Assembly (NCBI GenBank): GCA_037478855.1
Contig: JBBFLY010000005.1
Location: forward strand, 206-64,205
Length of the DNA stretch: 64,000 nucleotides
DNA from: Acidimicrobiales bacterium
GTDB taxonomy: Bacteria; Actinomycetota; Acidimicrobiia; Acidimicrobiales; Acidimicrobilacustridaceae
Direction: 5' to 3'
A program made the position numbers and the translations under genes. Shown one piece after another: positions 1 to 64,000 of this stretch. Position 1 is the first letter of the stretch, and every line of letters begins with the position of its first letter. The notes beneath the pieces were generated by a model. That model had not been told where the DNA came from. It did no database searches and saw only the letters and a list, made by a program, of their open reading frames with translations.

Positions 1-893
1 CGCTCACCGCGCACATAGGGCAGCCAGAGGGGGATCCGCTCCGGGTGCGAGGCCGGTCCGCTGCGTGGCAGGAGCCGACCGACCCAGTCAAGGAACAGAC
101 CACCCGCGTTGGACGGGCCGCCGATGAGGGTCTTGCCAGGCGCGGTGTGCGGCACGGTCCAGAGGCCCTCCACCTCCCGCCAGTCGGACACGACCGCCCA
201 GGTGATCAGCGTGGTGCCGAGGATCACCAACACGTCGCCGTCGTGCTCCGCGCCGGCCACCATCTGCTCCGCGAGGGCGTCGACGGTGCCCGGACCGACC
301 AGCGCGCCGTCGACGGACCCGATCGCCTCGTTGCCCGGCACCACCTGGGGGAGCTGCTCGACCGACACGCCGGCGCCGGCCGCGACGGCCGGATCCCACC
401 TGGTGCCGTCGTAGAGCGGGTGGGTGGTGATGGCCACGACCGTGTCAATGGCTCCGACGGCGCACAACGCGTGGTTCGCCACCGCCTGCGCGGGCCAGTA
501 GCCGCTGGCCTCGGGTGCTTCCCTGGCGCACCAGCGCAGGAACCCCAGCAGCTCGCCGCTCTCCGCCGGGCTCCTGCCGTTGACCGGCCCTCCCCGCCGG
601 TCGCCGTAGAGCAAGCCGGGGGTGAGCGCCCGCCCCCGTCGATCAACGGCACACAGCGAGGGCACGAACGCCGCCACGTTCACCGCCGCCACCTCGAGGC
701 CATCGCTCACCTCGCGGTAGGCGGCTCGGACGTTGCGTCGCCAGGCACGATCGACGTCGTGCTCGAATCGATCCGGCTCGGGGACGCGCACCCGGTGACG
801 GACCCGGGCACGGGCCAGCACGTTGCCGTCGTCATCCACCGCCAGGGCCTTCACCGAGGTCGTGCCCACGTCCAGGCCCACCGTCACCGTCAT
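1..893 (-). CDS. FGGY-family carbohydrate kinase (xylulokinase/glycerol-kinase type), N-terminal ~297 aa; the gene runs off the left edge
   Basis: Absent from the ORF track because there is no stop in the window. Manual reverse translation from ATG (complement of 891-893) gives MTVTVGLDVGTTSVKALAVDDDGNVLARARV..., the DxGTTxxK phosphate-1 motif of FGGY/ASKHA kinases. The frame stays open to position 1. Confidence 0.7.
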   Translation of the reverse strand, partial: MTVTVGLDVGTTSVKALAVDDDGNVLARARVRHRVRVPEPDRFEHDVDRAWRRNVRAAYREVSDGLEVAAVNVAAFVPSLCAVDRRGRALTPGLLYGDRRGGPVNGRSPAESGELLGFLRWCAREAPEASGYWPAQAVANHALCAVGAIDTVVAITTHPLYDGTRWDPAVAAGAGVSVEQLPQVVPGNEAIGSVDGALVGPGTVDALAEQMVAGAEHDGDVLVILGTTLITWAVVSDWREVEGLWTVPHTAPGKTLIGGPSNAGGLFLDWVGRLLPRSGPASHPERIPLWLPYVRGE

Positions 894-966
894 CGCTCGC
901 CCCTCTCCCGTCCCGTCTCTCCCGTCGCGTCGGTCTCAGACCGGCCGTGGCGGCACGACCGCATAT

Positions 967-986
967 CCCTGACACAGATGTCAGGT
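967..986. promoter_or_regulatory. Palindromic operator box 1: ccc TGACA caga TGTCA ggt
   Basis: Lies between the divergent starts of the FGGY kinase (893, -) and the PaaK-like ligase (1008, +). A TACGCT -10-like hexamer sits at about 993-998, just before the GTG start. Confidence 0.7.
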
Positions 987-1007
987 TCGAGAGTACGCTA
1001 GAGGGCC

Positions 1008-2321
1008 GTGCCGACCTACCAACCGGGCGTGCTCGGTCCGCTCCCCCGCGACCCCGACCAGCAGTTCTGGGACCCCGAGATGCAGACGATGCCACGCGAG
1101 CAACTCGAGGCGCTGCAGCTCGAGCGGCTCCGCACGCTGGTCGACCGGGCGCTGAGCACCCCCGTGCCGCTCTTTGCCCGCAAGCTTCGCGAGGCGGGGA
1201 TCGAATCCGGTGCAGACCTCACCAGCGTGGGAGACGTGAACCTCATCCCCACGACGGTCAAGCAGGAGCTTCGCGACTCGGAAGCTGAGCATCCCCCCTT
1301 CGGCGACTACCGCTTCACCAACCCACGGAAGTGCGTCCGGCTCGGCCAGAGCACGGGCACCACCGGCACACCCACCATCGCGCTGTTCACCCGCAAGGAC
1401 ATCTGGATCGAGTACGAGTCCGCGGCACGGGTGTGGTGGCGGAACGGCTGGCGCCCAGGGCAGATCATCACCCACGCCCACCCCGCCTACCTCTACGGCG
1501 GCGGCGTGATGCTCTCCGGCAGCCTCGAGTACTTCGGGGCGCTGAACCTGTGGGTTCCCCCACCCGACACCGACGAGCTCGCCGAGCAGGGCATCAGGAT
1601 GTGGCAGCGGGTGCGGCCCGACGTGTCGATGGTGGCGTTCAGCCTCGGTCGCTTCCAGGAGGTGGCTGCCAAGATGGGGCTCGACCTGAACGCGGACGTC
1701 GGTCTGCCGTCGTTCCAACTTCGGGGCGCGAGCGAGCGGGGCCTGCCGCTGATGACCGCCGGTCTCGAGTGCTACGCCTACTCGTCAGGTCCCTGCGGCG
1801 TCGCACCCGGCGGCCACATCCACGAGGACTGGGCGATCATTCAGGCCGTCGACCCCAGGACCGGCCGCGACGTGCCCGACGGGGAGTGGGGAAACCTGGT
1901 GGTCACCACCCTCGATCGCGACAACGGCCTGCTGCGCTACGACCTGGAAGAGGCCGCGGCGATCATCCGGGAGCCCTGCCCCTGCGGTGAGACCACCATC
2001 CGGGGCTTCTGGGGTGGTCGGTTCAAGGACTTCCTCGACTGCCAGGGCAGGTACTTCCCGATCAACGACGTCGAGCGAGCCCTGCGCACCGTGCGCGAGG
2101 TCGTCGAACCGTCCCTCGAGTACGTGGTGGTCAGACCGACGGATCCCGCCGCGCCGCTCTCCGTGCGGGTCGAGCTGGCCGACGGTCACGCCCCCACGGT
2201 GGCCGAGCGCTGCGCCGCCGCGATCCGCGAGCAGCTCGGGGTCGAAGCCCGGATCGACGTGCTGCCCCGCGGGTCGCTCGGCCGCTCGGGCTACAAAGCC
2301 ATCCGGCTCGTCGAGAGCTGA
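1008..2321 (+). CDS. Phenylacetate-CoA ligase-like (PaaK / coenzyme F390 synthetase family) adenylate-forming enzyme
   Basis: 437-aa ORF. The N-terminus FWDPEMQTMPREQLEALQLERLRTLVDRAL and the stretch RLGQSTGTTGTPT resemble PaaK-family ligases. Confidence 0.7.
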   Translation: MPTYQPGVLGPLPRDPDQQFWDPEMQTMPREQLEALQLERLRTLVDRALSTPVPLFARKLREAGIESGADLTSVGDVNLIPTTVKQELRDSEAEHPPFGDYRFTNPRKCVRLGQSTGTTGTPTIALFTRKDIWIEYESAARVWWRNGWRPGQIITHAHPAYLYGGGVMLSGSLEYFGALNLWVPPPDTDELAEQGIRMWQRVRPDVSMVAFSLGRFQEVAAKMGLDLNADVGLPSFQLRGASERGLPLMTAGLECYAYSSGPCGVAPGGHIHEDWAIIQAVDPRTGRDVPDGEWGNLVVTTLDRDNGLLRYDLEEAAAIIREPCPCGETTIRGFWGGRFKDFLDCQGRYFPINDVERALRTVREVVEPSLEYVVVRPTDPAAPLSVRVELADGHAPTVAERCAAAIREQLGVEARIDVLPRGSLGRSGYKAIRLVES

Positions 2322-2371
2322 GCAGCACCATCGGACGCTCGGACATCCGCCCGGCCGCAGCCGCGACACGA

Positions 2372-5300
2372 TCAACCAGCCCGCGGAGTCCGACCTTCGG
2401 TCGCGGCCCCGGAGGCCAGGTTCCGGATCCACGCCGGCGACGGCACCTGGAAGGGCCGGAAGCGCACCACCTTCCCGGACAGCTCGTCATAGAGCAGCGC
2501 CTGGGTGGGCTGCAGCGACGCAGCGGCGGGGCTGTCGACGATCCGCACCGCCTCCTCCCCGGACATGGGACCCACGACCCGCAGCGCGAACCTGCTCTGC
2601 AGGGACGGCGCGAGCCGCTCGCTGACGGCGGCGGCGGAGCTGGCCCACACGAGCGTGTGGAGACCGGATGCGGGACCCTCGCTGACGAGCACCTCGAGCA
2701 AGGCGGTGGCCTCGCCTCCGTCCGGGTCGAGTGCACGGGCGACGTCGAGCCCGTTGAGCACCACCAGCGCAGGGGGCTCTCGGCCCGATGCAGCCTGCCG
2801 GCGCCGGGTGAGCTCGCGGGCGGCCGCTTGCAGACCGGAGACGAGATCACGCTGACGAGACACCTGCACCCGCGTCAGCGCCCCGAGGGCCACGAGCACC
2901 TCCCCGAAGCCGGATTCCAACGGCATGCAGTCGATGGCTCGGACCTCGAGGTGGTGACCGTGTGCGACCGCGGCGGAGAGCAGCGCGCTCGCCAGCAGCC
3001 CTTGGCCGGCCTGCTCGTCGGCGGTCACCACCAACAGGTTCGCACCGGCCTCACGCCGAAGGACGACCTCCGTCGGTCCGCCCAACGTGACGGGCGCACC
3101 CAGCCACAGCACGAGGCCGTCCCCGACGTCGCGACCTGCTCCCGAGCCTCGGAGCTGCTCCACCAGGGGTTGATCCAGCTCCGCAGGGGCGATGCTCGAG
3201 ACCAGCTCCGGGCGGCGGGTGAACCCGCGCGAGTCCGCCAGCGCGTCGAGGTCACGCAGGTGCAACAGCCGTTCACGCGGGCTGATGCGACCCAGGCGGA
3301 GCCGGAGCGGATCGGTCGTGCCGGGCTGGATCAGCAGCGCCTCTCCATCGCCCATCGAACGAATCGAGGCGGTCAGCTCCGCATCGCTGTCGGGCATCGC
3401 CAGCGCCTCCGCGTCCGACAGGATCAGCGAGGTGCTGAGCGCGTCAGGTACCCAGGAGATCGGATCGAGCGAGTCGGCGATCCGCTCAAGGGCGATCACG
3501 TGCACCCCCAACGCCGGCCCCTCGACCAGCACCCGGTCGAGCAGCTCGCGGGCGTCCCGTGCCGAGCGACCCGTCCCGCACAGCAGCCTGCTGCCACCCA
3601 CGAGGATCAGCAGCAGTCGGGACAGCGGGCCTCCGGTGACGCAGCGGAAGGCCTCGAGGTCACCACGGTCGACCCCCGCGGCGCGCAGCAGCGTGACCCG
3701 CAGGTCGATCTCCGCCTCCACCAGCTCCAGCACGGCCAACCCCAGCTCGGCCTCAGCCTCCGTCGCCACCAAGCGGGCGTGAGGCAGCCGAGCACGCCCG
3801 TAGGTGCCGAGATCGATTGAGTGCGAGAGGTCGGCGAGGATCAGCTCCAGCTCGGTCGGCTCGTAGAGGAGGGTGACCGAGGTGAGAAGCAGGTCCAGTG
3901 CGTGGTCGAGCTCCCTGCTGGCTCCGCCGACCACGAGCGCGCCCGGCGCATCAGCTGAGTCCAGCCACAGCGTGGCCGGCTGACGGCCCGCGACCCGACC
4001 AAGCGGGATGGACACCCCCTCCCGCGTGTCGCCGGACCACCAGGTGCGTGGATCTGAGGCGTTCACGGGGTGGCGCAGGCGAGGAAGATCGTCGCGCACC
4101 GCGCGCTGGCGAGCCTGGTCGACCAGCGTGAGCACCTCGGCGAGGCCGAGCGGGGTGCGGTTCCGTCGGCGGGCGTGGTTGCCGACCATGGTGACCACCC
4201 GCTCGGTGATCGCCGCAGCCGGTCCCTCCGCATCGGCGGGAGGGGCGGGTTCGAAGCGGAGGCGCCATGAGCCGGTCCGGTGGGTCTCGACCGTGAAGCC
4301 GTCGGCGTCATGTCGGCAGATGCGCAGGCCTGGTAGTACCGGCTGGCGGCCCCGGGCCCGGGACGCGGCTGGATCGCGCAGGACGATGGTGTGGACCCCA
4401 CAGCGCGGTCCGTTCTCGGCGAGGGGGCCGAGCAGCTCCAGCGCCCGCTCCGTCATCCCGGTTGGGTAGTCGGCGATGACCAGCAGGCGGTACGGCTCGA
4501 TCACCTCTCCCAGGTCGAGGTGGGCGTCGGTGATGCTCGGGTACCGTCCCTGCAGGTGGGTTGCGATCACCCGCTCGACGTGGCGGGTCAGCTCTTCCAG
4601 GCACTCCTCGATCTCATCGGCCTCGATTCGCACGCCGCCCGACACCAGCGCCGGGTCGAACTCCGCCAGCGCCAGAAACGGAGCGAAGGTGTCACCGAGG
4701 CCTTTGGGGTCGACGAGCGAGAGGTGCACCCCACCGGGGGGGACCGCGGTGAGCACACGGGTGATGACCCCCTGGATCCCGGCCACCGCTTCGTCGCGCC
4801 GCACCCCGGTCTCCACCAGGATCCCGAGGCCGTCCCGCAGTGAACCGAGCCAGGGAAGCGCGACGTCAGGCAGCTCGTCGTGGACGAGCGCGCCGAGACG
4901 GATCCACGGCTTCGGCACCTCGGCGGGCTCGAGGGTGGCCCACCGCTCGTCGTCCCACGGAGCGCCTGCCACGGGGAGTGCCCGGGCGAGACTGTCGAGA
5001 TCCCGTTGGAGGATCATGGTGCCGATCTCGAAGCTGGCTCGGGCCTCGGTGCCCTCGGCCACCAGCTCCTGCTCGGTCTCCGACAACAGCCGTTGGCGGG
5101 TGCGCTCAGCCTCCTGCTCCATCAGCTCGAGGCGCGCCGCGGCCGAGTTGAGCAACACGCCGATCTCAGGCAGGCGGATCGCGCCAGTGATGCCCTGCGC
5201 CAGGCGCAGCTGCTCCTCGAGCCGGGCGATCAGCCGGTCGAAGCCGTCGGGTCGATCCCGGTCCTCGGTGCCCAGCGTGGCCGGTCGGGCCAGCGCCGTC

Positions 5301-5632
5301 TCGAGCACGTCGGACTTGCCCTTGCGGAGCGCGACCTCACGGGCCTGCTGGAAGAGCGCAGCCAAGCGCTCGGTGCCCTGCGCGACAGCTGCCTGCTGGG
5401 CACGCCAGCGCTCTTCGATGCGCTGCTGCTCCTCAGCCTGATCGCGCTCGAGACCGGCCACGTCGGCGTGGAGGGTGTCGAGCAGGTGGGAGGCCCGCTC
5501 GAGCAGCTCGTCCACGACCGCCAGCGGATCGGTGTCGAGTCCGCGGGGTCTCACCCCTACCCGGTTGGGGAGAGGCGGGAGCTTCGAGCTGTCGTCTCTG
5601 CGACCAGGTGCGTCCGCGAGCGCGCTCGTCAT
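2372..5632 (-). CDS. Large cytoplasmic FtsK/SpoIIIE (EccC-like) family protein with an N-terminal coiled coil and three P-loop-like domains that have degenerate Walker A sites
   Basis: 1086-aa ORF with normal coding composition. It has three repeats of the FtsK-domain pattern, e.g. IPLGRVAGRQPATLWLDSADAPGALVVGGASRELDHALDLLLTSV...LELILADL...LPHARLVAT. The GxxGxGK(S/T) position reads ETGVRRDEA, GGASRELD and TADEQAGQG in the three domains. No hydrophobic TM segment is visible in the N-terminal 250 aa, which is rich in E/R/L/A/Q heptad-like sequence. Confidence 0.6.
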   Translation of the reverse strand: MTSALADAPGRRDDSSKLPPLPNRVGVRPRGLDTDPLAVVDELLERASHLLDTLHADVAGLERDQAEEQQRIEERWRAQQAAVAQGTERLAALFQQAREVALRKGKSDVLETALARPATLGTEDRDRPDGFDRLIARLEEQLRLAQGITGAIRLPEIGVLLNSAAARLELMEQEAERTRQRLLSETEQELVAEGTEARASFEIGTMILQRDLDSLARALPVAGAPWDDERWATLEPAEVPKPWIRLGALVHDELPDVALPWLGSLRDGLGILVETGVRRDEAVAGIQGVITRVLTAVPPGGVHLSLVDPKGLGDTFAPFLALAEFDPALVSGGVRIEADEIEECLEELTRHVERVIATHLQGRYPSITDAHLDLGEVIEPYRLLVIADYPTGMTERALELLGPLAENGPRCGVHTIVLRDPAASRARGRQPVLPGLRICRHDADGFTVETHRTGSWRLRFEPAPPADAEGPAAAITERVVTMVGNHARRRNRTPLGLAEVLTLVDQARQRAVRDDLPRLRHPVNASDPRTWWSGDTREGVSIPLGRVAGRQPATLWLDSADAPGALVVGGASRELDHALDLLLTSVTLLYEPTELELILADLSHSIDLGTYGRARLPHARLVATEAEAELGLAVLELVEAEIDLRVTLLRAAGVDRGDLEAFRCVTGGPLSRLLLILVGGSRLLCGTGRSARDARELLDRVLVEGPALGVHVIALERIADSLDPISWVPDALSTSLILSDAEALAMPDSDAELTASIRSMGDGEALLIQPGTTDPLRLRLGRISPRERLLHLRDLDALADSRGFTRRPELVSSIAPAELDQPLVEQLRGSGAGRDVGDGLVLWLGAPVTLGGPTEVVLRREAGANLLVVTADEQAGQGLLASALLSAAVAHGHHLEVRAIDCMPLESGFGEVLVALGALTRVQVSRQRDLVSGLQAAARELTRRRQAASGREPPALVVLNGLDVARALDPDGGEATALLEVLVSEGPASGLHTLVWASSAAAVSERLAPSLQSRFALRVVGPMSGEEAVRIVDSPAAASLQPTQALLYDELSGKVVRFRPFQVPSPAWIRNLASGAATEGRTPRAG

Positions 5633-5713
5633 GCCAACCAGGTTCGATCGTGCACGAAGGCGGTATCGGCAGATCGGATCGCCGAGCTGAGGGTTTCGCC
5701 GCAGCTCGTGCGC

Positions 5714-6910
5714 TCAGGGGTCGGCGGGCAGCACGACCTCGGGGAGGGGATGGCGGTACAGCCGAGCGGCGTTCTCACAGCACATGGCCCGCAGCTCGTG
5801 CGCGGGCAGGTGGCCCCAGCAGCGTTCGATCACGTCCTGGGTGTCGGGCCAGGTGCCGTCGCCGTGGGGGTAGTCGGCCTCGAGCATGATGTTCTCCACC
5901 CCGATCGTGTGCCGGGTCTCGATGGTCGAGGGGTCGTCCAGGGTGCAGAACCAGAAGTTGCGCCGCAGCACGTCCGCGGGTCGCATGGGCCAGTCGGCGG
6001 CGTAGCCGGAGCGGTCGACGATGTTGTCGAGCCGATCGATGAGCATCGCCACCCAGCCGATGCCACCCTCCGACATGGCGATGCGCAGCTCGGGCAGCTT
6101 CAGGGCCCAACCCGACCACAGCCACTCGGCGCACGCAGTGAGCGACAGCTGCCCGAACAGGGTGGCGGTGAGCGGCACGGCCACGTCCCAGCACCCGTCG
6201 GGGAGGTCCCCGAGCCCCGAGGAGCCGACGTGGAGGCTCACCACCGTGTCGGTCTCGGCGCAGGCCCGCAGGATCGGCTCCCAGTAGGGGTCGAAGATCG
6301 AGGGCAGCCCGAGCCGGTGCGGGCGCTCCGGCAGGGTCACCGACCGGAAGCCCCGCTCGGCGTTGCGGCGGATCTCGGCGGCGCCGGCCTCGGGGTCGGT
6401 GAGGAACGTGATCCCGAGCGGGATGATCCGCTCGGGATGGGGCTGCCACCACTCCTCGTAGAGCCAGTCGTTCCACGCGCGGGTCACCGCGAGGCCGAGC
6501 TCGGGGTCCGAGCACTGCGAGAAGACCCGGCCGCAGAAGCCGGTGATCATCGACGGGAAGTTGAGCGACGCCCACACCCCGTTGATGTCCATGTCCCGCA
6601 CCCGGGCGTCGACGTCCCAGCAGCCGCGGCGCATCTCGTCGAAGCGGAACGGCTCGATCCGCACCGTCTCCGGCCGGCGGCCCGCGACGGCGTTCATGCC
6701 GACCTGGCTGTAGGTGCGACCGTCGAAGGCCCAGACCTGGTGGCCGTGCTCATCCTCCACCACCCGGGGGGCGCGCTCGGCCAGCCGGGCGGGCAGCCGG
6801 CCCTCGAACATGTGGGGCGGCTCGACCAGGTGGTCGTCGACCGAGATGACGGTGTAGCGCACCGGCCGGGGCTCGGGCTCGGGCAGGAACAGCTCCTCGG
6901 TCGCGGTCAT
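5714..6910 (-). CDS. Amidohydrolase_2 (ACMSD/LigW-type metal-dependent hydrolase/decarboxylase) family protein, paralogue 1
   Basis: Within track ORF 5714..7438. The plausible start is MTATEELFLPEPEPRPVRYTVISVDDHLVEPPHMF (ATG at 6910, in frame). It has DYPHGDGTWP near the C-terminus and aligns along its length with the ORFs at 35266..36561 and 36580..37749. The upstream extension is Arg/Pro/Ser-rich junk overlapping the next gene. Confidence 0.75.
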   Translation of the reverse strand: MTATEELFLPEPEPRPVRYTVISVDDHLVEPPHMFEGRLPARLAERAPRVVEDEHGHQVWAFDGRTYSQVGMNAVAGRRPETVRIEPFRFDEMRRGCWDVDARVRDMDINGVWASLNFPSMITGFCGRVFSQCSDPELGLAVTRAWNDWLYEEWWQPHPERIIPLGITFLTDPEAGAAEIRRNAERGFRSVTLPERPHRLGLPSIFDPYWEPILRACAETDTVVSLHVGSSGLGDLPDGCWDVAVPLTATLFGQLSLTACAEWLWSGWALKLPELRIAMSEGGIGWVAMLIDRLDNIVDRSGYAADWPMRPADVLRRNFWFCTLDDPSTIETRHTIGVENIMLEADYPHGDGTWPDTQDVIERCWGHLPAHELRAMCCENAARLYRHPLPEVVLPADP

Positions 6911-6917
6911 GGCCGGC

Positions 6918-7661
6918 TCAGTCCAGGACCGTGGGATCGAGGCGCAGCTCCCGGCGGCACATCGCCTCCCACAGCCCGGGGAACGACACGTGGTCGAAGG
7001 GTGCGGCGAACCGGCGGTGCACCTCCGGATCGAGCGGGACACCACCTCCGGCGGCCTCGACGTGCCAGGCCTGACGGCAGCGCCACTCCAGCACGATCGA
7101 GCGGTGGTGCGCCTGGGCGATGTCCCGGCCGACGACGAGCACCCCGTGGTTGGCGAGCAGCGCCATCCGGCCGTCACCGAGGGCCTCGACACAGGCCCGG
7201 GCGTTGTCGACGGCGTCGACGGAGCCCTCGAACTCGGCGTAGAGGGCCGGGTCCCCGGGCACCATGGCGGAGGTCTGGTCGTACACCGGGGGGATCCGGC
7301 GCATGTCGGCCCAGAGGGTGCCCCAGCGCGGGTGGTTGTGCACCGCCACCCGGATGTCGTCGCGGGCACGGTGCAGCTCGAGGTGCAACGTGATGGCGGG
7401 GGTGACGGTCCAACGGCCCTCGAGGAGGGTGCCGTCACCGTCGATGCGCAGCACGTCCGAGGCCCGCACCTCGTCCCAGGTCAGCCCCCACGGGTTCACG
7501 AGCAGCGTGCCGTCGGGCTGACGGTAGGTGATGTGGCCGGCGAGGTGGTCGTCGTAGCCCTCGCGGAACAGCGTCCGGCACAGCAGCGCCAGCTCGGCCT
7601 GCGGGGTGAGCTCCGGAAGCGGCGGCGCCGTCGGGTTGTCACGCAGATCGGTCACGACCAT
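6918..7661 (-). CDS. Class II aldolase/adducin-domain protein
   Basis: 247 aa with GHITYRQPDG..., HLELHRARDDIRVAVHNHP and ALLANHGVLVVGRD, typical of the class II aldolase/adducin fold with its His-rich metal site. Confidence 0.7.
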   Translation of the reverse strand: MVVTDLRDNPTAPPLPELTPQAELALLCRTLFREGYDDHLAGHITYRQPDGTLLVNPWGLTWDEVRASDVLRIDGDGTLLEGRWTVTPAITLHLELHRARDDIRVAVHNHPRWGTLWADMRRIPPVYDQTSAMVPGDPALYAEFEGSVDAVDNARACVEALGDGRMALLANHGVLVVGRDIAQAHHRSIVLEWRCRQAWHVEAAGGGVPLDPEVHRRFAAPFDHVSFPGLWEAMCRRELRLDPTVLD

Positions 7662-7693
7662 GTCGCCCCCCCTCTCTCGCTGCTGGCGAGAAT

Positions 7694-7713
7694 ACCTGAC
7701 ACAGACGTCAGAT
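7694..7713. promoter_or_regulatory. Palindromic operator box 2: acc TGACA caga CGTCA gat
   Basis: Lies 33 bp upstream of the aldolase start (7661, -), between it and the stop of the upstream ACAD gene. Confidence 0.7.
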
Positions 7714-7751
7714 TCAGGCGGATGGGGGGTGCTGCCCGCCAGCCCCGGCGC

Positions 7752-8903
7752 TCACCTCCTGGGCAGGCCGAGCACGCGCTCAGCCACGATGTTGCGGTTC
7801 ACCTCGCTGGTGCCCCCGGCGATCGACAGCGACCGCGACTGGGCCAGCTCGTCGGCCCAGGGGCCGCTGAGCGCAGCCATGCCGAGGACGTCGATCGCCA
7901 CCTCGCCGAGGAGCTGACCGGTGGCCGACCAGGCGAGCTTGATGATGCTCGACTCGGGTCCCGGCGCTGCGCCCGACGCAGCGGCGGCGATGGTGCGCTC
8001 GCCCAGCAGACGCAACAGCTCACCCGAGCACCACAGCGCCACCAGCCGGTCCCGGGCGAGCGGATCGGCCGTGGCGCCGGCCGCCCGGGCCTCCTCGAGC
8101 AGCTGGGCGATGCGTCGCCGCAGCGCAAGGTGCAGGGTGGCCACCCCGACCCGTTCGTTAGCGAGCGTGGCCGTGGCCACCCGCCAGCCCTGGTGCTCCT
8201 CGCCGAGCCGGGCGCTCACGGGCACACGCACGTGGTCGAAGAACAGCTCGTTGAACTCGGCGGTACCGACCATGGTCCGCAGCGGCCGCACCTCGATGCC
8301 AGGGCTGCGCATGTCCACCAGCAGCGCCGTGATGCCGGCGTGGCGGTTCGCCGAGGAAGGATCGGTGCGCACGAGCAGCTCGCACCAGTCGGCCACCGAC
8401 GCGAGCGTCGTCCAGAGCTTGCGGCCGGTCACGACGTAGTGGTCGCCGTCGCGCACGGCTTCGCACCGCAGGGAAGCCAGGTCCGACCCGGCGTCAGGCT
8501 CGGAGAACCCCTGGCACCAGATCTCGTCCCCGCGCAGCATCGGCGGCAGGTACCGGGCCTGCTGCTCGGGGGTCCCGAAGGCCATGATGGCGGGGGCGAT
8601 GTTCGGGATCCCGATGGCGTTGACGGGTCCGGGCGCGTCGGCGGCCGCCAGCTCCTCGGCGTGCGCGATCTGCTCGAGGACCCCGGCGTCGCGCCCACCC
8701 CAGGCCCGTGGCCAGCCCGGTGCAGCGTGGCCGGCGTCAGCGAGCGAGGCGTTCCACTCCCGGAGGCGAGCGAGGTGATCCGGATCGGGCGCGCCGTGGA
8801 ACCTGAGTCCCCGGTGGCGGTCCGTCAGGTGATCCGCCAGCCAGGCCCGCAGCTCGGCCCGGTAGGCGTCGGCGGCGGCGACGGCGTCGGGGTCGAGGCC
8901 CAT
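7752..8903 (-). CDS. Acyl-CoA dehydrogenase (long type)
   Basis: Track ORF 7752..8987. The likely start is MGLDPDAV (ATG at 8903). Motifs seen: GWPRAWGGRD, CQGFSEPDAGSDLASL, TLANERVG, IAGGTSEVNRNIVAERVLGLPR. Confidence 0.8.
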   Translation of the reverse strand: MGLDPDAVAAADAYRAELRAWLADHLTDRHRGLRFHGAPDPDHLARLREWNASLADAGHAAPGWPRAWGGRDAGVLEQIAHAEELAAADAPGPVNAIGIPNIAPAIMAFGTPEQQARYLPPMLRGDEIWCQGFSEPDAGSDLASLRCEAVRDGDHYVVTGRKLWTTLASVADWCELLVRTDPSSANRHAGITALLVDMRSPGIEVRPLRTMVGTAEFNELFFDHVRVPVSARLGEEHQGWRVATATLANERVGVATLHLALRRRIAQLLEEARAAGATADPLARDRLVALWCSGELLRLLGERTIAAAASGAAPGPESSIIKLAWSATGQLLGEVAIDVLGMAALSGPWADELAQSRSLSIAGGTSEVNRNIVAERVLGLPRR

Positions 8904-8917
8904 CGCCTGCGATCCTA

Positions 8918-8937
8918 ACCTGACATGGACGTCAGCT
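8918..8937. promoter_or_regulatory. Palindromic operator box 3: acc TGACA tgga CGTCA gct
   Basis: Lies 15 bp upstream of the ACAD start at 8903 (-). The TAACCT left flank could double as a -10 on the opposite strand. Confidence 0.7.
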
Positions 8938-9241
8938 CCGGCGGGTGAGGCGACCCTGGAGTTCGTCATGGACCTCGACAACACCAACCTCCAGCGAGGC
9001 CCCCATCCACACCGGTGGACCCCTACACGCCCCTCATCCCACGATCACGCGCAGCATCCAGGATCGCGGGCAGCGTCCGGAGACGAGCGGGGCTCTGAAC
9101 TCGTAGGGGGATCCGCGGGGAGCGGCACGGGGGCTCTGAGAATGCGACCGAACAGGTCGGGAGACTCGGCCACACCGGGTCCGGCTCAGGGTCCGTCGCT
9201 GCCGGCGGTCGGATCGTCTGCATGTCTATGCAGGTGGAACA

Positions 9242-9282
9242 GCATCATGATGCGTGATGAGTCTGCAAGTGATGCTAGCATC
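9242..9282. promoter_or_regulatory. Putative VapB operator region: two perfect 12-bp palindromes built from GCATC/GATGC (GCATCATGATGC at 9242-9253, GATGCTAGCATC at 9271-9282)
   Basis: Read directly from the sequence. The region is locally AT-richer and ends 6 bp before the vapB ATG. A further palindrome, CTGCAT-gtct-ATGCAG, lies at 9218-9233. Confidence 0.5.
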
Positions 9283-9287
9283 TGAGC

Positions 9288-9518
9288 ATGCGTACGACGG
9301 TGACGTTCGATGACGACACCGCCCGAGCGGTCGAGCAGCTGCGCCGCGAGCGGGGGGTCGGGGTGTCGGAAGCGGTCAACGAGCTCATCCGCCGCGGCCT
9401 CGTGCAGCGTCCGCAACGGGCGGCGTTTCGTCAGCAGACACGCCGGCTGGGGCTCACCATCGACGTGTCGAACGTGGCCGAGGCGCTCGAGGTGCTCGAA
9501 GGGCCCCGGTCGCGCTGA
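9288..9518 (+). CDS. vapB: Type II antitoxin, ribbon-helix-helix (VapB/CopG-like)
   Basis: 76 aa, MRTTVTFDDDTARAVEQLRRERGVGVSEAVNELIRRGL, a typical RHH N-terminus. The stop overlaps the start of the PIN gene (TGATG). Confidence 0.8.
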   Translation: MRTTVTFDDDTARAVEQLRRERGVGVSEAVNELIRRGLVQRPQRAAFRQQTRRLGLTIDVSNVAEALEVLEGPRSR

Positions 9519-9946
9519 TGCTGGTCGACGCCAACATCCTCATCTACGCCGTCGACGAAGACAGCCCGTTCCACGAGCCCGCACGCCGGTGGTTGGAGAC
9601 GGTGCTCAACGGCTCAAGGCGTGTCGGTCTGCCATGGGTGTCGCTCACCGCGTTCGTGCGCATCGTCACGCATCCCCGCGCCGTGCGGGAGCCGCTGGGT
9701 CCCGCCGACGCTTGGTCGCTGGTCGAGGCCTGGCTCGACGCGCCGGTCAGCTGGATCCCGTCCCCCGGGCCTGGTCATCAGGAGATCCTGGGCCGGCTCC
9801 TCACCACGCTGGATCTTCGCGGGAACCTGGTGGCCGACGCGGCGCTCGCAGCACTCTGCATCGAGCACGGGCTGGAGATGGTGAGCGCCGACAGCGACTT
9901 CGCCCGGTTCAGCGAGGTCTCCTGGCTCAACCCGGTCGCCCGCTAG
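9518..9946 (+). CDS. vapC: PIN-domain ribonuclease toxin (VapC)
   Basis: 142 aa, MLVDANILIYAV...NLVADAALAALCIEHGLEMVSADSDFARF. The conserved acidic residues are in the expected PIN positions, and the gene is translationally coupled to the upstream RHH gene. Confidence 0.85.
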   Translation: MLVDANILIYAVDEDSPFHEPARRWLETVLNGSRRVGLPWVSLTAFVRIVTHPRAVREPLGPADAWSLVEAWLDAPVSWIPSPGPGHQEILGRLLTTLDLRGNLVADAALAALCIEHGLEMVSADSDFARFSEVSWLNPVAR

Positions 9947-10162
9947 CAGGGTGCCGAAAAGTCGCTCTGGGCTTCCCCCGTTTCGTGGAGGCCGCGTGAT
10001 TGATGATCCCGGAAGCGTCCCGGTGTCGTCCCGCTCCCTTTCCTGCCGGAGGCCGCCCGGGCTACCGCCTGCCCCGGCTCGACCCCGATCCCGGGCCTGG
10101 CAGCTCGGGGTCACGCGCGCATGGTCACTCGGCGGGGTGGTGTGCACTCGGTGACGCAGCGG

Positions 10163-11353
10163 TCAGCTGACCTCGATCACCGTGGCCGCACCCATCCCAC
10201 CACCGGCGCACAGGGACGCCACGCCGTAGCCCCCACCGCGTCGGCGCAGCTCGTGCACCAGCGTCACGAGGATGCGAGCCCCCGAACAGGCGACTGGATG
10301 CCCCAGCGCGACCGCCCCACCGTTCACGTTGACGATCGACGGGTCGATGTCGAGCACCTTGATCGTCCCGACGGTCATCGACGCGAACGCCTCGTTGATC
10401 TCGAACAGGGAGATGTCGCCGATCGAGAGCCCCGCGCGCTGCACCGCACGGGGGATCGCAATGGTCGGGGCCAGCCCGGTGTCCGCAGGCGGCACACCCA
10501 CCGCGCACCACGCACGAACGATCCCGAGCACCTCGAGGCCGTTGGCTCGGGCGTAGTCGCCATCGGCCAAGACGAGAGCCGCCGATCCGTCGTTCAGCGA
10601 CGAGGAGTTGCCCGCCGTGATGGTGCCATCGGGGAGCCCGGACAGCACTCGCAGCGACGCCAGCTTCTCGAGCGAGGTCGACCGCCGGGGGTGCTCGTCG
10701 GTTTCGAACGTCCTCAGCTCACCTCCCCACGACACGACCTCCATCGGCACGATCTCCTCGGCGAAGCGGCCGTCGTCGATGGCGGCGATCGCTTTCACGT
10801 GCGATCCGTACGACCACTCGTCCTGCTCCTCGCGGGACACCCCCACCTTGCGGGCGGTGTTCTCCCCCACGGTGATCATCATGTTCATGTTGGGTGCTTC
10901 CGGGCTGTCGGGGTGGCTCGGCGACAGCCACTGCTCGGGGATGCCGTACGGAACCGGCGACTTGCGATACGTCACCGGCGCCTGGGTCATCGACTCCACG
11001 CCACCGGCGATCACGACCTTGTCCATCCCGGCCCGGATGTTCGCCGCGCCGATCGTCACCGCGGTCATCCCCGTGGCGCACTGCCGGTTCACCGCCAGCC
11101 CCGGTGTGTCCGGTGGGAGACCGAGATCGTTGGCCAGGTACCGGGCGATGCACCCGCCCCCCTGGAGCACCTCGCCCAGGATCAGGTCGTCGACCTCCTC
11201 CGCGGGCACGCCGGAGCGCTTGAGCGCCTCCGACACCGACGCCTTGCCGATGTCGTAGATCGAGGTGTTGGCCAGCGCACCCTTGTACGCGTCGGCGATC
11301 GGTGTGCGGACAGCGGAGACGATGACGGCTTCACCCATGTCCGCCATTCTCAT
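10163..11353 (-). CDS. Acetyl-CoA C-acyltransferase (thiolase)
   Basis: 396 aa. It has AVNRQCATGMTAV (nucleophile Cys) and the C-terminal CAGGGMGAATVIEVS. The start could equally be 11346 or 11338 (MADMGEAVIV). Confidence 0.85.
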   Translation of the reverse strand: MRMADMGEAVIVSAVRTPIADAYKGALANTSIYDIGKASVSEALKRSGVPAEEVDDLILGEVLQGGGCIARYLANDLGLPPDTPGLAVNRQCATGMTAVTIGAANIRAGMDKVVIAGGVESMTQAPVTYRKSPVPYGIPEQWLSPSHPDSPEAPNMNMMITVGENTARKVGVSREEQDEWSYGSHVKAIAAIDDGRFAEEIVPMEVVSWGGELRTFETDEHPRRSTSLEKLASLRVLSGLPDGTITAGNSSSLNDGSAALVLADGDYARANGLEVLGIVRAWCAVGVPPADTGLAPTIAIPRAVQRAGLSIGDISLFEINEAFASMTVGTIKVLDIDPSIVNVNGGAVALGHPVACSGARILVTLVHELRRRGGGYGVASLCAGGGMGAATVIEVS

Positions 11354-11373
11354 TCCTGACGTTCATGTCAGCA
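11354..11373. promoter_or_regulatory. Palindromic operator box 4: tcc TGACG ttca TGTCA gca
   Basis: Fills the 11-bp gap between the longest thiolase ORF (-) and the SDR ORF (+). The SDR track ATG (11365) lies inside the box, and an alternative ATG lies at 11383. Confidence 0.7.
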
Positions 11374-12276
11374 ACCGCCACTATGCTGCCGACCGTGGGA
11401 GCACTGGCAGGCAAGAGCGCCATCGTCACCGGATCGGGCCGAGGTATCGGTCGCGCCGAGGCGCTGGCCCTGGCCGCGGAGGGTGCCGCGGTCATCGTCA
11501 ACGACGTCGACGCCGACCAGGCTGCCGCCGTCGCCGAGCAGATCAAGGCCGCAGGAGGTCGGGCCTCGGTGAGCGCGGACGACGTGTCGACCTGGGCTGG
11601 GGCCGAAGCCGTGGTGCAGCAGGCCATCGATGAGCACGGCCGGCTCGACATCCTCGTCAACAACGCCGGCATCCTGCGCGACGCCATGAGCTTCAGCATG
11701 AGCGAGGCCGACTGGGACGACGTCATCCGGGTCCATCTCAAGGGCCACTTCGCGCCCTCCCACTTCGCCGGCGCGCACTGGCGGAACCGGGCTAAAGCCG
11801 GCGGGGAGCCCGTCTCCGGACGGATCATCAACACCGCGAGCGAATCGGGGCTCTACGGCCTCGCGGGCCAGGTGAACTACGCCACCGCCAAGGCCGGCAT
11901 CGCGGCGATGACGATCGTGCTCGCCCGTGAGCTGAACAAGTACGGGGTCACGGTGAACGCGATCGCGCCACGGGCCCGCACCCGCATGACCGAGACGGTC
12001 CTGGTGGGCCTCGAGCCCGAAGAGGGCCGCTTCGACGAGTGGGATCCGGCCAACATCGCCCCGGTGGTCACCTGGCTGGCCTCCGACGACGCCGCCGATG
12101 TCACCGGGCAGGTGTTCGTCGTGTTCGCCAACCGCCTCCACCTGATGGACGGCTGGGATCTGTTCAGCACGATCGAGACCGAGGGACGCTGGACGCTCGA
12201 CGAGCTGCGCGCCCGCAAGGCTGAGCTGTTCGGTGACCGCCCTCCGGGCCTGCCCCGCGTGGGCTTCGGGTCATGA
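11365..12276 (+). CDS. Short-chain dehydrogenase/reductase, MFE-2/Hsd4A-N-terminal-like (probable 3-hydroxyacyl-CoA dehydrogenase)
   Basis: 303 aa with GKSAIVTGSGRGIGRAEALALAAEGAAVIVND, NNAGILRD and YATAKAG. It is a paralogue of 39318..40250. The real start may be 11383 (MLPTVGALAGK). Confidence 0.8.
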   Translation: MSATATMLPTVGALAGKSAIVTGSGRGIGRAEALALAAEGAAVIVNDVDADQAAAVAEQIKAAGGRASVSADDVSTWAGAEAVVQQAIDEHGRLDILVNNAGILRDAMSFSMSEADWDDVIRVHLKGHFAPSHFAGAHWRNRAKAGGEPVSGRIINTASESGLYGLAGQVNYATAKAGIAAMTIVLARELNKYGVTVNAIAPRARTRMTETVLVGLEPEEGRFDEWDPANIAPVVTWLASDDAADVTGQVFVVFANRLHLMDGWDLFSTIETEGRWTLDELRARKAELFGDRPPGLPRVGFGS

Positions 12277-12307
12277 GCCTCGCCTCACCGGGCGGCCACC
12301 CCAGCGG

Positions 12308-13213
12308 TCACCAGACCAGCTCATCGAGGAACGACGACACGAGGTTGACCGTCGAGTGAGGGTTGTCGCCCGCGGCCAGATGCCCCGCCCTCTCGACCGT
12401 CTCGAGCCGTGCGTTCGGGATGAGCGCCGCCACCGCCTGCGCACCCTCCTGGCTGAGCACGTCGCTCGCATCCCCACGCAGCACGAGCACCGGACAGCGG
12501 AGACGTGCCGCAGCCTCCTCCACCCCGGCGAGGAACGTGTCGAGGTTGTCCGCGGGGTGGGCATCTCGCGGGAGGGAGCGGAAGCGGCGGCCGAACCCGT
12601 GCTTCCACTCCCAGCGGCCGTCGGCGCGCTGACGCAGGTTTCGGGTCAGGCTCTCCGGGCGGACGTTCCTGCGCTGAGGGAGATACGCGGCGATCGCCTC
12701 AGCCGCCTCTTCCAGGGAGCCGAAGGACTCGTGCGCGGCCATGAAGTCGATGATCCTGCGAACGCCCTCCGGCTCCAGCCGGTGCCCGACGTCGATCAGC
12801 GCGATCGCGACGACCCGATCAGGATGTGCGTCAGCGAACCGGATCGACGCCAGACCTCCGAGCGACGCTCCCACCAGCGCGACCCGGTGCATGCCGAAGC
12901 TATCGAGCAGCGGGGGGAGGGTCGCTGCGATGTCCTCCGGCCCGATGCCCTCGACCAGAGGATCGGAGTCACCGTGGTCGGGTAGGTCGGGAGCGAGCAG
13001 GTGGTAGCGGTGACCGATCGCCGCGCCGAGCTCCTCGTACATGTACGCGGTCTGGCCGCCACCGTGCAGGCAGAGCACGCCGGGGAGCCCACCGTGGCCC
13101 CACTCGAGGTAGTGCACCTGGCGACCTTCGAGCACGGTGAAGCCGCTGCGACCGAGGCGCGGCACGTCGTGACGGGGCGCCGTGTGCTGACCTGGCACCG
13201 GAGCGGCACTCAT
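12308..13213 (-). CDS. Alpha/beta-fold hydrolase
   Basis: Track ORF 12308..13225 uses a TTG start, and an ATG lies at 13213 (MSAAPVPG). It has LHGGGQTAYMY, the nucleophile elbow GASLGG and the C-terminal GHLAAGDNP. Confidence 0.75.
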   Translation of the reverse strand: MSAAPVPGQHTAPRHDVPRLGRSGFTVLEGRQVHYLEWGHGGLPGVLCLHGGGQTAYMYEELGAAIGHRYHLLAPDLPDHGDSDPLVEGIGPEDIAATLPPLLDSFGMHRVALVGASLGGLASIRFADAHPDRVVAIALIDVGHRLEPEGVRRIIDFMAAHESFGSLEEAAEAIAAYLPQRRNVRPESLTRNLRQRADGRWEWKHGFGRRFRSLPRDAHPADNLDTFLAGVEEAAARLRCPVLVLRGDASDVLSQEGAQAVAALIPNARLETVERAGHLAAGDNPHSTVNLVSSFLDELVW

Positions 13214-13237
13214 GAGGCCATTCAAGCCGCCCCAGAA

Positions 13238-13257
13238 CCCTGACGTCTACGTCAGAG
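13238..13257. promoter_or_regulatory. Palindromic operator box 5: ccc TGACG tcta CGTCA gag
   Basis: Centred in the 63-bp divergent region between the hydrolase (-) and the acyl-CoA ligase (+, ATG 13277). Confidence 0.7.
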
Positions 13258-13276
13258 ATCGTGGCAAGCTGGCCCC

Positions 13277-14818
13277 ATGGACCTGCTGCACTCCCTCACG
13301 ATCGGCGACATCGCCCGTGAGCACCGCCGCAACTACCCGAGCCGGATCGCGGTCGTCGACGGCGACATCCGCCTCACCTGGCCCGAGCTCGATGACCGGG
13401 TCAACCAGCTGTCGAACGCGCTCGCCTCGACCGGGTTCGGGGTCGGCGATCGCATCCTGTGGCTCGGCCAGAACTCGTTCCGCATCCTCGAAGCGCTGTG
13501 CGCGGCCGCCAAGCTGGGAGGAGTGCTCTGCCCGGCGAACTGGCGGCAGTCCGCCCAGGAGCTGGCCTTCGTGATCGACGACGTCGATCCTGCGGTCGTC
13601 ATCTGGCAGGACCGGGAGATCGGAGACACCGTCAGGGCCGGTCGCGACCTCGCCAGCAGCTCCACGGCGCGCTGGATCCGCCACGACGCCGACGTCACCG
13701 ATCCCCACAGCTACGAGGCCTTCCTCGCCACCGGCTCGAGCGACGATCCCCTGATCGACGTCGATCCCGCCTCCCCGGTGCTGATGCTCTACACCGCCGC
13801 CTTCACCGGCACCCCCAACGGCGCGCTGTTGAGCCACACCGCGATCCTGGTGCAGGACCTGGTCATGGGCATGATGCAGGAGATCTCGAACAGCTACGTG
13901 TACCTGAACAGCGGCCCGCTGTTCCACGTCGCCACCTTCATGACCACGATGGCGACCTTCCACTTCGGTGGTACCAACGTGTTCACCCCTCGGGTCGACG
14001 CCGAGGAGCTCTGCCGGCTCATCCACGAGGAGCGCTGCACGGGGGCCTTCCTCATGAGGCCCACGATCGAGGAGATCCTGAAGGTCAACGCAGACGGCCG
14101 CTACGACCTCAAGAGCCTCCGCACCTTCGCCGGCCGACCGGAGTGGAACGAGATGATCACCATCGACACCAGCCCGTGGGCCCGTCGACCAGCGGGCTTC
14201 GGTCAGACCGAGGTGATGGGCATGCTGACCCTCAACGCTTGGGGTGGCGAGGCCACTGGCAACGCCGGGCGCCCCACTCCGATGGCCCGGGTGCGCATCG
14301 TCGATCCGGACGGCAACGAGGTGCCGCCCGGGGAGACCGGCGAGATCATCGCCCGAGGCCCCACCGTGATGAACGGCTACCACCGACGGCCGGAGCTCAA
14401 CCAGGCCCGGCTGGCCGGAGACTGGCACCACACGAACGATCTCGGCCGGCGGGAGGCCGACGGATCGATCACCTTCATCGGACCCAAGGGCCGCTTGATC
14501 AAGTCCGCTGCGGAGAACATCTACCCCGCCGAGGTCGAGAACTGCATCCGGCAGCACCCCGCGGTGCGCGACGTGGCCGTCATCGGGGTGCCCGACCCGC
14601 GGTGGGATCAGAGCGTGAAGGCGATCGTGGTGCTCCACGAGGGCCAGTCCGTCACCGCCGAGGAGATCATCGAGCACTGCCGCTCGAAGATCGCCAGCTA
14701 CAAGAAGCCCCGCACCGTGGAGTTCGTCGACGACCTCCCCCGCAAGGGTTGGGCGGTCGATTACGACGCGCTTGACGAGCGGTTCGGAGGAGGCGGCTAC
14801 CCGGGCGCCGGATGCTGA
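13277..14818 (+). CDS. AMP-dependent acyl-CoA synthetase/ligase
   Basis: 513 aa with LYTAAFTGTPNGALLSH (P-loop variant), TNDLGRREADGSITFIGPKGRLIKS and the C-terminal KKPRTVEFVDDLPRKG. Confidence 0.85.
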   Translation: MDLLHSLTIGDIAREHRRNYPSRIAVVDGDIRLTWPELDDRVNQLSNALASTGFGVGDRILWLGQNSFRILEALCAAAKLGGVLCPANWRQSAQELAFVIDDVDPAVVIWQDREIGDTVRAGRDLASSSTARWIRHDADVTDPHSYEAFLATGSSDDPLIDVDPASPVLMLYTAAFTGTPNGALLSHTAILVQDLVMGMMQEISNSYVYLNSGPLFHVATFMTTMATFHFGGTNVFTPRVDAEELCRLIHEERCTGAFLMRPTIEEILKVNADGRYDLKSLRTFAGRPEWNEMITIDTSPWARRPAGFGQTEVMGMLTLNAWGGEATGNAGRPTPMARVRIVDPDGNEVPPGETGEIIARGPTVMNGYHRRPELNQARLAGDWHHTNDLGRREADGSITFIGPKGRLIKSAAENIYPAEVENCIRQHPAVRDVAVIGVPDPRWDQSVKAIVVLHEGQSVTAEEIIEHCRSKIASYKKPRTVEFVDDLPRKGWAVDYDALDERFGGGGYPGAGC

Positions 14819-14837
14819 GTGACCGGCTGCGAGACCG

Positions 14838-15236
14838 TCAGTCGGCCGCCGCTCCACCCAGCAGCACGATCTCGCGCCGGGCGAAGCGCCAGCGACCATC
14901 CGCGAGCACCAACCGATCGAGGTAGCGGCCGACCGAGCTGATGGCGAACCCCTCGGCGCGATGGGCCACGAACACGAAGTCGGTCGCTGCCTGCGCCGTG
15001 GTGCCGCTGTCGTCGAGGTCGATGACGGGGTTGGCGCAGAGGTGCTTGCCACGCCGCTCAGGTGGCTGCGCCCGCTCGATGAAGGCCTGGATGGCCCGCC
15101 GTCCACGGTGGGTGGTGCCCAGGACGTGGAGCTCAGCGTCATCGACGTAGAGCTGCGCCCACTCGTCGAACCGACCGTCGTCGCAGAGCTGACAGTACAG
15201 AGCGAGCGTCCGGCGGATGCCTTCTTCGGGTGTCAT
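14838..15236 (-). CDS. SnoaL/NTF2-like small protein
   Basis: Track ORF 14838..15404. The plausible start is MTPEEGIRRTLALYCQLCDDGRFDEWAQLYVDDAEL (ATG 15236), immediately after the stop of the upstream PAS-GGDEF-EAL gene. Confidence 0.55.
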   Translation of the reverse strand: MTPEEGIRRTLALYCQLCDDGRFDEWAQLYVDDAELHVLGTTHRGRRAIQAFIERAQPPERRGKHLCANPVIDLDDSGTTAQAATDFVFVAHRAEGFAISSVGRYLDRLVLADGRWRFARREIVLLGGAAAD

Positions 15237-15237
15237 C

Positions 15238-17814
15238 TCACGAGTCAACCATCCCCGGGGCCGGCACGGTCGCACCGTCGAGGAGGCGGCCGATCTCGCT
15301 CGCCGGCTCCGGTCGGGAGAGGTGGAAGCCCTGGCCGAGCCGACACCCGAGCGCGAGGAGACGCTCGGCCTGCAGCGGGCTCTCGACCCCCTCGGCAACC
15401 ACATCCAGATCGAGCGCGCCGGCCATGCCGATGATCATGGCCACGATCGACTCCTCCCGGTCGCCACTACCCAGGCGCGACACGAAGCTCCGATCGACCT
15501 TGAGGGTGTCGATGGGGAACCTCCACAGGTAGCTGAGCGACGAGTACCCGGTGCCGAAATCGTCGAGACAGAGCTTCACCCCGATGCGCTTGAGCGCTTC
15601 GAGCGACGTGGCAGCCGACTCGACGTCTCGCAGCAGCATCGTCTCGGTCAGCTCGATGTGCAGACCCGACGGGTCAGCCCCGACCTGATCCAGGCAGCTC
15701 TCCACCCTTTGGACCAGGTCCGGCAACGGCAGCTGCCGGCCTGACAGGTTCACCGACACGAACAGGTCCGGCCGCTGCTGCTGCCAGGTGGCGAGGCACT
15801 CACAGGCCTGGCTCAGCAGGCGCTCACCCAGGGGGACGATGAGCCCGGTGTCCTCGGCGAGTGGGATGAACTCCTTGGGTGCCAGCACACCCAACCTCGG
15901 ATGGTTCCAGCGGGCCAGCGCCTCCAGGCCGACGACCCGCCCCGTGGCCAGCTCGACGATCGGCTGGTAGTGCAGCTCGAACTCGTCCCGCTCGATCCCG
16001 TAGCGCAGGGCGATCTCGAGCTTGCGGCGGGACTCCACCCAGGAGCGCATCTCGGCGTCGAAGACGTCGTAGTCCTGATCCGGCCGGTCCTTCGCCTGGA
16101 AGTGTGCGACATCGGCGTTGCTCACCAGGGTCTCGGCTGTCCCCGACCCGTACGGCGAGAAGGCGATGCCCACGTTCGCGGCGATGAACGCCTCGTCATC
16201 CTCTCCGAGCTCGAACGGCGCCCGGATCGCCTCGACCAGCTCCGACGCCAACCACACCGCGTCGCCGACGTCGTCAAGCTCGTCGCTGAAGACCACGAAC
16301 TGGTCGCTCCCGAAGCGGGCGACCGTTCCCCGCGGACCGACCGTCTCGACCAGGCGCTGGGCCGCGGCGCGCAGCAGCTCGTCACCCGCTGCGTGGCCGA
16401 GGGCGTCGGTGACCAGCTTCATGCGGTCCAGACCGACGAAGAGCACCGCGACCGGACGCCGGTGGAGGCGAGCCCGATCGAGCGTCGCCGCGAGCTGGGC
16501 CATCAACAGCACCCGGTTCGGGAGACCCGTGAGCTGGTCGTGGGTCGCCAGGTGCTCGAGCTCGAGCTCGAACGCCCTGCGCTCGGAGATGTCGTGCACC
16601 ATGCCGATGAACAGGCGACCTGATGCGGTCTCGACGTCGGTCACCGTCAGCTCGACCGGGACCACCTCCCCGTCCGCACGCCGCACGTGCACCTCGATCG
16701 GCCCCACGATCCCCGTGAGCCCGTCACGCAGGTACGCGTTGAACGCCTCCTCGAAGACGGCCCTCTGGTCATCGGCGATCAGCATCGACACGTGGCAGCC
16801 GATGACCTCGGTGGAGTCGTAGCCGCTGATCCGTTCGGCCGCCGCGTTGAACTCGACGATCGTCATCTGCTCATCACAGGTGATGATGCCCTCCGCGGCT
16901 GCTTCCAGGATGGCTCTGGTGCGGTCTTCGCTCTCACGGAGCCGGTTGGCCGCGTGGACCGTGTCGGTCACGTCAGCCACCGTGCCCACGGCGACGATCT
17001 CGTAGTCACCCCAGTCCCTCACGACGGCGAAGCGGACGCGCACCCACAGCCAAGAACCGTCCGCCCGCAACAGCCGGAACTCGAAGGGAGCCGGTCGCGT
17101 GCCGGCGAGGGACGGTGCGGTCAGATCGATCTCCTCAGCGAGCTCGCGGTCGTCGGGATGGACGAACTCCAACCAGACCCGCCCCTCGATCTGGGCGGCG
17201 GGGAGCTGCAGCATCTCCGACAGCTGTGGGTTCACGAACTCGATCTGACTCTCCGTGCCGACGATGAAGATCCCGATCGGCGCGTGCTCCGTGAGCAGGC
17301 GGAACCTCGCCTCGGACCGGCGGATCTGGCGCTCGCTCGCGGCGAGCATCCTCTGCGTGAGCACCTTCTCGGTGATGTCGACCGAGGCCACCACGATCCC
17401 CTGGTCGTCAGGCAGGGGAAGGGCGTAGATCGTCGCCGCCCACTCGGAACCCGCGGAGACACCCTCGATCTCGTAGACCGCTGGGCTCCCGCCGAGCATC
17501 TCGTCGCGCATCTGCTCGGCCAACGGTCCGAACAGCGACACCGGCTGACCGACGAGCGCGTCACCACCGAGCCCGACCCGGTCCAGTCCCCGCCCGAAGG
17601 CCTCGGTGAAGGTTCCCTCGTGGTCGACGACGATCAGCGCGATCTCGAGCCGCTCGACGAGTCCCCGGAGCCACCGGTCAGCCTTGCCACCAGGATCGGC
17701 GATTGCTTCACGGGCCATCGAGCTCAGCGCGGTGATGAACCGCTCTGCCTCCGCATCGAGAGGGGTGACCCGCCGGACCCCCGTGAGCGCCCGATCACCT
17801 CCGAGCTCGACCAC
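15238..17814 (-). CDS. Multi-PAS sensor protein with a degenerate GGDEF domain and an intact-looking EAL c-di-GMP phosphodiesterase domain
   Basis: 858 aa. The GGDEF position reads GSDQF (aa 502-506, nt 16297-16311). The EAL domain keeps EALARW, NLS, ELTE, DDFGTGYSSLSYL, KVDRSF, EGVES and QG. Confidence 0.85.
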   Translation of the reverse strand: MVELGGDRALTGVRRVTPLDAEAERFITALSSMAREAIADPGGKADRWLRGLVERLEIALIVVDHEGTFTEAFGRGLDRVGLGGDALVGQPVSLFGPLAEQMRDEMLGGSPAVYEIEGVSAGSEWAATIYALPLPDDQGIVVASVDITEKVLTQRMLAASERQIRRSEARFRLLTEHAPIGIFIVGTESQIEFVNPQLSEMLQLPAAQIEGRVWLEFVHPDDRELAEEIDLTAPSLAGTRPAPFEFRLLRADGSWLWVRVRFAVVRDWGDYEIVAVGTVADVTDTVHAANRLRESEDRTRAILEAAAEGIITCDEQMTIVEFNAAAERISGYDSTEVIGCHVSMLIADDQRAVFEEAFNAYLRDGLTGIVGPIEVHVRRADGEVVPVELTVTDVETASGRLFIGMVHDISERRAFELELEHLATHDQLTGLPNRVLLMAQLAATLDRARLHRRPVAVLFVGLDRMKLVTDALGHAAGDELLRAAAQRLVETVGPRGTVARFGSDQFVVFSDELDDVGDAVWLASELVEAIRAPFELGEDDEAFIAANVGIAFSPYGSGTAETLVSNADVAHFQAKDRPDQDYDVFDAEMRSWVESRRKLEIALRYGIERDEFELHYQPIVELATGRVVGLEALARWNHPRLGVLAPKEFIPLAEDTGLIVPLGERLLSQACECLATWQQQRPDLFVSVNLSGRQLPLPDLVQRVESCLDQVGADPSGLHIELTETMLLRDVESAATSLEALKRIGVKLCLDDFGTGYSSLSYLWRFPIDTLKVDRSFVSRLGSGDREESIVAMIIGMAGALDLDVVAEGVESPLQAERLLALGCRLGQGFHLSRPEPASEIGRLLDGATVPAPGMVDS

Positions 17815-17886
17815 GCGTCCTCCAGGTGTCCGGACACTTGCCGATCACAGGAGCCTACCGAAACGCCTCATGCTGCGTTACCGCCG

Positions 17887-18684
17887 TCACACCGCGAAGC
17901 TGCCGTCGGCGACCCGCTGCCAACCACCGGCAGCCCGGTTACCCCCGTCGACGTGCACGGTCGACCCGGTCACGAACGACGAGGCGTCGCTGGCCAGGTA
18001 CAGCGCCGCAGCGGCGACGTCATCGACCTGTCCCGGATACGGCAGGGGGGTGCGGACCTCGAGCTCGCCGACTCCGGGGGTGGGGATCACATCGGGGGCG
18101 ATCGCATTCACCCGGACGTGCCGATCGCCGAGCTCCAGCGCCAGGCTCATGGTCAGGTTCGCGGCCGCGGCCTTCATCGCCGCGTACACCGCGTAGCCGG
18201 GGGCGGCACGGTGCGCTTCGATCGAGGTGATGTTGATGATCGAGCCGCCCCCTCGTCGGGTTCCCGTCACCGGAGGCGGCATGTGGGGCACCACGGCGCG
18301 GATCATGGTGGTGACGCTGGTGAAGTTCTCCCGCACGAGCGTGTCCTCGCCCTTGTCGCTCACGTCGAGGAAGGCAGCGGCGAAGCCACCCCCCGCATTG
18401 TTCACGAGCACGTCGAGGTGTCCCGCCGCTCTCGCCACCTCGTCGACCCAGGCGCGCACGTCGTCCGCCGCGCGCACGTCGAGCACCGCCGACCAGACCC
18501 GTCGACCCTCACGTTCGCATCGCCGCGCCACCTCGGCCATCCGCGCCGCGTCGCGATCGCAGAGCGCAACGTGCGCGCCCGCCGCGGCGAAGCACTCCGC
18601 GATGGCCGCGCCGATGCCCCGGGCGGCCCCGGAGACCACGGCCACCCTGTCGTCGAGCCGGAACGCGTCGAGCGTGAGAGCCAC
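17887..18684 (-). CDS. Short-chain dehydrogenase/reductase
   Basis: 265 aa with VAVVSGAARGIGAAIA, NNAGGG and YAAMKAA. Confidence 0.8.
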   Translation of the reverse strand: MALTLDAFRLDDRVAVVSGAARGIGAAIAECFAAAGAHVALCDRDAARMAEVARRCEREGRRVWSAVLDVRAADDVRAWVDEVARAAGHLDVLVNNAGGGFAAAFLDVSDKGEDTLVRENFTSVTTMIRAVVPHMPPPVTGTRRGGGSIINITSIEAHRAAPGYAVYAAMKAAAANLTMSLALELGDRHVRVNAIAPDVIPTPGVGELEVRTPLPYPGQVDDVAAAALYLASDASSFVTGSTVHVDGGNRAAGGWQRVADGSFAV

Positions 18685-18758
18685 GGGGCGACTCTAGAAC
18701 GGCCACCTCGGCGCACCGACAACAGCGCGTGAGCGGCTGCCGTCGCGGCTTGCCAGAA

Positions 18759-18778
18759 ACCTGACGTCGATGTCATGG
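18759..18778. promoter_or_regulatory. Palindromic operator box 6: acc TGACG tcga TGTCA tgg
   Basis: Lies in the divergent region between the SDR (start 18684, -) and the LplA-like gene. The track ATG 18775 lies inside the box, and TAGGTT follows immediately. Confidence 0.7.
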
Positions 18779-19920
18779 TAGGTTCGCCACTGGTGAGCGG
18801 CACACCTGACGCACAGACCTGGCGGTACCTCGACCTGGGTCGACAGGGCCCCTCTGAGAATGCGTCGTTGATGCCGGTGCTGGCCCGCTCGGTAGCGGAG
18901 GGATCCCGGCCGATCGCGCAGACGAGCGTCTGGGGCAGCACCCATCTCAACGTGGGCTGGTTCGACGACGTCGACGCGACCCTCGACCTCGAGCGCTGCC
19001 GGGAGCTCGGCGTTGAGGTCATCCGCCGCCAGCTCTACGGCGGTGGCACGGCGTTCTACGCCGCGGAGTGCGCGGCGATGTGGGGCTTCCTGCTGCCGAA
19101 GGACCCGAACGTGAAGGCCGATCTCGACGCCCTGCTCAGCCGATTCCAACCGGTGCTGCTCGATGCGCTGGACCGCCTCGGGCTCGGCGAGGTGCAGTTC
19201 GAGGGTTCCAGCGACCTGCGCTGGCGGGGCCGCAAGCTGGGTGCGCTCACCGCGCAAGACGTGATGGTGTGCACCTCCGTCGGCGGCTTCCTGAACCTGG
19301 CCAAGCCCGACATCGAGCTGTACCTGCAGGTGGTGCGCATCCCCGATGAGAAGTTCAAGGACAAAGCGGTCAAGGACATGCGGGAGTACGTGTGCACGGC
19401 CGAGGAGGTCTCGGGGCGCGCCGTCACCTACGAGGACTTCCGCGACGCGCTGCTCGCCGCGCTCACCGCAGCGGGGATCACCCTCGAGCCCAGCGATCTC
19501 ACCGAGGGCGAGCGGTACGGCCTGTCGAAGATCTCCGCGCGGGTGGGCAGTGACGAGGCCGTCCGACGGATCTCCTCGAACCGTTTCCGTGGATCCGCCC
19601 CCGCAGGCAGCCGGGTGGGCTTCGGCAACCACAAGGGTCGCAAGCTCTGCCGCGCCGGGGTGGCGATCGGCCCCCGGGGTGTGATCGTCGACGCGATGAT
19701 GGCCGGGGACATGCACGTCTCCCCTGGCGACGTGCTGGACCGGATCGCGTCCTCGCTCCTCGGTGCCCGCTCGGACGACGAGGCGGATCTTCGCGCACGC
19801 ATCGCCTCGGTTTTCGAAGCTGACGACGTCCACCAGGCCGACGCGGCGATGGGGGTGACCACCGACGATCTGCTCGCCGCCGTGCGCAAGGCCATCGAGG
19901 ACGCCAGGGCGGACCGGTGA
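18775..19920 (+). CDS. Lipoate-protein ligase A (LplA/BPL_LplA_LipB) family protein
   Basis: 381 aa. RRQLYGGGTAFYAAE corresponds to the RRxSGGGAV(F/Y)HD motif. GRKLGALTAQ corresponds to the lysine-containing (D/G)RK(V/I)SGSA motif. A C-terminal accessory domain is present. The start may be the GTG at about 18796. Confidence 0.55.
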   Translation: MVGSPLVSGTPDAQTWRYLDLGRQGPSENASLMPVLARSVAEGSRPIAQTSVWGSTHLNVGWFDDVDATLDLERCRELGVEVIRRQLYGGGTAFYAAECAAMWGFLLPKDPNVKADLDALLSRFQPVLLDALDRLGLGEVQFEGSSDLRWRGRKLGALTAQDVMVCTSVGGFLNLAKPDIELYLQVVRIPDEKFKDKAVKDMREYVCTAEEVSGRAVTYEDFRDALLAALTAAGITLEPSDLTEGERYGLSKISARVGSDEAVRRISSNRFRGSAPAGSRVGFGNHKGRKLCRAGVAIGPRGVIVDAMMAGDMHVSPGDVLDRIASSLLGARSDDEADLRARIASVFEADDVHQADAAMGVTTDDLLAAVRKAIEDARADR

Positions 19921-20678
19921 GCATCGCGGGTGCCACGGTCCTGGTGACGGGCGCGTCCTGCGGGATCGGCGCCGCGCTTGCGACGCAGCTCGCCGAGCGG
20001 GGCGCCGTCGTCGGGCTCGTGGCACGCCGGGAGCGCCGGCTGCGTGAGGTGCTCGAGCGCTGCCGGGCACGCTCCCCACGGTCCCGGATGTGGGTGGTCG
20101 ACCTCGCCGACCACGACCGAGCGGTAGCCGTGCTCGCCGACCCGTTCTCGGTGTCGTTGCACGCCATCACCCGCAACCCGCCACCCGAGGGTGGACGGGC
20201 CGTGGTCTACGGCGCGGGCGCGCTCGGGATCACCTCGACCGCGATCCTCCAGGCGCTGTATCCCTCGGTCGAGGTCGCCACGATCGCCCGCTGGCCGGCA
20301 CAGGCGGCGCTGGCCTCGCGGCTGGGAGCCACGGTGCTCAGAGGCGCGCCCCAGACGGTGGAGGTCGGGATCCGGGTGCTGACCCATGGCGGCAAGCTCG
20401 TGCAGATGGGGGTGTCGTCGCCGGCCCGCTTCGAGTGGACCCCGTGGTACTTCCAGGAGCTGCAGCTCATCGGCTCCAACGCCTTCGGGATCGAGGAGGT
20501 GGCGGGACGCCGCCAGCACGCCATCGTCCACTACCTGGAGCTGGTCGCCGAAGGTCGCATCGACCTGAGTGGCATGCTCACCCACCGGTTCCGCCTCGAC
20601 CAGTGGCGTGACGCGTTCCGCACGCTGATCGACCAGGGCTCGACCGGCGCCATCAAGGTCGCCTTCGACTTCCGGTGA
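19917..20678 (+). pseudogene. Chimeric ORF: first ~70 aa of an SDR fused to a shortened C-terminal half of a zinc-type medium-chain alcohol dehydrogenase (probable deletion-fusion remnant)
   Basis: ATVLVTGASCGIGAALATQLAERGAVVGLVARRERRLREVLE...VVDLADHD is the SDR start. It switches to DPFSVSLHAI...VVYGAGALGITSTAILQA...ASRLGATV...GGKLVQMGV...IGSNAFG...FRLDQWRDAFRTLIDQGSTGAIKVAFDF, which is an MDR C-terminal half lacking the GroES-like catalytic domain. Confidence 0.5.
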
Positions 20679-22015
20679 GCGATCCCACCCTCGAAGAGCT
20701 GCTCGAGCCGTGGCCACAGGGTCGTGAGCTCGCGGTCGCCCTGGCAGGCGGGCTTCGGCGGCGGGGGGTGCGACGCGGCGACCGGGTCGCCTGGCGACTG
20801 CCGAACGACGAACGGGTCATCGCGCTCTACCGAGCCTGCTGGCGGCTCGGCGCGGTGGCCGCACCCCTGCATCCACGATCCGGGGGAGCGGAGATCGGTG
20901 CGCTGATCAGCCAGCTCGCCCCCGCGGTGGTCCTGACCTCACTCGACGAGGTCGAAGCGCTCGCCACGTCGGGCGACCGGCACCCGACGATCGATGCCGC
21001 ACCCGATGACGACGCGGTCGTGCTGTTCACCGCCGGCTCGACGGGCACCCCGAAGGGCGTCCGCCACACGCATCGCTCGCTCGTCTACAAGGCGCGGCTG
21101 ATGGTGGCGGTCCACGGTCTGCAGGCGGAGGACGTGGTGCTCATGCCTGCGCCGCTGGCGCACATCTCGGGCCTGCTCAACGGCATCCTGGTGCCCGGTG
21201 CCGCTGGGATGTCGAGTGTGCCCATGGCCCGCTGGTCCGCCACGGAGGCGCTGGATCTCATCGAGCGTCACCGGGTGTCGTTCATGGTCGGCCCGCCGAC
21301 GTTCTTCGTGGATCTGATGGAGGTGCCCGGGTTCGGTGCGGATCGGGTCGCGTCCTTGCGCTTGATCTCCTCGGGCGGTGCCGGCGTGGCACCCACGTTC
21401 GTGGACCGGGCGACCGAGCAGCTCGGTGCCGTGGTGAAACGGTCCTACGGATCGACTGAGGCGCCGACGGTCGCCACCGCCGTCGACGGCGACGACCCCG
21501 CGCTGGCGCGCATCCACGACGGTCACGCCGTCGGTGAGGCTCGCCTCCAGCTCGATGAGCGCGGTCAGCTCCTCGTGCGCGGTCCCGAACTGTTCGCCGG
21601 CTACCTCTCACCAGAGCAGACCCGGGCCACCATGACCCCAGACGGCTGGTTCCAAACCGGGGACATCGCCACCATCAGCTCCGACGGGTGGCTCACCATC
21701 ACCGGTCGCGCCAAGGAGCTGATCATCCGTGGCGGGGAGAACATCTCGATCACCGAGGTCGAGCAGGTCCTCGAAGCGCACCCCGACGTGGTACGCGCCG
21801 CGGTGCTCGGCGAACCCGACGACCGCCTGGGCGAGCGGGTGGTCGCCATCGTGGTGGCCCGTCGCAGCTTCGATCTCCACACCTGCCAGGGCTGGTTCGC
21901 CCAGCGCGGCGTCGCCCGCTTCAAGACCCCCGAACGGGTGGTGCTCGTCGACGAACTACCAGTGACCCCCACCGGCAAGCTCGACCGGCAGGCGCTGCGA
22001 GGGTTGGTGGGTTGA
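20675..22015 (+). CDS. AMP-dependent acyl-CoA ligase (short form)
   Basis: 446 aa with LFTAGSTGTPKGVRHTH, FQTGDIATISSDGWLTITGRAKELIIRGGENI and the C-terminal KTPERVVLVDELPVTPTGKLDRQ. The GTGA overlaps the preceding ORF. Confidence 0.8.
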   Translation: MSDPTLEELLEPWPQGRELAVALAGGLRRRGVRRGDRVAWRLPNDERVIALYRACWRLGAVAAPLHPRSGGAEIGALISQLAPAVVLTSLDEVEALATSGDRHPTIDAAPDDDAVVLFTAGSTGTPKGVRHTHRSLVYKARLMVAVHGLQAEDVVLMPAPLAHISGLLNGILVPGAAGMSSVPMARWSATEALDLIERHRVSFMVGPPTFFVDLMEVPGFGADRVASLRLISSGGAGVAPTFVDRATEQLGAVVKRSYGSTEAPTVATAVDGDDPALARIHDGHAVGEARLQLDERGQLLVRGPELFAGYLSPEQTRATMTPDGWFQTGDIATISSDGWLTITGRAKELIIRGGENISITEVEQVLEAHPDVVRAAVLGEPDDRLGERVVAIVVARRSFDLHTCQGWFAQRGVARFKTPERVVLVDELPVTPTGKLDRQALRGLVG

Positions 22016-22205
22016 TGGTGGTGGCCGGTCTCAGCGGGCGACGGCCTGCACCTCGACCACCCGCACCGGCATCGTCGCACGACGAGTGAGCCCCCGACGA
22101 CACAGAACCCCCAGCGGTCAGCTCTCTCGATGTTGTCCGCGGCGGCAGCCTCGCAACCGAGCGCCGCGACCACCACCCGAACCGCAACCACTGCCCGGTA
22201 TCGGC

Positions 22206-22775
22206 TCAGCACTCCACCGCCCCGTCCCACTTCTGCTCCCGACCAAGCTCCTCCACCTTCCAGAACCCACCCTGTTTCGACAGCTTCATCAACAACCGAG
22301 ACGTACTGACCCGATCGTTCAGCACCAGACCGGACGGAACGTCGTACAGGACGCTGTCGTCGACACGACAGACAGCCACCGTCGCAGAGGTCCCAGAGAC
22401 CTCCGGTGGTGAGGCCCGAGCCGCGGACACCGACCCGGCTGGAAGGCGAATCGCCTGACCGAGGGCAGCCGTGTTCTAGATGTTCTCGCGTGATCGGGCA
22501 CGCGCCGGACCTGTGAAGTAGCGATCGAGCCCAAGACGATCCGGGTTGGGCGGGTTGTTCGCCGCGAGGAAGGTCTCCCAGCAGCCCTGCACCGCCGCTA
22601 GGACCGCCTCCTCCTCAGACGGGACTCGAGTGCTCGACGTCGACGACGTGACCACCTGCTCAACCGCAGAGGAAGGAGCCGGCATCGAAGTCGCCACCGA
22701 CTCCCCCTCCCTGCCCCCGCCACCGCACCCGGCAACCAGCACACCGAGCACCACCACGCCCGCCACACCACGCAT
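22206..22775 (-). pseudogene. Secreted lipoprotein gene interrupted by a single in-frame TAG (complement of 22476-22478)
   Basis: Track ORFs 22476..22775 (MRGVAGVVVLGVLVAGCGGGG, a lipobox) and 22206..22430 are in the same frame. My translation across the gap reads ...ARSRENI*NTAALGQAIRLPAGSVSAARAS... with no other stop. Confidence 0.55.
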
Positions 22776-22918
22776 CCCCGCCTCCCGTCACTCCGCCTTC
22801 GCCGTTGCGGCTCCGGAAGCTACGAACCACATCCAGTGCACTCAATCGGAAATCGGTCGCATTCGGCACATCCCGCAGCACCCGCGCCACACAAAGCGAC
22901 ACCAACAGGAATCGACGT

Positions 22919-24004
22919 TCAGATCACTCGTCCGCCGGACTCGATCCGCTCTCGCAGCAGTGAGGCCAGCCGCCGCCGGTGGAAGACCGCGTCGCCGAAC
23001 GCCCGCTCATCGAGCTGCGAGCGCTTGAGGAACAGGTGCACATCGGACTCCCACGTGAAGCCGATGCCCCCGTGCACCTGCAGGGTCGACGCAGTGACCC
23101 GGCGGGCCGCGTCGGAGCACCACGTCTTGGCAGTCGACGCGGCGATCGACCGGTCCGGGTCGTCGGCTGCCACGCACCACGCCGCGTAGTACACGCAGGA
23201 TCGCATCCCCTCCACGTCGACCAGCATGTCCGCGCAGCGGTGCTTCACCGCCTGGAAGGAGCCGATCGGGCGGCCGAACTGCTCCCGCTGCTTGGCGTAG
23301 GCGACGGCGAGATCGAGCGAGCGCGCGGCGATGCCCAGCAGCTCGGCCGCATACGCCGTGGCCCCGAGGTCGCCGAAGCGCTCCAGCGCATCGGCACCCC
23401 CGATGCGCAGCGCGGGCGTCCGATCGAAGACCAACCACCCCACCTCGCGTGTCCGGTCCATCGCCGGCTCAGCGGTCGGTCGCACACCGTCGCGGAGATC
23501 GACTGCGAACACCGCGTCCGGCGAACGCACGACCGCCACATCAGCCGACGGCGCGTACACCGCAGGCTCGGCGCGACCGGTCAGCACCCACCCGTCGCCC
23601 GCCGGCTCCGCAGCGACCGGCGACCACGCAATGGTGGCGATCGACGCTCCGCTGACGAGCGGCTGGATCCACTCCGGCGCCGCCTCCGACAGCATCGCGA
23701 GGGCGACGATCTGCTGGAGCACGGGCGCTGGTGCCACGTGGGCACCGACCTGTTCGAGCAGCACCGCGACCTCGACGAACCCGAGGCCGAGCCCGCCGAG
23801 CGCCTCGGGGAGGGCAACGGCGGTCCAGCCCTGCTCGACCATCGCCGCCCACAGCTCGGGGTCGTACCCGCCACCGGCGTCGACGACCGCCCGCACCCTG
23901 GTCGACGACGCGTAGCCGCCGAGCAGCTCGCGGGCCGCGTCGCGCAACGCGAGCTGCTCGTCCGAGAGCTCGAAGTCCACCACCAGACGATACCTGACGC
24001 TCAT
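22919..24004 (-). CDS. Acyl-CoA dehydrogenase family protein, short type (candidate non-catalytic partner subunit)
   Basis: Within track ORF 22919..24682. The sequence runs ...VVDFELSDEQLALRDAARELL...FQAVKHRCADM...QVHGGIGFTWESDVHLFLKRSQ. ATG 24004 lies inside operator box 7, and GTG 23980/23983 (V)DFELSDEQ is the more typical ACAD start. Confidence 0.75.
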   Translation of the reverse strand: MSVRYRLVVDFELSDEQLALRDAARELLGGYASSTRVRAVVDAGGGYDPELWAAMVEQGWTAVALPEALGGLGLGFVEVAVLLEQVGAHVAPAPVLQQIVALAMLSEAAPEWIQPLVSGASIATIAWSPVAAEPAGDGWVLTGRAEPAVYAPSADVAVVRSPDAVFAVDLRDGVRPTAEPAMDRTREVGWLVFDRTPALRIGGADALERFGDLGATAYAAELLGIAARSLDLAVAYAKQREQFGRPIGSFQAVKHRCADMLVDVEGMRSCVYYAAWCVAADDPDRSIAASTAKTWCSDAARRVTASTLQVHGGIGFTWESDVHLFLKRSQLDERAFGDAVFHRRRLASLLRERIESGGRVI

Positions 24005-24011
24005 GTCAGCC
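23992..24011. promoter_or_regulatory. Palindromic operator box 7: acc TGACG ctca TGTCA gcc
   Basis: Lies in the divergent region between the short ACAD (-) and the long ACAD (+, ATG 24044). Confidence 0.7.
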
Positions 24012-24043
24012 CCGGGGTGGACGGGTCTAGGATTGCTCCGCCT

Positions 24044-25240
24044 ATGGATCTGAGCCCCACGCCGGAGCAGCACGCGTTCCGGGCCGAGTGCCGGGTGTGG
24101 CTCGAAGCCAACCTGCCCTGGGAGTACGGCAGGGGGCTCCCGCCGCACTTCGACGATCTCGCGGAGGAGGTCGCCTTCCTGCGTGCGTGGCAGGCCAAGC
24201 TCGCCGCGGGCCGGTGGGTCGGGGTGACCTGGCCCGAGGAGTACGGCGGTCGGGGTGCCGGACCGCTGCATCACTACATCGTCCAAGAGGAGCTGGCCCG
24301 GGCGCGCGCCCCCGAGCTCGTGGGCCGCATCGGCGTGAACCTGGTCGGCCCCACCCTGCTCGCCCACGGAACCGCCGAGCAGCGGGCCCGCTGGCTGCCC
24401 GGCATCCTCAACGCTGAGCAGCTGTTCTGCCAGCTCTTCAGCGAGCCCGGCGCAGGGAGCGACCTCGCCGCGCTCTCCACTCGAGCCGAACGGGTCGCGG
24501 GTGGGTGGCGGATCAACGGGCAGAAGGTGTGGACGTCCTACGCGCAGTTCGCGGACTGGGGGCTCCTGCTCGCCCGGACCGACCCCTCCGCACCGAAGCA
24601 CCGCGGCATCTCGGCCTTCGTCATCGACATGCACCAACCCGGGGTGGAGGTCCGCCCGCTGCGCCAGATCACCGACGAGCACGACTTCAACGAGGTGTTC
24701 TTCACCGACGCGTTCGTACCCGACGAGAACCTCATCGGGGCGGAGAACGACGGCTGGCGGGTGTCATCGTCCACGCTGGCCCACGAGCGCGGCACCAACC
24801 CTCGACAGCTGGTGATCCACGCGCAGCTGCTCGAGGAGCTGCTCCGCCTGGCTCTCGAGGAGGGCCGGTTCGACGACCACCACCTCCAGCAGCGCCTGGC
24901 CGAGGCCTACGTGGAGGTACGGCTGTTCCAGCTGCACAACTGGCGCTCGCTCTCCCGCCTCGAGCACGGCCGAGAGCTCGGGCCGGAGGGCAGCGCGCTC
25001 AAGCTCTACTGGAGCGAGATGAGCAAGCGACTGCACGACACGGCGATGGCCGTGCTCGGTGACGCATCGCCGCTGTGGTGGGGTGCCGCGGAGAACCCGG
25101 GTGGCGGGAGGTGGCAGCGCAGCTGGCTCTACTACCACGCAGCCTCCATCTTCGCCGGGACCAACGAGATCCAACGGACCATCATCGGCGAGCGAGTCCT
25201 CGGACTGCCTCGCGAACCGCAGGAGGCCAAGCCACGGTGA
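24044..25240 (+). CDS. Acyl-CoA dehydrogenase (long type)
   Basis: Within track ORF 22979..25240. The start is MDLSPTPEQHAFRAECRVWLEANLPWEY (in frame). Motifs seen: WPEEYGGRG, CQLFSEPGAGSDLAAL, TLAHERGTN, IFAGTNEIQRTIIGERVLGLPRE. Confidence 0.85.
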   Translation: MDLSPTPEQHAFRAECRVWLEANLPWEYGRGLPPHFDDLAEEVAFLRAWQAKLAAGRWVGVTWPEEYGGRGAGPLHHYIVQEELARARAPELVGRIGVNLVGPTLLAHGTAEQRARWLPGILNAEQLFCQLFSEPGAGSDLAALSTRAERVAGGWRINGQKVWTSYAQFADWGLLLARTDPSAPKHRGISAFVIDMHQPGVEVRPLRQITDEHDFNEVFFTDAFVPDENLIGAENDGWRVSSSTLAHERGTNPRQLVIHAQLLEELLRLALEEGRFDDHHLQQRLAEAYVEVRLFQLHNWRSLSRLEHGRELGPEGSALKLYWSEMSKRLHDTAMAVLGDASPLWWGAAENPGGGRWQRSWLYYHAASIFAGTNEIQRTIIGERVLGLPREPQEAKPR

Positions 25241-26073
25241 GCGGGTTCGAGACGCTGCTCTACGAGGTCGATGGACCAGTCGCGCAGATCACCTTGAACC
25301 GACCGGAGCGGGCCAATGCGCAGTCGATGCAGCTCATCGACGAGCTCGACCGGGCACTCGACCTCGCCGACGCAGACGATCGCGTCCGGGTCGTCATCCT
25401 CGCCGCGGCGGGCAGACACTTCTCCTCCGGCCACGACCTCAAAGAGCTCGTCGGACCCGAGGCCGACCCCGAGCTGCAGGCGCGACGCGCCACCCCGGAG
25501 GGCAAGTTCCGCCACGAGCGGCAGATGTACTTCGACCGGTGCGTGCGGCTCTACGAGTTCCGCAAGCCCACCATCGCCGCCGTGCAGGGCCGGTGCATCG
25601 CCGCGGGGCTGATGCTCGCGGCGATGTGCGACCTGATCATCGCGGCGGACGACGCCGTCTTCCAGAACCCGGTGGCCCGCATGAGCGGCGCCGGTGTCGA
25701 GCTGCTGGTGGAGCCCTGGGAGCTCGGCATCCGCAAGGCCAAGGAGTTCCTGCTCACCGGCGACGAGCTCGACGCGCAGGAAGCCTGGCGGCTCGGGATG
25801 GTCAACAAGGTGGTGCCACGCGATGAGCTCGAGACCGCAGCCCGGGCCATGGCCGCCAAGATCGCACTCGTCCCTCCGGTCACTGCCGAGCGAATCAAGG
25901 ACTCGATCAACCAGACCTTCGAGCTCATGGGCAAGCGCCACTCGTGGAACTTCCACTTCATGGCCCACCACTTCACGCACAGCACCGCCACGGCGCTGGG
26001 CAAGCTCGCCGAGCGAGAGCAGATGGGCTCGATGAAGGAGGTCTTCGAGGCCCGCGATCGGGGCGACGTCTAG
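25237..26073 (+). CDS. Enoyl-CoA hydratase/isomerase (crotonase) family
   Basis: GTG start overlapping the ACAD stop (GTGA). Sequence: VSGFETLLYEVDGPVAQITLNRPERANAQ...AAAGRHFSSGHDL. Confidence 0.8.
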   Translation: MSGFETLLYEVDGPVAQITLNRPERANAQSMQLIDELDRALDLADADDRVRVVILAAAGRHFSSGHDLKELVGPEADPELQARRATPEGKFRHERQMYFDRCVRLYEFRKPTIAAVQGRCIAAGLMLAAMCDLIIAADDAVFQNPVARMSGAGVELLVEPWELGIRKAKEFLLTGDELDAQEAWRLGMVNKVVPRDELETAARAMAAKIALVPPVTAERIKDSINQTFELMGKRHSWNFHFMAHHFTHSTATALGKLAEREQMGSMKEVFEARDRGDV

Positions 26074-27282
26074 ATGGCTGGTCCGCTCGAAGGCCTGCGG
26101 GTCATCGACGTCGGCACCCGCATCTCCGCACCGTTCTGCGCGGGGCTGCTCGGCGAGATGGGGGCCGAGGTGATCAAGGTGGAGCAGCCGGGCACCGGCG
26201 ACTTCATGCGCGAGATCGGGCCGTTCGTGCCCGTCGACGGCGAGGACGGTCCGGGCCACTCGCTCTTCTGGTCGGTGGAAGGCCGGGGCCGCAAGGGCGT
26301 GACCCTCGACCTGCGCAGCCCCGACGGCCAAGACCTGTTCCGCCGGCTGTGCCGCCACGCTGACGTGGTGTGCGAGAACTTCCGCCCGGGGACCATGGAG
26401 CGCTGGAACATCGGACCAGCCGATCTCGACGAGCGCCTGGTCATGGTGCGCATCTCGGTGTTCGGCCAGGACGGGCCCTCGTCGTCACGGCCGGGGCTCG
26501 ACCGGCTCGGCATCGGCTACGGCGGCCTGCTCCACCTCACCGGCTATCCCGACCGGCCGCCAGTCCGACCAGGCGTCACCGTGAGCGACTACCTCACCGG
26601 GGTGTTCGCCGCCCAGGCCGCGCTCGCGGCGCTCTACCGACGCGATGCGCGCGGGACGGGAACCGGTGCGGTGATCGACGCCTGCCTGTACGGCTCCGTG
26701 CTGCGCATCCTCGAGTGGACGATCGCCGGCTATGACCGTCTGGGCATCGTCCGCGAGCGTGAAGGCAACCGGCTCGCCAACTCGGCGCCGATCGACAACT
26801 ATCCGACCGCCGACGGCCGCTACGTCTGCATCGTCGCGGGCTCCGACGCGAACTTCCGTCGCCTCTGCGCTGCGATGGGCCGCCCCGAGCTCGCTACCGA
26901 CCCCCGCTTCGCCCGGCTCGCTGATCGGGCTGCGCGGGCTGACGAGATCAACGGGATCGTCGAGGAGTGGACCCGCTCGCTCACCGCCCGCGAGATCGAG
27001 AACCGCTGCGTCGACCATGACGTACCGGTGGCGACCGCCTACACGGCGGCCGACATCGCGAGCGACCCACACATGCGGGCCAGGGGCGATCTGATCACGG
27101 TGGTCGACTCGGTGATCGGCCCGGTGCTCCAACAAGCCCCGTTCCCCCGCTTCGTCGGGGAGGAGATCCCCGTGCCGTCGAGCGCGCCGCGGCTCGGCGA
27201 GCACAACCGGGAGGTGTGGTGCGGGCTGGTGGGGCTGAGCGACGACGAGTACGACCGAGCCGTCACTGCGGGCATCATCTGA
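26074..27282 (+). CDS. Family III CoA-transferase (CaiB/BaiF; alpha-methylacyl-CoA racemase-like)
   Basis: 402 aa, MAGPLEGLRVIDVGTRISAPFCAGLLGEMGAEVIKVEQPGTGD...ENFRPGTMERW. Confidence 0.8.
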   Translation: MAGPLEGLRVIDVGTRISAPFCAGLLGEMGAEVIKVEQPGTGDFMREIGPFVPVDGEDGPGHSLFWSVEGRGRKGVTLDLRSPDGQDLFRRLCRHADVVCENFRPGTMERWNIGPADLDERLVMVRISVFGQDGPSSSRPGLDRLGIGYGGLLHLTGYPDRPPVRPGVTVSDYLTGVFAAQAALAALYRRDARGTGTGAVIDACLYGSVLRILEWTIAGYDRLGIVREREGNRLANSAPIDNYPTADGRYVCIVAGSDANFRRLCAAMGRPELATDPRFARLADRAARADEINGIVEEWTRSLTAREIENRCVDHDVPVATAYTAADIASDPHMRARGDLITVVDSVIGPVLQQAPFPRFVGEEIPVPSSAPRLGEHNREVWCGLVGLSDDEYDRAVTAGII

Positions 27283-27284
27283 CC

Positions 27285-27773
27285 ATGTCCTCCCCCATAC
27301 CCTCCCGCCCCCGCCCCGCTCCCACCGCCGTGGTCGCCATCACCGTCGCCGTCGCGCTCACCGCCTGCTCGACCGGGGACGACCGTGGCGACCGTGCCGA
27401 ACCGGCGCGGACCACCTCGACGACTGCTGCCACCACGAGCGCCATCGCAGGCACGCCGCCCAACGCCTGCGACAGCAAGATGCCCGGCGAGGTGATGACG
27501 GCCGAGGAGGCGGTGATCCGCTTCAGCAGCCAGCAGGTCTGCCCCGGGTACGTGACCGTCGCGCTCGGCACGCCCGTCACCTGGCGGAACACCGGCGACG
27601 CCGTCTACACCGTCACGATCAAAGCCGGCCCGCTGCCGAGCAGCACCGCCATCCGACAGGAACGGGTTGATCCGGGGGCCACCGTGGTGGTGGAGCTCCC
27701 GACCGCCGGCCAGTTCGCGTGGACCACCGACGCGCTCGAGGCGTTCGTCGGCACCATCGAGGTCCAGGGCTGA
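27285..27773 (+). CDS. Lipoprotein with a cupredoxin-like beta-sandwich C-terminal domain (no obvious Cu ligands)
   Basis: Within track ORF 27216..27773, with ATG 27285. Sequence: MSSPIPSRPRPAPTAVVAITVAVALTAC (lipobox), then VTVALGTPVTWRNTGDAVYTVT...FVGTIEVQG. No His/Cys/Met triad follows. Confidence 0.4.
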   Translation: MSSPIPSRPRPAPTAVVAITVAVALTACSTGDDRGDRAEPARTTSTTAATTSAIAGTPPNACDSKMPGEVMTAEEAVIRFSSQQVCPGYVTVALGTPVTWRNTGDAVYTVTIKAGPLPSSTAIRQERVDPGATVVVELPTAGQFAWTTDALEAFVGTIEVQG

Positions 27774-27784
27774 CGCGGGCCCGC

Positions 27785-28879
27785 TCAGGCGGGGTTCAGC
27801 ACGAGATCGGCAACCCGTTCCCGGTGGATGCCGTGGTAGCCGAACAACAGATCGTTCTGCTTCGCCCGCCGGTAGTGCAGGTGCGCGTCGCAGTCCCAGG
27901 TGAAGCCCACGCCGCCGTGGATCTGGATGCACTCCGCCGCCACCAGGTTCGCGGACTCCGGCACGTAGGCCTTCGCCATGGCGGCCGCCTCGGCACGCAC
28001 CGGATCCTCGGCGTCGGAGGCCCACGCCGCGTAGTGCGTACCCACCCTCGACAGCTCGATGCGGTGCAGCATGTCGACCGCCTTGTGCCTGATGACCTGG
28101 AAGGTGGCGATCGGCCGGTCGAACTGCACCCGGACCTTCGCGTACTCGACCGCGAGATCGTGCGCCGCTTCCATCGAGCCCACCAGCTCCGCACACAGGG
28201 CCACGCTGGCGTCGTCGACCACCCGCCGCCAGATGCCGGTCTGATCGCCGTCGGGCCCCACCGGCTCCGCGGGCGTGTCGCGGAGCTCGAGTCGAGCCAC
28301 CTTGCGGGTGAGATCCCAGGTGGGGACCAGCTGCGCCTGCGGCGCCTCGACGACGAAGGTGCCGATCCCCTCCTGCGTGCGCGCGACCACGAGCACCCAG
28401 TCCGCCGTGTGCCCGTCCAGCACCACCGGTTTGGTGCCGTTGAGCAGCCAGCGCCCCGTCTTGCGGCTGGCCCAGGTCCGCACCCGGTCCACGACGTCAC
28501 CGTGACCGGGCTCGTCGAGGGCCACCGTCCCCAGGGTGGTGCCCGACGCCAGCGACGCCAGATGATCCCCGAGCCCGAGGTGGCGGGCTGCGAGCGTGGC
28601 GAGGACCGCTGACGAGAAGAACGGGCCCGGGAACACCACGCGTCCCATCTCCTCCATCAGCACCACCAGGTCGACCATGCCGAGGCCGAGCCCACCGTGT
28701 GCCTCGGGCACCAGGACGCCGGTCCAACCGAGCTCGACGAGCTGCCGCCAGACGTCGTCGGTGACGCCTCGCTCGTCGTCCATCATCGAGCGGACGTAGG
28801 CGGGTGGGCTCTCCGCGGCGAGGAACGATCTCACCGCGTCGCGCAGCTGGTCCTGCTCGGCGCTGAAGGTGAACTCCAT
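27785..28879 (-). CDS. Acyl-CoA dehydrogenase family protein, short type (candidate non-catalytic partner subunit)
   Basis: Within track ORF 27785..29983. The start is MEFTFSAEQDQLRDAVRSFL (ATG 28879, in frame), followed by ...FQVIRHKAVDM...QIHGGVGFTWDCDAHLHYRRAK. It is a paralogue of 22919..24004. Confidence 0.8.
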   Translation of the reverse strand: MEFTFSAEQDQLRDAVRSFLAAESPPAYVRSMMDDERGVTDDVWRQLVELGWTGVLVPEAHGGLGLGMVDLVVLMEEMGRVVFPGPFFSSAVLATLAARHLGLGDHLASLASGTTLGTVALDEPGHGDVVDRVRTWASRKTGRWLLNGTKPVVLDGHTADWVLVVARTQEGIGTFVVEAPQAQLVPTWDLTRKVARLELRDTPAEPVGPDGDQTGIWRRVVDDASVALCAELVGSMEAAHDLAVEYAKVRVQFDRPIATFQVIRHKAVDMLHRIELSRVGTHYAAWASDAEDPVRAEAAAMAKAYVPESANLVAAECIQIHGGVGFTWDCDAHLHYRRAKQNDLLFGYHGIHRERVADLVLNPA

Positions 28880-28938
28880 GGGTGGCGACCTCACGGGTGG
28901 GCGGTGTGGCGGTCTCGCGTGCCGCGGGCGACGGAGAA

Positions 28939-28958
28939 ACCTGACACGGATGTTAGTT
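28939..28958. promoter_or_regulatory. Palindromic operator box 8: acc TGACA cgga TGTTA gtt (one core mismatch)
   Basis: Lies in the divergent region between the short ACAD (start 28879, -) and the long ACAD (ATG 28967, +), ending 9 bp before the latter. Confidence 0.6.
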
Positions 28959-28966
28959 TTCTCGGT

Positions 28967-30184
28967 ATGGACTTCGCCTACACGGCTGAGGACGAGGCGT
29001 TCCGGGCCGAGCTCACCAGCTGGCTGGACGAGAACCTCGAGAAGTTCCTCGCCGAACATCCCCACGACGACGGTGACGACGCGGCCGGGCCGGGCGGGGG
29101 CGGGATCATGGCCGCCATGGAGCGTCGGCGGGCCTGGCAGCGCAAGCTGAACGAGGGCCGCTGGGCCGCGATCAGCTGGCCCGAGGAGTGGGGGGGCCGG
29201 AACGCCACGGTCACCCAGAACGTCATCTACGCCGAGACCATGGCGCGCTACCGAACCCCTGGCATCTACAACGCCAACGGTCTGTGGCAGATCGGCCCCA
29301 TGATCATCCGCTGGGGCACCGAGGAGCAGAAGCAGCGCTGGGTCCCGAACATCCTCAACGCGGACGACCACTGGTGCCAGGGCTTCTCCGAGCCTGAGGC
29401 CGGCAGCGACCTCGCGAACCTCCGCACCTTGGCGGTGCGCGACGGCGACGACTACGTGGTGAACGGGCAGAAGATCTGGATCTCCAGCGCCCACATCGCC
29501 AAGTGGGGCCTGTTCCTGGTTCGCACCGATCCGAACGCCATCGCCGAGGGACGCAAGCATGAGGGGATCACCGCGCTGATCGTCGACTTGCAGACCCCCG
29601 GCATCGAGGTGCACCCCATCCGGGACATCGCGGGCGAGGAGATGTTCTGCGAGGTGCTCTTCCACGACGCACGGGTGCCGGTCGCCCACCGCCTCGGTGG
29701 CGAGGGGGAGGGTTGGCTGGTGGCCATGGGCACCCTGGGCTCCGAGCGGGTGGGCACTGCGGGGCTGGCGATCGGCATGCGATCCGATCTGGACGCCATG
29801 ATCAACCTTGCCAAGGCGGTGAACCCGGCGGCGCTCGATGATCCTGAGATCCGGCAACGCATCGCCCGCGCTCACACCGAGATCGAGTACACGAAGCTGC
29901 TCAACTACCGGGCCCTCTCGAAGATCCTGAAGAACGAGAAGAACTGGCCCGAGGTGCCGCTCGCCAAGCTCCAGTGGAGCCACCTGGCGCAGAGCCTCGC
30001 GGAGCTTGCGGTCGACTTGCTCGGCCCCTACGGGATGATGGCCAAGGGCGGCCCCGATGCGGTCGACGGTGGGGCCTGGAACCGGCTGTACGTGTTCCAG
30101 CGCTACACGTCGATCGGCGCCGGCACCACCGAGGTGCAGAAGAACATCATCGCGGACAAGGCGATCAAGCTCCCCCGCAGGTGA
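28967..30184 (+). CDS. Acyl-CoA dehydrogenase (long type)
   Basis: Within track ORF 28697..30184. The start is MDFAYTAEDEAFRAELTSWLDENL. Motifs seen: WPEEWGGRN, CQGFSEPEAGSDLANL, TLGSERVG, IGAGTTEVQKNIIADKAIKLPRR. Confidence 0.85.
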   Translation: MDFAYTAEDEAFRAELTSWLDENLEKFLAEHPHDDGDDAAGPGGGGIMAAMERRRAWQRKLNEGRWAAISWPEEWGGRNATVTQNVIYAETMARYRTPGIYNANGLWQIGPMIIRWGTEEQKQRWVPNILNADDHWCQGFSEPEAGSDLANLRTLAVRDGDDYVVNGQKIWISSAHIAKWGLFLVRTDPNAIAEGRKHEGITALIVDLQTPGIEVHPIRDIAGEEMFCEVLFHDARVPVAHRLGGEGEGWLVAMGTLGSERVGTAGLAIGMRSDLDAMINLAKAVNPAALDDPEIRQRIARAHTEIEYTKLLNYRALSKILKNEKNWPEVPLAKLQWSHLAQSLAELAVDLLGPYGMMAKGGPDAVDGGAWNRLYVFQRYTSIGAGTTEVQKNIIADKAIKLPRR

Positions 30185-30196
30185 CCCCGCTCGGGA

Positions 30197-31381
30197 TCAC
30201 CCCAGGCGCTCGATCACCGTGGCGTTCGCCTGGCCGCCACCTTCGCACATGGTCTGGAAGCCCAGTCGGCCGCCGGTGACCTCGAGGTGGTTGAGCAGGG
30301 TGGTCATGAGGCGGATGCCGCTCGCCCCCAGGGGGTGGCCGAGCGCGATGGCCCCACCACGGGGGTTGTACCGCTCGGGATCGGGCTGGAACTCCCGGGC
30401 CCACATGAGCGCGATGGCTGCGAACGCCTCGTTGCACTCGATGGCGTCGAAGTCCCCGATCGACAGGCCCGTGCGGTCGAGCAGCTTGCGGGTGACCGGG
30501 TTGGGTGCCGAGAGCACCAGGACCGCGTCGTCAGCGCCGACCACCATGTGCCTGATGCGGGCCCGCACCGGGAGCCCCAGAGCCTCCGCGACGGACCGGT
30601 CGGCGATGAGCATGGCGGACGCGCCGTCGCTCATCTGCGAGGAGTTCCCGGCAGTGATGTCAGGGGCGATCGAAGGGTCCCACCTGGCGGCGCTCTCGAG
30701 CCCGGCCAGGACCTCCAGGGTGGTCCCGGGGCGGATGCCCTCGTCGACGGTGAGCAGCTCGCCGGTCTCCCGACCCTCCTCGTCCTTGACGGGGACCGGG
30801 ATGATCTCCCGCTCGAAGTGTCCGCTCACCGTGCTCTCGTGGGCCCGCTGGTGGCTGCGCACCGCGTACTCATCCATCTCCTCGCGGCTGATGCCGAACC
30901 TGCGGGCCAGGATCTGTGCCACCTCGAACTGGGTCATCAGCTGTCCGTCGCAGGCGTCGAGGAAGGCCGGGGAGAACGGACCGCGACCACCTGCGGCGTT
31001 GGAGGCCATCGGCGCCCGGGTCATCGACTCCACCCCGCAGGCGATGGCGAGGTCGTAGCCGCCAGCGATCACCCCCTGAGCGGCGAAGTGCACCGCCTGC
31101 TGCGACGAGCCGCACTGGCGGTCGACGGTGGTGGCCGCCACCGACTGCGGAAGCCCGGCGGCGACCCACGCGTTGCGGGTGACGTTGCAGCCCTGCTCCC
31201 CGACCTGCGTCACACAGCCGCCGATGACGTCGTCGATGCGCTCGGGATCGACCCCGGTACGGTCGAGCAGTGCCTGCAGCGTGTGAGCCAACAGGTCGGT
31301 GGGGTGCCAGCCGGCGAGCGCGCCCTTGCGCTTACCGATCGGTGTGCGGACGGCGTCGACGATCACGGCTTCCCGGGTCAT
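30197..31381 (-). CDS. Acetyl-CoA C-acyltransferase (thiolase)
   Basis: Track ORF 30197..31417. The likely start is MTREAVIVDAVRTPIGKRKG (ATG 31381). It has VDRQCGSSQQAV and the C-terminal MCEGGGQANATVIERL. The longer start (31417) sits inside operator box 9. Confidence 0.85.
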   Translation of the reverse strand: MTREAVIVDAVRTPIGKRKGALAGWHPTDLLAHTLQALLDRTGVDPERIDDVIGGCVTQVGEQGCNVTRNAWVAAGLPQSVAATTVDRQCGSSQQAVHFAAQGVIAGGYDLAIACGVESMTRAPMASNAAGGRGPFSPAFLDACDGQLMTQFEVAQILARRFGISREEMDEYAVRSHQRAHESTVSGHFEREIIPVPVKDEEGRETGELLTVDEGIRPGTTLEVLAGLESAARWDPSIAPDITAGNSSQMSDGASAMLIADRSVAEALGLPVRARIRHMVVGADDAVLVLSAPNPVTRKLLDRTGLSIGDFDAIECNEAFAAIALMWAREFQPDPERYNPRGGAIALGHPLGASGIRLMTTLLNHLEVTGGRLGFQTMCEGGGQANATVIERLG

Positions 31382-31408
31382 GCGCGCAGCGTAGCGAAGG
31401 CCGCTGCT

Positions 31409-31428
31409 AACTGACATGAGCGTCAGGT
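31409..31428. promoter_or_regulatory. Palindromic operator box 9: aac TGACA tgag CGTCA ggt, followed by an extra half-site (aaGGTCAGG)
   Basis: Lies in the 58-bp divergent region between the thiolase (31381, -) and the ADP-forming acyl-CoA synthetase (31440, +). Confidence 0.7.
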
Positions 31429-31439
31429 AAGGTCAGGCC

Positions 31440-33584
31440 ATGACCGACGCACCGACCGACGTGACGGGCCGGCCGACCGCGCTCCGCCAGCTCGACCTCG
31501 ACACCTTCTTCCGGCCGAGGACCGTCGCCGTCATCGGCGCCAGCGACTCCCCCGGGCGGCCGAACAGCGCGATGTGGCGCAAGATCCGCCAGTGGGCCGA
31601 GCAGTCGGGTGCGGCCTGCTACCCCGTCAACCCGAACCGGGACGAGGTCGACGGGGTTCGCTGCTACCGGTCGGTGCTCGACATCCCCGACGACCTGGAC
31701 CTGGCCGCGATCCTCGTCGGCAACGCGGTCGAGATGTTCGAGACCGTGCTCGAGAAGAAGCCCCGGTTCGCGGTGATCTTCGCCGCGGGCTTCAACGAGG
31801 TCGGCCCCGAGGGTGAGGCACTGCAGCGACGGCTCGAGGAGCTGATCGCCACCGGCAGCACCCACGTGCTCGGCCCGAACACGAACCTCAACGCCTTCGA
31901 GACCTTCCGTGACCTGCCGCCACCGAAGATCGCGCTGATCACCCAGAGCGGCCATCAGGGCCGACCCGTGTTCCAGGCCCAGGAGCAGGGCATCGCGCTC
32001 TCGCACTGGGCGCCCACGGGCAACGAAGCCGACCTCGAGCTGGCGGACTTCGCGGCCTACTTCGTCGACCAGCCAGAGGTGGGCGTGGTCGCCGCCTACG
32101 TCGAAGGCTTCAAGGACGGTCGCACGCTCATGCTCGCCGCGGACCGAGCGATCAGGGCCGGCAAGCCGATGGTGATGGTGAAGGTCGGTCGGACCGACGA
32201 GGGTCGATCGATGGCCCGATCGCACACCGGGCATCTCACCGGCTCCGACGCGGTGGTCTCGGCGGTGTTCCGGCAGTTCGGCATCGTCCGGGTCGATGGG
32301 CTCGACGAGCTCACCGACGTGGCTGCCACCTTCGCCCGGACCAGGCCGCCCGCGAACCCGGGTCGGCGCAACGTGTGCATCTACGCCATCTCCGGTGGGA
32401 CCGGGGCGCACATGGCCGACCTCGTCGCCGGAGCCGGTCTCGAGCTGGCCGAGCTCAGCGCGAAGAGCCAGAAGGCGCTACGGGAGTGGATCCCCGGGTA
32501 CCTGCGGGTCTCGAACCCCGTCGACACCGGCGGCGCGCCCTCCGCCGACGACCGTGGCCCGAAGATCGTGCAGACCATCCTCGAAGACCCGAACGTGGAC
32601 CTGCTGATCTGTCCCATCACCGGAGCACTGGAGTCGATCAGCCGCCCCATGGCTCAGAGCCTGGTGGACGCGGCGGAACGGACTGACAAGCCCATCCTGG
32701 TCGTGTGGGGATCACCCGACAGCACCGACCCCGTCTACACGGAGGTGCTGCTCGGCTCACGGCTGCCTGTGTACCGCACGTTCCACAACTGCGTGCTCGC
32801 AGCTCGCGCCTACTTCGACTACCACGAGCACCGAACCCGGTACCGCTCTCCGTTCGCCAGGCCGGTGACCCGGCGCTCGCCCGCAGCAGCCAGGACCCGA
32901 CCGCTGTTGGAGCTGGGGCGGGCGCTGAGCGAGCACGAGTCCAAGCAGCTGCTCGCCGCCTACGACATCCCGGTCACCCGCGACCTCCTCGCCACCTCAG
33001 CGACCGAAGCCGCCCGGGCGGCACGCTTGATCGGCTTCCCGGTGGTCATGAAGCTCAGCTCACCTGATCTCCTCCACAAGTCCGACCTGGGGCTGGTGCG
33101 CGTCGGGCTGCGCAACGCCAGCGAGGTGAGACGGGCGTTCACGGAGCTGGTCGCCGCCGCCCGCGCGGCGGACCGGAGGGCCATCATCGACGGCGTGCTG
33201 GTCTCCGAGCTGATCAGCGGCGGCATCGAGACCGTCATCGGGGTGTCGCAGGACGAGCTGTTCGGGCCGGTGATCATGTTCGGTCTCGGGGGGGTGTTCG
33301 TGGAGGTCTTCAACGACGTCACCTTCCGGGTGCCGCCCTTCGACCGGGATGAGGCGCTGCGGATGGTGCGGGAGGTCAAGGGCTTCAAGCTCCTCCAGGG
33401 GGTACGGGGACACAAGCCCGCTGACGTGCGCGCGCTGGTCGAGGTCATCATGAAGGTGCAGCGGATGGCCGTGGACCACGCGCACTGCCTGGTCGAGCTC
33501 GACATCAACCCGCTCGTCGTGAGGCCGAGGGGCCAGGGAGCGGTGGCGCTCGACGCGCTGGCGGTCCCCCGCTCGGTCGGCTGA
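31440..33584 (+). CDS. ADP-forming (NDP-forming) acyl-CoA synthetase, fused alpha/beta (CoA-binding, succinyl-CoA-synthetase-like and ATP-grasp domains)
   Basis: 714 aa with FFRPRTVAVIGASDSPGRPNS...YPVNPNRDEV, GPNTNLNAF, MARSHTGHLTGSD and a C-terminal ATP-grasp part (LSEHESKQLLAAYDIPV...GFPVVMKL). Confidence 0.8.
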   Translation: MTDAPTDVTGRPTALRQLDLDTFFRPRTVAVIGASDSPGRPNSAMWRKIRQWAEQSGAACYPVNPNRDEVDGVRCYRSVLDIPDDLDLAAILVGNAVEMFETVLEKKPRFAVIFAAGFNEVGPEGEALQRRLEELIATGSTHVLGPNTNLNAFETFRDLPPPKIALITQSGHQGRPVFQAQEQGIALSHWAPTGNEADLELADFAAYFVDQPEVGVVAAYVEGFKDGRTLMLAADRAIRAGKPMVMVKVGRTDEGRSMARSHTGHLTGSDAVVSAVFRQFGIVRVDGLDELTDVAATFARTRPPANPGRRNVCIYAISGGTGAHMADLVAGAGLELAELSAKSQKALREWIPGYLRVSNPVDTGGAPSADDRGPKIVQTILEDPNVDLLICPITGALESISRPMAQSLVDAAERTDKPILVVWGSPDSTDPVYTEVLLGSRLPVYRTFHNCVLAARAYFDYHEHRTRYRSPFARPVTRRSPAAARTRPLLELGRALSEHESKQLLAAYDIPVTRDLLATSATEAARAARLIGFPVVMKLSSPDLLHKSDLGLVRVGLRNASEVRRAFTELVAAARAADRRAIIDGVLVSELISGGIETVIGVSQDELFGPVIMFGLGGVFVEVFNDVTFRVPPFDRDEALRMVREVKGFKLLQGVRGHKPADVRALVEVIMKVQRMAVDHAHCLVELDINPLVVRPRGQGAVALDALAVPRSVG

Positions 33585-33602
33585 GACCGCACGGAGACGC
33601 CG

Positions 33603-34766
33603 ATGGCCTCCTCGGTGATCAAGGACGCCACTGCCATCGTGGGAGTCGGTCAGACCGCGTTCGCCAAGAGCCTCCCCCAGAGCGAGAAGCGGCTCGCGCT
33701 CGACGCCATCCTCCTGGCGCTCGACGACGCGGGCGTCGACCCGTCGGAGGTGGACGGGCTCGTGTCCTACACGCTCGAGACCACCGAGGAGATCGAGATC
33801 GCCCGCAACCTCGGCACGGGCGACATCACCTTCTTCAGCCAGGTTGGCTACGGCGGCGGCGCCGGCTGCGCGGTGGTTGGCCAGGCGGCCATGGCGGTCG
33901 CCACCGGCCAGTGCACGGTCGCGGTGGCCTGGCGCTCGCGCAAGCGGGGAGCGGCGACCGCGCGGCCGTGGGCGGGCGTCCCGACGCGGGTGCGGGGCAA
34001 CCAGCAGTGGTCGCGACCATGGGGGCTGCTGCGCCCGGTGGACGAGATCGCCATGCTCGCCCGTCGCTACCTGCACGTCTACGGCGCGACCCGCGACCAC
34101 CTGGCGAACGTCGCGATCGCGTTCCGCAAGCACGCGAACCGCAACCCAGCGGCGATGATGCACGACAAGCCGTTGACTCGCGACGACTACTTCGCCGCCC
34201 GGTGGATCTCGGAGCCGCTCTGCCTGTTCGACAACTGCCTCGAGTCCGACGGCGCCGGCGCGGTGGTGATCACGAGTGCGCGCCGCGCCCGCGATCTCCG
34301 GCGGACACCCGTCCTGGTGCACGGCTTCGCGCAGTCCATCCCCAAACAGCACCAGACCATGACCAACTACTTCTGTGAGGACCCGCTGCTCGGCCCCTCG
34401 TGGGCGTGCGCGCAGCTGCTCTGGAGACACGCGGACTTCGGGCCTGGTGACGTCGACGTGGCCCAGCTCTACGACGCGTTCTCGCCACTCATCCCGCTCT
34501 CGCTCGAGGGCTACGGCTTCTGTGGCCGGGGCGAGGGAGCAGCCTTTACCGAGGACGGCAACCTCGAGTGGGACCGGGGGTCGCTCCCCACGAACACCTC
34601 CGGTGGTGGCATGAGCGAGGCCTACGTGCACGGCTTCAACCTGATCGTCGAAGGCGTCCGGCAGTTGCGCGGCGAGTCCTACTGCCAGGTCGACGGTGCT
34701 GAGACGTGCCTGGTGACGAGCGGTGAGGGTGTCCCGACGAGCGCGCTGCTGCTGCGACGCGGATGA
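33603..34766 (+). CDS. Thiolase-like lipid-transfer protein (Ltp/SCP-x-type thiolase or retro-aldolase)
   Basis: 387 aa with AIVGVGQTAFAKSLPQSEKRLALDAILLALDDAGV, CLESDGAGAVVITS and NTSGGGMSEAYVHGFN. Confidence 0.75.
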   Translation: MASSVIKDATAIVGVGQTAFAKSLPQSEKRLALDAILLALDDAGVDPSEVDGLVSYTLETTEEIEIARNLGTGDITFFSQVGYGGGAGCAVVGQAAMAVATGQCTVAVAWRSRKRGAATARPWAGVPTRVRGNQQWSRPWGLLRPVDEIAMLARRYLHVYGATRDHLANVAIAFRKHANRNPAAMMHDKPLTRDDYFAARWISEPLCLFDNCLESDGAGAVVITSARRARDLRRTPVLVHGFAQSIPKQHQTMTNYFCEDPLLGPSWACAQLLWRHADFGPGDVDVAQLYDAFSPLIPLSLEGYGFCGRGEGAAFTEDGNLEWDRGSLPTNTSGGGMSEAYVHGFNLIVEGVRQLRGESYCQVDGAETCLVTSGEGVPTSALLLRRG

Positions 34767-34803
34767 GCGAGACAGGGATGTCGGCGATGACGGAGGGACA
34801 GAC

Positions 34804-35244
34804 GTGAGCGCCGGTCCGCTGCTGCCCGAGATCGACGAGGACTCCGCCCCCTTCTGGGAGGGGTGCCTGCGGGGCGAGCTGCGGGTGCAGGCCTGCGCCC
34901 GGTGTGGACGCCGGCGCATGCCACCGCGTCCCCTGTGCCCCTGGTGCCGCAGCTTCGACGCCCGCTGGGAGCCCATGTCGGGTCGGGGCAGCGTCTGGTC
35001 GTTCGTCGTGGCCCATCCGCCGCTGCTGCCCGCGTACGCCGAGCAGGCGCCGTACAACGTGGTCGTGGTGGCCCTCGACGACGATCCGAGCATCCGGCTG
35101 GTCGGCAACCTCGTGGCCCGTGCCGATGGTCCGATCGGCGAGATCGACCCGGCCACCATCCGCATCGGCGAGCCGGTGGAGGTGGTCTTCGAACGGGTGG
35201 CCGAGGACGTCGCGCTGCCCCGCTGGGTGCGGCGGGTGGGCTGA
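34804..35244 (+). CDS. DUF35 OB-fold / zinc-ribbon protein (partner of Ltp-type thiolases)
   Basis: GTG 34804 is preceded by GGAGGG. It has APFWEGCLRGELRVQACARCGRRRMPPRPLCPWC (Cys4 ribbon) followed by an OB-fold-like part VWSFVVAHPP...YNVVVVALDD. Confidence 0.7.
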   Translation: MSAGPLLPEIDEDSAPFWEGCLRGELRVQACARCGRRRMPPRPLCPWCRSFDARWEPMSGRGSVWSFVVAHPPLLPAYAEQAPYNVVVVALDDDPSIRLVGNLVARADGPIGEIDPATIRIGEPVEVVFERVAEDVALPRWVRRVG

Positions 35245-35265
35245 GCGGAGATCGTCCCGGTCGGG

Positions 35266-36561
35266 TCAGTCGGCCCCCGCGGGGCTCACCCTGGTGCGGT
35301 TGGCCAGATCGATGATGCGGATGGGCTCGCTTGGCCGCTCGTAGCGGGCTCCGGAGCTTCTCGGACTGACGTCGACTCCCTCGGCCTCGGCTCGCAGCGC
35401 CCCAACCGTGCACCGCTCGCGCGGTCGCACCGAGAACGGGTCGTAGTGGAAGATCCGCATCGCGTTGAGGTGGGTGATGCGGTCGACCTCCTCTTGGGGG
35501 ACACCTGCCAGGCTCTTGGCGAGCGTCTCCGGTGAGTGCGGCCAAGTGGAGTCGGAGTGGGGGTAGTCGCACTCCCAGGTGATCAGGTCAAGGTTGAGGT
35601 GGTGGCGGTTCTCGATCCCGAAGGCGTCGTCGATGAAGCAGGTGACGATGCGCTCGGCGAACAGCTCGCTCGGCAGCTTGCCGAGGTCATGGCCGGTCCA
35701 GAGTCGGTGGTGCTGGTAGACGTAGTCGACCCGCTCCAGGAAGTAGGGAATCCAACCGATGCCGCCCTCCGAGAGCGCGAACCGCAGACGGGGGAACTCC
35801 TGGAGCACCCGTGACCAGAGCAGATCCGCAGCTGCCTGCACGATGTTCATGGGTTGCAGCGTGATCATCACGTTGATCGGCGCTTCGACGGAGGTGATCA
35901 CCAGCTGGGAGGACGAGCCGATGTGCAGGCAGATCACCGTCTCGGTCTCCTCGCACGCGGCCCAGAAGGGATCCCAGTGCGGGTTGTGGAACGACGGGTA
36001 GCCGAGCTTCTCAGGGTTCTCGGAGAAGGTCACCGCATGACAGCCCTTGGCCGCCATGCGCCGCACCTCAGCGGCGGCGAGCTCAGGGTCCCACAGCACC
36101 GGTAGGGCCAGGGGGATGAACCGTCCGGGGAACGTGCCGCACCACTCCTCCACGTGCCAGTCGTTGTAGGCCTGCAGCATGGCGAGCCCGACGTCCTTGT
36201 CCTCGGTACGGGCGAACAGCTGGCCACAGAACTGCGGGAAGGAGGGGAAGCACATCGACCCGAGCACGCCGTTCGCGTTCATGTCGTCGATGCGCTTGCG
36301 GATGTCGTAGCAGCCTTCCCGCATCTCGGAGAAGGCCGTCGGCTCGATCCCGTACTCCTCAGGCGGTCGGCCGGAGACCGCGTTCAGCCCGATGTTGGGA
36401 AGCTGCTGCCCCTCGTAGAGCCACACGTCGGAGCCGTCCTCGGTGGTGATGACCCGCGGCGCGAACGGCTCGTACTTCTTCGGCAGGCGACCTTCGAACA
36501 GGTCAGGCGGCTCGACCACGTGGTCGTCCACGCTCACGAGGATCAGGTCCTCCACACGCAT
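35266..36561 (-). CDS. Amidohydrolase_2 family protein, paralogue 2
   Basis: 431 aa with MRVEDLILVSVDDHVVEPPDLFEGRLP and ECDYPHSDSTWP. It is collinear with 5714..6910. Confidence 0.8.
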   Translation of the reverse strand: MRVEDLILVSVDDHVVEPPDLFEGRLPKKYEPFAPRVITTEDGSDVWLYEGQQLPNIGLNAVSGRPPEEYGIEPTAFSEMREGCYDIRKRIDDMNANGVLGSMCFPSFPQFCGQLFARTEDKDVGLAMLQAYNDWHVEEWCGTFPGRFIPLALPVLWDPELAAAEVRRMAAKGCHAVTFSENPEKLGYPSFHNPHWDPFWAACEETETVICLHIGSSSQLVITSVEAPINVMITLQPMNIVQAAADLLWSRVLQEFPRLRFALSEGGIGWIPYFLERVDYVYQHHRLWTGHDLGKLPSELFAERIVTCFIDDAFGIENRHHLNLDLITWECDYPHSDSTWPHSPETLAKSLAGVPQEEVDRITHLNAMRIFHYDPFSVRPRERCTVGALRAEAEGVDVSPRSSGARYERPSEPIRIIDLANRTRVSPAGAD

Positions 36562-36579
36562 CGTGGAGCCTCCTTGCTC

Positions 36580-37749
36580 TCAGCTCTCGAGACCGAAGAT
36601 GCGCACCGCGTTGCCACACAGGATCTGGTACCGCTCATCGGGTGGCACTCCGGCCATGGTCTCGTTGATCACCTTTCGCGAGTAGGGCCAGTCGTTGCCG
36701 TGGTGGGGGTAGTCGGTGCTCCACATCATGTTCGCCACCCCGACCTCGTGCCGGTTGCGGATGCCGTAGTCGTCGCGGACGAACGTGCCGCTCATGTTCT
36801 CGAACCAGTAGGTCGAGGGCGGGCGGCTGATCGGCAGGTCAGCCCAGGACCGGTTGCGCCAGTACCTGTCGTCCATGGCCTCGAGGAAGTGGGGGAGCCA
36901 GCCGACGCCGATCTCCACCATTGACACGTGCAGCGTCGGGAACCGCTCGAAGACCCCGGTGAAGATCAGCTGGCCGATCGTCGAGGGCACGCTCGAGAAA
37001 ACCCCCGAGAGGCTCGCGGCCGCTTTCGCGCCGGCCTGGTGCCGGCCCTCCCCGTAGAGCTGACGGCCACCGGCCCGCTCCGCCGCCTTCCGGGCTCGCA
37101 GACGTGCCTGTCGGCTGATCATCAGGATGTGGATGCACACCGGGAGCTCGAGCTCAGCTGCGGTGGCCCAGAAGCGGTCGTCGGCTTCCGAGATGCTGTC
37201 TCCGCCCGCGGGCCAGCAGGAGATCACCACCGCCTTCGCACCCCGATCCTTCGCCTTGTGCAGGTAGTCGACCGCGGTGTCGATGCCCAGTGACGGGATC
37301 TGGTAGACGCCGATGAGCCGGCTGGGATCCGGCGCGCAGAACTCGTCGAAGAGGAAGCGGTTGTACGCGTCGACGCCTGCCAGCACGAAGTCGTCGTCTT
37401 CGTCGCCGAGAAAGTGACCGATGGTGCGCTGCGGCGGGAAGAGGATCTCCGCATCGACGCCGTCGTAGGTCATGTCCTCGAGTCGGGCGGCGCCGTTGTA
37501 GCAACCGGGCCGGGCCTCCTCGTAGGTCACGCCGGTCCAGCGGAACTTGTCGAACGGCAAGCCGGGCGTGGCGGTGAGGCCGATCGGGTCGGGGGTCGTC
37601 GAACCGGCGAAGAGCCAGGCATCGCCGCCGTCGGCGTCCTTCACCAGCTTCGGCGCCTTGTCCTGGTAGCGGTCGGCGAGCCAGTTCTTCCAGATGTCCG
37701 GCGGTTCCAGGATGTGGGCGTCAGCCGAGATGATCGAGTAGTGGCCCAT
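36580..37749 (-). CDS. Amidohydrolase_2 family protein, paralogue 3
   Basis: 389 aa with MGHYSIISADAHILEPPDIW and WSTDYPHHGNDWP. Confidence 0.8.
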   Translation of the reverse strand: MGHYSIISADAHILEPPDIWKNWLADRYQDKAPKLVKDADGGDAWLFAGSTTPDPIGLTATPGLPFDKFRWTGVTYEEARPGCYNGAARLEDMTYDGVDAEILFPPQRTIGHFLGDEDDDFVLAGVDAYNRFLFDEFCAPDPSRLIGVYQIPSLGIDTAVDYLHKAKDRGAKAVVISCWPAGGDSISEADDRFWATAAELELPVCIHILMISRQARLRARKAAERAGGRQLYGEGRHQAGAKAAASLSGVFSSVPSTIGQLIFTGVFERFPTLHVSMVEIGVGWLPHFLEAMDDRYWRNRSWADLPISRPPSTYWFENMSGTFVRDDYGIRNRHEVGVANMMWSTDYPHHGNDWPYSRKVINETMAGVPPDERYQILCGNAVRIFGLES

Positions 37750-37768
37750 GAGCCGAACCTCCCCAGAT

Positions 37769-37788
37769 GGCTGACACCCATGTCAGCA
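37769..37788. promoter_or_regulatory. Palindromic operator box 10a: ggc TGACA ccca TGTCA gca
   Basis: Starts 20 bp upstream of the amidohydrolase start (37749, -). It is the first of two boxes separated by 2 bp. Confidence 0.7.
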
Positions 37789-37790
37789 AA

Positions 37791-37810
37791 ACCTGACATC
37801 AGCGTCAACT
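37791..37810. promoter_or_regulatory. Palindromic operator box 10b: acc TGACA tcag CGTCA act
   Basis: Tandem with box 10a, inside the operon between the SDR stop (37913) and the amidohydrolase start. Confidence 0.7.
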
Positions 37811-37912
37811 TCCTGACCGCGCCCACAGGCCTTCCAGCTGCTGCCGGCGTGGACGGGCGCTCACCGCACCCGGACACCTCGCTGACCGGAGCGCGTGCCG
37901 ACCGGGAGACGG

Positions 37913-38695
37913 TCAGCCCGGCATGGCCAGGCCCCCGTCGACGCAGAGCACCTGGCCGGTCACGAGGGCGGCGTCGTCGGAGGCGAAGAACACCGCCGTC
38001 CCGGTGAGGTCCTGCGGCGTGAGCTCCCGCTTCATCGCGGTCATCATGGTGACGAACGGCAGGAACTCCTCGGGCACGATCCGCTTGGTGGCCTCGGTCA
38101 TGGTGACGCCGGGTGCGATGCAGTTCACGGTCACGCCGTACGGACCGAGCTGGGCGGCGAGGAACTTCGTGAGCCCGATCACCCCCCACTTGGTCTGCGA
38201 GTAGGAGAAGGCGCCCACCTCCTTGAACTCGCCCGCATCAGGCATCAGGTAGAGGTAGGCCGCAGAGGATGACTGGTTGATGATGCGCCCCCTGCCCTTC
38301 TCGACCATCACCGGCGCAGCGGCCCGAGCCATGAGCCACGCCCCGTGCAGGTTCACCCGGAACACGGTCTGCAGGTAGTCGTAGCTGTTGTTGGCGTTGT
38401 CGATGTCGTAGTAGAGCGCCGCGTTGTTCACCAGGATGTCAACGGTGCCGAACGCCTCGAGCGTGGCGCTCACACAGTCGTTGGCGGAGCCCTCGTCGGA
38501 GATGTCCGTGCGGACGAAGATCGCGTCACCCCTCCCCTCGAGGTGTGCCATGGCGGAAGCGCCCCGCTCCTCGCTGATCTCGGCCACCACCACGCTGGCT
38601 CCCTCGGCGAGGAAGCGCTCCGCGTATGCCAGACCGATGCCCTGGCCGGCTCCGGTGATGATGGCCACCCGCCCCTCAAGACGCCCGCTCATCAC
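37913..38695 (-). CDS. Short-chain dehydrogenase/reductase
   Basis: 260 aa with VAIITGAGQGIGLAYA, NNAALYY and YSQTKWG. Confidence 0.8.
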   Translation of the reverse strand: MMSGRLEGRVAIITGAGQGIGLAYAERFLAEGASVVVAEISEERGASAMAHLEGRGDAIFVRTDISDEGSANDCVSATLEAFGTVDILVNNAALYYDIDNANNSYDYLQTVFRVNLHGAWLMARAAAPVMVEKGRGRIINQSSSAAYLYLMPDAGEFKEVGAFSYSQTKWGVIGLTKFLAAQLGPYGVTVNCIAPGVTMTEATKRIVPEEFLPFVTMMTAMKRELTPQDLTGTAVFFASDDAALVTGQVLCVDGGLAMPG

Positions 38696-38705
38696 ACGCA
38701 GCCCG

Positions 38706-39200
38706 TCACGACCGATGGATGAGGTTCATGCGAGAGGTCAGCACCGGCTCGCCGGCCTCGTCGCGATACACGTCCTCGATGACCAGGAAGGTCATCGTGC
38801 GCCCGTTGCTCTCCTTGGCATAGCAGTCGACCACCCGGCCTTCGCTGGTCAGCACGTCACCGACCTGGATGGGCTTGTGGTACACGAACTCCTGTTCGCC
38901 GTGGAGCACCATGCCCCCCTTGGCCATCAGGCCACCGATGATCTCCATCATCGGGCTCCGGCCGCCGGTCGGGTCGGGTGGCTGATCCTCGGGGAACTTG
39001 CCCCAGTACTGCAGGGCTGAGAACCCGTAGGTCGGTGGAGCGGGGATCCGGTCGAAACCGGCCGCGCGAGCCGCCTCCGTGCTCTGGTAGACGGGGCTGT
39101 CGTCCTTGACGGCCTCGGCGAACTTGGCCACGGGCCCCCGTTCGACCACCACCTTCGCCGCCCCGGTCGGGCGACCGATGACGTCCTTCAGCTCGCTCAT
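38706..39200 (-). CDS. MaoC-like (R)-specific enoyl-CoA hydratase, N-terminal-type hot-dog domain
   Basis: Within track ORF 38706..39290. The start is MSELKDVIGRPTGAAKVVVERGPVAKFAEAV (ATG 39200), followed by ...PAPPTYGF...VLHGEQEFVYHKPIQVGDVL. Confidence 0.65.
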   Translation of the reverse strand: MSELKDVIGRPTGAAKVVVERGPVAKFAEAVKDDSPVYQSTEAARAAGFDRIPAPPTYGFSALQYWGKFPEDQPPDPTGGRSPMMEIIGGLMAKGGMVLHGEQEFVYHKPIQVGDVLTSEGRVVDCYAKESNGRTMTFLVIEDVYRDEAGEPVLTSRMNLIHRS

Positions 39201-39260
39201 CGCGTGCGGTCCTCCGTTCTGGTGCGGCACGACAGGCCGTGACGCTAAGGTCTTGGCCAA

Positions 39261-39280
39261 ACGTGACGCTGATGTCAGGT
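39261..39280. promoter_or_regulatory. Palindromic operator box 11: acg TGACG ctga TGTCA ggt
   Basis: Lies in the divergent region between the MaoC hydratase operon (-) and the SDR/crotonase operon (+, ATG 39318). Confidence 0.7.
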
Positions 39281-39317
39281 TTCTCTGCATTCAAGCACAC
39301 CAGCAGGGGGGACACGA

Positions 39318-40250
39318 ATGGGACTGGTCGACGGGAAGGTGGCCATCGTGACGGGCGCCGGACGGGGGGTGGGACGAGGCGAGGCCCTCGAGCTCGCCGC
39401 GCAGGGCGCCAAGGTCGTGGTCAACGACTTCGGCGGCACCTCCAAGGGCGAAGGCGGTGATCGGGGCCCTGCCGACGAGGTCGTCGACCTCATCCGGCAG
39501 CGAGGTGGCGAAGCGGTCGCCAACTACGGCGACGTCAGCGACTGGCGCGACGCCGAAGCACTCGTCCAACAGGCCATCGACACGTTCGGCAGCCTCGACA
39601 TCCTCGTCAACAACGCGGGCATCCTGCGCGACGTGTCGATCACGAAGATGACCGAGGAGGACTGGGACGCTGTCATCCGCGTGCACCTCAAGGGCACCTT
39701 CGCCATGACCCACTTCGCCTGCCTCTACTGGCAGAACGAGTCCAAGGCCGGCAGGGCCCGCCGCGGGTCGATCATCAACACCGTCTCCTCCGCGGGCCTG
39801 CAAGGCAACCTCGGGCAGGCCAACTATGGCGCCGCCAAAGCCGGGATCGCCGCGCTGACGATCATCACCGCGCTCGAGGGCAAGCGCTACGGGGTGCGGG
39901 CCAACGCCATCGCGCCCGGCGGCGCCACCCGGATGGTGCACGAGGCCATGCCGCAGATCCCGATCGTCGAAGCCGACCAGGTCAGGCCCGAAGACGGGTT
40001 CCAGCGGCTGAACCCCGGCAACTCCGCGCCGATGGTCGTCTGGCTGGCATCCGACGAGTCGCTGCACGTCTCAGGCCAGGTGTTCCGGGCCGTCGGTGAC
40101 GAGATCACCCACTACGTGGGCTGGACCCTCGGCAAGACGATCAAAGCCGGAAAAGAGCCGCAGAAGTGGGATCCGGCCAAGATCGGCGACGCCGTGGCCT
40201 CCGGCATCTTCGGCTACCAGCCCGCCGGGCTGGCGATGGGCGGCGGCTGA
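39318..40250 (+). CDS. Short-chain dehydrogenase/reductase, MFE-2/Hsd4A-N-terminal-like (paralogue of 11365..12276)
   Basis: 310 aa with GKVAIVTGAGRGVGRGEALELAAQGAKVVVND, NNAGILRD and YGAAKAG. Confidence 0.8.
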   Translation: MGLVDGKVAIVTGAGRGVGRGEALELAAQGAKVVVNDFGGTSKGEGGDRGPADEVVDLIRQRGGEAVANYGDVSDWRDAEALVQQAIDTFGSLDILVNNAGILRDVSITKMTEEDWDAVIRVHLKGTFAMTHFACLYWQNESKAGRARRGSIINTVSSAGLQGNLGQANYGAAKAGIAALTIITALEGKRYGVRANAIAPGGATRMVHEAMPQIPIVEADQVRPEDGFQRLNPGNSAPMVVWLASDESLHVSGQVFRAVGDEITHYVGWTLGKTIKAGKEPQKWDPAKIGDAVASGIFGYQPAGLAMGGG

Positions 40251-40301
40251 GCCGGCCGGTCACGCTGGCGCCCCAGCGAGCGCTCCGGTAGGACGGTGCA
40301 C

Positions 40302-41138
40302 ATGGCCGACTACGAGACGCTGATCTACGAGGTGGACGACGGTGTTGCCTGGGTCACCCTCAACCGACCCGAGGTCCACAACGCGTTCAACGTGCAGATG
40401 CAGAAGGAGCTGCGCGACGTGTGGCGCTCCATGCGCCACGACGACGAGGTGCGCGTGGCGGTGCTCACCGGCGCCGGAGACAAGGCCTTCTGCACCGGCA
40501 TCGACCGCACCGAGACCCTCGGCTCCCCCGAACGTCAAGAGGCACGTCCGGACGGCGAGCACAAGACGGTCGGGTCAGGGTCGACCCCGTTCCACTTCGA
40601 CGATCCCGGAGCGTACGTCGGGCCCAAGAGCAACGACCTGTGGAAGCCCGTGATCGCCGCAGTGAACGGCATGGCCTGCGGCGGTGCCTTCTACATGCTC
40701 GGAGAGGTGGAGTTCATCATCGCCGCCGAGCACGCCACCTTCTTCGACCCGCACGTCACCTACGGCATGACCGCCGCGTTCGAGCCGATCCACATGCTCC
40801 AGAAGATGCCGTTCCACGAGATCATGCGGATCTCACTGCTCGGCAACCACGAACGCATGTCGGCTCAGCGCGCCTATCAGATCGGCCTGGTCTCCGAGGT
40901 GGTTCCCGCCGAGCAGCTGCGAGACGCCGCCGCCTGGTGTGCGAACGCGATCGCCTCCGCCCCACCGCTCGCGATCGAAGGCACCCTGCGCGCCATCTGG
41001 GCGGGGCTCGAGCACTCCCGCAGTCAGGCCCTCGGGCTCGGCTACGCCTTCGTCGGGCTCGGCACCAGCGCGGAGTCGATCCGCCAGGGCCAGGAACTGT
41101 TCGCCTCGGGGAAGCGCATCGAATGGCGCCTGCGCTGA
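40302..41138 (+). CDS. Enoyl-CoA hydratase/isomerase (crotonase) family
   Basis: MADYETLIYEVDDGVAWVTLNRPEVHNAF...GAGDKAFCTGID. The track ORF starts 6 nt earlier at a GTG. Confidence 0.8.
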   Translation: MADYETLIYEVDDGVAWVTLNRPEVHNAFNVQMQKELRDVWRSMRHDDEVRVAVLTGAGDKAFCTGIDRTETLGSPERQEARPDGEHKTVGSGSTPFHFDDPGAYVGPKSNDLWKPVIAAVNGMACGGAFYMLGEVEFIIAAEHATFFDPHVTYGMTAAFEPIHMLQKMPFHEIMRISLLGNHERMSAQRAYQIGLVSEVVPAEQLRDAAAWCANAIASAPPLAIEGTLRAIWAGLEHSRSQALGLGYAFVGLGTSAESIRQGQELFASGKRIEWRLR

Positions 41139-41146
41139 CCTCCCGC

Positions 41147-41830
41147 TCATGCTGCGGGGTGGAAGAACCCCCGCTGCGCGATGCGAGCGAGCGTGTCGGC
41201 CAGCTCATCGTCGCCGAAGGGAAGGTCGCGGGAGGTCACGAAGTAGGTGGAGCGCTCGATCATCGCGAGCAGTGCAGCTCCGGCCAGCTCGAGATCGGGC
41301 TGGTCACCTCGGACCTCGCGCAGACGTGTGACCAGCGAGCCGGTGATCTCCGTGAACGCCTTGGCGCCAAGCCGGGCCAGGTCGCGACTGGTCACCTGAT
41401 CCTCCATCCAGGCCCGGATCACCACCCCGTAGCGGCGGTAGGTGGCGATGAAGGCCGACAGCCACTCCCGCAGCACCTCCACGCCGGGCTCACCCGGTGG
41501 AACCGGGCTGAGCGACGAGGCCAGGTCGGTCATCTCCTCCGCACACTGCACGGCGAGCGCCCGGAACAGATCCTCCTTGTTGGAGAAGTACAGGTAGAAG
41601 GTGCCGTGGGAGACCTTCGCCACGCGCACCACATCGTCGACACGGGCCGCGTGATACCCCTTCTCGGCCAGCACCTGCATGCCGGCCGCGAGCAGTGCGG
41701 CCATCGTGCGCCGACCCTGGCTGCGCAGCTCCCTCCCGGCCGTGGGCGAGCCGGACGCCCCGCCACCACGGCGGACACGGACCTGCTCGGTTCCCGAGTT
41801 GCCGCTTCGCGCCATGGCCACCTCCTGCAA
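41147..41830 (-). CDS. TetR-family transcriptional regulator (paralogue A)
   Basis: 227 aa with an Arg-rich N-terminal tail, then the HTH region GYHAARVDDVVRVAKVSHGTFYLYFSNKEDLF. It is collinear with 59085..59768. Confidence 0.85.
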   Translation of the reverse strand: MQEVAMARSGNSGTEQVRVRRGGGASGSPTAGRELRSQGRRTMAALLAAGMQVLAEKGYHAARVDDVVRVAKVSHGTFYLYFSNKEDLFRALAVQCAEEMTDLASSLSPVPPGEPGVEVLREWLSAFIATYRRYGVVIRAWMEDQVTSRDLARLGAKAFTEITGSLVTRLREVRGDQPDLELAGAALLAMIERSTYFVTSRDLPFGDDELADTLARIAQRGFFHPAA

Positions 41831-41844
41831 CGACGCCCGGTGCG

Positions 41845-43371
41845 ATGCTCGGACCCGTCGTAGACGAGGCCGCCGAACGGTTCGGCGATCGTACCGCCTA
41901 CGTCTCAGCGGGCGGTGAGACCGTCAGCTACGCCGACTTCCGAGATCGCACGCAGCGGGCGGCCCACTGGTTGCACGAGCAGGGTGTGCAGGCCGGTGAT
42001 GTCGTCGCCCTCGTGCTGCCCGCGACCGTCGAGTACCTCGCGCTCTACGTGGGTGCGGCCCGCATCGGCGCCGTCACCGCAGGCGTGAACTGGCGCCTGA
42101 CCCCGCACGAGCAGCAGGCGCTGATCGAGCTCGTGGATCCCATGCTGACGGTACGGCCGGCCGACGTGCCGGACCTGACCACCGAGCTCCCACCCACTCC
42201 CCTCCCGCGGTCCGCTGCCGCCGACGCCCCCGGATCGAACACCCCGGTGGCGATCGTGTTCACCTCGGGCACCACCGGGCGGCCGAAGGCCGCGGTCTTC
42301 GGCATCCGGCAGCTCGAGGTCATCACCCGGATCGACACCGGCGGCCGCTGGGGAGGCGGTGGTGGGCAGCTGGCTGGCATGTCCTTCGCGTCGCTCGGAC
42401 CGATGACGAAGCTGCCCGGCAACCTCATGCGTGGCGGAACCACCTACCTGGTCGACCGCTGGCACGCCCGCCTCGCGCTCGAGCTGACGGAGCGCCACCA
42501 GCTGACGACCATCGCGGGGATCCCCACCCAGGTCGCCCTCATGCTGGCCGACCCCGAGCTCGGCCGCTTCGACCACTCATCCGTCCGGGCCGTCGTCATG
42601 GGTGGTGGTCCCGCGACGCCGGCGCTGGTGCGCGACGCGCGCACCCGCTTCAACGCCCCGGTAGCCATCCGCTACTCCTGCACCGAGGCCGGCATCGGGC
42701 TCGGCACCGCCCTCGACGCACCCAACGAGGATGCGGAGATCAGCGTCGGACGGCCGCACCCGGGGCTCGAGCTGGCGATCCGCGACGAGGCTCTCGAACC
42801 GGTTCCATCCGGCGCGGTCGGCGAGGTGTGCCTGCGCTCCGGAGCCACCATGAGCGGCTACTGGAACGACCCGGCCGGAACCGCCCAGGCCTTCACCCCG
42901 GATGGGTTCGTCCGCACCGGCGACCTGGGCTGGATCGATGACCAGGGTCGGCTGCGCCTCGCCGGCCGCCGCAAGGAGCTCTACGTCCGGGGCGGCTACA
43001 ACGTCTACCCGGTCGAGGTGGAGGCGGTGCTGGCGGAGCACCCAGCGGTGGCCGAGGTGGCGGTGGTGCCACGCCCCGACCCCGTCATGGGGGAGATCGG
43101 GGTGGCGGCGGTAGTGGTCCGCCCCGGATCACCACCTCCCACGCTCGCCGAGCTGCGCAGCTTCGCCGCGGACCGCCTGGCCCACCACAAGCTCCCCGAG
43201 CGGCTGGTGGCGCTCGACGCCCTCCCCCTCACGCCAGCGGAGAAGGTCGACCGTCGGGCGCTCGCCGACCTCGTCGCGGCGCTCGCGGACGACGGCGACG
43301 AAGCCGGCGGGCAGGCCCGCGCTACGCGGCCTTCCAGGCCCAGCCGAGGAACGGGCTCGTCGTCGCCTTGA
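41845..43371 (+). CDS. AMP-dependent acyl-CoA synthetase/ligase
   Basis: Within track ORF 41695..43371. The start is MLGPVVDEAAERFGDRTAY (ATG 41845, in frame). It has IVFTSGTTGRPKAAVF, TGDLGWIDDQGRLRLAGRRKELYVRGGYNV and the C-terminal KLPERLVALDALPLTPAEKVDR. Confidence 0.85.
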   Translation: MLGPVVDEAAERFGDRTAYVSAGGETVSYADFRDRTQRAAHWLHEQGVQAGDVVALVLPATVEYLALYVGAARIGAVTAGVNWRLTPHEQQALIELVDPMLTVRPADVPDLTTELPPTPLPRSAAADAPGSNTPVAIVFTSGTTGRPKAAVFGIRQLEVITRIDTGGRWGGGGGQLAGMSFASLGPMTKLPGNLMRGGTTYLVDRWHARLALELTERHQLTTIAGIPTQVALMLADPELGRFDHSSVRAVVMGGGPATPALVRDARTRFNAPVAIRYSCTEAGIGLGTALDAPNEDAEISVGRPHPGLELAIRDEALEPVPSGAVGEVCLRSGATMSGYWNDPAGTAQAFTPDGFVRTGDLGWIDDQGRLRLAGRRKELYVRGGYNVYPVEVEAVLAEHPAVAEVAVVPRPDPVMGEIGVAAVVVRPGSPPPTLAELRSFAADRLAHHKLPERLVALDALPLTPAEKVDRRALADLVAALADDGDEAGGQARATRPSRPSRGTGSSSP

Positions 43372-44986
43372 CCGGGATGTTGCCGGGGATCTTCGCCCCG
43401 GACATGCCGTACACGTTGTTCGCGAAGATCACGGCGGCGCGGTTGCGGACGACGAACATGAAGTTGAGGTTCTCGGCCATCCGCTGCTGGATGATCTTCC
43501 ACTGCTCGATGCGCTTCTCGGTCGAGCTCGTCTGCTGGATCGCGTCCAGGGCAGCCTGGATCTGCGGGTCGGCGAGCCGGGTGAAGTTCAGCGCGAGCTG
43601 TCCCAGCGGCTTGACGGTCTCGGACGAGATCAGCACCGAGTCGATCGGGGGCTCACCGAAGGTGATGAAGCCGGTGGCTTCGAAGTTCCCGGTGAGTGCA
43701 TCCACGATGAGCGTGGCCTGATCGACCAGGTTCAGCTCGATGCTCACGCCCAGGTTCGCGGCCTGTGCCTGTGCTGCCTCACCGATCGTCTTGAACTGCG
43801 CGGTGCCGGGGAGGGTGAGCTTGAACGACAGCGGCTTGCCGGTCTTCTTCTTGTACTCCTCATGCAGCGCCTGGGCCTTCGCAGGGTCGTAGGTCGGATA
43901 CGTCGTCTCCGCGTAGTACGGCGAGCTCGGGCTGAAGAGGCTGTTCGACGGTGGGAACAGGCCGTAGTACTGCACCTGCGAGATGGACTTGGTGTCGAGA
44001 CCGGTCACCACGATCTGGCGGGCCAGCGGATCATCGAACGGCGGCTTGGCGGTGTTGAGGCCGACGAACTGGGTCTGATCCTCTGCGTTCGCGTTCGACA
44101 GGAGCTGGACCTGCCCGGCTTGCGCCTTCTCGAGGAACCGCTGGATCGGATCGGGCTCGAACGTGTTGAAGGCGTCGACCGACCCCGACTCGAGCGCGGC
44201 GCCCCGGGCGGTGGGATCGGCGAGCACGGTGAACTCGATGCCGTCGAGATACGGCAGCTGCGTTCCCGACTCGTCCTTCTGCCAGTAGTTGGGGTTCCGG
44301 GTGACGGTGAGCTTGCTGTCCTGCACCCAGTTCTGGAAGACGAACGGACCGGTACCGATCGGCTGCTGCGCCGGCGCCGACGAGGCGATCTGGGCAGGAG
44401 CGGCGACCACACCGGCCTGGGTGGTGAGCGAGTTCGGGAAGGTCGACCACGGCCGCTTCGTCGTCACCCGGACGGTGAGATCATCGACCACCTCGACCGA
44501 GCCGAGGAACGAGCCAATGGCGGCGCCGAGCAGCACCGAGGTGGCTGCCCGTTCCAGGTTGAGCCGCACCGCGTTGGCGTCGAGCTTCTCGCCGTTGTGG
44601 AACACGATGCCCGGGCGCAGCTTGATGGTCCACGACGTGAAGCTGTCGTTCGACTCGATCGACTCGGCGAGGTTCGGACGGGGGTTCCCGTCGGCGTCGA
44701 GCTCAGCGAGCCGGTCGAAGATCGCCCGGCTGACGATGGTGCCAGCACCAGCCCACTGGCTGTTGGCCGGGTCCCACCCAGTGGCCGTCTCCGCGTCGAG
44801 GCCGAACTTGAGCGTTCCACCCCGCTGCGGCGGCGTCGGAGCGGTCTTCGTCAGCTCCGTCTCCGGGATGGTGCGATCGGACGTGCCCTGCGAATCGCCA
44901 CTGCCACCGCACGCGGCCGCCAGCACGGTGACGGCGAGCAGGGCTGCGATGACGGACAGGCGCGCACGCGTCGTTGTCGACTTCAC
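43322..44986 (-). CDS. ABC-transporter substrate-binding lipoprotein, family 5 (peptide/nickel/opine type); no cognate permease in the window
   Basis: 554 aa with MKSTTTRARLSVIAALLAVTVLAAACGG (lipobox), GGTLKFGLDAE and WTIKLRPGIVFHNGEKLDA. Confidence 0.8.
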   Translation of the reverse strand: MKSTTTRARLSVIAALLAVTVLAAACGGSGDSQGTSDRTIPETELTKTAPTPPQRGGTLKFGLDAETATGWDPANSQWAGAGTIVSRAIFDRLAELDADGNPRPNLAESIESNDSFTSWTIKLRPGIVFHNGEKLDANAVRLNLERAATSVLLGAAIGSFLGSVEVVDDLTVRVTTKRPWSTFPNSLTTQAGVVAAPAQIASSAPAQQPIGTGPFVFQNWVQDSKLTVTRNPNYWQKDESGTQLPYLDGIEFTVLADPTARGAALESGSVDAFNTFEPDPIQRFLEKAQAGQVQLLSNANAEDQTQFVGLNTAKPPFDDPLARQIVVTGLDTKSISQVQYYGLFPPSNSLFSPSSPYYAETTYPTYDPAKAQALHEEYKKKTGKPLSFKLTLPGTAQFKTIGEAAQAQAANLGVSIELNLVDQATLIVDALTGNFEATGFITFGEPPIDSVLISSETVKPLGQLALNFTRLADPQIQAALDAIQQTSSTEKRIEQWKIIQQRMAENLNFMFVVRNRAAVIFANNVYGMSGAKIPGNIPVKATTSPFLGWAWKAA

Positions 44987-45025
44987 CTGGTCGGTTCCCC
45001 CTCGTCCGGACGTGGATGCCGAAGG

Positions 45026-46240
45026 CTAGGGCGATGGAGGGGACGGGACAAGAGGACGCGGTCGGTCGAGCAGCGCGAGGAAGCGGTCGCAGGACACCAG
45101 TGCGACGGCCGCGACGAGCAGGGTCGGGACGATGGCACCAGCGCCGACCCACTCGGCGATCACACCGACCAGCGACGAGACCGCTGCCGCCCCGACGACG
45201 GCCGAGCCAAACTGCACCCCCATCAGCCGGCGGGCCCGGGCGGAGCCCAGCCGGCCGGGGGTGAGCGCGACCAGCGCGGGGAACACACCCGCCAGCGCGG
45301 TGCCGAGCAGCACGAGGCCCACCACGGCGACCGGTCCCCCGACGAGCACCAATGCGGCCGAGAGCGGGATCCCGGCCATCGAAACGCCGAGCACCCGCGA
45401 CGGCGGGGCCCGGTGCCCGGCCAAGCCCAGCCCGAGCCGACCAGCCGTCAACGCCGCCCAGAACGCGGTGACGCTCAGCGCGGCCGGCCCGTCCGTCATG
45501 CCGTCCGCCACGAGCGCGCTGAAGGCCCAGGTCCCTGTGGCGATCTCGAGGCCGTTGTAGAAGAAGAACGCGCCAAGGCCGACGACGACCGCGAGGCGCA
45601 TCCGGGGGGTGAGAGGCGGGTCGGGCACGATCGAGCTGACCGCTGCGGCGCTCCGCTCACCACCGGTGAGCGCACGCACCTCGACGGTGGAGCTGTCCAC
45701 CCACGACCTGCGGGTGAGCGCGAACGCCACCGCGGCGACCACCCACCAGGATCCCATCAGCACGTAGGCCAGCCGCCACGAGCCACCGAGCTCGAGCAGG
45801 CCCGTGACCAGCACCGGTCCCGCGGTGGCGCCGATGCCGAAGCCCCCGTGCATGAGCTGCAGCACCCTGGGCGGGTGGTGGACCGCGACGTACGCGTTCA
45901 GCTCCGCGTCGACACCGGCGGCGGAGATCCCCTGCAGCGCGCTGGCAACCAGCACGAGCGGCCAGACCGGCACGACGGCCACCAGGAGCAGCGCGGTCGC
46001 GCCGATCGCGGAGGACCCGGTGAGGAAGGTGCCGGTGCTCACCCGCTCGGCGATCCGTCCGTGCGCGATGGCCGCCACCAGGTAGCCGACGGTGAAGAGC
46101 ACGAGGATCTGCCCGAGCGCGCCGAGCGGTTGTGAGAACGACTCCCGCATGGACGGCCAGGCCACCCCGAGCGCCCCCGAGGGGAGCCCCAGGCCCATGT
46201 ACGCCCCCACGCCGAGCCCAGCAACCAGCCGCGACCTCAC
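45026..46240 (-). CDS. MFS transporter
   Basis: Within track ORF 45026..46822. The GTG at 46240 (VRSRLVAGLGVGAYMGLGLP) lies directly after the stop of the Etf gene. About 12 hydrophobic segments are visible. Confidence 0.7.
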   Translation of the reverse strand: MRSRLVAGLGVGAYMGLGLPSGALGVAWPSMRESFSQPLGALGQILVLFTVGYLVAAIAHGRIAERVSTGTFLTGSSAIGATALLLVAVVPVWPLVLVASALQGISAAGVDAELNAYVAVHHPPRVLQLMHGGFGIGATAGPVLVTGLLELGGSWRLAYVLMGSWWVVAAVAFALTRRSWVDSSTVEVRALTGGERSAAAVSSIVPDPPLTPRMRLAVVVGLGAFFFYNGLEIATGTWAFSALVADGMTDGPAALSVTAFWAALTAGRLGLGLAGHRAPPSRVLGVSMAGIPLSAALVLVGGPVAVVGLVLLGTALAGVFPALVALTPGRLGSARARRLMGVQFGSAVVGAAAVSSLVGVIAEWVGAGAIVPTLLVAAVALVSCDRFLALLDRPRPLVPSPPSP

Positions 46241-46251
46241 CGCGGCACCGC

Positions 46252-48024
46252 TCAGCGCGTCTGGGCCGACAGCTGACGCTCCATCTCGGCCACGACGTCG
46301 CGCCAGTCGGCCACCAGGCCGATGTCGGCGAAGCTGAAGATCGGCGCTTCGCGATCGGGGTTGACGGCCACGATCGTCCCCGCGTTGCGCACCCCGACGG
46401 TGTGGTTGTACTTCCCGCTGGTGCCGAGCGCGAGGTAGAGCCGGGGCGCGATCGAGTGACCGGTGATCCCGACCTGACGGGCGTGGGGCAGCCAGCCCTG
46501 ATCGGTGACCTTGCGGGTCGCTGCCAGCTCGGCGCCGAGCAGGGTCATCAGACCCTCGAGCTTCCCGTACTCCGAGGGGTCGACACCCTGGCCCACGCCG
46601 ATCACCATCTCCGCGACGGCGAGCGCGTCGAGATCGTCCTCCCGCCGTCGGGTTCTCACCGTGATCCGACCCCGAGGCTCGACCTCGATCGTCGAGGTCC
46701 GCACCCTGCCTGCCGGACGGGGCGTCGCCAGACCGAGAACACCCGGCCGAACGGTGGCCATCTGCACCGAGGACGACGCGGTGATCGCGGCGACGAGGCT
46801 GCCACCGAAGGCCGGCTTCCACGCCACCAGCCGCGCCTCCTCGACCGCGAGATCCACTGCGTCACCCGTCAGTCCGGCGCCCAGTCGGGCTGCGAGGCGC
46901 GACGCGACCTCCCGACCCCACGAGGTGGACCCGCTGAGCACGGCCCACGGCCCGACCTCGCTCGCCCAGGCGCCGACAGCCCGGGCCACGTCCTCTTCGG
47001 CCGCCGCCCCTCGGATGGTGACGATCTCGTCCGCGCCCCAACTCGCGAGCGTCGGCGGCTCACCCGGCTCGGGACCCAAGGCGACGACCCGACCGGCGAG
47101 CTGCGCCGCGAGGCGCGCCGCGGCGCCGAGCAGCTCACGGGCCAGTCGCGCCCGGCGGGGTTCGACCAGCACCGCCACCGAGGGGCCGTCGCCACCAGTC
47201 GCGGGGACGATCCCGCCGCTGCCGGCGGAGAAGGTACCGGGCTCGAGCGCCCCCCGGTCGCGCAGGTACGCGAGAAGCTTCGCGACCTGTTCGCGGGGGT
47301 CGCCCTCCAAGACGATGCCTGCACGCTCGACCTGCACGGTTCGGGTCTCACCAACGCGCGTCGGGCTCCCCTCTTGACCCCAGGGTCCTGCACCGAGATC
47401 GCGGGCGGTGAGACGCCGGATGCGGGCCGGGTCGACACCGGCCCAGACGGCGGGGTCCTTGATCTTGCACGGGTCGATGAGCCGCTCGGCTGCGCTGAGC
47501 ACCGCCGGGAGCGTGACGGTGGCCTCGACCCACTCGTCGTCGAGCTCGAGCCCCACGTCGACCGAGCGTCCGTCGGCGGCGAGCGTCAACCGCTTCACCC
47601 CCGTGGCGAAGGGCAGGTCGAGCAGCTCGGCGACCTGCGGACCGACCTGGCCGGTGTCGGCGTCCACCGAGTTGCGTCCCACCAGCACCAGGTCGTAGGG
47701 GCCGGTGCGTTCGAGCGCCGCCGCCAGCGCCCGTGCGGTCGCCAGGGTGTCGGAGCCGGCGAACGCCGGGTCGGAGACCAGGATCCCCTCGTCGGCGCCG
47801 TAGGCGATGGCCTCCCGCAGCACGTCCTCGGCCGACGGTGGCCCGAGGGTGATGACGGTACAGCTGCCCCCGGTCTGACTCGCGAGCAGCACCCCCTGGG
47901 CTACGGCCCTGCGACAGTACGCGCTCATCTCGAGCGGCAGCCCTTCGCGCCGGAGGCGCCCGTCGGGACCGAGCTGCATCGACTCGAACTGGGGAACCTG
48001 CTTGACGAGCGCCGCAACGCGCAT
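46252..48024 (-). CDS. Electron-transfer flavoprotein with beta and alpha subunits fused in one polypeptide (EtfB-EtfA)
   Basis: Within track ORF 46252..48996. The start is MRVAALVKQVPQFESMQLG (ATG 48024, in frame). The N-terminal ~255 aa are EtfB-like (DLVLVGRNSVDADTGQVGPQVAELLDLP). The C-terminal part is EtfA-like (ATRKVTDQGWLPHARQVGITGHSIAPRLYLALGTSGKYNHTVG...IVAVNPDREAPIF). No stop separates them. Confidence 0.75.
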   Translation of the reverse strand: MRVAALVKQVPQFESMQLGPDGRLRREGLPLEMSAYCRRAVAQGVLLASQTGGSCTVITLGPPSAEDVLREAIAYGADEGILVSDPAFAGSDTLATARALAAALERTGPYDLVLVGRNSVDADTGQVGPQVAELLDLPFATGVKRLTLAADGRSVDVGLELDDEWVEATVTLPAVLSAAERLIDPCKIKDPAVWAGVDPARIRRLTARDLGAGPWGQEGSPTRVGETRTVQVERAGIVLEGDPREQVAKLLAYLRDRGALEPGTFSAGSGGIVPATGGDGPSVAVLVEPRRARLARELLGAAARLAAQLAGRVVALGPEPGEPPTLASWGADEIVTIRGAAAEEDVARAVGAWASEVGPWAVLSGSTSWGREVASRLAARLGAGLTGDAVDLAVEEARLVAWKPAFGGSLVAAITASSSVQMATVRPGVLGLATPRPAGRVRTSTIEVEPRGRITVRTRRREDDLDALAVAEMVIGVGQGVDPSEYGKLEGLMTLLGAELAATRKVTDQGWLPHARQVGITGHSIAPRLYLALGTSGKYNHTVGVRNAGTIVAVNPDREAPIFSFADIGLVADWRDVVAEMERQLSAQTR

Positions 48025-48050
48025 CGCGGCAGTATCGCAGATCAACCTGA

Positions 48051-48070
48051 ACATGACAGTAGCGTCAGGT
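48051..48070. promoter_or_regulatory. Palindromic operator box 12: aca TGACA gtag CGTCA ggt, with an extra AACCTGA half-site just upstream (48044-48050)
   Basis: Lies in the 63-bp divergent region between the etfBA start (48024, -) and the 2-hydroxyacid dehydrogenase start (GTG 48082/48088, +). Confidence 0.65.
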
Positions 48071-48087
48071 TCTGCGAGGCTGTGGGC

Positions 48088-49080
48088 GTGCGCGACGCCG
48101 AACGCCTCCGCATCTTCGCCACCGCCCCATTGCGCGGCGAGGGCATCGAGACCCTCGAGCGTCTCGGCGAGCTGGTAGCCGAGCCGTGGATCCTCGGTCC
48201 CGACGAGCCGGTGCGGATCTACAACGACGAGCAGCTCGCCGCGAGGCTCGCCGAGATCGACGCCGACGTGGTCATCTGCGAGGCCGACAGCTGCCGGGGC
48301 CCGGTCCTCGACCTGGACCTGCGGGCGGTCTGCTCCACCCGGGGCGACCCGACCAACGTCGACGTCGCCAGAGCCACCGCTCGGGGCATCCCCGTGCTCC
48401 ACGCGCCCGGCCGCAACGCGGACGCGGTCGCCGAGCTCACCGTCGCGCTGCTCCTCGCCGTCACCCGGCTGATCATCCCCGCCGACCGCGACGTACGCGA
48501 GGGCGAGGTCTTCCGTGATGGCACGATCCCCTACCAGCGGTTCCGGGCCTGGCAGCTGGCCGGACGCACCGTCGGCATCGTCGGCCTCGGCGCGGTGGGG
48601 CGAGCGGCGCGTTGGCGGTTCGAGGGTCTCGGCATGCGGGTGATCTCGTTCGATCCCTTCAATGAGGAAGCGACCCACACGTCGCTCGATCAGCTGCTCG
48701 CCGAAGCCGATGTGGTGTCCATGCACGCGGCGCCCACGCCAGAGACGCTCGGGATGATGGGCGCGGCACAGTTCGCCCGCATGAAGAACGGTGCGGTCTA
48801 CCTCAACACCGCCCGGGCCGGCCTCCACGACCTCGATGCGCTCAGCGCAGCGCTCGCGAGCGGGCACCTCGCCGGCGCGGGTCTGGACCACTTCGACGGG
48901 GAGATGCTCCCCCCCGGACACCCCCTCACCGACATGCGCAACGTGGTGCTCACCCCGCACATCGGCGGGGCGACCTACGACACCGAGGTCAACCACACCC
49001 GGATGATCGCCGACGATCTGTCACGCCTCCTCGCCGGCGAGCGCCCGCTGCACTGCGTCAACCCGGAGGTGCTGACGTGA
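48088..49080 (+). CDS. D-isomer-specific 2-hydroxyacid dehydrogenase family (NAD-binding)
   Basis: Within track ORF 46132..49080, with GTG 48088 (or 48082). It has GRTVGIVGLGAVGRAARWRFEGLGMRVISFDP, YLNTARAGL, AGLDHFDGE and LTPHIGGAT. Confidence 0.8.
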   Translation: MRDAERLRIFATAPLRGEGIETLERLGELVAEPWILGPDEPVRIYNDEQLAARLAEIDADVVICEADSCRGPVLDLDLRAVCSTRGDPTNVDVARATARGIPVLHAPGRNADAVAELTVALLLAVTRLIIPADRDVREGEVFRDGTIPYQRFRAWQLAGRTVGIVGLGAVGRAARWRFEGLGMRVISFDPFNEEATHTSLDQLLAEADVVSMHAAPTPETLGMMGAAQFARMKNGAVYLNTARAGLHDLDALSAALASGHLAGAGLDHFDGEMLPPGHPLTDMRNVVLTPHIGGATYDTEVNHTRMIADDLSRLLAGERPLHCVNPEVLT

Positions 49081-49757
49081 ACCCCGAGCCCGCGAGCGAC
49101 AGGACAGCCGACGACGTCCGGGCCGAGGTGCTCGCGGTGGCGAAGGCCTTCCACGAGAAGGGACTCGTCGTGGGGACGGCCGGGAACGTCTCCGGTCGGA
49201 TGCCCGGAGGTGACACGATCTGCATGACCCCGTCCTCGACGCCCTACGAGACGATGACGCTCGACGATCTGGTGATCGTCGACCTCGACGGGAACAAGCT
49301 CGACGGCGCCGGCAGCCCCACCAGCGAGAGGTCGCTCCACCTGGAGTGCTACCGGCGCTACCCGGAGGTTGGTGGGGTCATCCACTCCCACGCGCCCTAC
49401 GCCTCGATGTTCGCGCTCGTACACCAGCCCATCCCCGCGCTCATCGAAGAGGTGGTCACCTACATCGGCGGCGACGTCCCCGTCTGCGACTACCGGATGA
49501 CCGGCACCGACGAGCTCGGCGTCGAGGTGGCCTCACGTCTGGCCGACCGCTCAGCGGCACTGATGGCGAACCACGGGCTGGTCTGCATCGGGAGGTCCCC
49601 GGACGACGCTCTGCACGCCTCCCTGGTGGTCGAGCGCACCGCACAGATCGTCTGGGGTGCCCGCGCGCTCGGTCAGGTCAGGCCGATCCCCGAGAGGTCC
49701 ACCACGGACTTCGCCAACGTCTACCGGTTCGTGCGAAGCAGCCTCTGGCGGTCCTAG
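49077..49757 (+). CDS. Class II aldolase/adducin-domain protein (paralogue of 6918..7661)
   Basis: 226 aa with GTAGNVSGRM, ERSLHLECYRRYPEVGGVIHSHAPY and ALMANHGLVCIGRS. The GTGA overlaps the preceding gene. Confidence 0.75.
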   Translation: MNPEPASDRTADDVRAEVLAVAKAFHEKGLVVGTAGNVSGRMPGGDTICMTPSSTPYETMTLDDLVIVDLDGNKLDGAGSPTSERSLHLECYRRYPEVGGVIHSHAPYASMFALVHQPIPALIEEVVTYIGGDVPVCDYRMTGTDELGVEVASRLADRSAALMANHGLVCIGRSPDDALHASLVVERTAQIVWGARALGQVRPIPERSTTDFANVYRFVRSSLWRS

Positions 49758-49768
49758 CCTCGTCTCTG

Positions 49769-50155
49769 ATGGCCACCTCCCGCGACCGCCTCGTCGAGGT
49801 CGCCGCCTACGACTCGATCGACGAAGCCCAGGCGGCGGTCGCATTCCTGGCCGACGATGCCGTCGACGCCAGGATCGTCGACGACGGCACCTTCGTGCAC
49901 CTGGTCGTCGCGTCCGCTGACGCGAACCGTGCCCGGGTCCTGCTCGGCCTGCCGGTCGCGCCGGCTGCGGCGGCGCCGAGCGCGCCCGACGATGGTGACG
50001 TCCGCCCTGGCGGCGAGGACGGAGACTGGGAGGCGCCGCTCAGCCCCTCCTCGATGTGGCGCAAGCCGCCGTGGATGCGAGCCGTGGTGGTGCTGGTGGT
50101 GGCCGGGATGCTGATCCCCGCGGTCCTCAGCCTGGTGAGCGTGCTCACCCGCTGA
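49769..50155 (+). CDS. Small membrane-anchored protein (N-terminal DUF2007-like domain, C-terminal TM helix)
   Basis: Within track ORF 49346..50155, with ATG 49769. Sequence: MATSRDRLVEVAAYDSIDEAQAAVAFLADDAVDARIVDDG...VVVLVVAGMLIPAVLSLVSVL. Confidence 0.45.
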   Translation: MATSRDRLVEVAAYDSIDEAQAAVAFLADDAVDARIVDDGTFVHLVVASADANRARVLLGLPVAPAAAAPSAPDDGDVRPGGEDGDWEAPLSPSSMWRKPPWMRAVVVLVVAGMLIPAVLSLVSVLTR

Positions 50156-50160
50156 GGGAC

Positions 50161-50424
50161 CCGAACCTGTCGGCTTCACCCACCCCACCCGAACCTGTCA
50201 GCCCAACCGGCGCAAAACGACACCCACGCTGACAGGTTCACCCACCCCACCCAAACCTGTCAGCCCAACCGGCGCAAAACGACACCCACGCTGACAAGTT
50301 CACCCACCCCACCCAAACCTGTCAGCCCAACCGACGCAAAACGACACCCACGCTGACAGGTTCGAGGAGACAGGTGCTGACAGGTTCGAGGAGACAGGTG
50401 CTGACAGCTTCGGGGTGACAGGTT
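50161..50424. repeat. Tandem repeat array: partial unit, then 3 x 62 bp (50177-50238, 50239-50300, 50301-50362), then 2 x 24 bp (50363-50386, 50387-50410) and a 14-bp remnant
   Basis: Read directly from the sequence. The 62-bp unit is cacccaccccaccc-(g/a)AACCTGTCAGC-ccaaccg(g/a)cgcaaaacgacacccac-GCTGACA(g/a)GTT, i.e. an 11-bp inverted repeat around a 25-nt loop. The 24-bp unit is cgaggagacaggtgctgacag(g/c)tt. The array fills the whole convergent intergenic gap. Confidence 0.9.
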
Positions 50425-50909
50425 CAGACCAGGATGCGCTCGTCGGGAGCGCGCACGCCGATGACCGCCAGCGTGCGTCCGAGCCCCAGGAACAGCCCAC
50501 AGCAGATGGTGAGATCCGCCAGCTCGTCATCGGCGAACTCGGCCCGCATGCGAGTCCAGAACTCCTCGTCCATGCCCAGGTGGTCAAGCGCGAAGCGCTG
50601 CGCGAACTCCGCCGCCAGGCGCTCCCGCTGCGAGAGCGCGGTGCTCTCCCGCCAGTTGGCCACCTCCGCGTAGAAGCCCTCGTCCGCGCCCACCGCCTCA
50701 CCGTCCCGAGCGCGGGTGCCCTGGCAGACGGCGCAGTCGTTGATGAGCGCGATCGTCCAACGCGCGGCTTCACGCTCTCGGACCGGCAGCTTGCTGTTGC
50801 CGTAGACCGCCTCCGAGAACGCGCCCATCCCTGCGGCCATCTCGGCGCGCAGAAGTGCCCAGTCGACGTGCTCGCCGAAGCCTCGCTCGGGAAACGCGAT
50901 GCGTGCCAT
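50424..50909 (-). CDS. Carboxymuconolactone decarboxylase (AhpD-like, CMD) family protein
   Basis: Within track ORF 50424..51587. The start is MARIAFPERGFGEHVDW (ATG 50909, in frame). It has a CxxC in LINDCAVCQGTRA. Confidence 0.55.
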   Translation of the reverse strand: MARIAFPERGFGEHVDWALLRAEMAAGMGAFSEAVYGNSKLPVREREAARWTIALINDCAVCQGTRARDGEAVGADEGFYAEVANWRESTALSQRERLAAEFAQRFALDHLGMDEEFWTRMRAEFADDELADLTICCGLFLGLGRTLAVIGVRAPDERILV

Positions 50910-50944
50910 GCGCGACAGCGTAGAAGCGGTCAGAGCTGGCCGCC

Positions 50945-51712
50945 TCAGCGCAGGGCGCCCGGCTCGTCGAGCCAGCGGTTGAGCGCGCGGGTGCGGGCGT
51001 TGCGCAGGGTGAAGCACTGGATGACCGCAGTGCGCACGCGGTGCTGGACGTGTGCGGAGGTGACGACCTTGCGCAGCAGGTAGTCGGCCGCGTCGCCGTG
51101 GTCCTCCTCCGCGTACGCGTGCACCCGGAAGTTCTCGACGTCGAGCCCGTAGTGGTCGCGCATGCCCTCGTAGAGCAGCTTGGCGTAGCCCGTCGACGCG
51201 GCGAAGCGCTCGCCCGCCCACCCGAAGGCTGCGAGACCCTCCTCGTAGGAGCGGCGCATGTAGTAGAGACTGCCGAGCACCAGCCCGATGGTCTCGGGCA
51301 TGGGCACGAAGCTGACCAGCTCCTCGTCCGGGATGCCGAGCATCCGAGCCCATTCGACCTTCATGTCCACGTGGTTGCGGTCGCCGGTGAAACCCGTCTC
51401 GTCCGCCAGGTTCTGCAACCAGTGGTGGAAGTGCTCGCTCGACTCCATGTCGAGGGCGTCGAAGTCCGGGGCGTTGGAGACCAGCGACCCGAACTCCGAG
51501 GTGTACCAGACGCCGAGGTAGTAGTACTCCTTGCAGAGCCGCCGAAGGTACTCGAGCGACAGCGTCCCGTCGGCCACGTGCTCCCACACCCGGTTGCGCT
51601 CGGTGCAGATCTCGGCCTGGATCTTCTCGAGCTCGTTCATGAACTCGTCCACCGGCAAGGCCTCAGCCGTGCCGCCCCTGCGGATGTCCTTGAACTCACG
51701 GGCCTGGCTCAT
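50945..51712 (-). CDS. TenA/PqqC-like (haem-oxygenase-like fold, iron-containing redox enzyme family) protein
   Basis: 255 aa, all-helical and His/Glu/Asp-rich: SEHFHHWLQNLADETG...HVDMKVEWARMLGI...VHAYAEEDHGDAADYLL. Confidence 0.5.
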   Translation of the reverse strand: MSQAREFKDIRRGGTAEALPVDEFMNELEKIQAEICTERNRVWEHVADGTLSLEYLRRLCKEYYYLGVWYTSEFGSLVSNAPDFDALDMESSEHFHHWLQNLADETGFTGDRNHVDMKVEWARMLGIPDEELVSFVPMPETIGLVLGSLYYMRRSYEEGLAAFGWAGERFAASTGYAKLLYEGMRDHYGLDVENFRVHAYAEEDHGDAADYLLRKVVTSAHVQHRVRTAVIQCFTLRNARTRALNRWLDEPGALR

Positions 51713-51767
51713 GGGAAGAGACCTCCTCGATCGCCCGGAGGACGCCCCCGGGCCCGGTGTTAGACTT

Positions 51768-51787
51768 TTATGACACGAACGTCAGCT
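51768..51787. promoter_or_regulatory. Palindromic operator box 13: tta TGACA cgaa CGTCA gct
   Basis: Lies in the divergent region between the PqqC-like gene (51712, -) and hyuB-like (ATG 51862, +). Confidence 0.65.
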
Positions 51788-51861
51788 TCGTGGCAAGCTT
51801 CGCAGGTCAGGGGTCGGGCACGGGCGACGGCCCGGTGCCCCGAACCAGGGGGGAGCCGCAG

Positions 51862-53736
51862 ATGCACGTCGACCTGGTCAGGCTGGCAGGGAGCAGGGGT
51901 CGCCTGGTCGAGCACACCACCGTCGACCCCGTCACCGCCGAGGTCATCCGGGACTACCTGGAGACCGTCTGCTTCGAGATGGCCACGTACGTCTCGCGCA
52001 CCGCCACCACCCCGATCCTCAACCAGAGCAACGAGCGCAACGCGACCATCCTCGACGCGCAGGGCAGGCTCGCCGCCCTCTCGGTGGGGATCCCGCAGTT
52101 CATGCTGACCTCCACGCTGCCGGTGCGCTTCGCGCTCGAGTTCCTCGGCGTCGACGAGTTCCGTGAGGGTGACGTTTTCGCCGCCAACGACCCTTACCAC
52201 GGCGGAGGCCACCTCCCCGACTACAACGTGTTCGCACCCGTCTTCGCCGACGACCCGGCTGCGCCGAGCGGCCGGAGAATGGTGCTGATCGCCAGCATCC
52301 AGTGCCACCACGGCGACACCGGCGGCGCGGTGCCGGGGGGCTACAACGTGACCGCCAACGACGTGTGGGGCGAAGGCGTCCGCTGGCCGGTGCTGAAGGT
52401 GGTCGATCAGGGACGCGAGCGGCGCGACGTGCTCTACGCGCTGCAGGCGAACAACCGCCTGCCCGACTACCTCGGCGACCTCCGGGCCCAGATCGGCGCC
52501 GCGCAGCTCGCCGCCAAGCGCCTCGGTGAGCTGCTGGACCGGTGGGGCGCAGCCACGGTCGAGCAGTCGGTCGACTACATGATCGACTACGCGGCGAGGC
52601 GCTTCCGTGAGGAGGTGCGCAGCTGGCCCGACGGGGTGTACGAGGCCGACACCTACGTCGACCACGACCCCCTCGGCCACCCGGACGTGCACCTGCACGT
52701 CAAGGTCACCGTCGCCGGGGATCGGCTCACGATCGACTTCACCGGTTCCGACGACCGTCAGGAGCTGCAGGCCTGGTCGACGTTCGGCAACACCCGCGGC
52801 TACACGGTCGGCCAGATCGCCGCGATGATGGATCCGGAGATCCCGAAGAACGAGGGGTTCTTCGACTCGATCGAGCTCATCGTGCCGCAGGGCTGCGTGC
52901 TCAACCCCCATCCGGGCAGACCGGTCAGCGCGGGCACCCACCATCCGGGAGCCGAGGTCGGAGAGGTCATCGCGCTCGCCATGCAGCATGTGCTGCCGGA
53001 CAAGGCCGTCCCGCAGGTGTACAAGACCGGCATCCCGACGATCATCACCGGCATCGACCCGAGGACCGGACAACCCTTCACCGACCACTCGGCGGAGGTG
53101 TACGCGGGCTGGTGCAACGCCGCGAAGGGCATGGACGCCTGGGGCTGCCAGGCCGCCGCGTTCGGGAACCTCTGGAAGGCGACCGCCGAGATCAACGAGA
53201 GCCTCTACCCGCACATCCAGTGGAGCCGCGACTACCGCACCGACTCCGGCGGCCCCGGCCAGTGGCGGGGCCTGTGCGGCAGCCACTACGTGAAGGAGGT
53301 CCGGGTCGACGCCAAGGTCTACACCTACGTGGTGGGCATGAAGTACCCGATGCCCGGCATCGCGGGTGGCAAGCCGGGTGCGCCCAACAAGCTCACGATC
53401 CGCTGGGGCAGCGACGACCCCTACGTGGTCGAGCACACGGCGAACTGGGTGCCGATGAGCGCCGGGGAGAAGATCAACTACGACTACGGCGGCGGAGGCG
53501 GCTGGGGTGATCCTCTCGATCGCGACCCCCGGGCGGTGCTCGACGACGTGCTCGACGAGTACGTCTCCGTCGAAGGTGCCGAGCGCGACTACGGCGTCGT
53601 GCTACGGGGCTCGCTCGCCGATCTCACCCTCGAGATCGACGAGGCCGCCACGGCAGAGCTGCGGGCGTCCCGACGAGTACGAGCGCCGGGACAGCCCGAC
53701 GGAGGGGTCTTCGGCGAGACCGAGTGGGAAGGGTGA
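51862..53736 (+). CDS. Hydantoinase B/oxoprolinase (HyuB) family subunit
   Basis: Within track ORF 51757..53736. ATG 51862 is preceded by GGGGGGAG. It has DPVTAEVIRDYLETVCFEMATYVSRTATTPILNQSNERN and NDPYHGGGHLPDYNVFAPVF. Confidence 0.8.
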   Translation: MHVDLVRLAGSRGRLVEHTTVDPVTAEVIRDYLETVCFEMATYVSRTATTPILNQSNERNATILDAQGRLAALSVGIPQFMLTSTLPVRFALEFLGVDEFREGDVFAANDPYHGGGHLPDYNVFAPVFADDPAAPSGRRMVLIASIQCHHGDTGGAVPGGYNVTANDVWGEGVRWPVLKVVDQGRERRDVLYALQANNRLPDYLGDLRAQIGAAQLAAKRLGELLDRWGAATVEQSVDYMIDYAARRFREEVRSWPDGVYEADTYVDHDPLGHPDVHLHVKVTVAGDRLTIDFTGSDDRQELQAWSTFGNTRGYTVGQIAAMMDPEIPKNEGFFDSIELIVPQGCVLNPHPGRPVSAGTHHPGAEVGEVIALAMQHVLPDKAVPQVYKTGIPTIITGIDPRTGQPFTDHSAEVYAGWCNAAKGMDAWGCQAAAFGNLWKATAEINESLYPHIQWSRDYRTDSGGPGQWRGLCGSHYVKEVRVDAKVYTYVVGMKYPMPGIAGGKPGAPNKLTIRWGSDDPYVVEHTANWVPMSAGEKINYDYGGGGGWGDPLDRDPRAVLDDVLDEYVSVEGAERDYGVVLRGSLADLTLEIDEAATAELRASRRVRAPGQPDGGVFGETEWEG

Positions 53737-55799
53737 TGGGATACCGCATCGGCGTCGATGTCGGTGGCACGTTCACCGACTTGGTCTGCATCTCCCCCGA
53801 GGGGCAGGTGGTGCTGGACAAGACGCCCACCACCGTCGAGGACCAGTCCATCGGCGTGATGAACGGGCTGGCCCAGCTCGCGACCAGGTTTGGGCTCACG
53901 ACCGGCGAGCTGTGCCGGCAGCTCGAGCTCCTCGTGCACGGCACCACCGTCGCTGACAACACGATGATCGAGATGAACGGTGCACCCGTGGGACTGCTGG
54001 TCACCGAGGGACACCGCGACGAGATCGAGATGCGACGGGTGCACAAGGAGCGGATCTGGGACCCGTCGTATCCGGCTCCCCCTCCGATCGCCCGCCGACG
54101 GGCCCGCATCCCGATCCCCCAGCGGCACGCCTTCGACGGCGAGGAGCTCCTCGCGCTCGACGAGCAGGCGGTGCGAGCAGGCGTGCGCCGCCTGAAGAAG
54201 CTCGGTTGCACCTCCATCGCGGTGATGTACCTGTTCTCGTTCGTCAACCCCGAGCATGAGCTGCGCACCCGGGAGATCATCCGCGAGGAGTACCCCGACG
54301 CCGAGCACATCTCGCTCTCGCACGAGGTGATGGCCCGCGGCCCCGAGTTCGAGCGGGTGTCGACCACGCTGGTCAACGCCTACGTCGCGCCGCGCATCGC
54401 CCGGTACATCACGAACCTCTCCGAGAAGCTGCGCACGGCCGGCTACGAAGGTCCGTTGCTGATCATACAGTCCACCGGCGGGGTGATGCCCCCCGAGTAC
54501 GTCTCCCGACGGGCGGTGAGCCTGCTCGGCTCGGGCCCGACCGGCGGGGTGATGGGGGCCGCCATCGCCGCCCGGGCCGCTGACGCCCCGGACTTCGTGG
54601 CCGTGGACATGGGGGGCACCAGCTTCGACCTCTGTCTGGTGCGGAACGGGCGCCCGCAGATCAAGACCGACTGGAACTGGCGATATCGCTACTACATCGG
54701 GATGCCGATGGTGGATGTGCAGTCCGTCGGCGCCGGAGGCGGATCGATCGCCCGGGTGCGCCAGGGGGCGCTGCTGGTTGGGCCGGAGTCGGCGGGCTCC
54801 ACCCCGGGACCGGTCTGCTACGGCCGCGGTGGTGACCGCCCGACCGTCACCGACGCCAACGTGGTGCTCGGCTACCTCCCCACCGAGGGCTTCGCTGGCG
54901 GACGCATGACCCTCGACGTCGAGGCCGCCCGGGCGGCCATCGCCCGCGACATCGCCGAGCCGCTCGGGCTGGACGTGACGGCCGCTGCGTGGGGGATCGA
55001 GCGCATCGTGAACGCCAACATGGCCAACGCCACCCGCAAGGTGCTCGCAGGGTACGGGGCCGACCCGCGCGAGCTGGCGATGATCGCCTACGGCGGCAAC
55101 GGCGCCGTCCATGCCTGGGCCATCGCCGCCGAACTCGACATCCGACGAGTGATCATCCCGAAGACCGCCCCGGTGTTCTCGGCGCTCGGGGTGCTGGTGG
55201 CCGACTACGTCGTCGACGTGATGCGCTCCTACGTCGTGCCGCTCTCACAGGTTGACCTGACACATCTCCGGACCCTCATGCACGAGGTCGACGATGAGGT
55301 CGCCAGGGAGCTCGAGCCGGCGGGCCTGGCAGCAGAGGCGGTCCACACCGACCTCTTCGTGCAGATGGCCTACGCAGGACAGAACTTCGACATGAGCGTG
55401 CCCGTGCCCGAAGGCACCGACCTCGACGAGCCCGGTCTGCTGGACCTGGCCGACCGCTTCCACGACCTCCACGAGGCTGACCGGGGCTTCGCCTTCCGCA
55501 ACCAGCAGCCGCTGGTGCGCGGGATCCGCCTGACGGCCAGGGGCTACACCCCCAAGCCCAACCGCCTCGGTGAGGCCGGCGCGGTCACCGACCCGGCCGA
55601 GGCGATGATTGCCTGTCGGCCTGCCTACTTCGGTGGAGGCTTCTTGGACACACCGGTCTACGACGGTTCGGTGCTCGGCGTGGGGGCCACCATCTGCGGG
55701 CCGGCCCTCATCGAGGACCCCTTCACCGTCGTGGTCGTGCCGCCGGGCTCCACCTGCCGGCTCGCGCCGCATCTCGGCTACGAGCTCACCACGACCTGA
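53736..55799 (+). CDS. Hydantoinase A/oxoprolinase (HyuA) family subunit
   Basis: MGYRIGVDVGGTFTDLV... (ATG overlaps the hyuB stop, TGATG), followed by ...AVDMGGTSFDLCLV. The track ORF starts 12 nt earlier at a GTG. Confidence 0.8.
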   Translation: MGYRIGVDVGGTFTDLVCISPEGQVVLDKTPTTVEDQSIGVMNGLAQLATRFGLTTGELCRQLELLVHGTTVADNTMIEMNGAPVGLLVTEGHRDEIEMRRVHKERIWDPSYPAPPPIARRRARIPIPQRHAFDGEELLALDEQAVRAGVRRLKKLGCTSIAVMYLFSFVNPEHELRTREIIREEYPDAEHISLSHEVMARGPEFERVSTTLVNAYVAPRIARYITNLSEKLRTAGYEGPLLIIQSTGGVMPPEYVSRRAVSLLGSGPTGGVMGAAIAARAADAPDFVAVDMGGTSFDLCLVRNGRPQIKTDWNWRYRYYIGMPMVDVQSVGAGGGSIARVRQGALLVGPESAGSTPGPVCYGRGGDRPTVTDANVVLGYLPTEGFAGGRMTLDVEAARAAIARDIAEPLGLDVTAAAWGIERIVNANMANATRKVLAGYGADPRELAMIAYGGNGAVHAWAIAAELDIRRVIIPKTAPVFSALGVLVADYVVDVMRSYVVPLSQVDLTHLRTLMHEVDDEVARELEPAGLAAEAVHTDLFVQMAYAGQNFDMSVPVPEGTDLDEPGLLDLADRFHDLHEADRGFAFRNQQPLVRGIRLTARGYTPKPNRLGEAGAVTDPAEAMIACRPAYFGGGFLDTPVYDGSVLGVGATICGPALIEDPFTVVVVPPGSTCRLAPHLGYELTTT

Positions 55800-55845
55800 G
55801 GCCCGCGTCGCGTGCCTCTCACGCCTGTCGCCTAGCGTCCCGGTC

Positions 55846-56052
55846 ATGGCCGACCTCGAACCTGCCGGAGTCGTCATCAAGGTCCGCAGAGACGGGCCCT
55901 ACAAGGTCACCGGCCCCTTCGTGCTCGTCGACCACGAGGGCAACGAGATCCCAGTCGACGGCGAGGACGTCGTGCTCTGCCGGTGTGGCGCGTCGGGGAG
56001 CAAGCCCTTCTGCGACCGGTCCCATCGGGCCGTCGGCTTCGTCGCAGACTGA
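55846..56052 (+). CDS. CDGSH-type iron-sulfur domain protein
   Basis: 68 aa, MADLEPAGVVIKVRRDGPYKVTGPFVLVDHEGNEI...LCRCGASGSKPFCDRSH. This fits C-x-C-x2-S-x3-P-x-C-D-x-S-H. Confidence 0.7.
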   Translation: MADLEPAGVVIKVRRDGPYKVTGPFVLVDHEGNEIPVDGEDVVLCRCGASGSKPFCDRSHRAVGFVAD

Positions 56053-56085
56053 CCGCCGGTGTGATGCCGGCCCTGCGTACGGGGC

Positions 56086-57222
56086 CTACGGGTGCGGGAG
56101 TCCAAGCAGGCGCTCGGCGATGATCGTGCGCTGGATCTCCGAGGTGCCGCCGGCGATCGACGCGGCCTTGCTCCAGAGCCACTGGCGTGCCCAGGCCCCT
56201 TCGAGGACCGACGCGTCGCGCAGCACGTCGAGCGCGGTCTGCGAGAGGTGCTGAGTCATCTCCGTCCACGCCAGCTTCACCCAGCTCGACTCCGGCCCGG
56301 GATCGATCCCCCGGCCGAGGCGCGACAACGTCCGCCAGTTGTGCAGTCGGAGCACTCGCAGCTCGACGAAGACCTGGGCCAGCGCCTCCGCGACCTCGGC
56401 CGAGTCGAGCAGCCCGGCCGAGGCAGCCTGCCGGTAGAGGGCCTCGAGGTGGACCTCGTGCACGACCTGCTCCTTGAACGGGAAGTTCGTGCCCCGTTCA
56501 TGTGCGAGGGTGGTGTTGGCCACTGACCATCCCGCGTGCAGCTCACCGACGAGATGACCGTCCGGGACGAACACCTCGTCGAGGAAGACCTCGTTGAACT
56601 CGGCGTCGCCGGTGATCTGACGCAGCGGGCGGATCTCGATCCCCGGTGCGGTCATGTCCACGACGAGGTACGAGATGCCTCGGTGCCGGGGGGCGTCGGG
56701 GTCGGTGCGGGCCAAGCAGATGCCCCACCGCGAGAACTGCGCGTACGAGGTCCAGACCTTCTGACCGGTGAGCAGCCAGCCGCTGTCGACCCGGCGGGCA
56801 CGGGTCGACAGCGATGCCAGGTCCGAGCCCGCGTCGGGCTCGGAGAACAACTGGCACCAGATCTCGCTCGCGTCGAGGATCCGGGGCAACCAACGGCGCT
56901 TCTGCTCCTCCGTGCCGTGTGCCAGCAGGGTCGGCCCGGCCAGGTTGATCCCCACCCGGTTCACCGGTTGCGGCGCGCCGGCCCGCGCGTACTCCATGTT
57001 GAAGATCGCCACCTGGACGGGACTGGCACCTCGGCCGCCGTACTCGACCGGCCACCAGATCCCCACCCAGCGGTCGGCGGCCAACCGGGCCTGCCACCTC
57101 CGACCCCACTCGAACTCCTCCTCAAGCGAGGAGAACGAGCCGGGCAGGTCAAGGTTCGCGGCCAACCAGGCCCGCACCTCGGCCGCGAACCCGGCCTCCT
57201 CAGCAGTGAAGGCGAGATCCAT
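56086..57222 (-). CDS. Acyl-CoA dehydrogenase (long type)
   Basis: 378 aa with MDLAFTAEEAGFAAEVRAWL, WPVEYGGRG, CQLFSEPDAGSDLASL, TLAHERGTN and IAGGTSEIQRTIIAERLLGLP. Confidence 0.85.
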   Translation of the reverse strand: MDLAFTAEEAGFAAEVRAWLAANLDLPGSFSSLEEEFEWGRRWQARLAADRWVGIWWPVEYGGRGASPVQVAIFNMEYARAGAPQPVNRVGINLAGPTLLAHGTEEQKRRWLPRILDASEIWCQLFSEPDAGSDLASLSTRARRVDSGWLLTGQKVWTSYAQFSRWGICLARTDPDAPRHRGISYLVVDMTAPGIEIRPLRQITGDAEFNEVFLDEVFVPDGHLVGELHAGWSVANTTLAHERGTNFPFKEQVVHEVHLEALYRQAASAGLLDSAEVAEALAQVFVELRVLRLHNWRTLSRLGRGIDPGPESSWVKLAWTEMTQHLSQTALDVLRDASVLEGAWARQWLWSKAASIAGGTSEIQRTIIAERLLGLPHP

Positions 57223-57233
57223 CGCAGCTCGAC

Positions 57234-59000
57234 TCAGAGGTCCCAGAACCGTTCCCGACCAGCGCGCACGAACCGCTCGTGCAGCTCCCGTTCGTCGCGC
57301 TGGGTGAAGGGACGGTAGCGGTCCTCGCCGCGACCCCGGATGAGCAGCAGGTCGTCACCGACCCGATCGTGCCGGAACTTCTCGTGCACCAGGCTGCGCT
57401 TGAGGATCTTGTTGGTGCCGGTGGTGGGAAGCTCTCTCGCCACCCGCAGGTAGCGCGGACGCCACTTGGGGCCGATGTCGTCGAGGGAGTCCAGCCATCC
57501 GGCGAAGGCCGCGCCGTCGAGCGTCGCGCCCTCCCGTAGCACCAACGCCGCCATGACCTGGTCGCCCGCCTGCTCGTCGGGCACCCCGTACACGCAGGCC
57601 ACGACGACATCGGGGTGACGGCTCAGCGCGGCCTCGATGGGAGCGGCGGGGAAGTTCTCGCCGTCGACCCGGATCCAGTCCGTGTTGCGACCAGCGAAGT
57701 ACACGTTGCGGTCCTCGTCCATGTAGCCGAGGTCACCGCTCCAGTACCAGCCCCGTCGGGTGGTGGTCGCGGTCGCCTCAGGGTTGTTGTAGTACCCCTC
57801 GAACGGCCCGGCTCCGGCGGTGCTCACGATCTCCCCGATGCACTCCTCGGCGTTCAGCAGACGACCCTGCTCGTCGAAGCGGGCGGGTGGCAGCTCGTTG
57901 CCCTCCTCGTCGACGATCCTGATGTGCGCTGGTGCGATGCCCATCGCCCCGGGCTTGACCGGCCCGTCACGGTTGAGGCTGATCCCACCCTCGGTGGCCC
58001 CGAAGGCGTCGATGACCTCGTCGACCCCGAAGCGTCGACGGAAGGCCTCGACGACCTCGGATGATCCTTCGTTGCCGAACGCGATGCGCAACGTGTTCTC
58101 CGCGTCGTCGGGCCGCTCGGGGGTGGCTACCAGGTAGGACAGGGGCTTGCCGGTGTAGTTGAAGTAGGTGGCCCGGTACCGGCGGACGTCCTCGAGCCAC
58201 CCCGACGCGGTGAACCTGCGGGCCAGCCCCACCGCGCAGCCGTACACGAGCGACGGCATCCAACCGACCATCACCGCGTTGGAGTGGAACAGCGGCATGC
58301 TCACGTAGCCCACGTCGTCCGGCCCGAGGCCGAGCAGCAGCCCGAGGCGGGTCCCGGTGACCAGCAGACGCCGCTGGCTGCAGATCACCGCCTTGGGGGC
58401 GGACGACGTCCCGGAGGTGAAGATGAGCGCCCAGGTCGTCGCCGGGTCGGGCTGCGCACCGTCGTCGATCGCCTCAAACCTCTCGAGTGCGTCGTCGAGG
58501 TCGACTCCGACCGTCGGGGCGCGCTCGGCCGGGGAAGCGAAGCGTGAGGACACCAGGATGCGGTCGGGCCCGAACGGCAGGTCGCCGAGGAGAGGTTCGA
58601 TCCGGGGCAGGTGCGCTGGCTCGGTCACGAGCATCGCCACGTCGGTGTGGAGCATGTCGCGCAGCAGGTGCTCCCCCTGGCGGGTGTGGTTCAGGCCGAC
58701 GACGGCCGCGCCGGCGAACGCCGCGCCGCCGAAGGCGAAGAGGTAGTCGGGCGTGTTGTCAAGCAGGACCGCCACGTGCGGTGGACGCCCCTGTGGCAGC
58801 CACGCCCGCAGCAGACCGGCCCAGCGGAGGGACTCGTCGACGAACTGGGCGTGGGTCCAGACCTGCTCTCCGAAGAGCACCGCGGGGCGGGTTGCGATCC
58901 CGGGATCATGCCGGTTGCGGCGCAGCAGGGCGGCGGCGTTCTCCGCAGGCGGCACGGCCTGACCCGGCTCGGGGATCGATCGGGACGGGGAAGCCGGCAC
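57234..59000 (-). CDS. Long-chain-type AMP-dependent acyl-CoA synthetase
   Basis: Track ORF 57234..59063 reads through operator box 14. In-frame GTG 59000 or TTG 59009 are more plausible starts. It has LIFTSGTSSAPKAVICS and WYWSGDLGYMDEDRNVYFAGRNTDWIRVDGENF. Confidence 0.8.
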   Translation of the reverse strand: MPASPSRSIPEPGQAVPPAENAAALLRRNRHDPGIATRPAVLFGEQVWTHAQFVDESLRWAGLLRAWLPQGRPPHVAVLLDNTPDYLFAFGGAAFAGAAVVGLNHTRQGEHLLRDMLHTDVAMLVTEPAHLPRIEPLLGDLPFGPDRILVSSRFASPAERAPTVGVDLDDALERFEAIDDGAQPDPATTWALIFTSGTSSAPKAVICSQRRLLVTGTRLGLLLGLGPDDVGYVSMPLFHSNAVMVGWMPSLVYGCAVGLARRFTASGWLEDVRRYRATYFNYTGKPLSYLVATPERPDDAENTLRIAFGNEGSSEVVEAFRRRFGVDEVIDAFGATEGGISLNRDGPVKPGAMGIAPAHIRIVDEEGNELPPARFDEQGRLLNAEECIGEIVSTAGAGPFEGYYNNPEATATTTRRGWYWSGDLGYMDEDRNVYFAGRNTDWIRVDGENFPAAPIEAALSRHPDVVVACVYGVPDEQAGDQVMAALVLREGATLDGAAFAGWLDSLDDIGPKWRPRYLRVARELPTTGTNKILKRSLVHEKFRHDRVGDDLLLIRGRGEDRYRPFTQRDERELHERFVRAGRERFWDL

Positions 59001-59011
59001 GGTCGACAATT

Positions 59012-59031
59012 CTATGACACTGATGTCAGAT
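59012..59031. promoter_or_regulatory. Palindromic operator box 14: cta TGACA ctga TGTCA gat
   Basis: Lies immediately upstream of the fadD-like/ACAD operon (-). It is the first of two boxes in the 85-bp region shared with the divergent TetR gene. Confidence 0.7.
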
Positions 59032-59045
59032 CTGGCCGGCCCGCA

Positions 59046-59065
59046 GCCTGACACCTCCGTCACGT
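59046..59065. promoter_or_regulatory. Palindromic operator box 15: gcc TGACA cctc CGTCA cgt
   Basis: Ends 20 bp upstream of the GTG start (59085) of TetR paralogue B. Confidence 0.65.
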
Positions 59066-59084
59066 TCCTTTAGCCTCGTGGGCC

Positions 59085-59768
59085 GTGCCAACCCGCAAGA
59101 AGGCCGCCGCCACCACCCGAGCCGCCAGCCCGACCCGCGAGGGTGATGCACCGCCCGTACCTGGTCGCGCCGGCGCGCCGGCCCAACGCCGGGAGCTGCG
59201 CGCCCGCGGCAAGCGAACCATGCGCAAGCTCCTCGACGCGGGCATCCAGGTCTTCGCCCGTCGGGGCTACCACGCGGCCCGAGTCGACGACATCGTGAAG
59301 GCCGCGAGGACCAGTCACGGCACCTTCTACCTCTACTTCGCCAACAAGGAGGACCTCTTCCAGGCACTGGTGGCCGATGTCGCGGAGGAGCTCGCCGCCC
59401 TGCGCGACTCGCTCGGCCCGGTCACGCCCGACGACGCCGGTCTGGCGAAGCTGCGGGCATGGCTCGACCGGTTCGCCGCGATGTATGAGCACTACGGTCC
59501 GATCATCCGGACCTGGACCGAAGCCGAGGTCGGCACGAGCGATGTCGGGCGGCTCGGAACCGACGTGATCGGTGAGCTGGCCGGCGCACTGACGGAGGCG
59601 ACCACCGGCGGGGCAGCTGAGCTCGACCCCACCATCGCGTCGATGGCCCTGATCGCGATGGTCGAGCGGCTCAACTACTTCGTGCTCTCCGGGCAGATCG
59701 ACGCGAACCGCGACCAGATGGTGGACACGCTCGCCGGCGTCGTGCACCGGGTGCTGTTCACCCCCTGA
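59085..59768 (+). CDS. TetR-family transcriptional regulator (paralogue B), candidate regulator of the palindromic boxes
   Basis: 227 aa with an Arg/Ala-rich N-terminal tail, then GYHAARVDDIVKAARTSHGTFYLYFANKEDLF. Two boxes lie in its own upstream region. Confidence 0.85.
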   Translation: MPTRKKAAATTRAASPTREGDAPPVPGRAGAPAQRRELRARGKRTMRKLLDAGIQVFARRGYHAARVDDIVKAARTSHGTFYLYFANKEDLFQALVADVAEELAALRDSLGPVTPDDAGLAKLRAWLDRFAAMYEHYGPIIRTWTEAEVGTSDVGRLGTDVIGELAGALTEATTGGAAELDPTIASMALIAMVERLNYFVLSGQIDANRDQMVDTLAGVVHRVLFTP

Positions 59769-59811
59769 CCACACGCAGGGAGACGTCACCACCCACCGGG
59801 GGACGACCGGT

Positions 59812-59831
59812 TGCTGACACAAACGTCAGAT
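59812..59831. promoter_or_regulatory. Palindromic operator box 16: tgc TGACA caaa CGTCA gat
   Basis: Ends 61 bp upstream of the ABC substrate-binding protein ATG (59892). Confidence 0.7.
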
Positions 59832-59891
59832 TTGGCGACTACTGTGTGGGTCCCAGGGGGCAGAGCACGGCCCGACTGGGGGAGGTCGCCG

Positions 59892-61211
59892 ATGTCCAAG
59901 CGGATCGCCACGCTGGTCGCACTCCTCGCGCTCCTCGCAGCCGCGTGCGGGAACGCGGGGACCGACTCGAACGCCACGGGAGGCGGCGGGAACGCCCCGA
60001 CCGGCACCGCCACGGCGACGGACCTGACCAGGAAGGTACCGGTCGACCAACCCGGGGTGACCGACACCGAGATCCGCGTCGGCGGCGTGGTCTCGAAGAC
60101 CAACCCGCTCGGTGGGAACTACGACGACGCCTTCGACGGGGTCCGGGCGTACTTCGAGATGATCAACGCACAGGGCGGCATCTACGGACGCCGGCTCGTG
60201 CTCGCCGCCGAGCGGGACGACCAGGTGGTGAACAACCAGCAGGAGGTGCAGGCGCTCATCTCGCAGGACAAGGTCTTCGCGATCTTGCCGGTGGCCACCC
60301 TGCTGTTCACCGGAGCCGACCTCGCGGCGACCTCCGGCACGCCGACCTTCGGGTGGACGATCAACCCAGAGTGGGCCGGTCCGCCCAACCTGTTCGGCGA
60401 CCGTGGCGGCGAGCTGTGCTTCGACTGCCCGACGCCGGTCGTCCCTTGGCTGGCCAAGGACGCCGGCGCGAAGAAGGTCGCGGTGCTCGCCTACAACGTC
60501 CCCCAGTCCAAGAGGTGTGCCGAGGGCATCATCGCCTCGTTCCGGAGGTGGCCGACCGCCGAGGTGGCCTTCCAGGACCTCGCCCTGAGCTACGGGGTCA
60601 CCGACTTCAGCGTACAGGTCGGCAAGATGAAGCAGGCCGGCGTCGAGCTCGTCACCACCTGCATGGACCTCAACGGGGTGACGAACCTCGCCCGGGAGCT
60701 CGACAAGCAACAGCTCTCCGCCGTGCAGTACATGCCCAACGCGTACGACCACGACTTCGCGAAGCGGTTCGCCGACCTCGTCGAGGGCTCGCTCGTGCTG
60801 ACCTGGTTCGCGCCGTTCGAGGTACCGGACCCACCTGAGGGGACGAAGCGGTACTTCGAGTGGATCGACCGGACCGGGGGGACGCGCAGCGAGCTGTCGA
60901 TGTCCGGCTGGCTCGCCGCCGACCTCTTCTACCGGGGCCTGGTGGCAGCCGGACCGGAGTTCACCCAGCAGAAGGTGATCGACGCCATCAACACCTTCGA
61001 CAACTGGACCGCGGATGGCTCGATCCCCGGTGTGGACTGGACGATCGCGCACAAGCAGCGCCCGCCGCTCTCCTGCGGCGCCATCTCGAGGATCGACAAC
61101 GGTGGGTTCGTACCCCTCTACGGCGAAGCGGGCAGGCCCTTCATCTGCTTCGACGTCGAGGCCGATCAGCTCCCGGACCGGCCCGAGCCCACCGCGGGGG
61201 CGACGCGCTAG
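59892..61211 (+). CDS. ABC-transporter substrate-binding lipoprotein, LivJ/Peripla_BP_6 type
   Basis: Within track ORF 59811..61211. ATG 59892 is preceded by GGGGGAGG. Sequence: MSKRIATLVALLALLAAACG (lipobox), then GVTDTEIRVGGVVSKTNPLGGNY... Confidence 0.8.
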   Translation: MSKRIATLVALLALLAAACGNAGTDSNATGGGGNAPTGTATATDLTRKVPVDQPGVTDTEIRVGGVVSKTNPLGGNYDDAFDGVRAYFEMINAQGGIYGRRLVLAAERDDQVVNNQQEVQALISQDKVFAILPVATLLFTGADLAATSGTPTFGWTINPEWAGPPNLFGDRGGELCFDCPTPVVPWLAKDAGAKKVAVLAYNVPQSKRCAEGIIASFRRWPTAEVAFQDLALSYGVTDFSVQVGKMKQAGVELVTTCMDLNGVTNLARELDKQQLSAVQYMPNAYDHDFAKRFADLVEGSLVLTWFAPFEVPDPPEGTKRYFEWIDRTGGTRSELSMSGWLAADLFYRGLVAAGPEFTQQKVIDAINTFDNWTADGSIPGVDWTIAHKQRPPLSCGAISRIDNGGFVPLYGEAGRPFICFDVEADQLPDRPEPTAGATR

Positions 61212-61243
61212 CGGAGCCCCGACCGGCGCGCCCCAAAGGACCA

Positions 61244-63247
61244 ATGTCCGAGCTGCTCATCTCCGTGATCCGAGGGATCCCGGTCGGATGCGTCTTCGCG
61301 CTCATGGCGACCGGCATCGTGCTCACCTACAAGACGTCAGGGGTGTTCAACCTGGCCTTCGGCGCGCAGGCCTTCGTCTCCGCTGCCGTCTACTACGAGC
61401 TGGTGATCCGCCGGTCGTGGCCCTCCGGCGCCGCGCTCGTGGTCGCGGTCATCGTCGTGGGTCCCATGCTCGGGCTCGTGCTGGACCGCCTCCTCTACCG
61501 CCACCTCCGCTCCGCGCGCACCCTCCCGAAGCTGGTCGTCTCGCTCGGCCTGCTGGTCGCGATCCCCCAGACCGTCAAGCTGTGGTTCGGGTCCGGGTCG
61601 GCCTTCAACCCCCCGGGTGTGATCCGCTCCGACTACGTGCTGCGCGTCGGCGAGATCAGCCTCGACACCAACCAGCTCGTCACCATCGCCATCACCGCGG
61701 CGTCGGTCGCGGTGCTCACCGTGCTGTTCCGCTCGACGAACCTCGGCCTGCAGATGCGCGCGGTGGTGGAGAGCGCCCGGATGGCGGAGCTCAACGGCGT
61801 CAACGCCGACCGTGTGGGCAGCGTCTCGTGGATGTTCTCGAGCCTGCTCGCCGCGTTGGCCGGCGTGCTCCTGGCACCGCTGTTCGCCCAGATCAGCGAG
61901 GTGCACTTCTTCACCCTGCTCGTCGCGGCGCTCGCCGCGGCCGCCTTCGGCCGTCTCTCGAGCATCCCGCTCACCCTCGCCGGCGGACTGGCGCTTGGCG
62001 TGCTCCAGGCGACGCTCGCCGGCTACCTGCCCTCCGACAGCGTCCTCGCCCAGGGCCTCCGGCCGTCGCTGCCGTTCCTCGCCCTGTTCCTCCTCCTGCT
62101 GTTCTGGCCCGGCCTCCGCCAACCCCGCGAGCTCAGCGACCCGCTCGGCGGCGTCGACCCGCCGCCACCGGCCCCACCGGCAGCGATCCGCAACCGCACC
62201 GTCGTCCTAGCCACCCGCGGCGTCGTGATCGGCTTCGTCGCCGGGGCCAGCGTCCTGGCCCTCACCACCCTCGACCCGTTCTGGACCTCGGTGGTCACCA
62301 AGGGGGTCATCCTCGGCACGATCTTCCTCTCCTTCGTGATCCTCACCGGCCTCAGCGGTCAGATCTCGCTCTGCCAGGCCACCTTCGCCGCCGTCGGCGC
62401 GTTCACGGTCGCTCGAGTGGTGGAGCTGACCGGCGTGAGCGTGCTCACCGCGCTGCTCGTCGGCGCCGCGGTCTCCGCCGCGGTCGGCGCGCTCATCGCC
62501 CTGCCCGCGATCCGCCTCGGCGGGATCCACCTCGCGCTGGCCACACTCGCCCTCGCCCTGATGTTCGAGTACGTGGTGCGCCCCCTCGACTTGGTGAGCG
62601 GCGGGTTCCACCCACCTCGGGTCCCGAGACCACAGATCGGCAGCATCGACTTCACCGACGACCGGGTCTTCTTCGTCCTCACGCTCGTCTTGGCCACGAC
62701 CGTCTCCCTGCTCGTCTGGGCCTGGAAGCGAGGGGCCACCGGGCGGACGCTCGACGCGGTCCGAGGCAGCGAGATCGCCGCGTCGTCGGTCGGCATCAAC
62801 CCGTTCGGCTCCAAGGTGCTCGCCTTCTCGCTCTCCGCGGGCATCGCGGGACTCGGCGGGGGCCTGCTCGCCTCCTTCGAGGGGCGGGTCAACTACGACG
62901 CGAACTACACCTTCTTCTTCGGCCTGGTGTGGGTGGTGCTGGTCGTCACCCTCGGCTCCCGCTCCATCCCGGCCGCCATCACCGCGGGGGTGGCCTTCAT
63001 GGCCTTCCCCCGCCTGCTCGGACTGGTCGGGCTCGATCAGTCCATGTCGCAGGCTGTGGCGTTCATCCTGTTCGGTCTCGGTGCGGTCACCTACGCGAAG
63101 CACCCCGAGGGGATCGTCGAGGCACACACCCGAGCCTCGCTCGCCTGGGCGGTGCGCAAGCTCGCGCCCGATCGACGACCGCTCGCCGGCGAGCACCCAC
63201 CCCCGGAACGCGCGGTGCGGTCGGCACACGTGGGAGCGGGACGATGA
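61244..63247 (+). CDS. Fused LivH-LivM-type branched-chain-family ABC permease
   Basis: Within track ORF 60860..63247. ATG 61244 (in frame) gives MSELLISVIRGIPVGCVFALMATGIVLTYKTSGVFNLAFGAQ (LivH-like). The second half, GQISLCQATFAAVGAF..., is LivM-like. 667 aa. Confidence 0.8.
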   Translation: MSELLISVIRGIPVGCVFALMATGIVLTYKTSGVFNLAFGAQAFVSAAVYYELVIRRSWPSGAALVVAVIVVGPMLGLVLDRLLYRHLRSARTLPKLVVSLGLLVAIPQTVKLWFGSGSAFNPPGVIRSDYVLRVGEISLDTNQLVTIAITAASVAVLTVLFRSTNLGLQMRAVVESARMAELNGVNADRVGSVSWMFSSLLAALAGVLLAPLFAQISEVHFFTLLVAALAAAAFGRLSSIPLTLAGGLALGVLQATLAGYLPSDSVLAQGLRPSLPFLALFLLLLFWPGLRQPRELSDPLGGVDPPPPAPPAAIRNRTVVLATRGVVIGFVAGASVLALTTLDPFWTSVVTKGVILGTIFLSFVILTGLSGQISLCQATFAAVGAFTVARVVELTGVSVLTALLVGAAVSAAVGALIALPAIRLGGIHLALATLALALMFEYVVRPLDLVSGGFHPPRVPRPQIGSIDFTDDRVFFVLTLVLATTVSLLVWAWKRGATGRTLDAVRGSEIAASSVGINPFGSKVLAFSLSAGIAGLGGGLLASFEGRVNYDANYTFFFGLVWVVLVVTLGSRSIPAAITAGVAFMAFPRLLGLVGLDQSMSQAVAFILFGLGAVTYAKHPEGIVEAHTRASLAWAVRKLAPDRRPLAGEHPPPERAVRSAHVGAGR

Positions 63248-64000
63248 CCGACGGGCCCGTCCCGCTGCTGGACGCCCGGGGGGTCACCAAGCGGTTCTCG
63301 GGCATCCGGGCCCTCAACAACGTCGACCTGGTGGTCGAGCGGGGCGAGATGGTCGGGCTGATCGGGCCGAACGGTGCGGGCAAGACCACCTTGTTCAACT
63401 GCCTCTACGGACTGCTCCGACCCGACGCCGGACAGGTGCGCTTCGACGGGCGCGACGTGACCACCCTCGCCACCCATCAGCGGGCCCGTCTCGGGATCAC
63501 CCGCACCTTCCAGCGGATGGAGCTGTTCGCCGGCATGTCGGTACTCGATCACCTCGTCGTGGCGAACCGATCCACCGGTCGGACGCCGAGCGTCCTCGGG
63601 GATCTGCTCGGTCGCGGCCGACCCTCCGAGGCTGTGCGTCGTCGGGCCATCGAGGTGCTCCGCCTCCTCGACCTCGAGGACCACATGAACCGCCCGATCG
63701 AGGCGCTGACCCTCGGCCAGGGTCGTCTGGTCGAGCTGGGTCGGGCGCTGATGACCGAACCCAGGCTGCTGTTCCTCGACGAGCCGTCCTCGGGGCTCGA
63801 CCGCATCGAGACCGCCGAGGTGATGAAGGTGCTGATACGGGCGCGCAACGAGCGCGGGGTCGCCATCCTGGTGGTCGAGCACGACCTGGTCATGGTTCGC
63901 GAGCTCACCGATCGCCTCTACGTCCTCGACGCGGGCTCGGTGATCGCATCGGGAGCCACCGGGGAGGTGCTCGACCACCCCGCCGTGCGCGAGGCCTACC
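63244..64000 (+). CDS. ABC-transporter ATP-binding protein (LivG type), partial; runs off the right edge
   Basis: Not in the track because there is no stop. The ATG overlaps the permease stop (ATGA). My translation: MTDGPVPLLDARGVTKRFSGIRALNNVDLVVERGEMVGLIGPNGAGKTTLFN...LLFLDEPSSGLD. Confidence 0.85.
   Translation, partial: MTDGPVPLLDARGVTKRFSGIRALNNVDLVVERGEMVGLIGPNGAGKTTLFNCLYGLLRPDAGQVRFDGRDVTTLATHQRARLGITRTFQRMELFAGMSVLDHLVVANRSTGRTPSVLGDLLGRGRPSEAVRRRAIEVLRLLDLEDHMNRPIEALTLGQGRLVELGRALMTEPRLLFLDEPSSGLDRIETAEVMKVLIRARNERGVAILVVEHDLVMVRELTDRLYVLDAGSVIASGATGEVLDHPAVREAY

What the first reader, a model, noticed from the sequence alone, without database searches (positions are those of the whole stretch)
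59012..59768. TetR paralogue B carries two boxes in its own upstream region while paralogue A (41147-41830) has none
The 85-bp region between the fadD-like operon and the TetR gene at 59085 holds boxes 14 and 15, 14 bp apart. That is the classic layout of an autoregulated TetR repressor with a divergent target operon. A third box follows its stop (59812), in front of the Liv-type importer. The second TetR (41147-41830) is clearly paralogous, with a near-identical HTH (GYHAARVDD(V/I)V..A..SHGTFYLYF.NKEDLF), but I see no box in the 14-bp gap to its divergent acyl-CoA ligase. Two similar DNA-reading heads with only one wired into the motif suggests a master regulator plus a diverged local one, or ligand-specific partitioning of one operator set.
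Basis: inference. Interest (0 to 1): 0.6.

Follow-up and report, generated by a model that had tools for sequence, protein, structure and literature searches.

The report
Autoregulated TetR repressor and box-less paralogue
One of two sister TetR regulators in an uncultured Acidimicrobiia bacterium sits between copies of the palindrome that marks about two dozen fat-breakdown promoters, and is very probably their self-controlled repressor; its sister, with almost the same DNA-reading residues, never carries the palindrome. This is an ordinary kind of circuit in a little-studied group.

Summary
The box is a 24-bp palindrome, AAACCTGACAYnnRTGTCAGGTTT. Its core occurs 18 times in the window against 1 expected. 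A matrix scan finds about 24 sites genome-wide, 17 of them in this window.

TetR B (59085-59768) has two boxes upstream and one after its stop. TetR A (41147-41815) is 49% identical to B. The best box score within 650 bp of its start is below the genome median, so it has no degenerate copy either.

In a tree of 125 relatives from Acidimicrobiia, 42 of 60 B-clade genes have a box within 300 nt upstream, against 0 of 49 A-clade genes. In 301 genomes, 66 of 68 holders of this TetR family are box-rich, against 4 of 233 non-holders. Box-rich genomes with B alone exist. The best-assembled A-only case looks like an assembly gap.

No other regulator gene adjoins a box in this genome. Box 15 supplies the -35 of a leaderless B promoter.

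Best reading: B is a FadR/KstR-style autoregulated global repressor, and A is a local regulator of its divergent acyl-CoA ligase. All conserved DNA-contact positions are the same in A and B, so a shared operator set is not excluded. New member of a known kind; moderate interest.

The parts
59085..59768 (+). TetR paralogue B (227 aa): proposed box-binding, autoregulated repressor
   Evidence: PF00440 TetR_N 63.3 bits against a cut-off of 24. Orthologues at 61-82% identity in 13 relatives carry the same box layout. It belongs to the B clade of the tree.
59010..59033 (.). Box 14 (core 59015-59028), strong operator over the fadD-like promoter
   Evidence: Matrix score 27.0. A TAGAAT -10-like hexamer (59009-59014, minus strand) abuts the core and lies 8 nt before the GTG at 59000.
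59044..59067 (.). Box 15 (core 59049-59062), weak proximal operator over the -35 of the B promoter
   Evidence: Matrix score 17.7. A weak proximal site recurs at -22 to -34 in G001, G002, G003, G023 and G025.
59071..59076 (+). Putative -10 hexamer TAGCCT of the B promoter. The layout is CTGACA (59048-59053), 17 nt, TAGCCT, 8 nt, GTG, which implies a leaderless mRNA.
   Evidence: Read from the sequence. The same string is conserved in the two genus-mates. Inference; no transcript data.
59810..59833 (.). Box 16 (core 59815-59828), operator in front of the Liv-type importer
   Evidence: Matrix score 30.3. A box followed by TAnnnT in front of the binding-protein gene is seen in eight orthologous loci, this one included. 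The TACTGT hexamer here is at 59840-59845.
57234..59000 (-). FadD-like acyl-CoA ligase, divergent from B
   Evidence: AMP-binding domains. The best NCBIfam hits are CasI, FadD1 and FadD17, all below their cut-offs.
59892..61211 (+). Liv-type periplasmic binding protein, first gene of the importer downstream of B
   Evidence: PF13458, 136 bits.
41147..41815 (-). TetR paralogue A (222 aa from the ATG at 41815): no box; proposed local regulator
   Evidence: PF00440, 59.1 bits. 49% identical to B. It belongs to the A clade, where 0 of 49 genes have a box. No degenerate box nearby.
41845..43371 (+). Acyl-CoA ligase divergent from A. This pairing is seen in nearly all 29 A-type loci from other Acidimicrobiia.
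   Evidence: AMP-binding domains. A conserved ligase N-terminus lies opposite A in the A-type loci.
41888..41893 (-). Putative -10 (TACGAT on the minus strand) of the A promoter, inside the ligase ORF
   Evidence: A TAnnAT hexamer is kept by unusual synonymous codons (GAT-GCT or GAT-CGT) in A-type loci of many genomes. Inference.
965..988 (.). Regulon box
   Evidence: Score 30.8.
7692..7715 (.). Regulon box
   Evidence: Score 32.0.
8916..8939 (.). Regulon box
   Evidence: Score 27.8.
11352..11375 (.). Regulon box
   Evidence: Score 29.2.
13236..13259 (.). Regulon box
   Evidence: Score 27.6.
18757..18780 (.). Regulon box
   Evidence: Score 30.2.
23990..24013 (.). Regulon box
   Evidence: Score 24.2.
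28937..28960 (.). Regulon box variant with a GTTAG right half
   Evidence: Score 27.5. It is the only TGAC-N6-GTTAG site in the genome.
31407..31430 (.). Regulon box
   Evidence: Score 26.5.
37767..37790 (.). Regulon box
   Evidence: Score 25.3.
37789..37812 (.). Regulon box
   Evidence: Score 29.6.
39259..39282 (.). Regulon box
   Evidence: Score 31.6.
48049..48072 (.). Regulon box upstream of the ETF genes
   Evidence: Score 27.7. ETF domains.
51766..51789 (.). Regulon box
   Evidence: Score 27.0.

Best explanation
TetR B is the cognate repressor of the 24-bp palindrome AAACCTGACAYnnRTGTCAGGTTT. As a homodimer, or possibly a dimer of dimers, it sits on operators that overlap the -35 or -10 elements of about two dozen promoters of a CoA-thioester (beta-oxidation-like) catabolic regulon.

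This includes three promoters at its own locus. Box 14 covers the fadD-like ligase promoter. Box 15 supplies the -35 of B's own leaderless promoter. Box 16 covers the Liv-type importer promoter. B therefore autoregulates negatively and is released by a pathway metabolite, most likely an acyl-CoA.

TetR A is an ancient paralogue, and both clades are spread across Acidimicrobiia. It is not wired to the box. It forms a separate two-gene unit with a divergent acyl-CoA ligase whose promoter overlaps its own, and it probably controls that ligase locally.

What is shown: the boxes, their excess over chance, their position at promoters, the paralogy, the conservation across the class, and the co-occurrence with this TetR family. 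What is inferred: that B binds the boxes, that it represses, the nature of the ligand, and the role of A.
For: (1) The motif is real and concentrated. The window has 18 core hits against 1.0 expected. The matrix scan puts 17 sites on this contig and 7 elsewhere, all promoter-proximal to acyl-CoA dehydrogenase, thiolase, hydratase, short-chain dehydrogenase and ligase genes.

(2) Footprint at B. B orthologues in at least 10 related genomes keep box(es) upstream and one box after the stop. In the tree of Acidimicrobiia relatives, 42 of 60 B-clade genes have a box of score 14 or more within 300 nt upstream, against 0 of 49 A-clade genes (Fisher 4e-16; not corrected for relatedness).

(3) Co-occurrence. 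All 15 family or order relatives with A/B have 18-48 pattern hits. Of 301 class genomes, 66 of 68 holders have at least 6 hits, against 4 of 233 non-holders.

(4) B without A is enough. G073 (100% complete, 26 hits), G247 (54), G293 (31), G173 (18) and G208 (16) have B alone. Of the two A-only genomes, the better-assembled one, G096, breaks at a contig start about 3 kb from where B lies in its congener. The other, G285, is 86% complete.

(5) No other regulator gene adjoins any box in this 99%-complete genome.

(6) The recognition helix GTFYLYF matches GTIYLYF of Bacillus halodurans FadR. There, Gly42 and Tyr45 read an ATGA(A/G)T half-site (PMC5397183). That half-site shares its TGA core with CTGAC(A/G).

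(7) Double-TetR relatives carry TGAC-N6-GTTAG at their own promoters, even in genomes otherwise poor in boxes.

(8) Promoter geometry. The B promoter reads CTGACA, 17 nt, TAGCCT, 8 nt, GTG. A TAnnnT hexamer lies within 0-11 nt of the core in 10 of 34 orientations, against 4% expected.
Against: G031 is 99% complete and has about 13 boxes, but no A or B. It has only a double TetR. G111, G028, G041, G035 and G005 are similar, although G005 (70% complete), G035 (66%) and G041 (73%) are incomplete assemblies.

In the B clade, 18 of 60 genes lack an upstream box. G191 has a B-type gene but only 2 pattern hits.

A and B are identical at every conserved DNA-contact position. They differ only at R/Q in the N-terminal arm and K/R in helix 2. 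A could therefore bind the same boxes.

No operator for A was found.

Box 15 on its own scores no better than chance hits.
Confidence: 0.65

Rival explanations
1. A and B both bind the same boxes. This would be one operator set read by two repressors with different ligand-binding domains. B would be autoregulated, while A would be expressed from its own box-free promoter.
For: All conserved DNA-contact positions are identical in the two clades, including the FadR Gly42 and Tyr45 equivalents. Only R/Q in the arm and K/R in helix 2 differ. No A-specific operator could be found around the A/ligase junction. A always lies inside or near box-rich clusters; most A-type loci hold one or two boxes within 4 kb. 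Two genomes have A only and still carry boxes (G096, G285).
Against: B-only genomes keep large box sets, so A is dispensable. G096 looks like an assembly gap and G285 is 86% complete. The constant pairing of A with a box-free divergent ligase is the usual mark of a local TetR-target pair. The two clade-specific substitutions are strictly conserved, which suggests distinct DNA contacts.
Confidence: 0.2
2. A regulator other than A or B binds the boxes, either the double-TetR type or an unrelated factor. B would then be only a member of that regulon.
For: Some box-rich genomes have no A or B: G031 (99% complete), G111, G028 and G041. All of them encode a double TetR whose C-terminal half groups with the A+B clade in the tree.
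Against: In this genome the only double TetR is distant (C13) and has no box nearby. No other regulator gene adjoins a box. Holders of A/B are box-rich in 66 of 68 genomes. Double-TetR genomes G004, G024 and G056 are box-poor. A perfect palindrome fits a homodimer better than an asymmetric double TetR; Mce3R binds a non-palindrome.
Confidence: 0.1
3. The boxes are not operators. They would be a dispersed repeat, or simply a shared promoter element whose CTGACA half resembles the -35 hexamer.
For: The half-site CTGACA is 5 of 6 identical to TTGACA, and it sits at -35 distance from a TAnnnT hexamer at the B promoter.
Against: The dyad symmetry is strict. Distances to the -10 element vary between 0-3 nt and 8-11 nt. 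Presence of the box is tied to one TetR family rather than to the phylogeny of the sigma factor. Copies are not spreading; they occupy orthologous sites across genera.
Confidence: 0.04

Closest known systems
Bacillus FadR (YsiA), TetR-family acyl-CoA-responsive repressor (B. halodurans structures 5GP9, 5GPA, 5GPC)
   Same: Both are TetR-family proteins. The recognition helices are almost identical: GTIYLYFNNKED in FadR and GTFYLYFANKED in B. The base-contacting Gly and Tyr are conserved, and both half-sites contain TGA. Both have many operators in front of beta-oxidation genes and an operator at the regulator's own promoter. FadR is among the best PDB hits by sequence.
   Different: Only 52 residues of the DNA-binding domain align. 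The NCBIfam FadR model scores 50.8 bits against a cut-off of 200. The operator differs in sequence and spacing. B has a 45-residue basic N-terminal arm. The phylum differs.
KstR and KstR2 of Mycobacterium and Rhodococcus (TetR repressors of the cholesterol catabolic regulon)
   Same: The logic is the same: one autoregulated TetR repressor with dozens of palindromic operators across a large lipid or steroid-type catabolic gene cluster, plus a second TetR for a sub-pathway. This comparison rests on my own knowledge.
   Different: The known motifs (TnnAACnnGTTnnA and AnCAAGnnCTTGnT, from memory) are unrelated to CTGAC-N6-GTCAG. No close sequence similarity was seen. KstR and KstR2 have different reading heads, whereas A and B have nearly the same one.
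Mce3R of M. tuberculosis (double TetR, structure 9B7Y)
   Same: Relatives of A and B in other Acidimicrobiia are fused double TetRs of 420-510 aa with this architecture. They have an asymmetric-looking site at their own promoter. Mce3R is among the PDB hits.
   Different: A and B are single-domain proteins of 222-227 aa, and the box is a true palindrome. Mce3R binds a non-palindromic 25-bp site (PMC11667970).
SAV151 of Streptomyces avermitilis (TetR)
   Same: Its published operators, GAACTGACA-N8-TGTCAGTTC and TCTGACA...TGTCAGA, use the same CTGACA half-site (PMC10933834, Table 2).
   Different: The half-sites are 4 bp further apart. It is a local regulator of adjacent genes. Its protein relationship to B was not tested.
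Fad35R (Rv2506) type: a TetR divergent from a fadD ligase
   Same: The layout of paralogue A: a TetR gene back to back with an acyl-CoA ligase gene. This comparison rests on my own knowledge; the name appears in PMC11667970.
   Different: In the A-type loci the gap is only 1-30 bp, the two promoters lie inside each other's ORFs, and no operator is recognisable. Homology was not tested.

Membership tests
TetR family (Pfam PF00440) | N-terminal TetR-type helix-turn-helix domain above the gathering score | tested here: met
   B scores 63.3 bits and A 59.1 bits, against a cut-off of 24.
TetR family (Pfam PF00440) | Size of about 200 aa with an all-helical C-terminal ligand or dimerisation domain | tested here: inconclusive
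   Lengths are 227 and 222 aa. The full-length match to the TetR-type structure 2PZ9 has E 1.5e-10. No structure was predicted.
Autoregulated TetR repressor with adjacent targets | Palindromic operator within the regulator's own promoter, conserved in orthologues | tested here: met
   Boxes at -63 and -29 in this genome. 42 of 60 B-clade genes have a box upstream.
Autoregulated TetR repressor with adjacent targets | The protein binds that operator and is released by a ligand | not testable with these tools
   This needs gel-shift or ITC experiments with purified B.
Bacillus-type FadR (NCBIfam NF053878) | Whole-protein score above the curated cut-off | tested here: not met
   50.8 bits (B) and 47.3 bits (A), against a cut-off of 200. 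Only the HTH aligns.
Mce3R-type double TetR | Two TetR modules in one polypeptide of about 400 aa | tested here: not met
   A and B are single modules. The doubles are separate genes in other genomes.
KstR or KstR2 | Published operator consensus and orthology to Rv3574 or Rv3557c | not tested
   No KstR sequence was compared. The motif recalled from memory differs from the box.

The most novel reading that the evidence does not exclude
A and B are two sensors that share one operator set. Their DNA-binding domains have been kept nearly identical since before the families of Acidimicrobiia diverged, and both occupy the same 24-bp boxes, as separate homodimers or as heterodimers. The regulon would then open only when two different metabolites are present. 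These might be the product of the A-linked gatekeeper ligase and a downstream CoA thioester.
Probability: 0.15. Interest if true: 0.6.

Novelty: new member of a known kind. Interest (0 to 1): 0.4.

Why it matters
The result gives a first, testable regulon map for lipid-type catabolism in Acidimicrobiia, a class known almost only from metagenomes. The map has one operator consensus, one candidate repressor, and 20-50 sites per genome in dozens of genera.

Listing the genes behind the boxes defines the pathway, and the repressor's ligand would point to the unknown substrate.

The A/B pair is also a clean natural case for asking how two TetR proteins with nearly the same reading head are kept on different targets, or are not.

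Tried and rejected
(1) Apparent inversion of the B gene in the genus-mate G001. This was an artefact. Loci returned by the genome search are in contig orientation and are not turned to the match.

(2) Degenerate box at A. None exists in this genome or in 29 A-type loci, where the highest score is 5.5.

(3) De novo dyad search upstream of A-type genes. The top dyad, CTGCGCGCGCAG, is just the coding sequence for ELRAQG. No operator emerged.

(4) Heterodimer idea, from sites with mixed TGACA and TGACG halves. In this genome 13 of 19 sites are mixed (p 0.08). Across other genomes 50 of 110 are mixed against 54.8 expected. Rejected.

(5) Mce3R as a model for the box. It binds a non-palindrome.

(6) Exact-sequence look-up of B in public assemblies found nothing.

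(7) A literature search for the motif returned mostly primer noise. The only useful hit was the SAV151 operators.

(8) A search for a truncated B at contig ends of the A-only genome G096. The box at C80:263 belongs to a thiolase/dehydrogenase pair. The synteny test then showed a contig break near the expected B site.

(10) The sigma-70 consensus scan found nothing in 58900-59950. The promoter calls rest on the looser actinobacterial TAnnnT pattern.

Full report
**What is at the locus**

The window is contig C5 (206-64205) of a 3.03-Mb, 70% G+C, 99%-complete assembly. A genus-mate is labelled Rhabdothermincola sp., and the other relatives are Acidimicrobiia or Acidimicrobiales MAGs.

Between a fadD-like ligase gene on the minus strand and the TetR gene at 59085-59768 lie two copies of a palindrome. 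Their cores are TGACACTGATGTCA (59015-59028) and TGACACCTCCGTCA (59049-59062). A third copy, TGACACAAACGTCA (59815-59828), follows the TetR stop codon and precedes a Liv-type binding-protein gene.

The core TGAC-N6-GTCA occurs 18 times in the window against 1.03 expected, and no shuffle out of 100 reaches that number. A symmetrised matrix built from 16 sites gives the consensus AAACCTGACAYnnRTGTCAGGTTT. It finds 17 sites on this contig, 4 on C50, and one each on C54, C14 and C13.

Boxes 14 and 16 are strong (27.0 and 30.3). Box 15 is the weakest site (17.7) and would not stand out on its own.

**The surroundings**

Pfam and NCBIfam scans of 49 ORFs in the window show a CoA-thioester catabolic cluster. 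It includes:
- acyl-CoA dehydrogenases, thiolases, enoyl-CoA hydratases and short-chain dehydrogenases;
- several AMP-forming ligases, a family III CoA-transferase and an ADP-forming ligase;
- three amidohydrolase_2 genes and two class II aldolases;
- MaoC-like, DUF35-like and SCP-x-like genes, and a hydantoinase A/B pair;
- ETF genes and the Liv-type importer.

The only regulator-type genes are the two TetRs, a VapB-like RHH antitoxin and a PAS-GGDEF-EAL protein. The seven boxes outside the window also lie in promoter-proximal gaps in front of the same kinds of enzymes. None of them is next to a regulator gene.

**The two TetRs**

B (227 aa) and A (222 aa from the ATG at 41815) are 49% identical over 202 residues. 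They are the only close pair in the genome.

Around A there is no box. The best matrix score between 41500 and 42150 is -5.8, below the genome-wide median of the best score per 650-bp window, which is -1.7.

**Comparative evidence in near relatives**

Among 60 relatives, 13 have a B orthologue (61-82% identity) together with an A orthologue. One more, G011, has diverged copies of both.

Loci from the genome search come in contig orientation. A first reading that suggested an inverted gene in one genus-mate was an artefact of this. After re-orienting the loci, B orthologues in at least 10 genomes carry box(es) upstream and one box after the stop. In G001, G002, G003, G023 and G025 the upstream arrangement is, as in this genome, a strong distal site plus a weak proximal one. 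A orthologues carry none within 1.5 kb. The two exceptions are boxes about 1 kb downstream.

**Comparative evidence across the class**

A scan of one genome per species gave 80 more loci from across Acidimicrobiia. A maximum-likelihood tree of 125 modules separates four groups:
- the N-terminal halves of fused double TetRs;
- the C-terminal halves of those double TetRs;
- an A clade of 49 genes;
- a B clade of 60 genes.

In the B clade, 42 of 60 genes have a box of score 14 or more within 300 nt upstream. In the A clade, none of 49 does. Fisher's test gives 4e-16, although the rows are not independent. Among 29 A-type upstream regions the highest score is 5.5 and the median is -3.5, which is the background level.

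**Co-occurrence of the box with the TetR family**

Counts of the pattern CTGACRYNNRYGTCA are 18-48 in all 15 near relatives that hold A/B, and 0-5 in most others. In an even sample of 301 Acidimicrobiia genomes, 68 hold the family. Of these, 66 have at least 6 hits, against 4 of 233 non-holders.

Genomes with one copy were typed with the A query.
- Several have B alone and still have many boxes: G073 (100% complete, 26 hits), G247 (54), G293 (31), G173 (18) and G208 (16). One further family has low pattern counts, yet its B genes are still flanked by boxes on the matrix scan.
- Two genomes appear to have A alone and still carry boxes. G285 is 86% complete. In G096, the region that flanks B in its congener G091 aligns at 88% identity starting 123 bases from a contig end. 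The 8 kb that should hold B are absent from the assembly.

A is therefore dispensable for keeping the boxes, and there is no solid case of boxes with A alone.

**Exceptions**

G031 is 99% complete and has about 13 boxes in front of orthologous enzymes, but no A or B. Its closest relative of the family is a double TetR. G111, G028, G041, G035 and G005 are similar, and the last three are 66-73% complete.

In G056, G041, G004 and G024 the double-TetR gene has TGAC-N6-GTTAG(A/T)TTA directly upstream of its reading frame. G031 has such a site about 830 nt upstream, next to the neighbouring amidohydrolase gene. G056, G004 and G024 have almost no other box. This suggests that the double TetR regulates itself through a box-like site and may replace B in some lineages. 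It also supports the idea that this branch of the TetR family reads TGAC half-sites.

**The reading head**

The best PDB matches by sequence include the acyl-CoA-responsive FadR proteins of Bacillus and Sulfolobus, and Mce3R. B aligns with B. halodurans FadR over the whole DNA-binding domain. The recognition helices are GTFYLYF and GTIYLYF.

In the FadR-DNA structure only Gly42 and Tyr45 touch bases, within an ATGA(A/G)T half-site. Gln29, Val30, Ala40, Thr43 and Tyr47 touch phosphates (PMC5397183). The box half-site CTGAC(A/G) shares the TGA core.

Every one of these positions is the same in the A and B clade consensus. The only clade-specific differences in the DNA-binding domain are LRARG (B) against LRAQG (A) in the N-terminal arm, and DDIVK (B) against DDiVR (A) in helix 2. 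The ligand-binding halves differ much more.

**Promoter geometry**

Upstream of B the sequence reads CTGACA (59048-59053), 17 nt, TAGCCT (59071-59076), 8 nt, GTG (59085). The left half of box 15 is thus a -35-like hexamer of a promoter that would give a leaderless mRNA. This string is conserved in the genus-mates.

On the other strand, TAGAAT abuts box 14 and lies 8 nt before the GTG at 59000, which I take as the ligase start. In front of the importer, box 16 is followed after 11 nt by TACTGT. A box followed by TAnnnT recurs in front of the binding-protein gene in eight orthologous loci, counting this one.

Over all 17 boxes, a TAnnnT hexamer lies 0-11 nt beyond the core in 10 of 34 orientations, against about 4% expected. 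The strict sigma-70 scan found nothing. These promoter assignments are therefore inferences from the looser actinobacterial pattern.

**Paralogue A**

In nearly all A-type loci the gene lies back to back with an acyl-CoA ligase gene. The gap is often a single base (CAT-c-GTG), and is 29 bp here.

TAnnAT hexamers are kept inside each ORF by codons that are unusual for a high-G+C genome: GAT-GCT or GAT-CGT in the ligase, and AGA-TCG-TAC in A. I read these as the two -10 elements of overlapping divergent promoters.

A dyad search found no operator. The pair has no box and is monocistronic on both sides here, so it is a separate unit embedded in the regulon cluster.

**Verdict**

The 'autoregulated master regulator B plus local regulator A' reading is well supported by footprinting and co-occurrence, but it is untested biochemically. 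The 'shared operator set' reading stays open, because the two reading heads are nearly identical.

A speculative link between the two: A gates a ligase whose CoA product, or a later intermediate, releases B.

The system works like FadR of Bacillus or KstR of mycobacteria, but it is not a member of either named family. The FadR model scores 50.8 bits against a cut-off of 200. I rate it a new member of a known kind, with moderate interest.

Noticed in passing
genome contigs C1:85774, C4:66582, C10:6062, C13:51551, C14:15606, C20:13764 and 41755, C44:5630, C51:170, C66:14767, C90:2227, C94:1226 and 3402 (none in the window): A second palindrome, CTTGAC(C/T)-N4-(G/A)GTCAAG, occurs about 13 times genome-wide. 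One copy lies directly upstream of another TetR gene (C1:85207-85746, 28% identical to B). It is probably the operator of a separate TetR regulon.
   Followed up: no
window 28937-28960: One box has a GTTAG right half (CTGACACGGATGTTAG), between two divergent acyl-CoA dehydrogenase genes. It is the only such site in the genome. The same variant, TGAC-N6-GTTAGATTA, lies directly upstream of the double-TetR reading frame in G056, G041, G004 and G024, and about 830 nt upstream of it in G031.
   Followed up: partly
L012 (G023:C2) and L013 (G025:C3): The B orthologues of two relatives split into two reading frames near residue 170-180. This could be a sequencing error or a pseudogene. It was not resolved.
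   Followed up: no
window 41815-41900 and A-type loci L114-L156: A and its divergent ligase are 1-30 bp apart. -10-like TAnnAT hexamers sit inside each other's ORFs and are kept by rare codons (AGA, GCT, GAT). The two mRNAs would therefore overlap antisense at their 5' ends.
   Followed up: partly
window 9300-9946: A VapB-like (RHH) and VapC-like (PIN) toxin-antitoxin pair is inserted in the middle of the catabolic cluster.
   Followed up: no
window 15238-17814: An 858-aa PAS-GGDEF-EAL protein is encoded inside the cluster. No box lies in the gap directly upstream of it; the nearest, at 18757-18780, lies beyond the next gene.
   Followed up: no
loci from the genome search (for example L002): Loci returned by the genome search are in contig orientation even when the match is on the minus strand. 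Read naively, this mimicked an inversion of the TetR gene between its boxes.
   Followed up: yes
G096:C64:1821-2063 (L180): A distant TetR (36% identical over 84 aa) lies downstream of a ligase gene that shares a box with a divergent ligase gene, in a genome where B is missing from the assembly.
   Followed up: no
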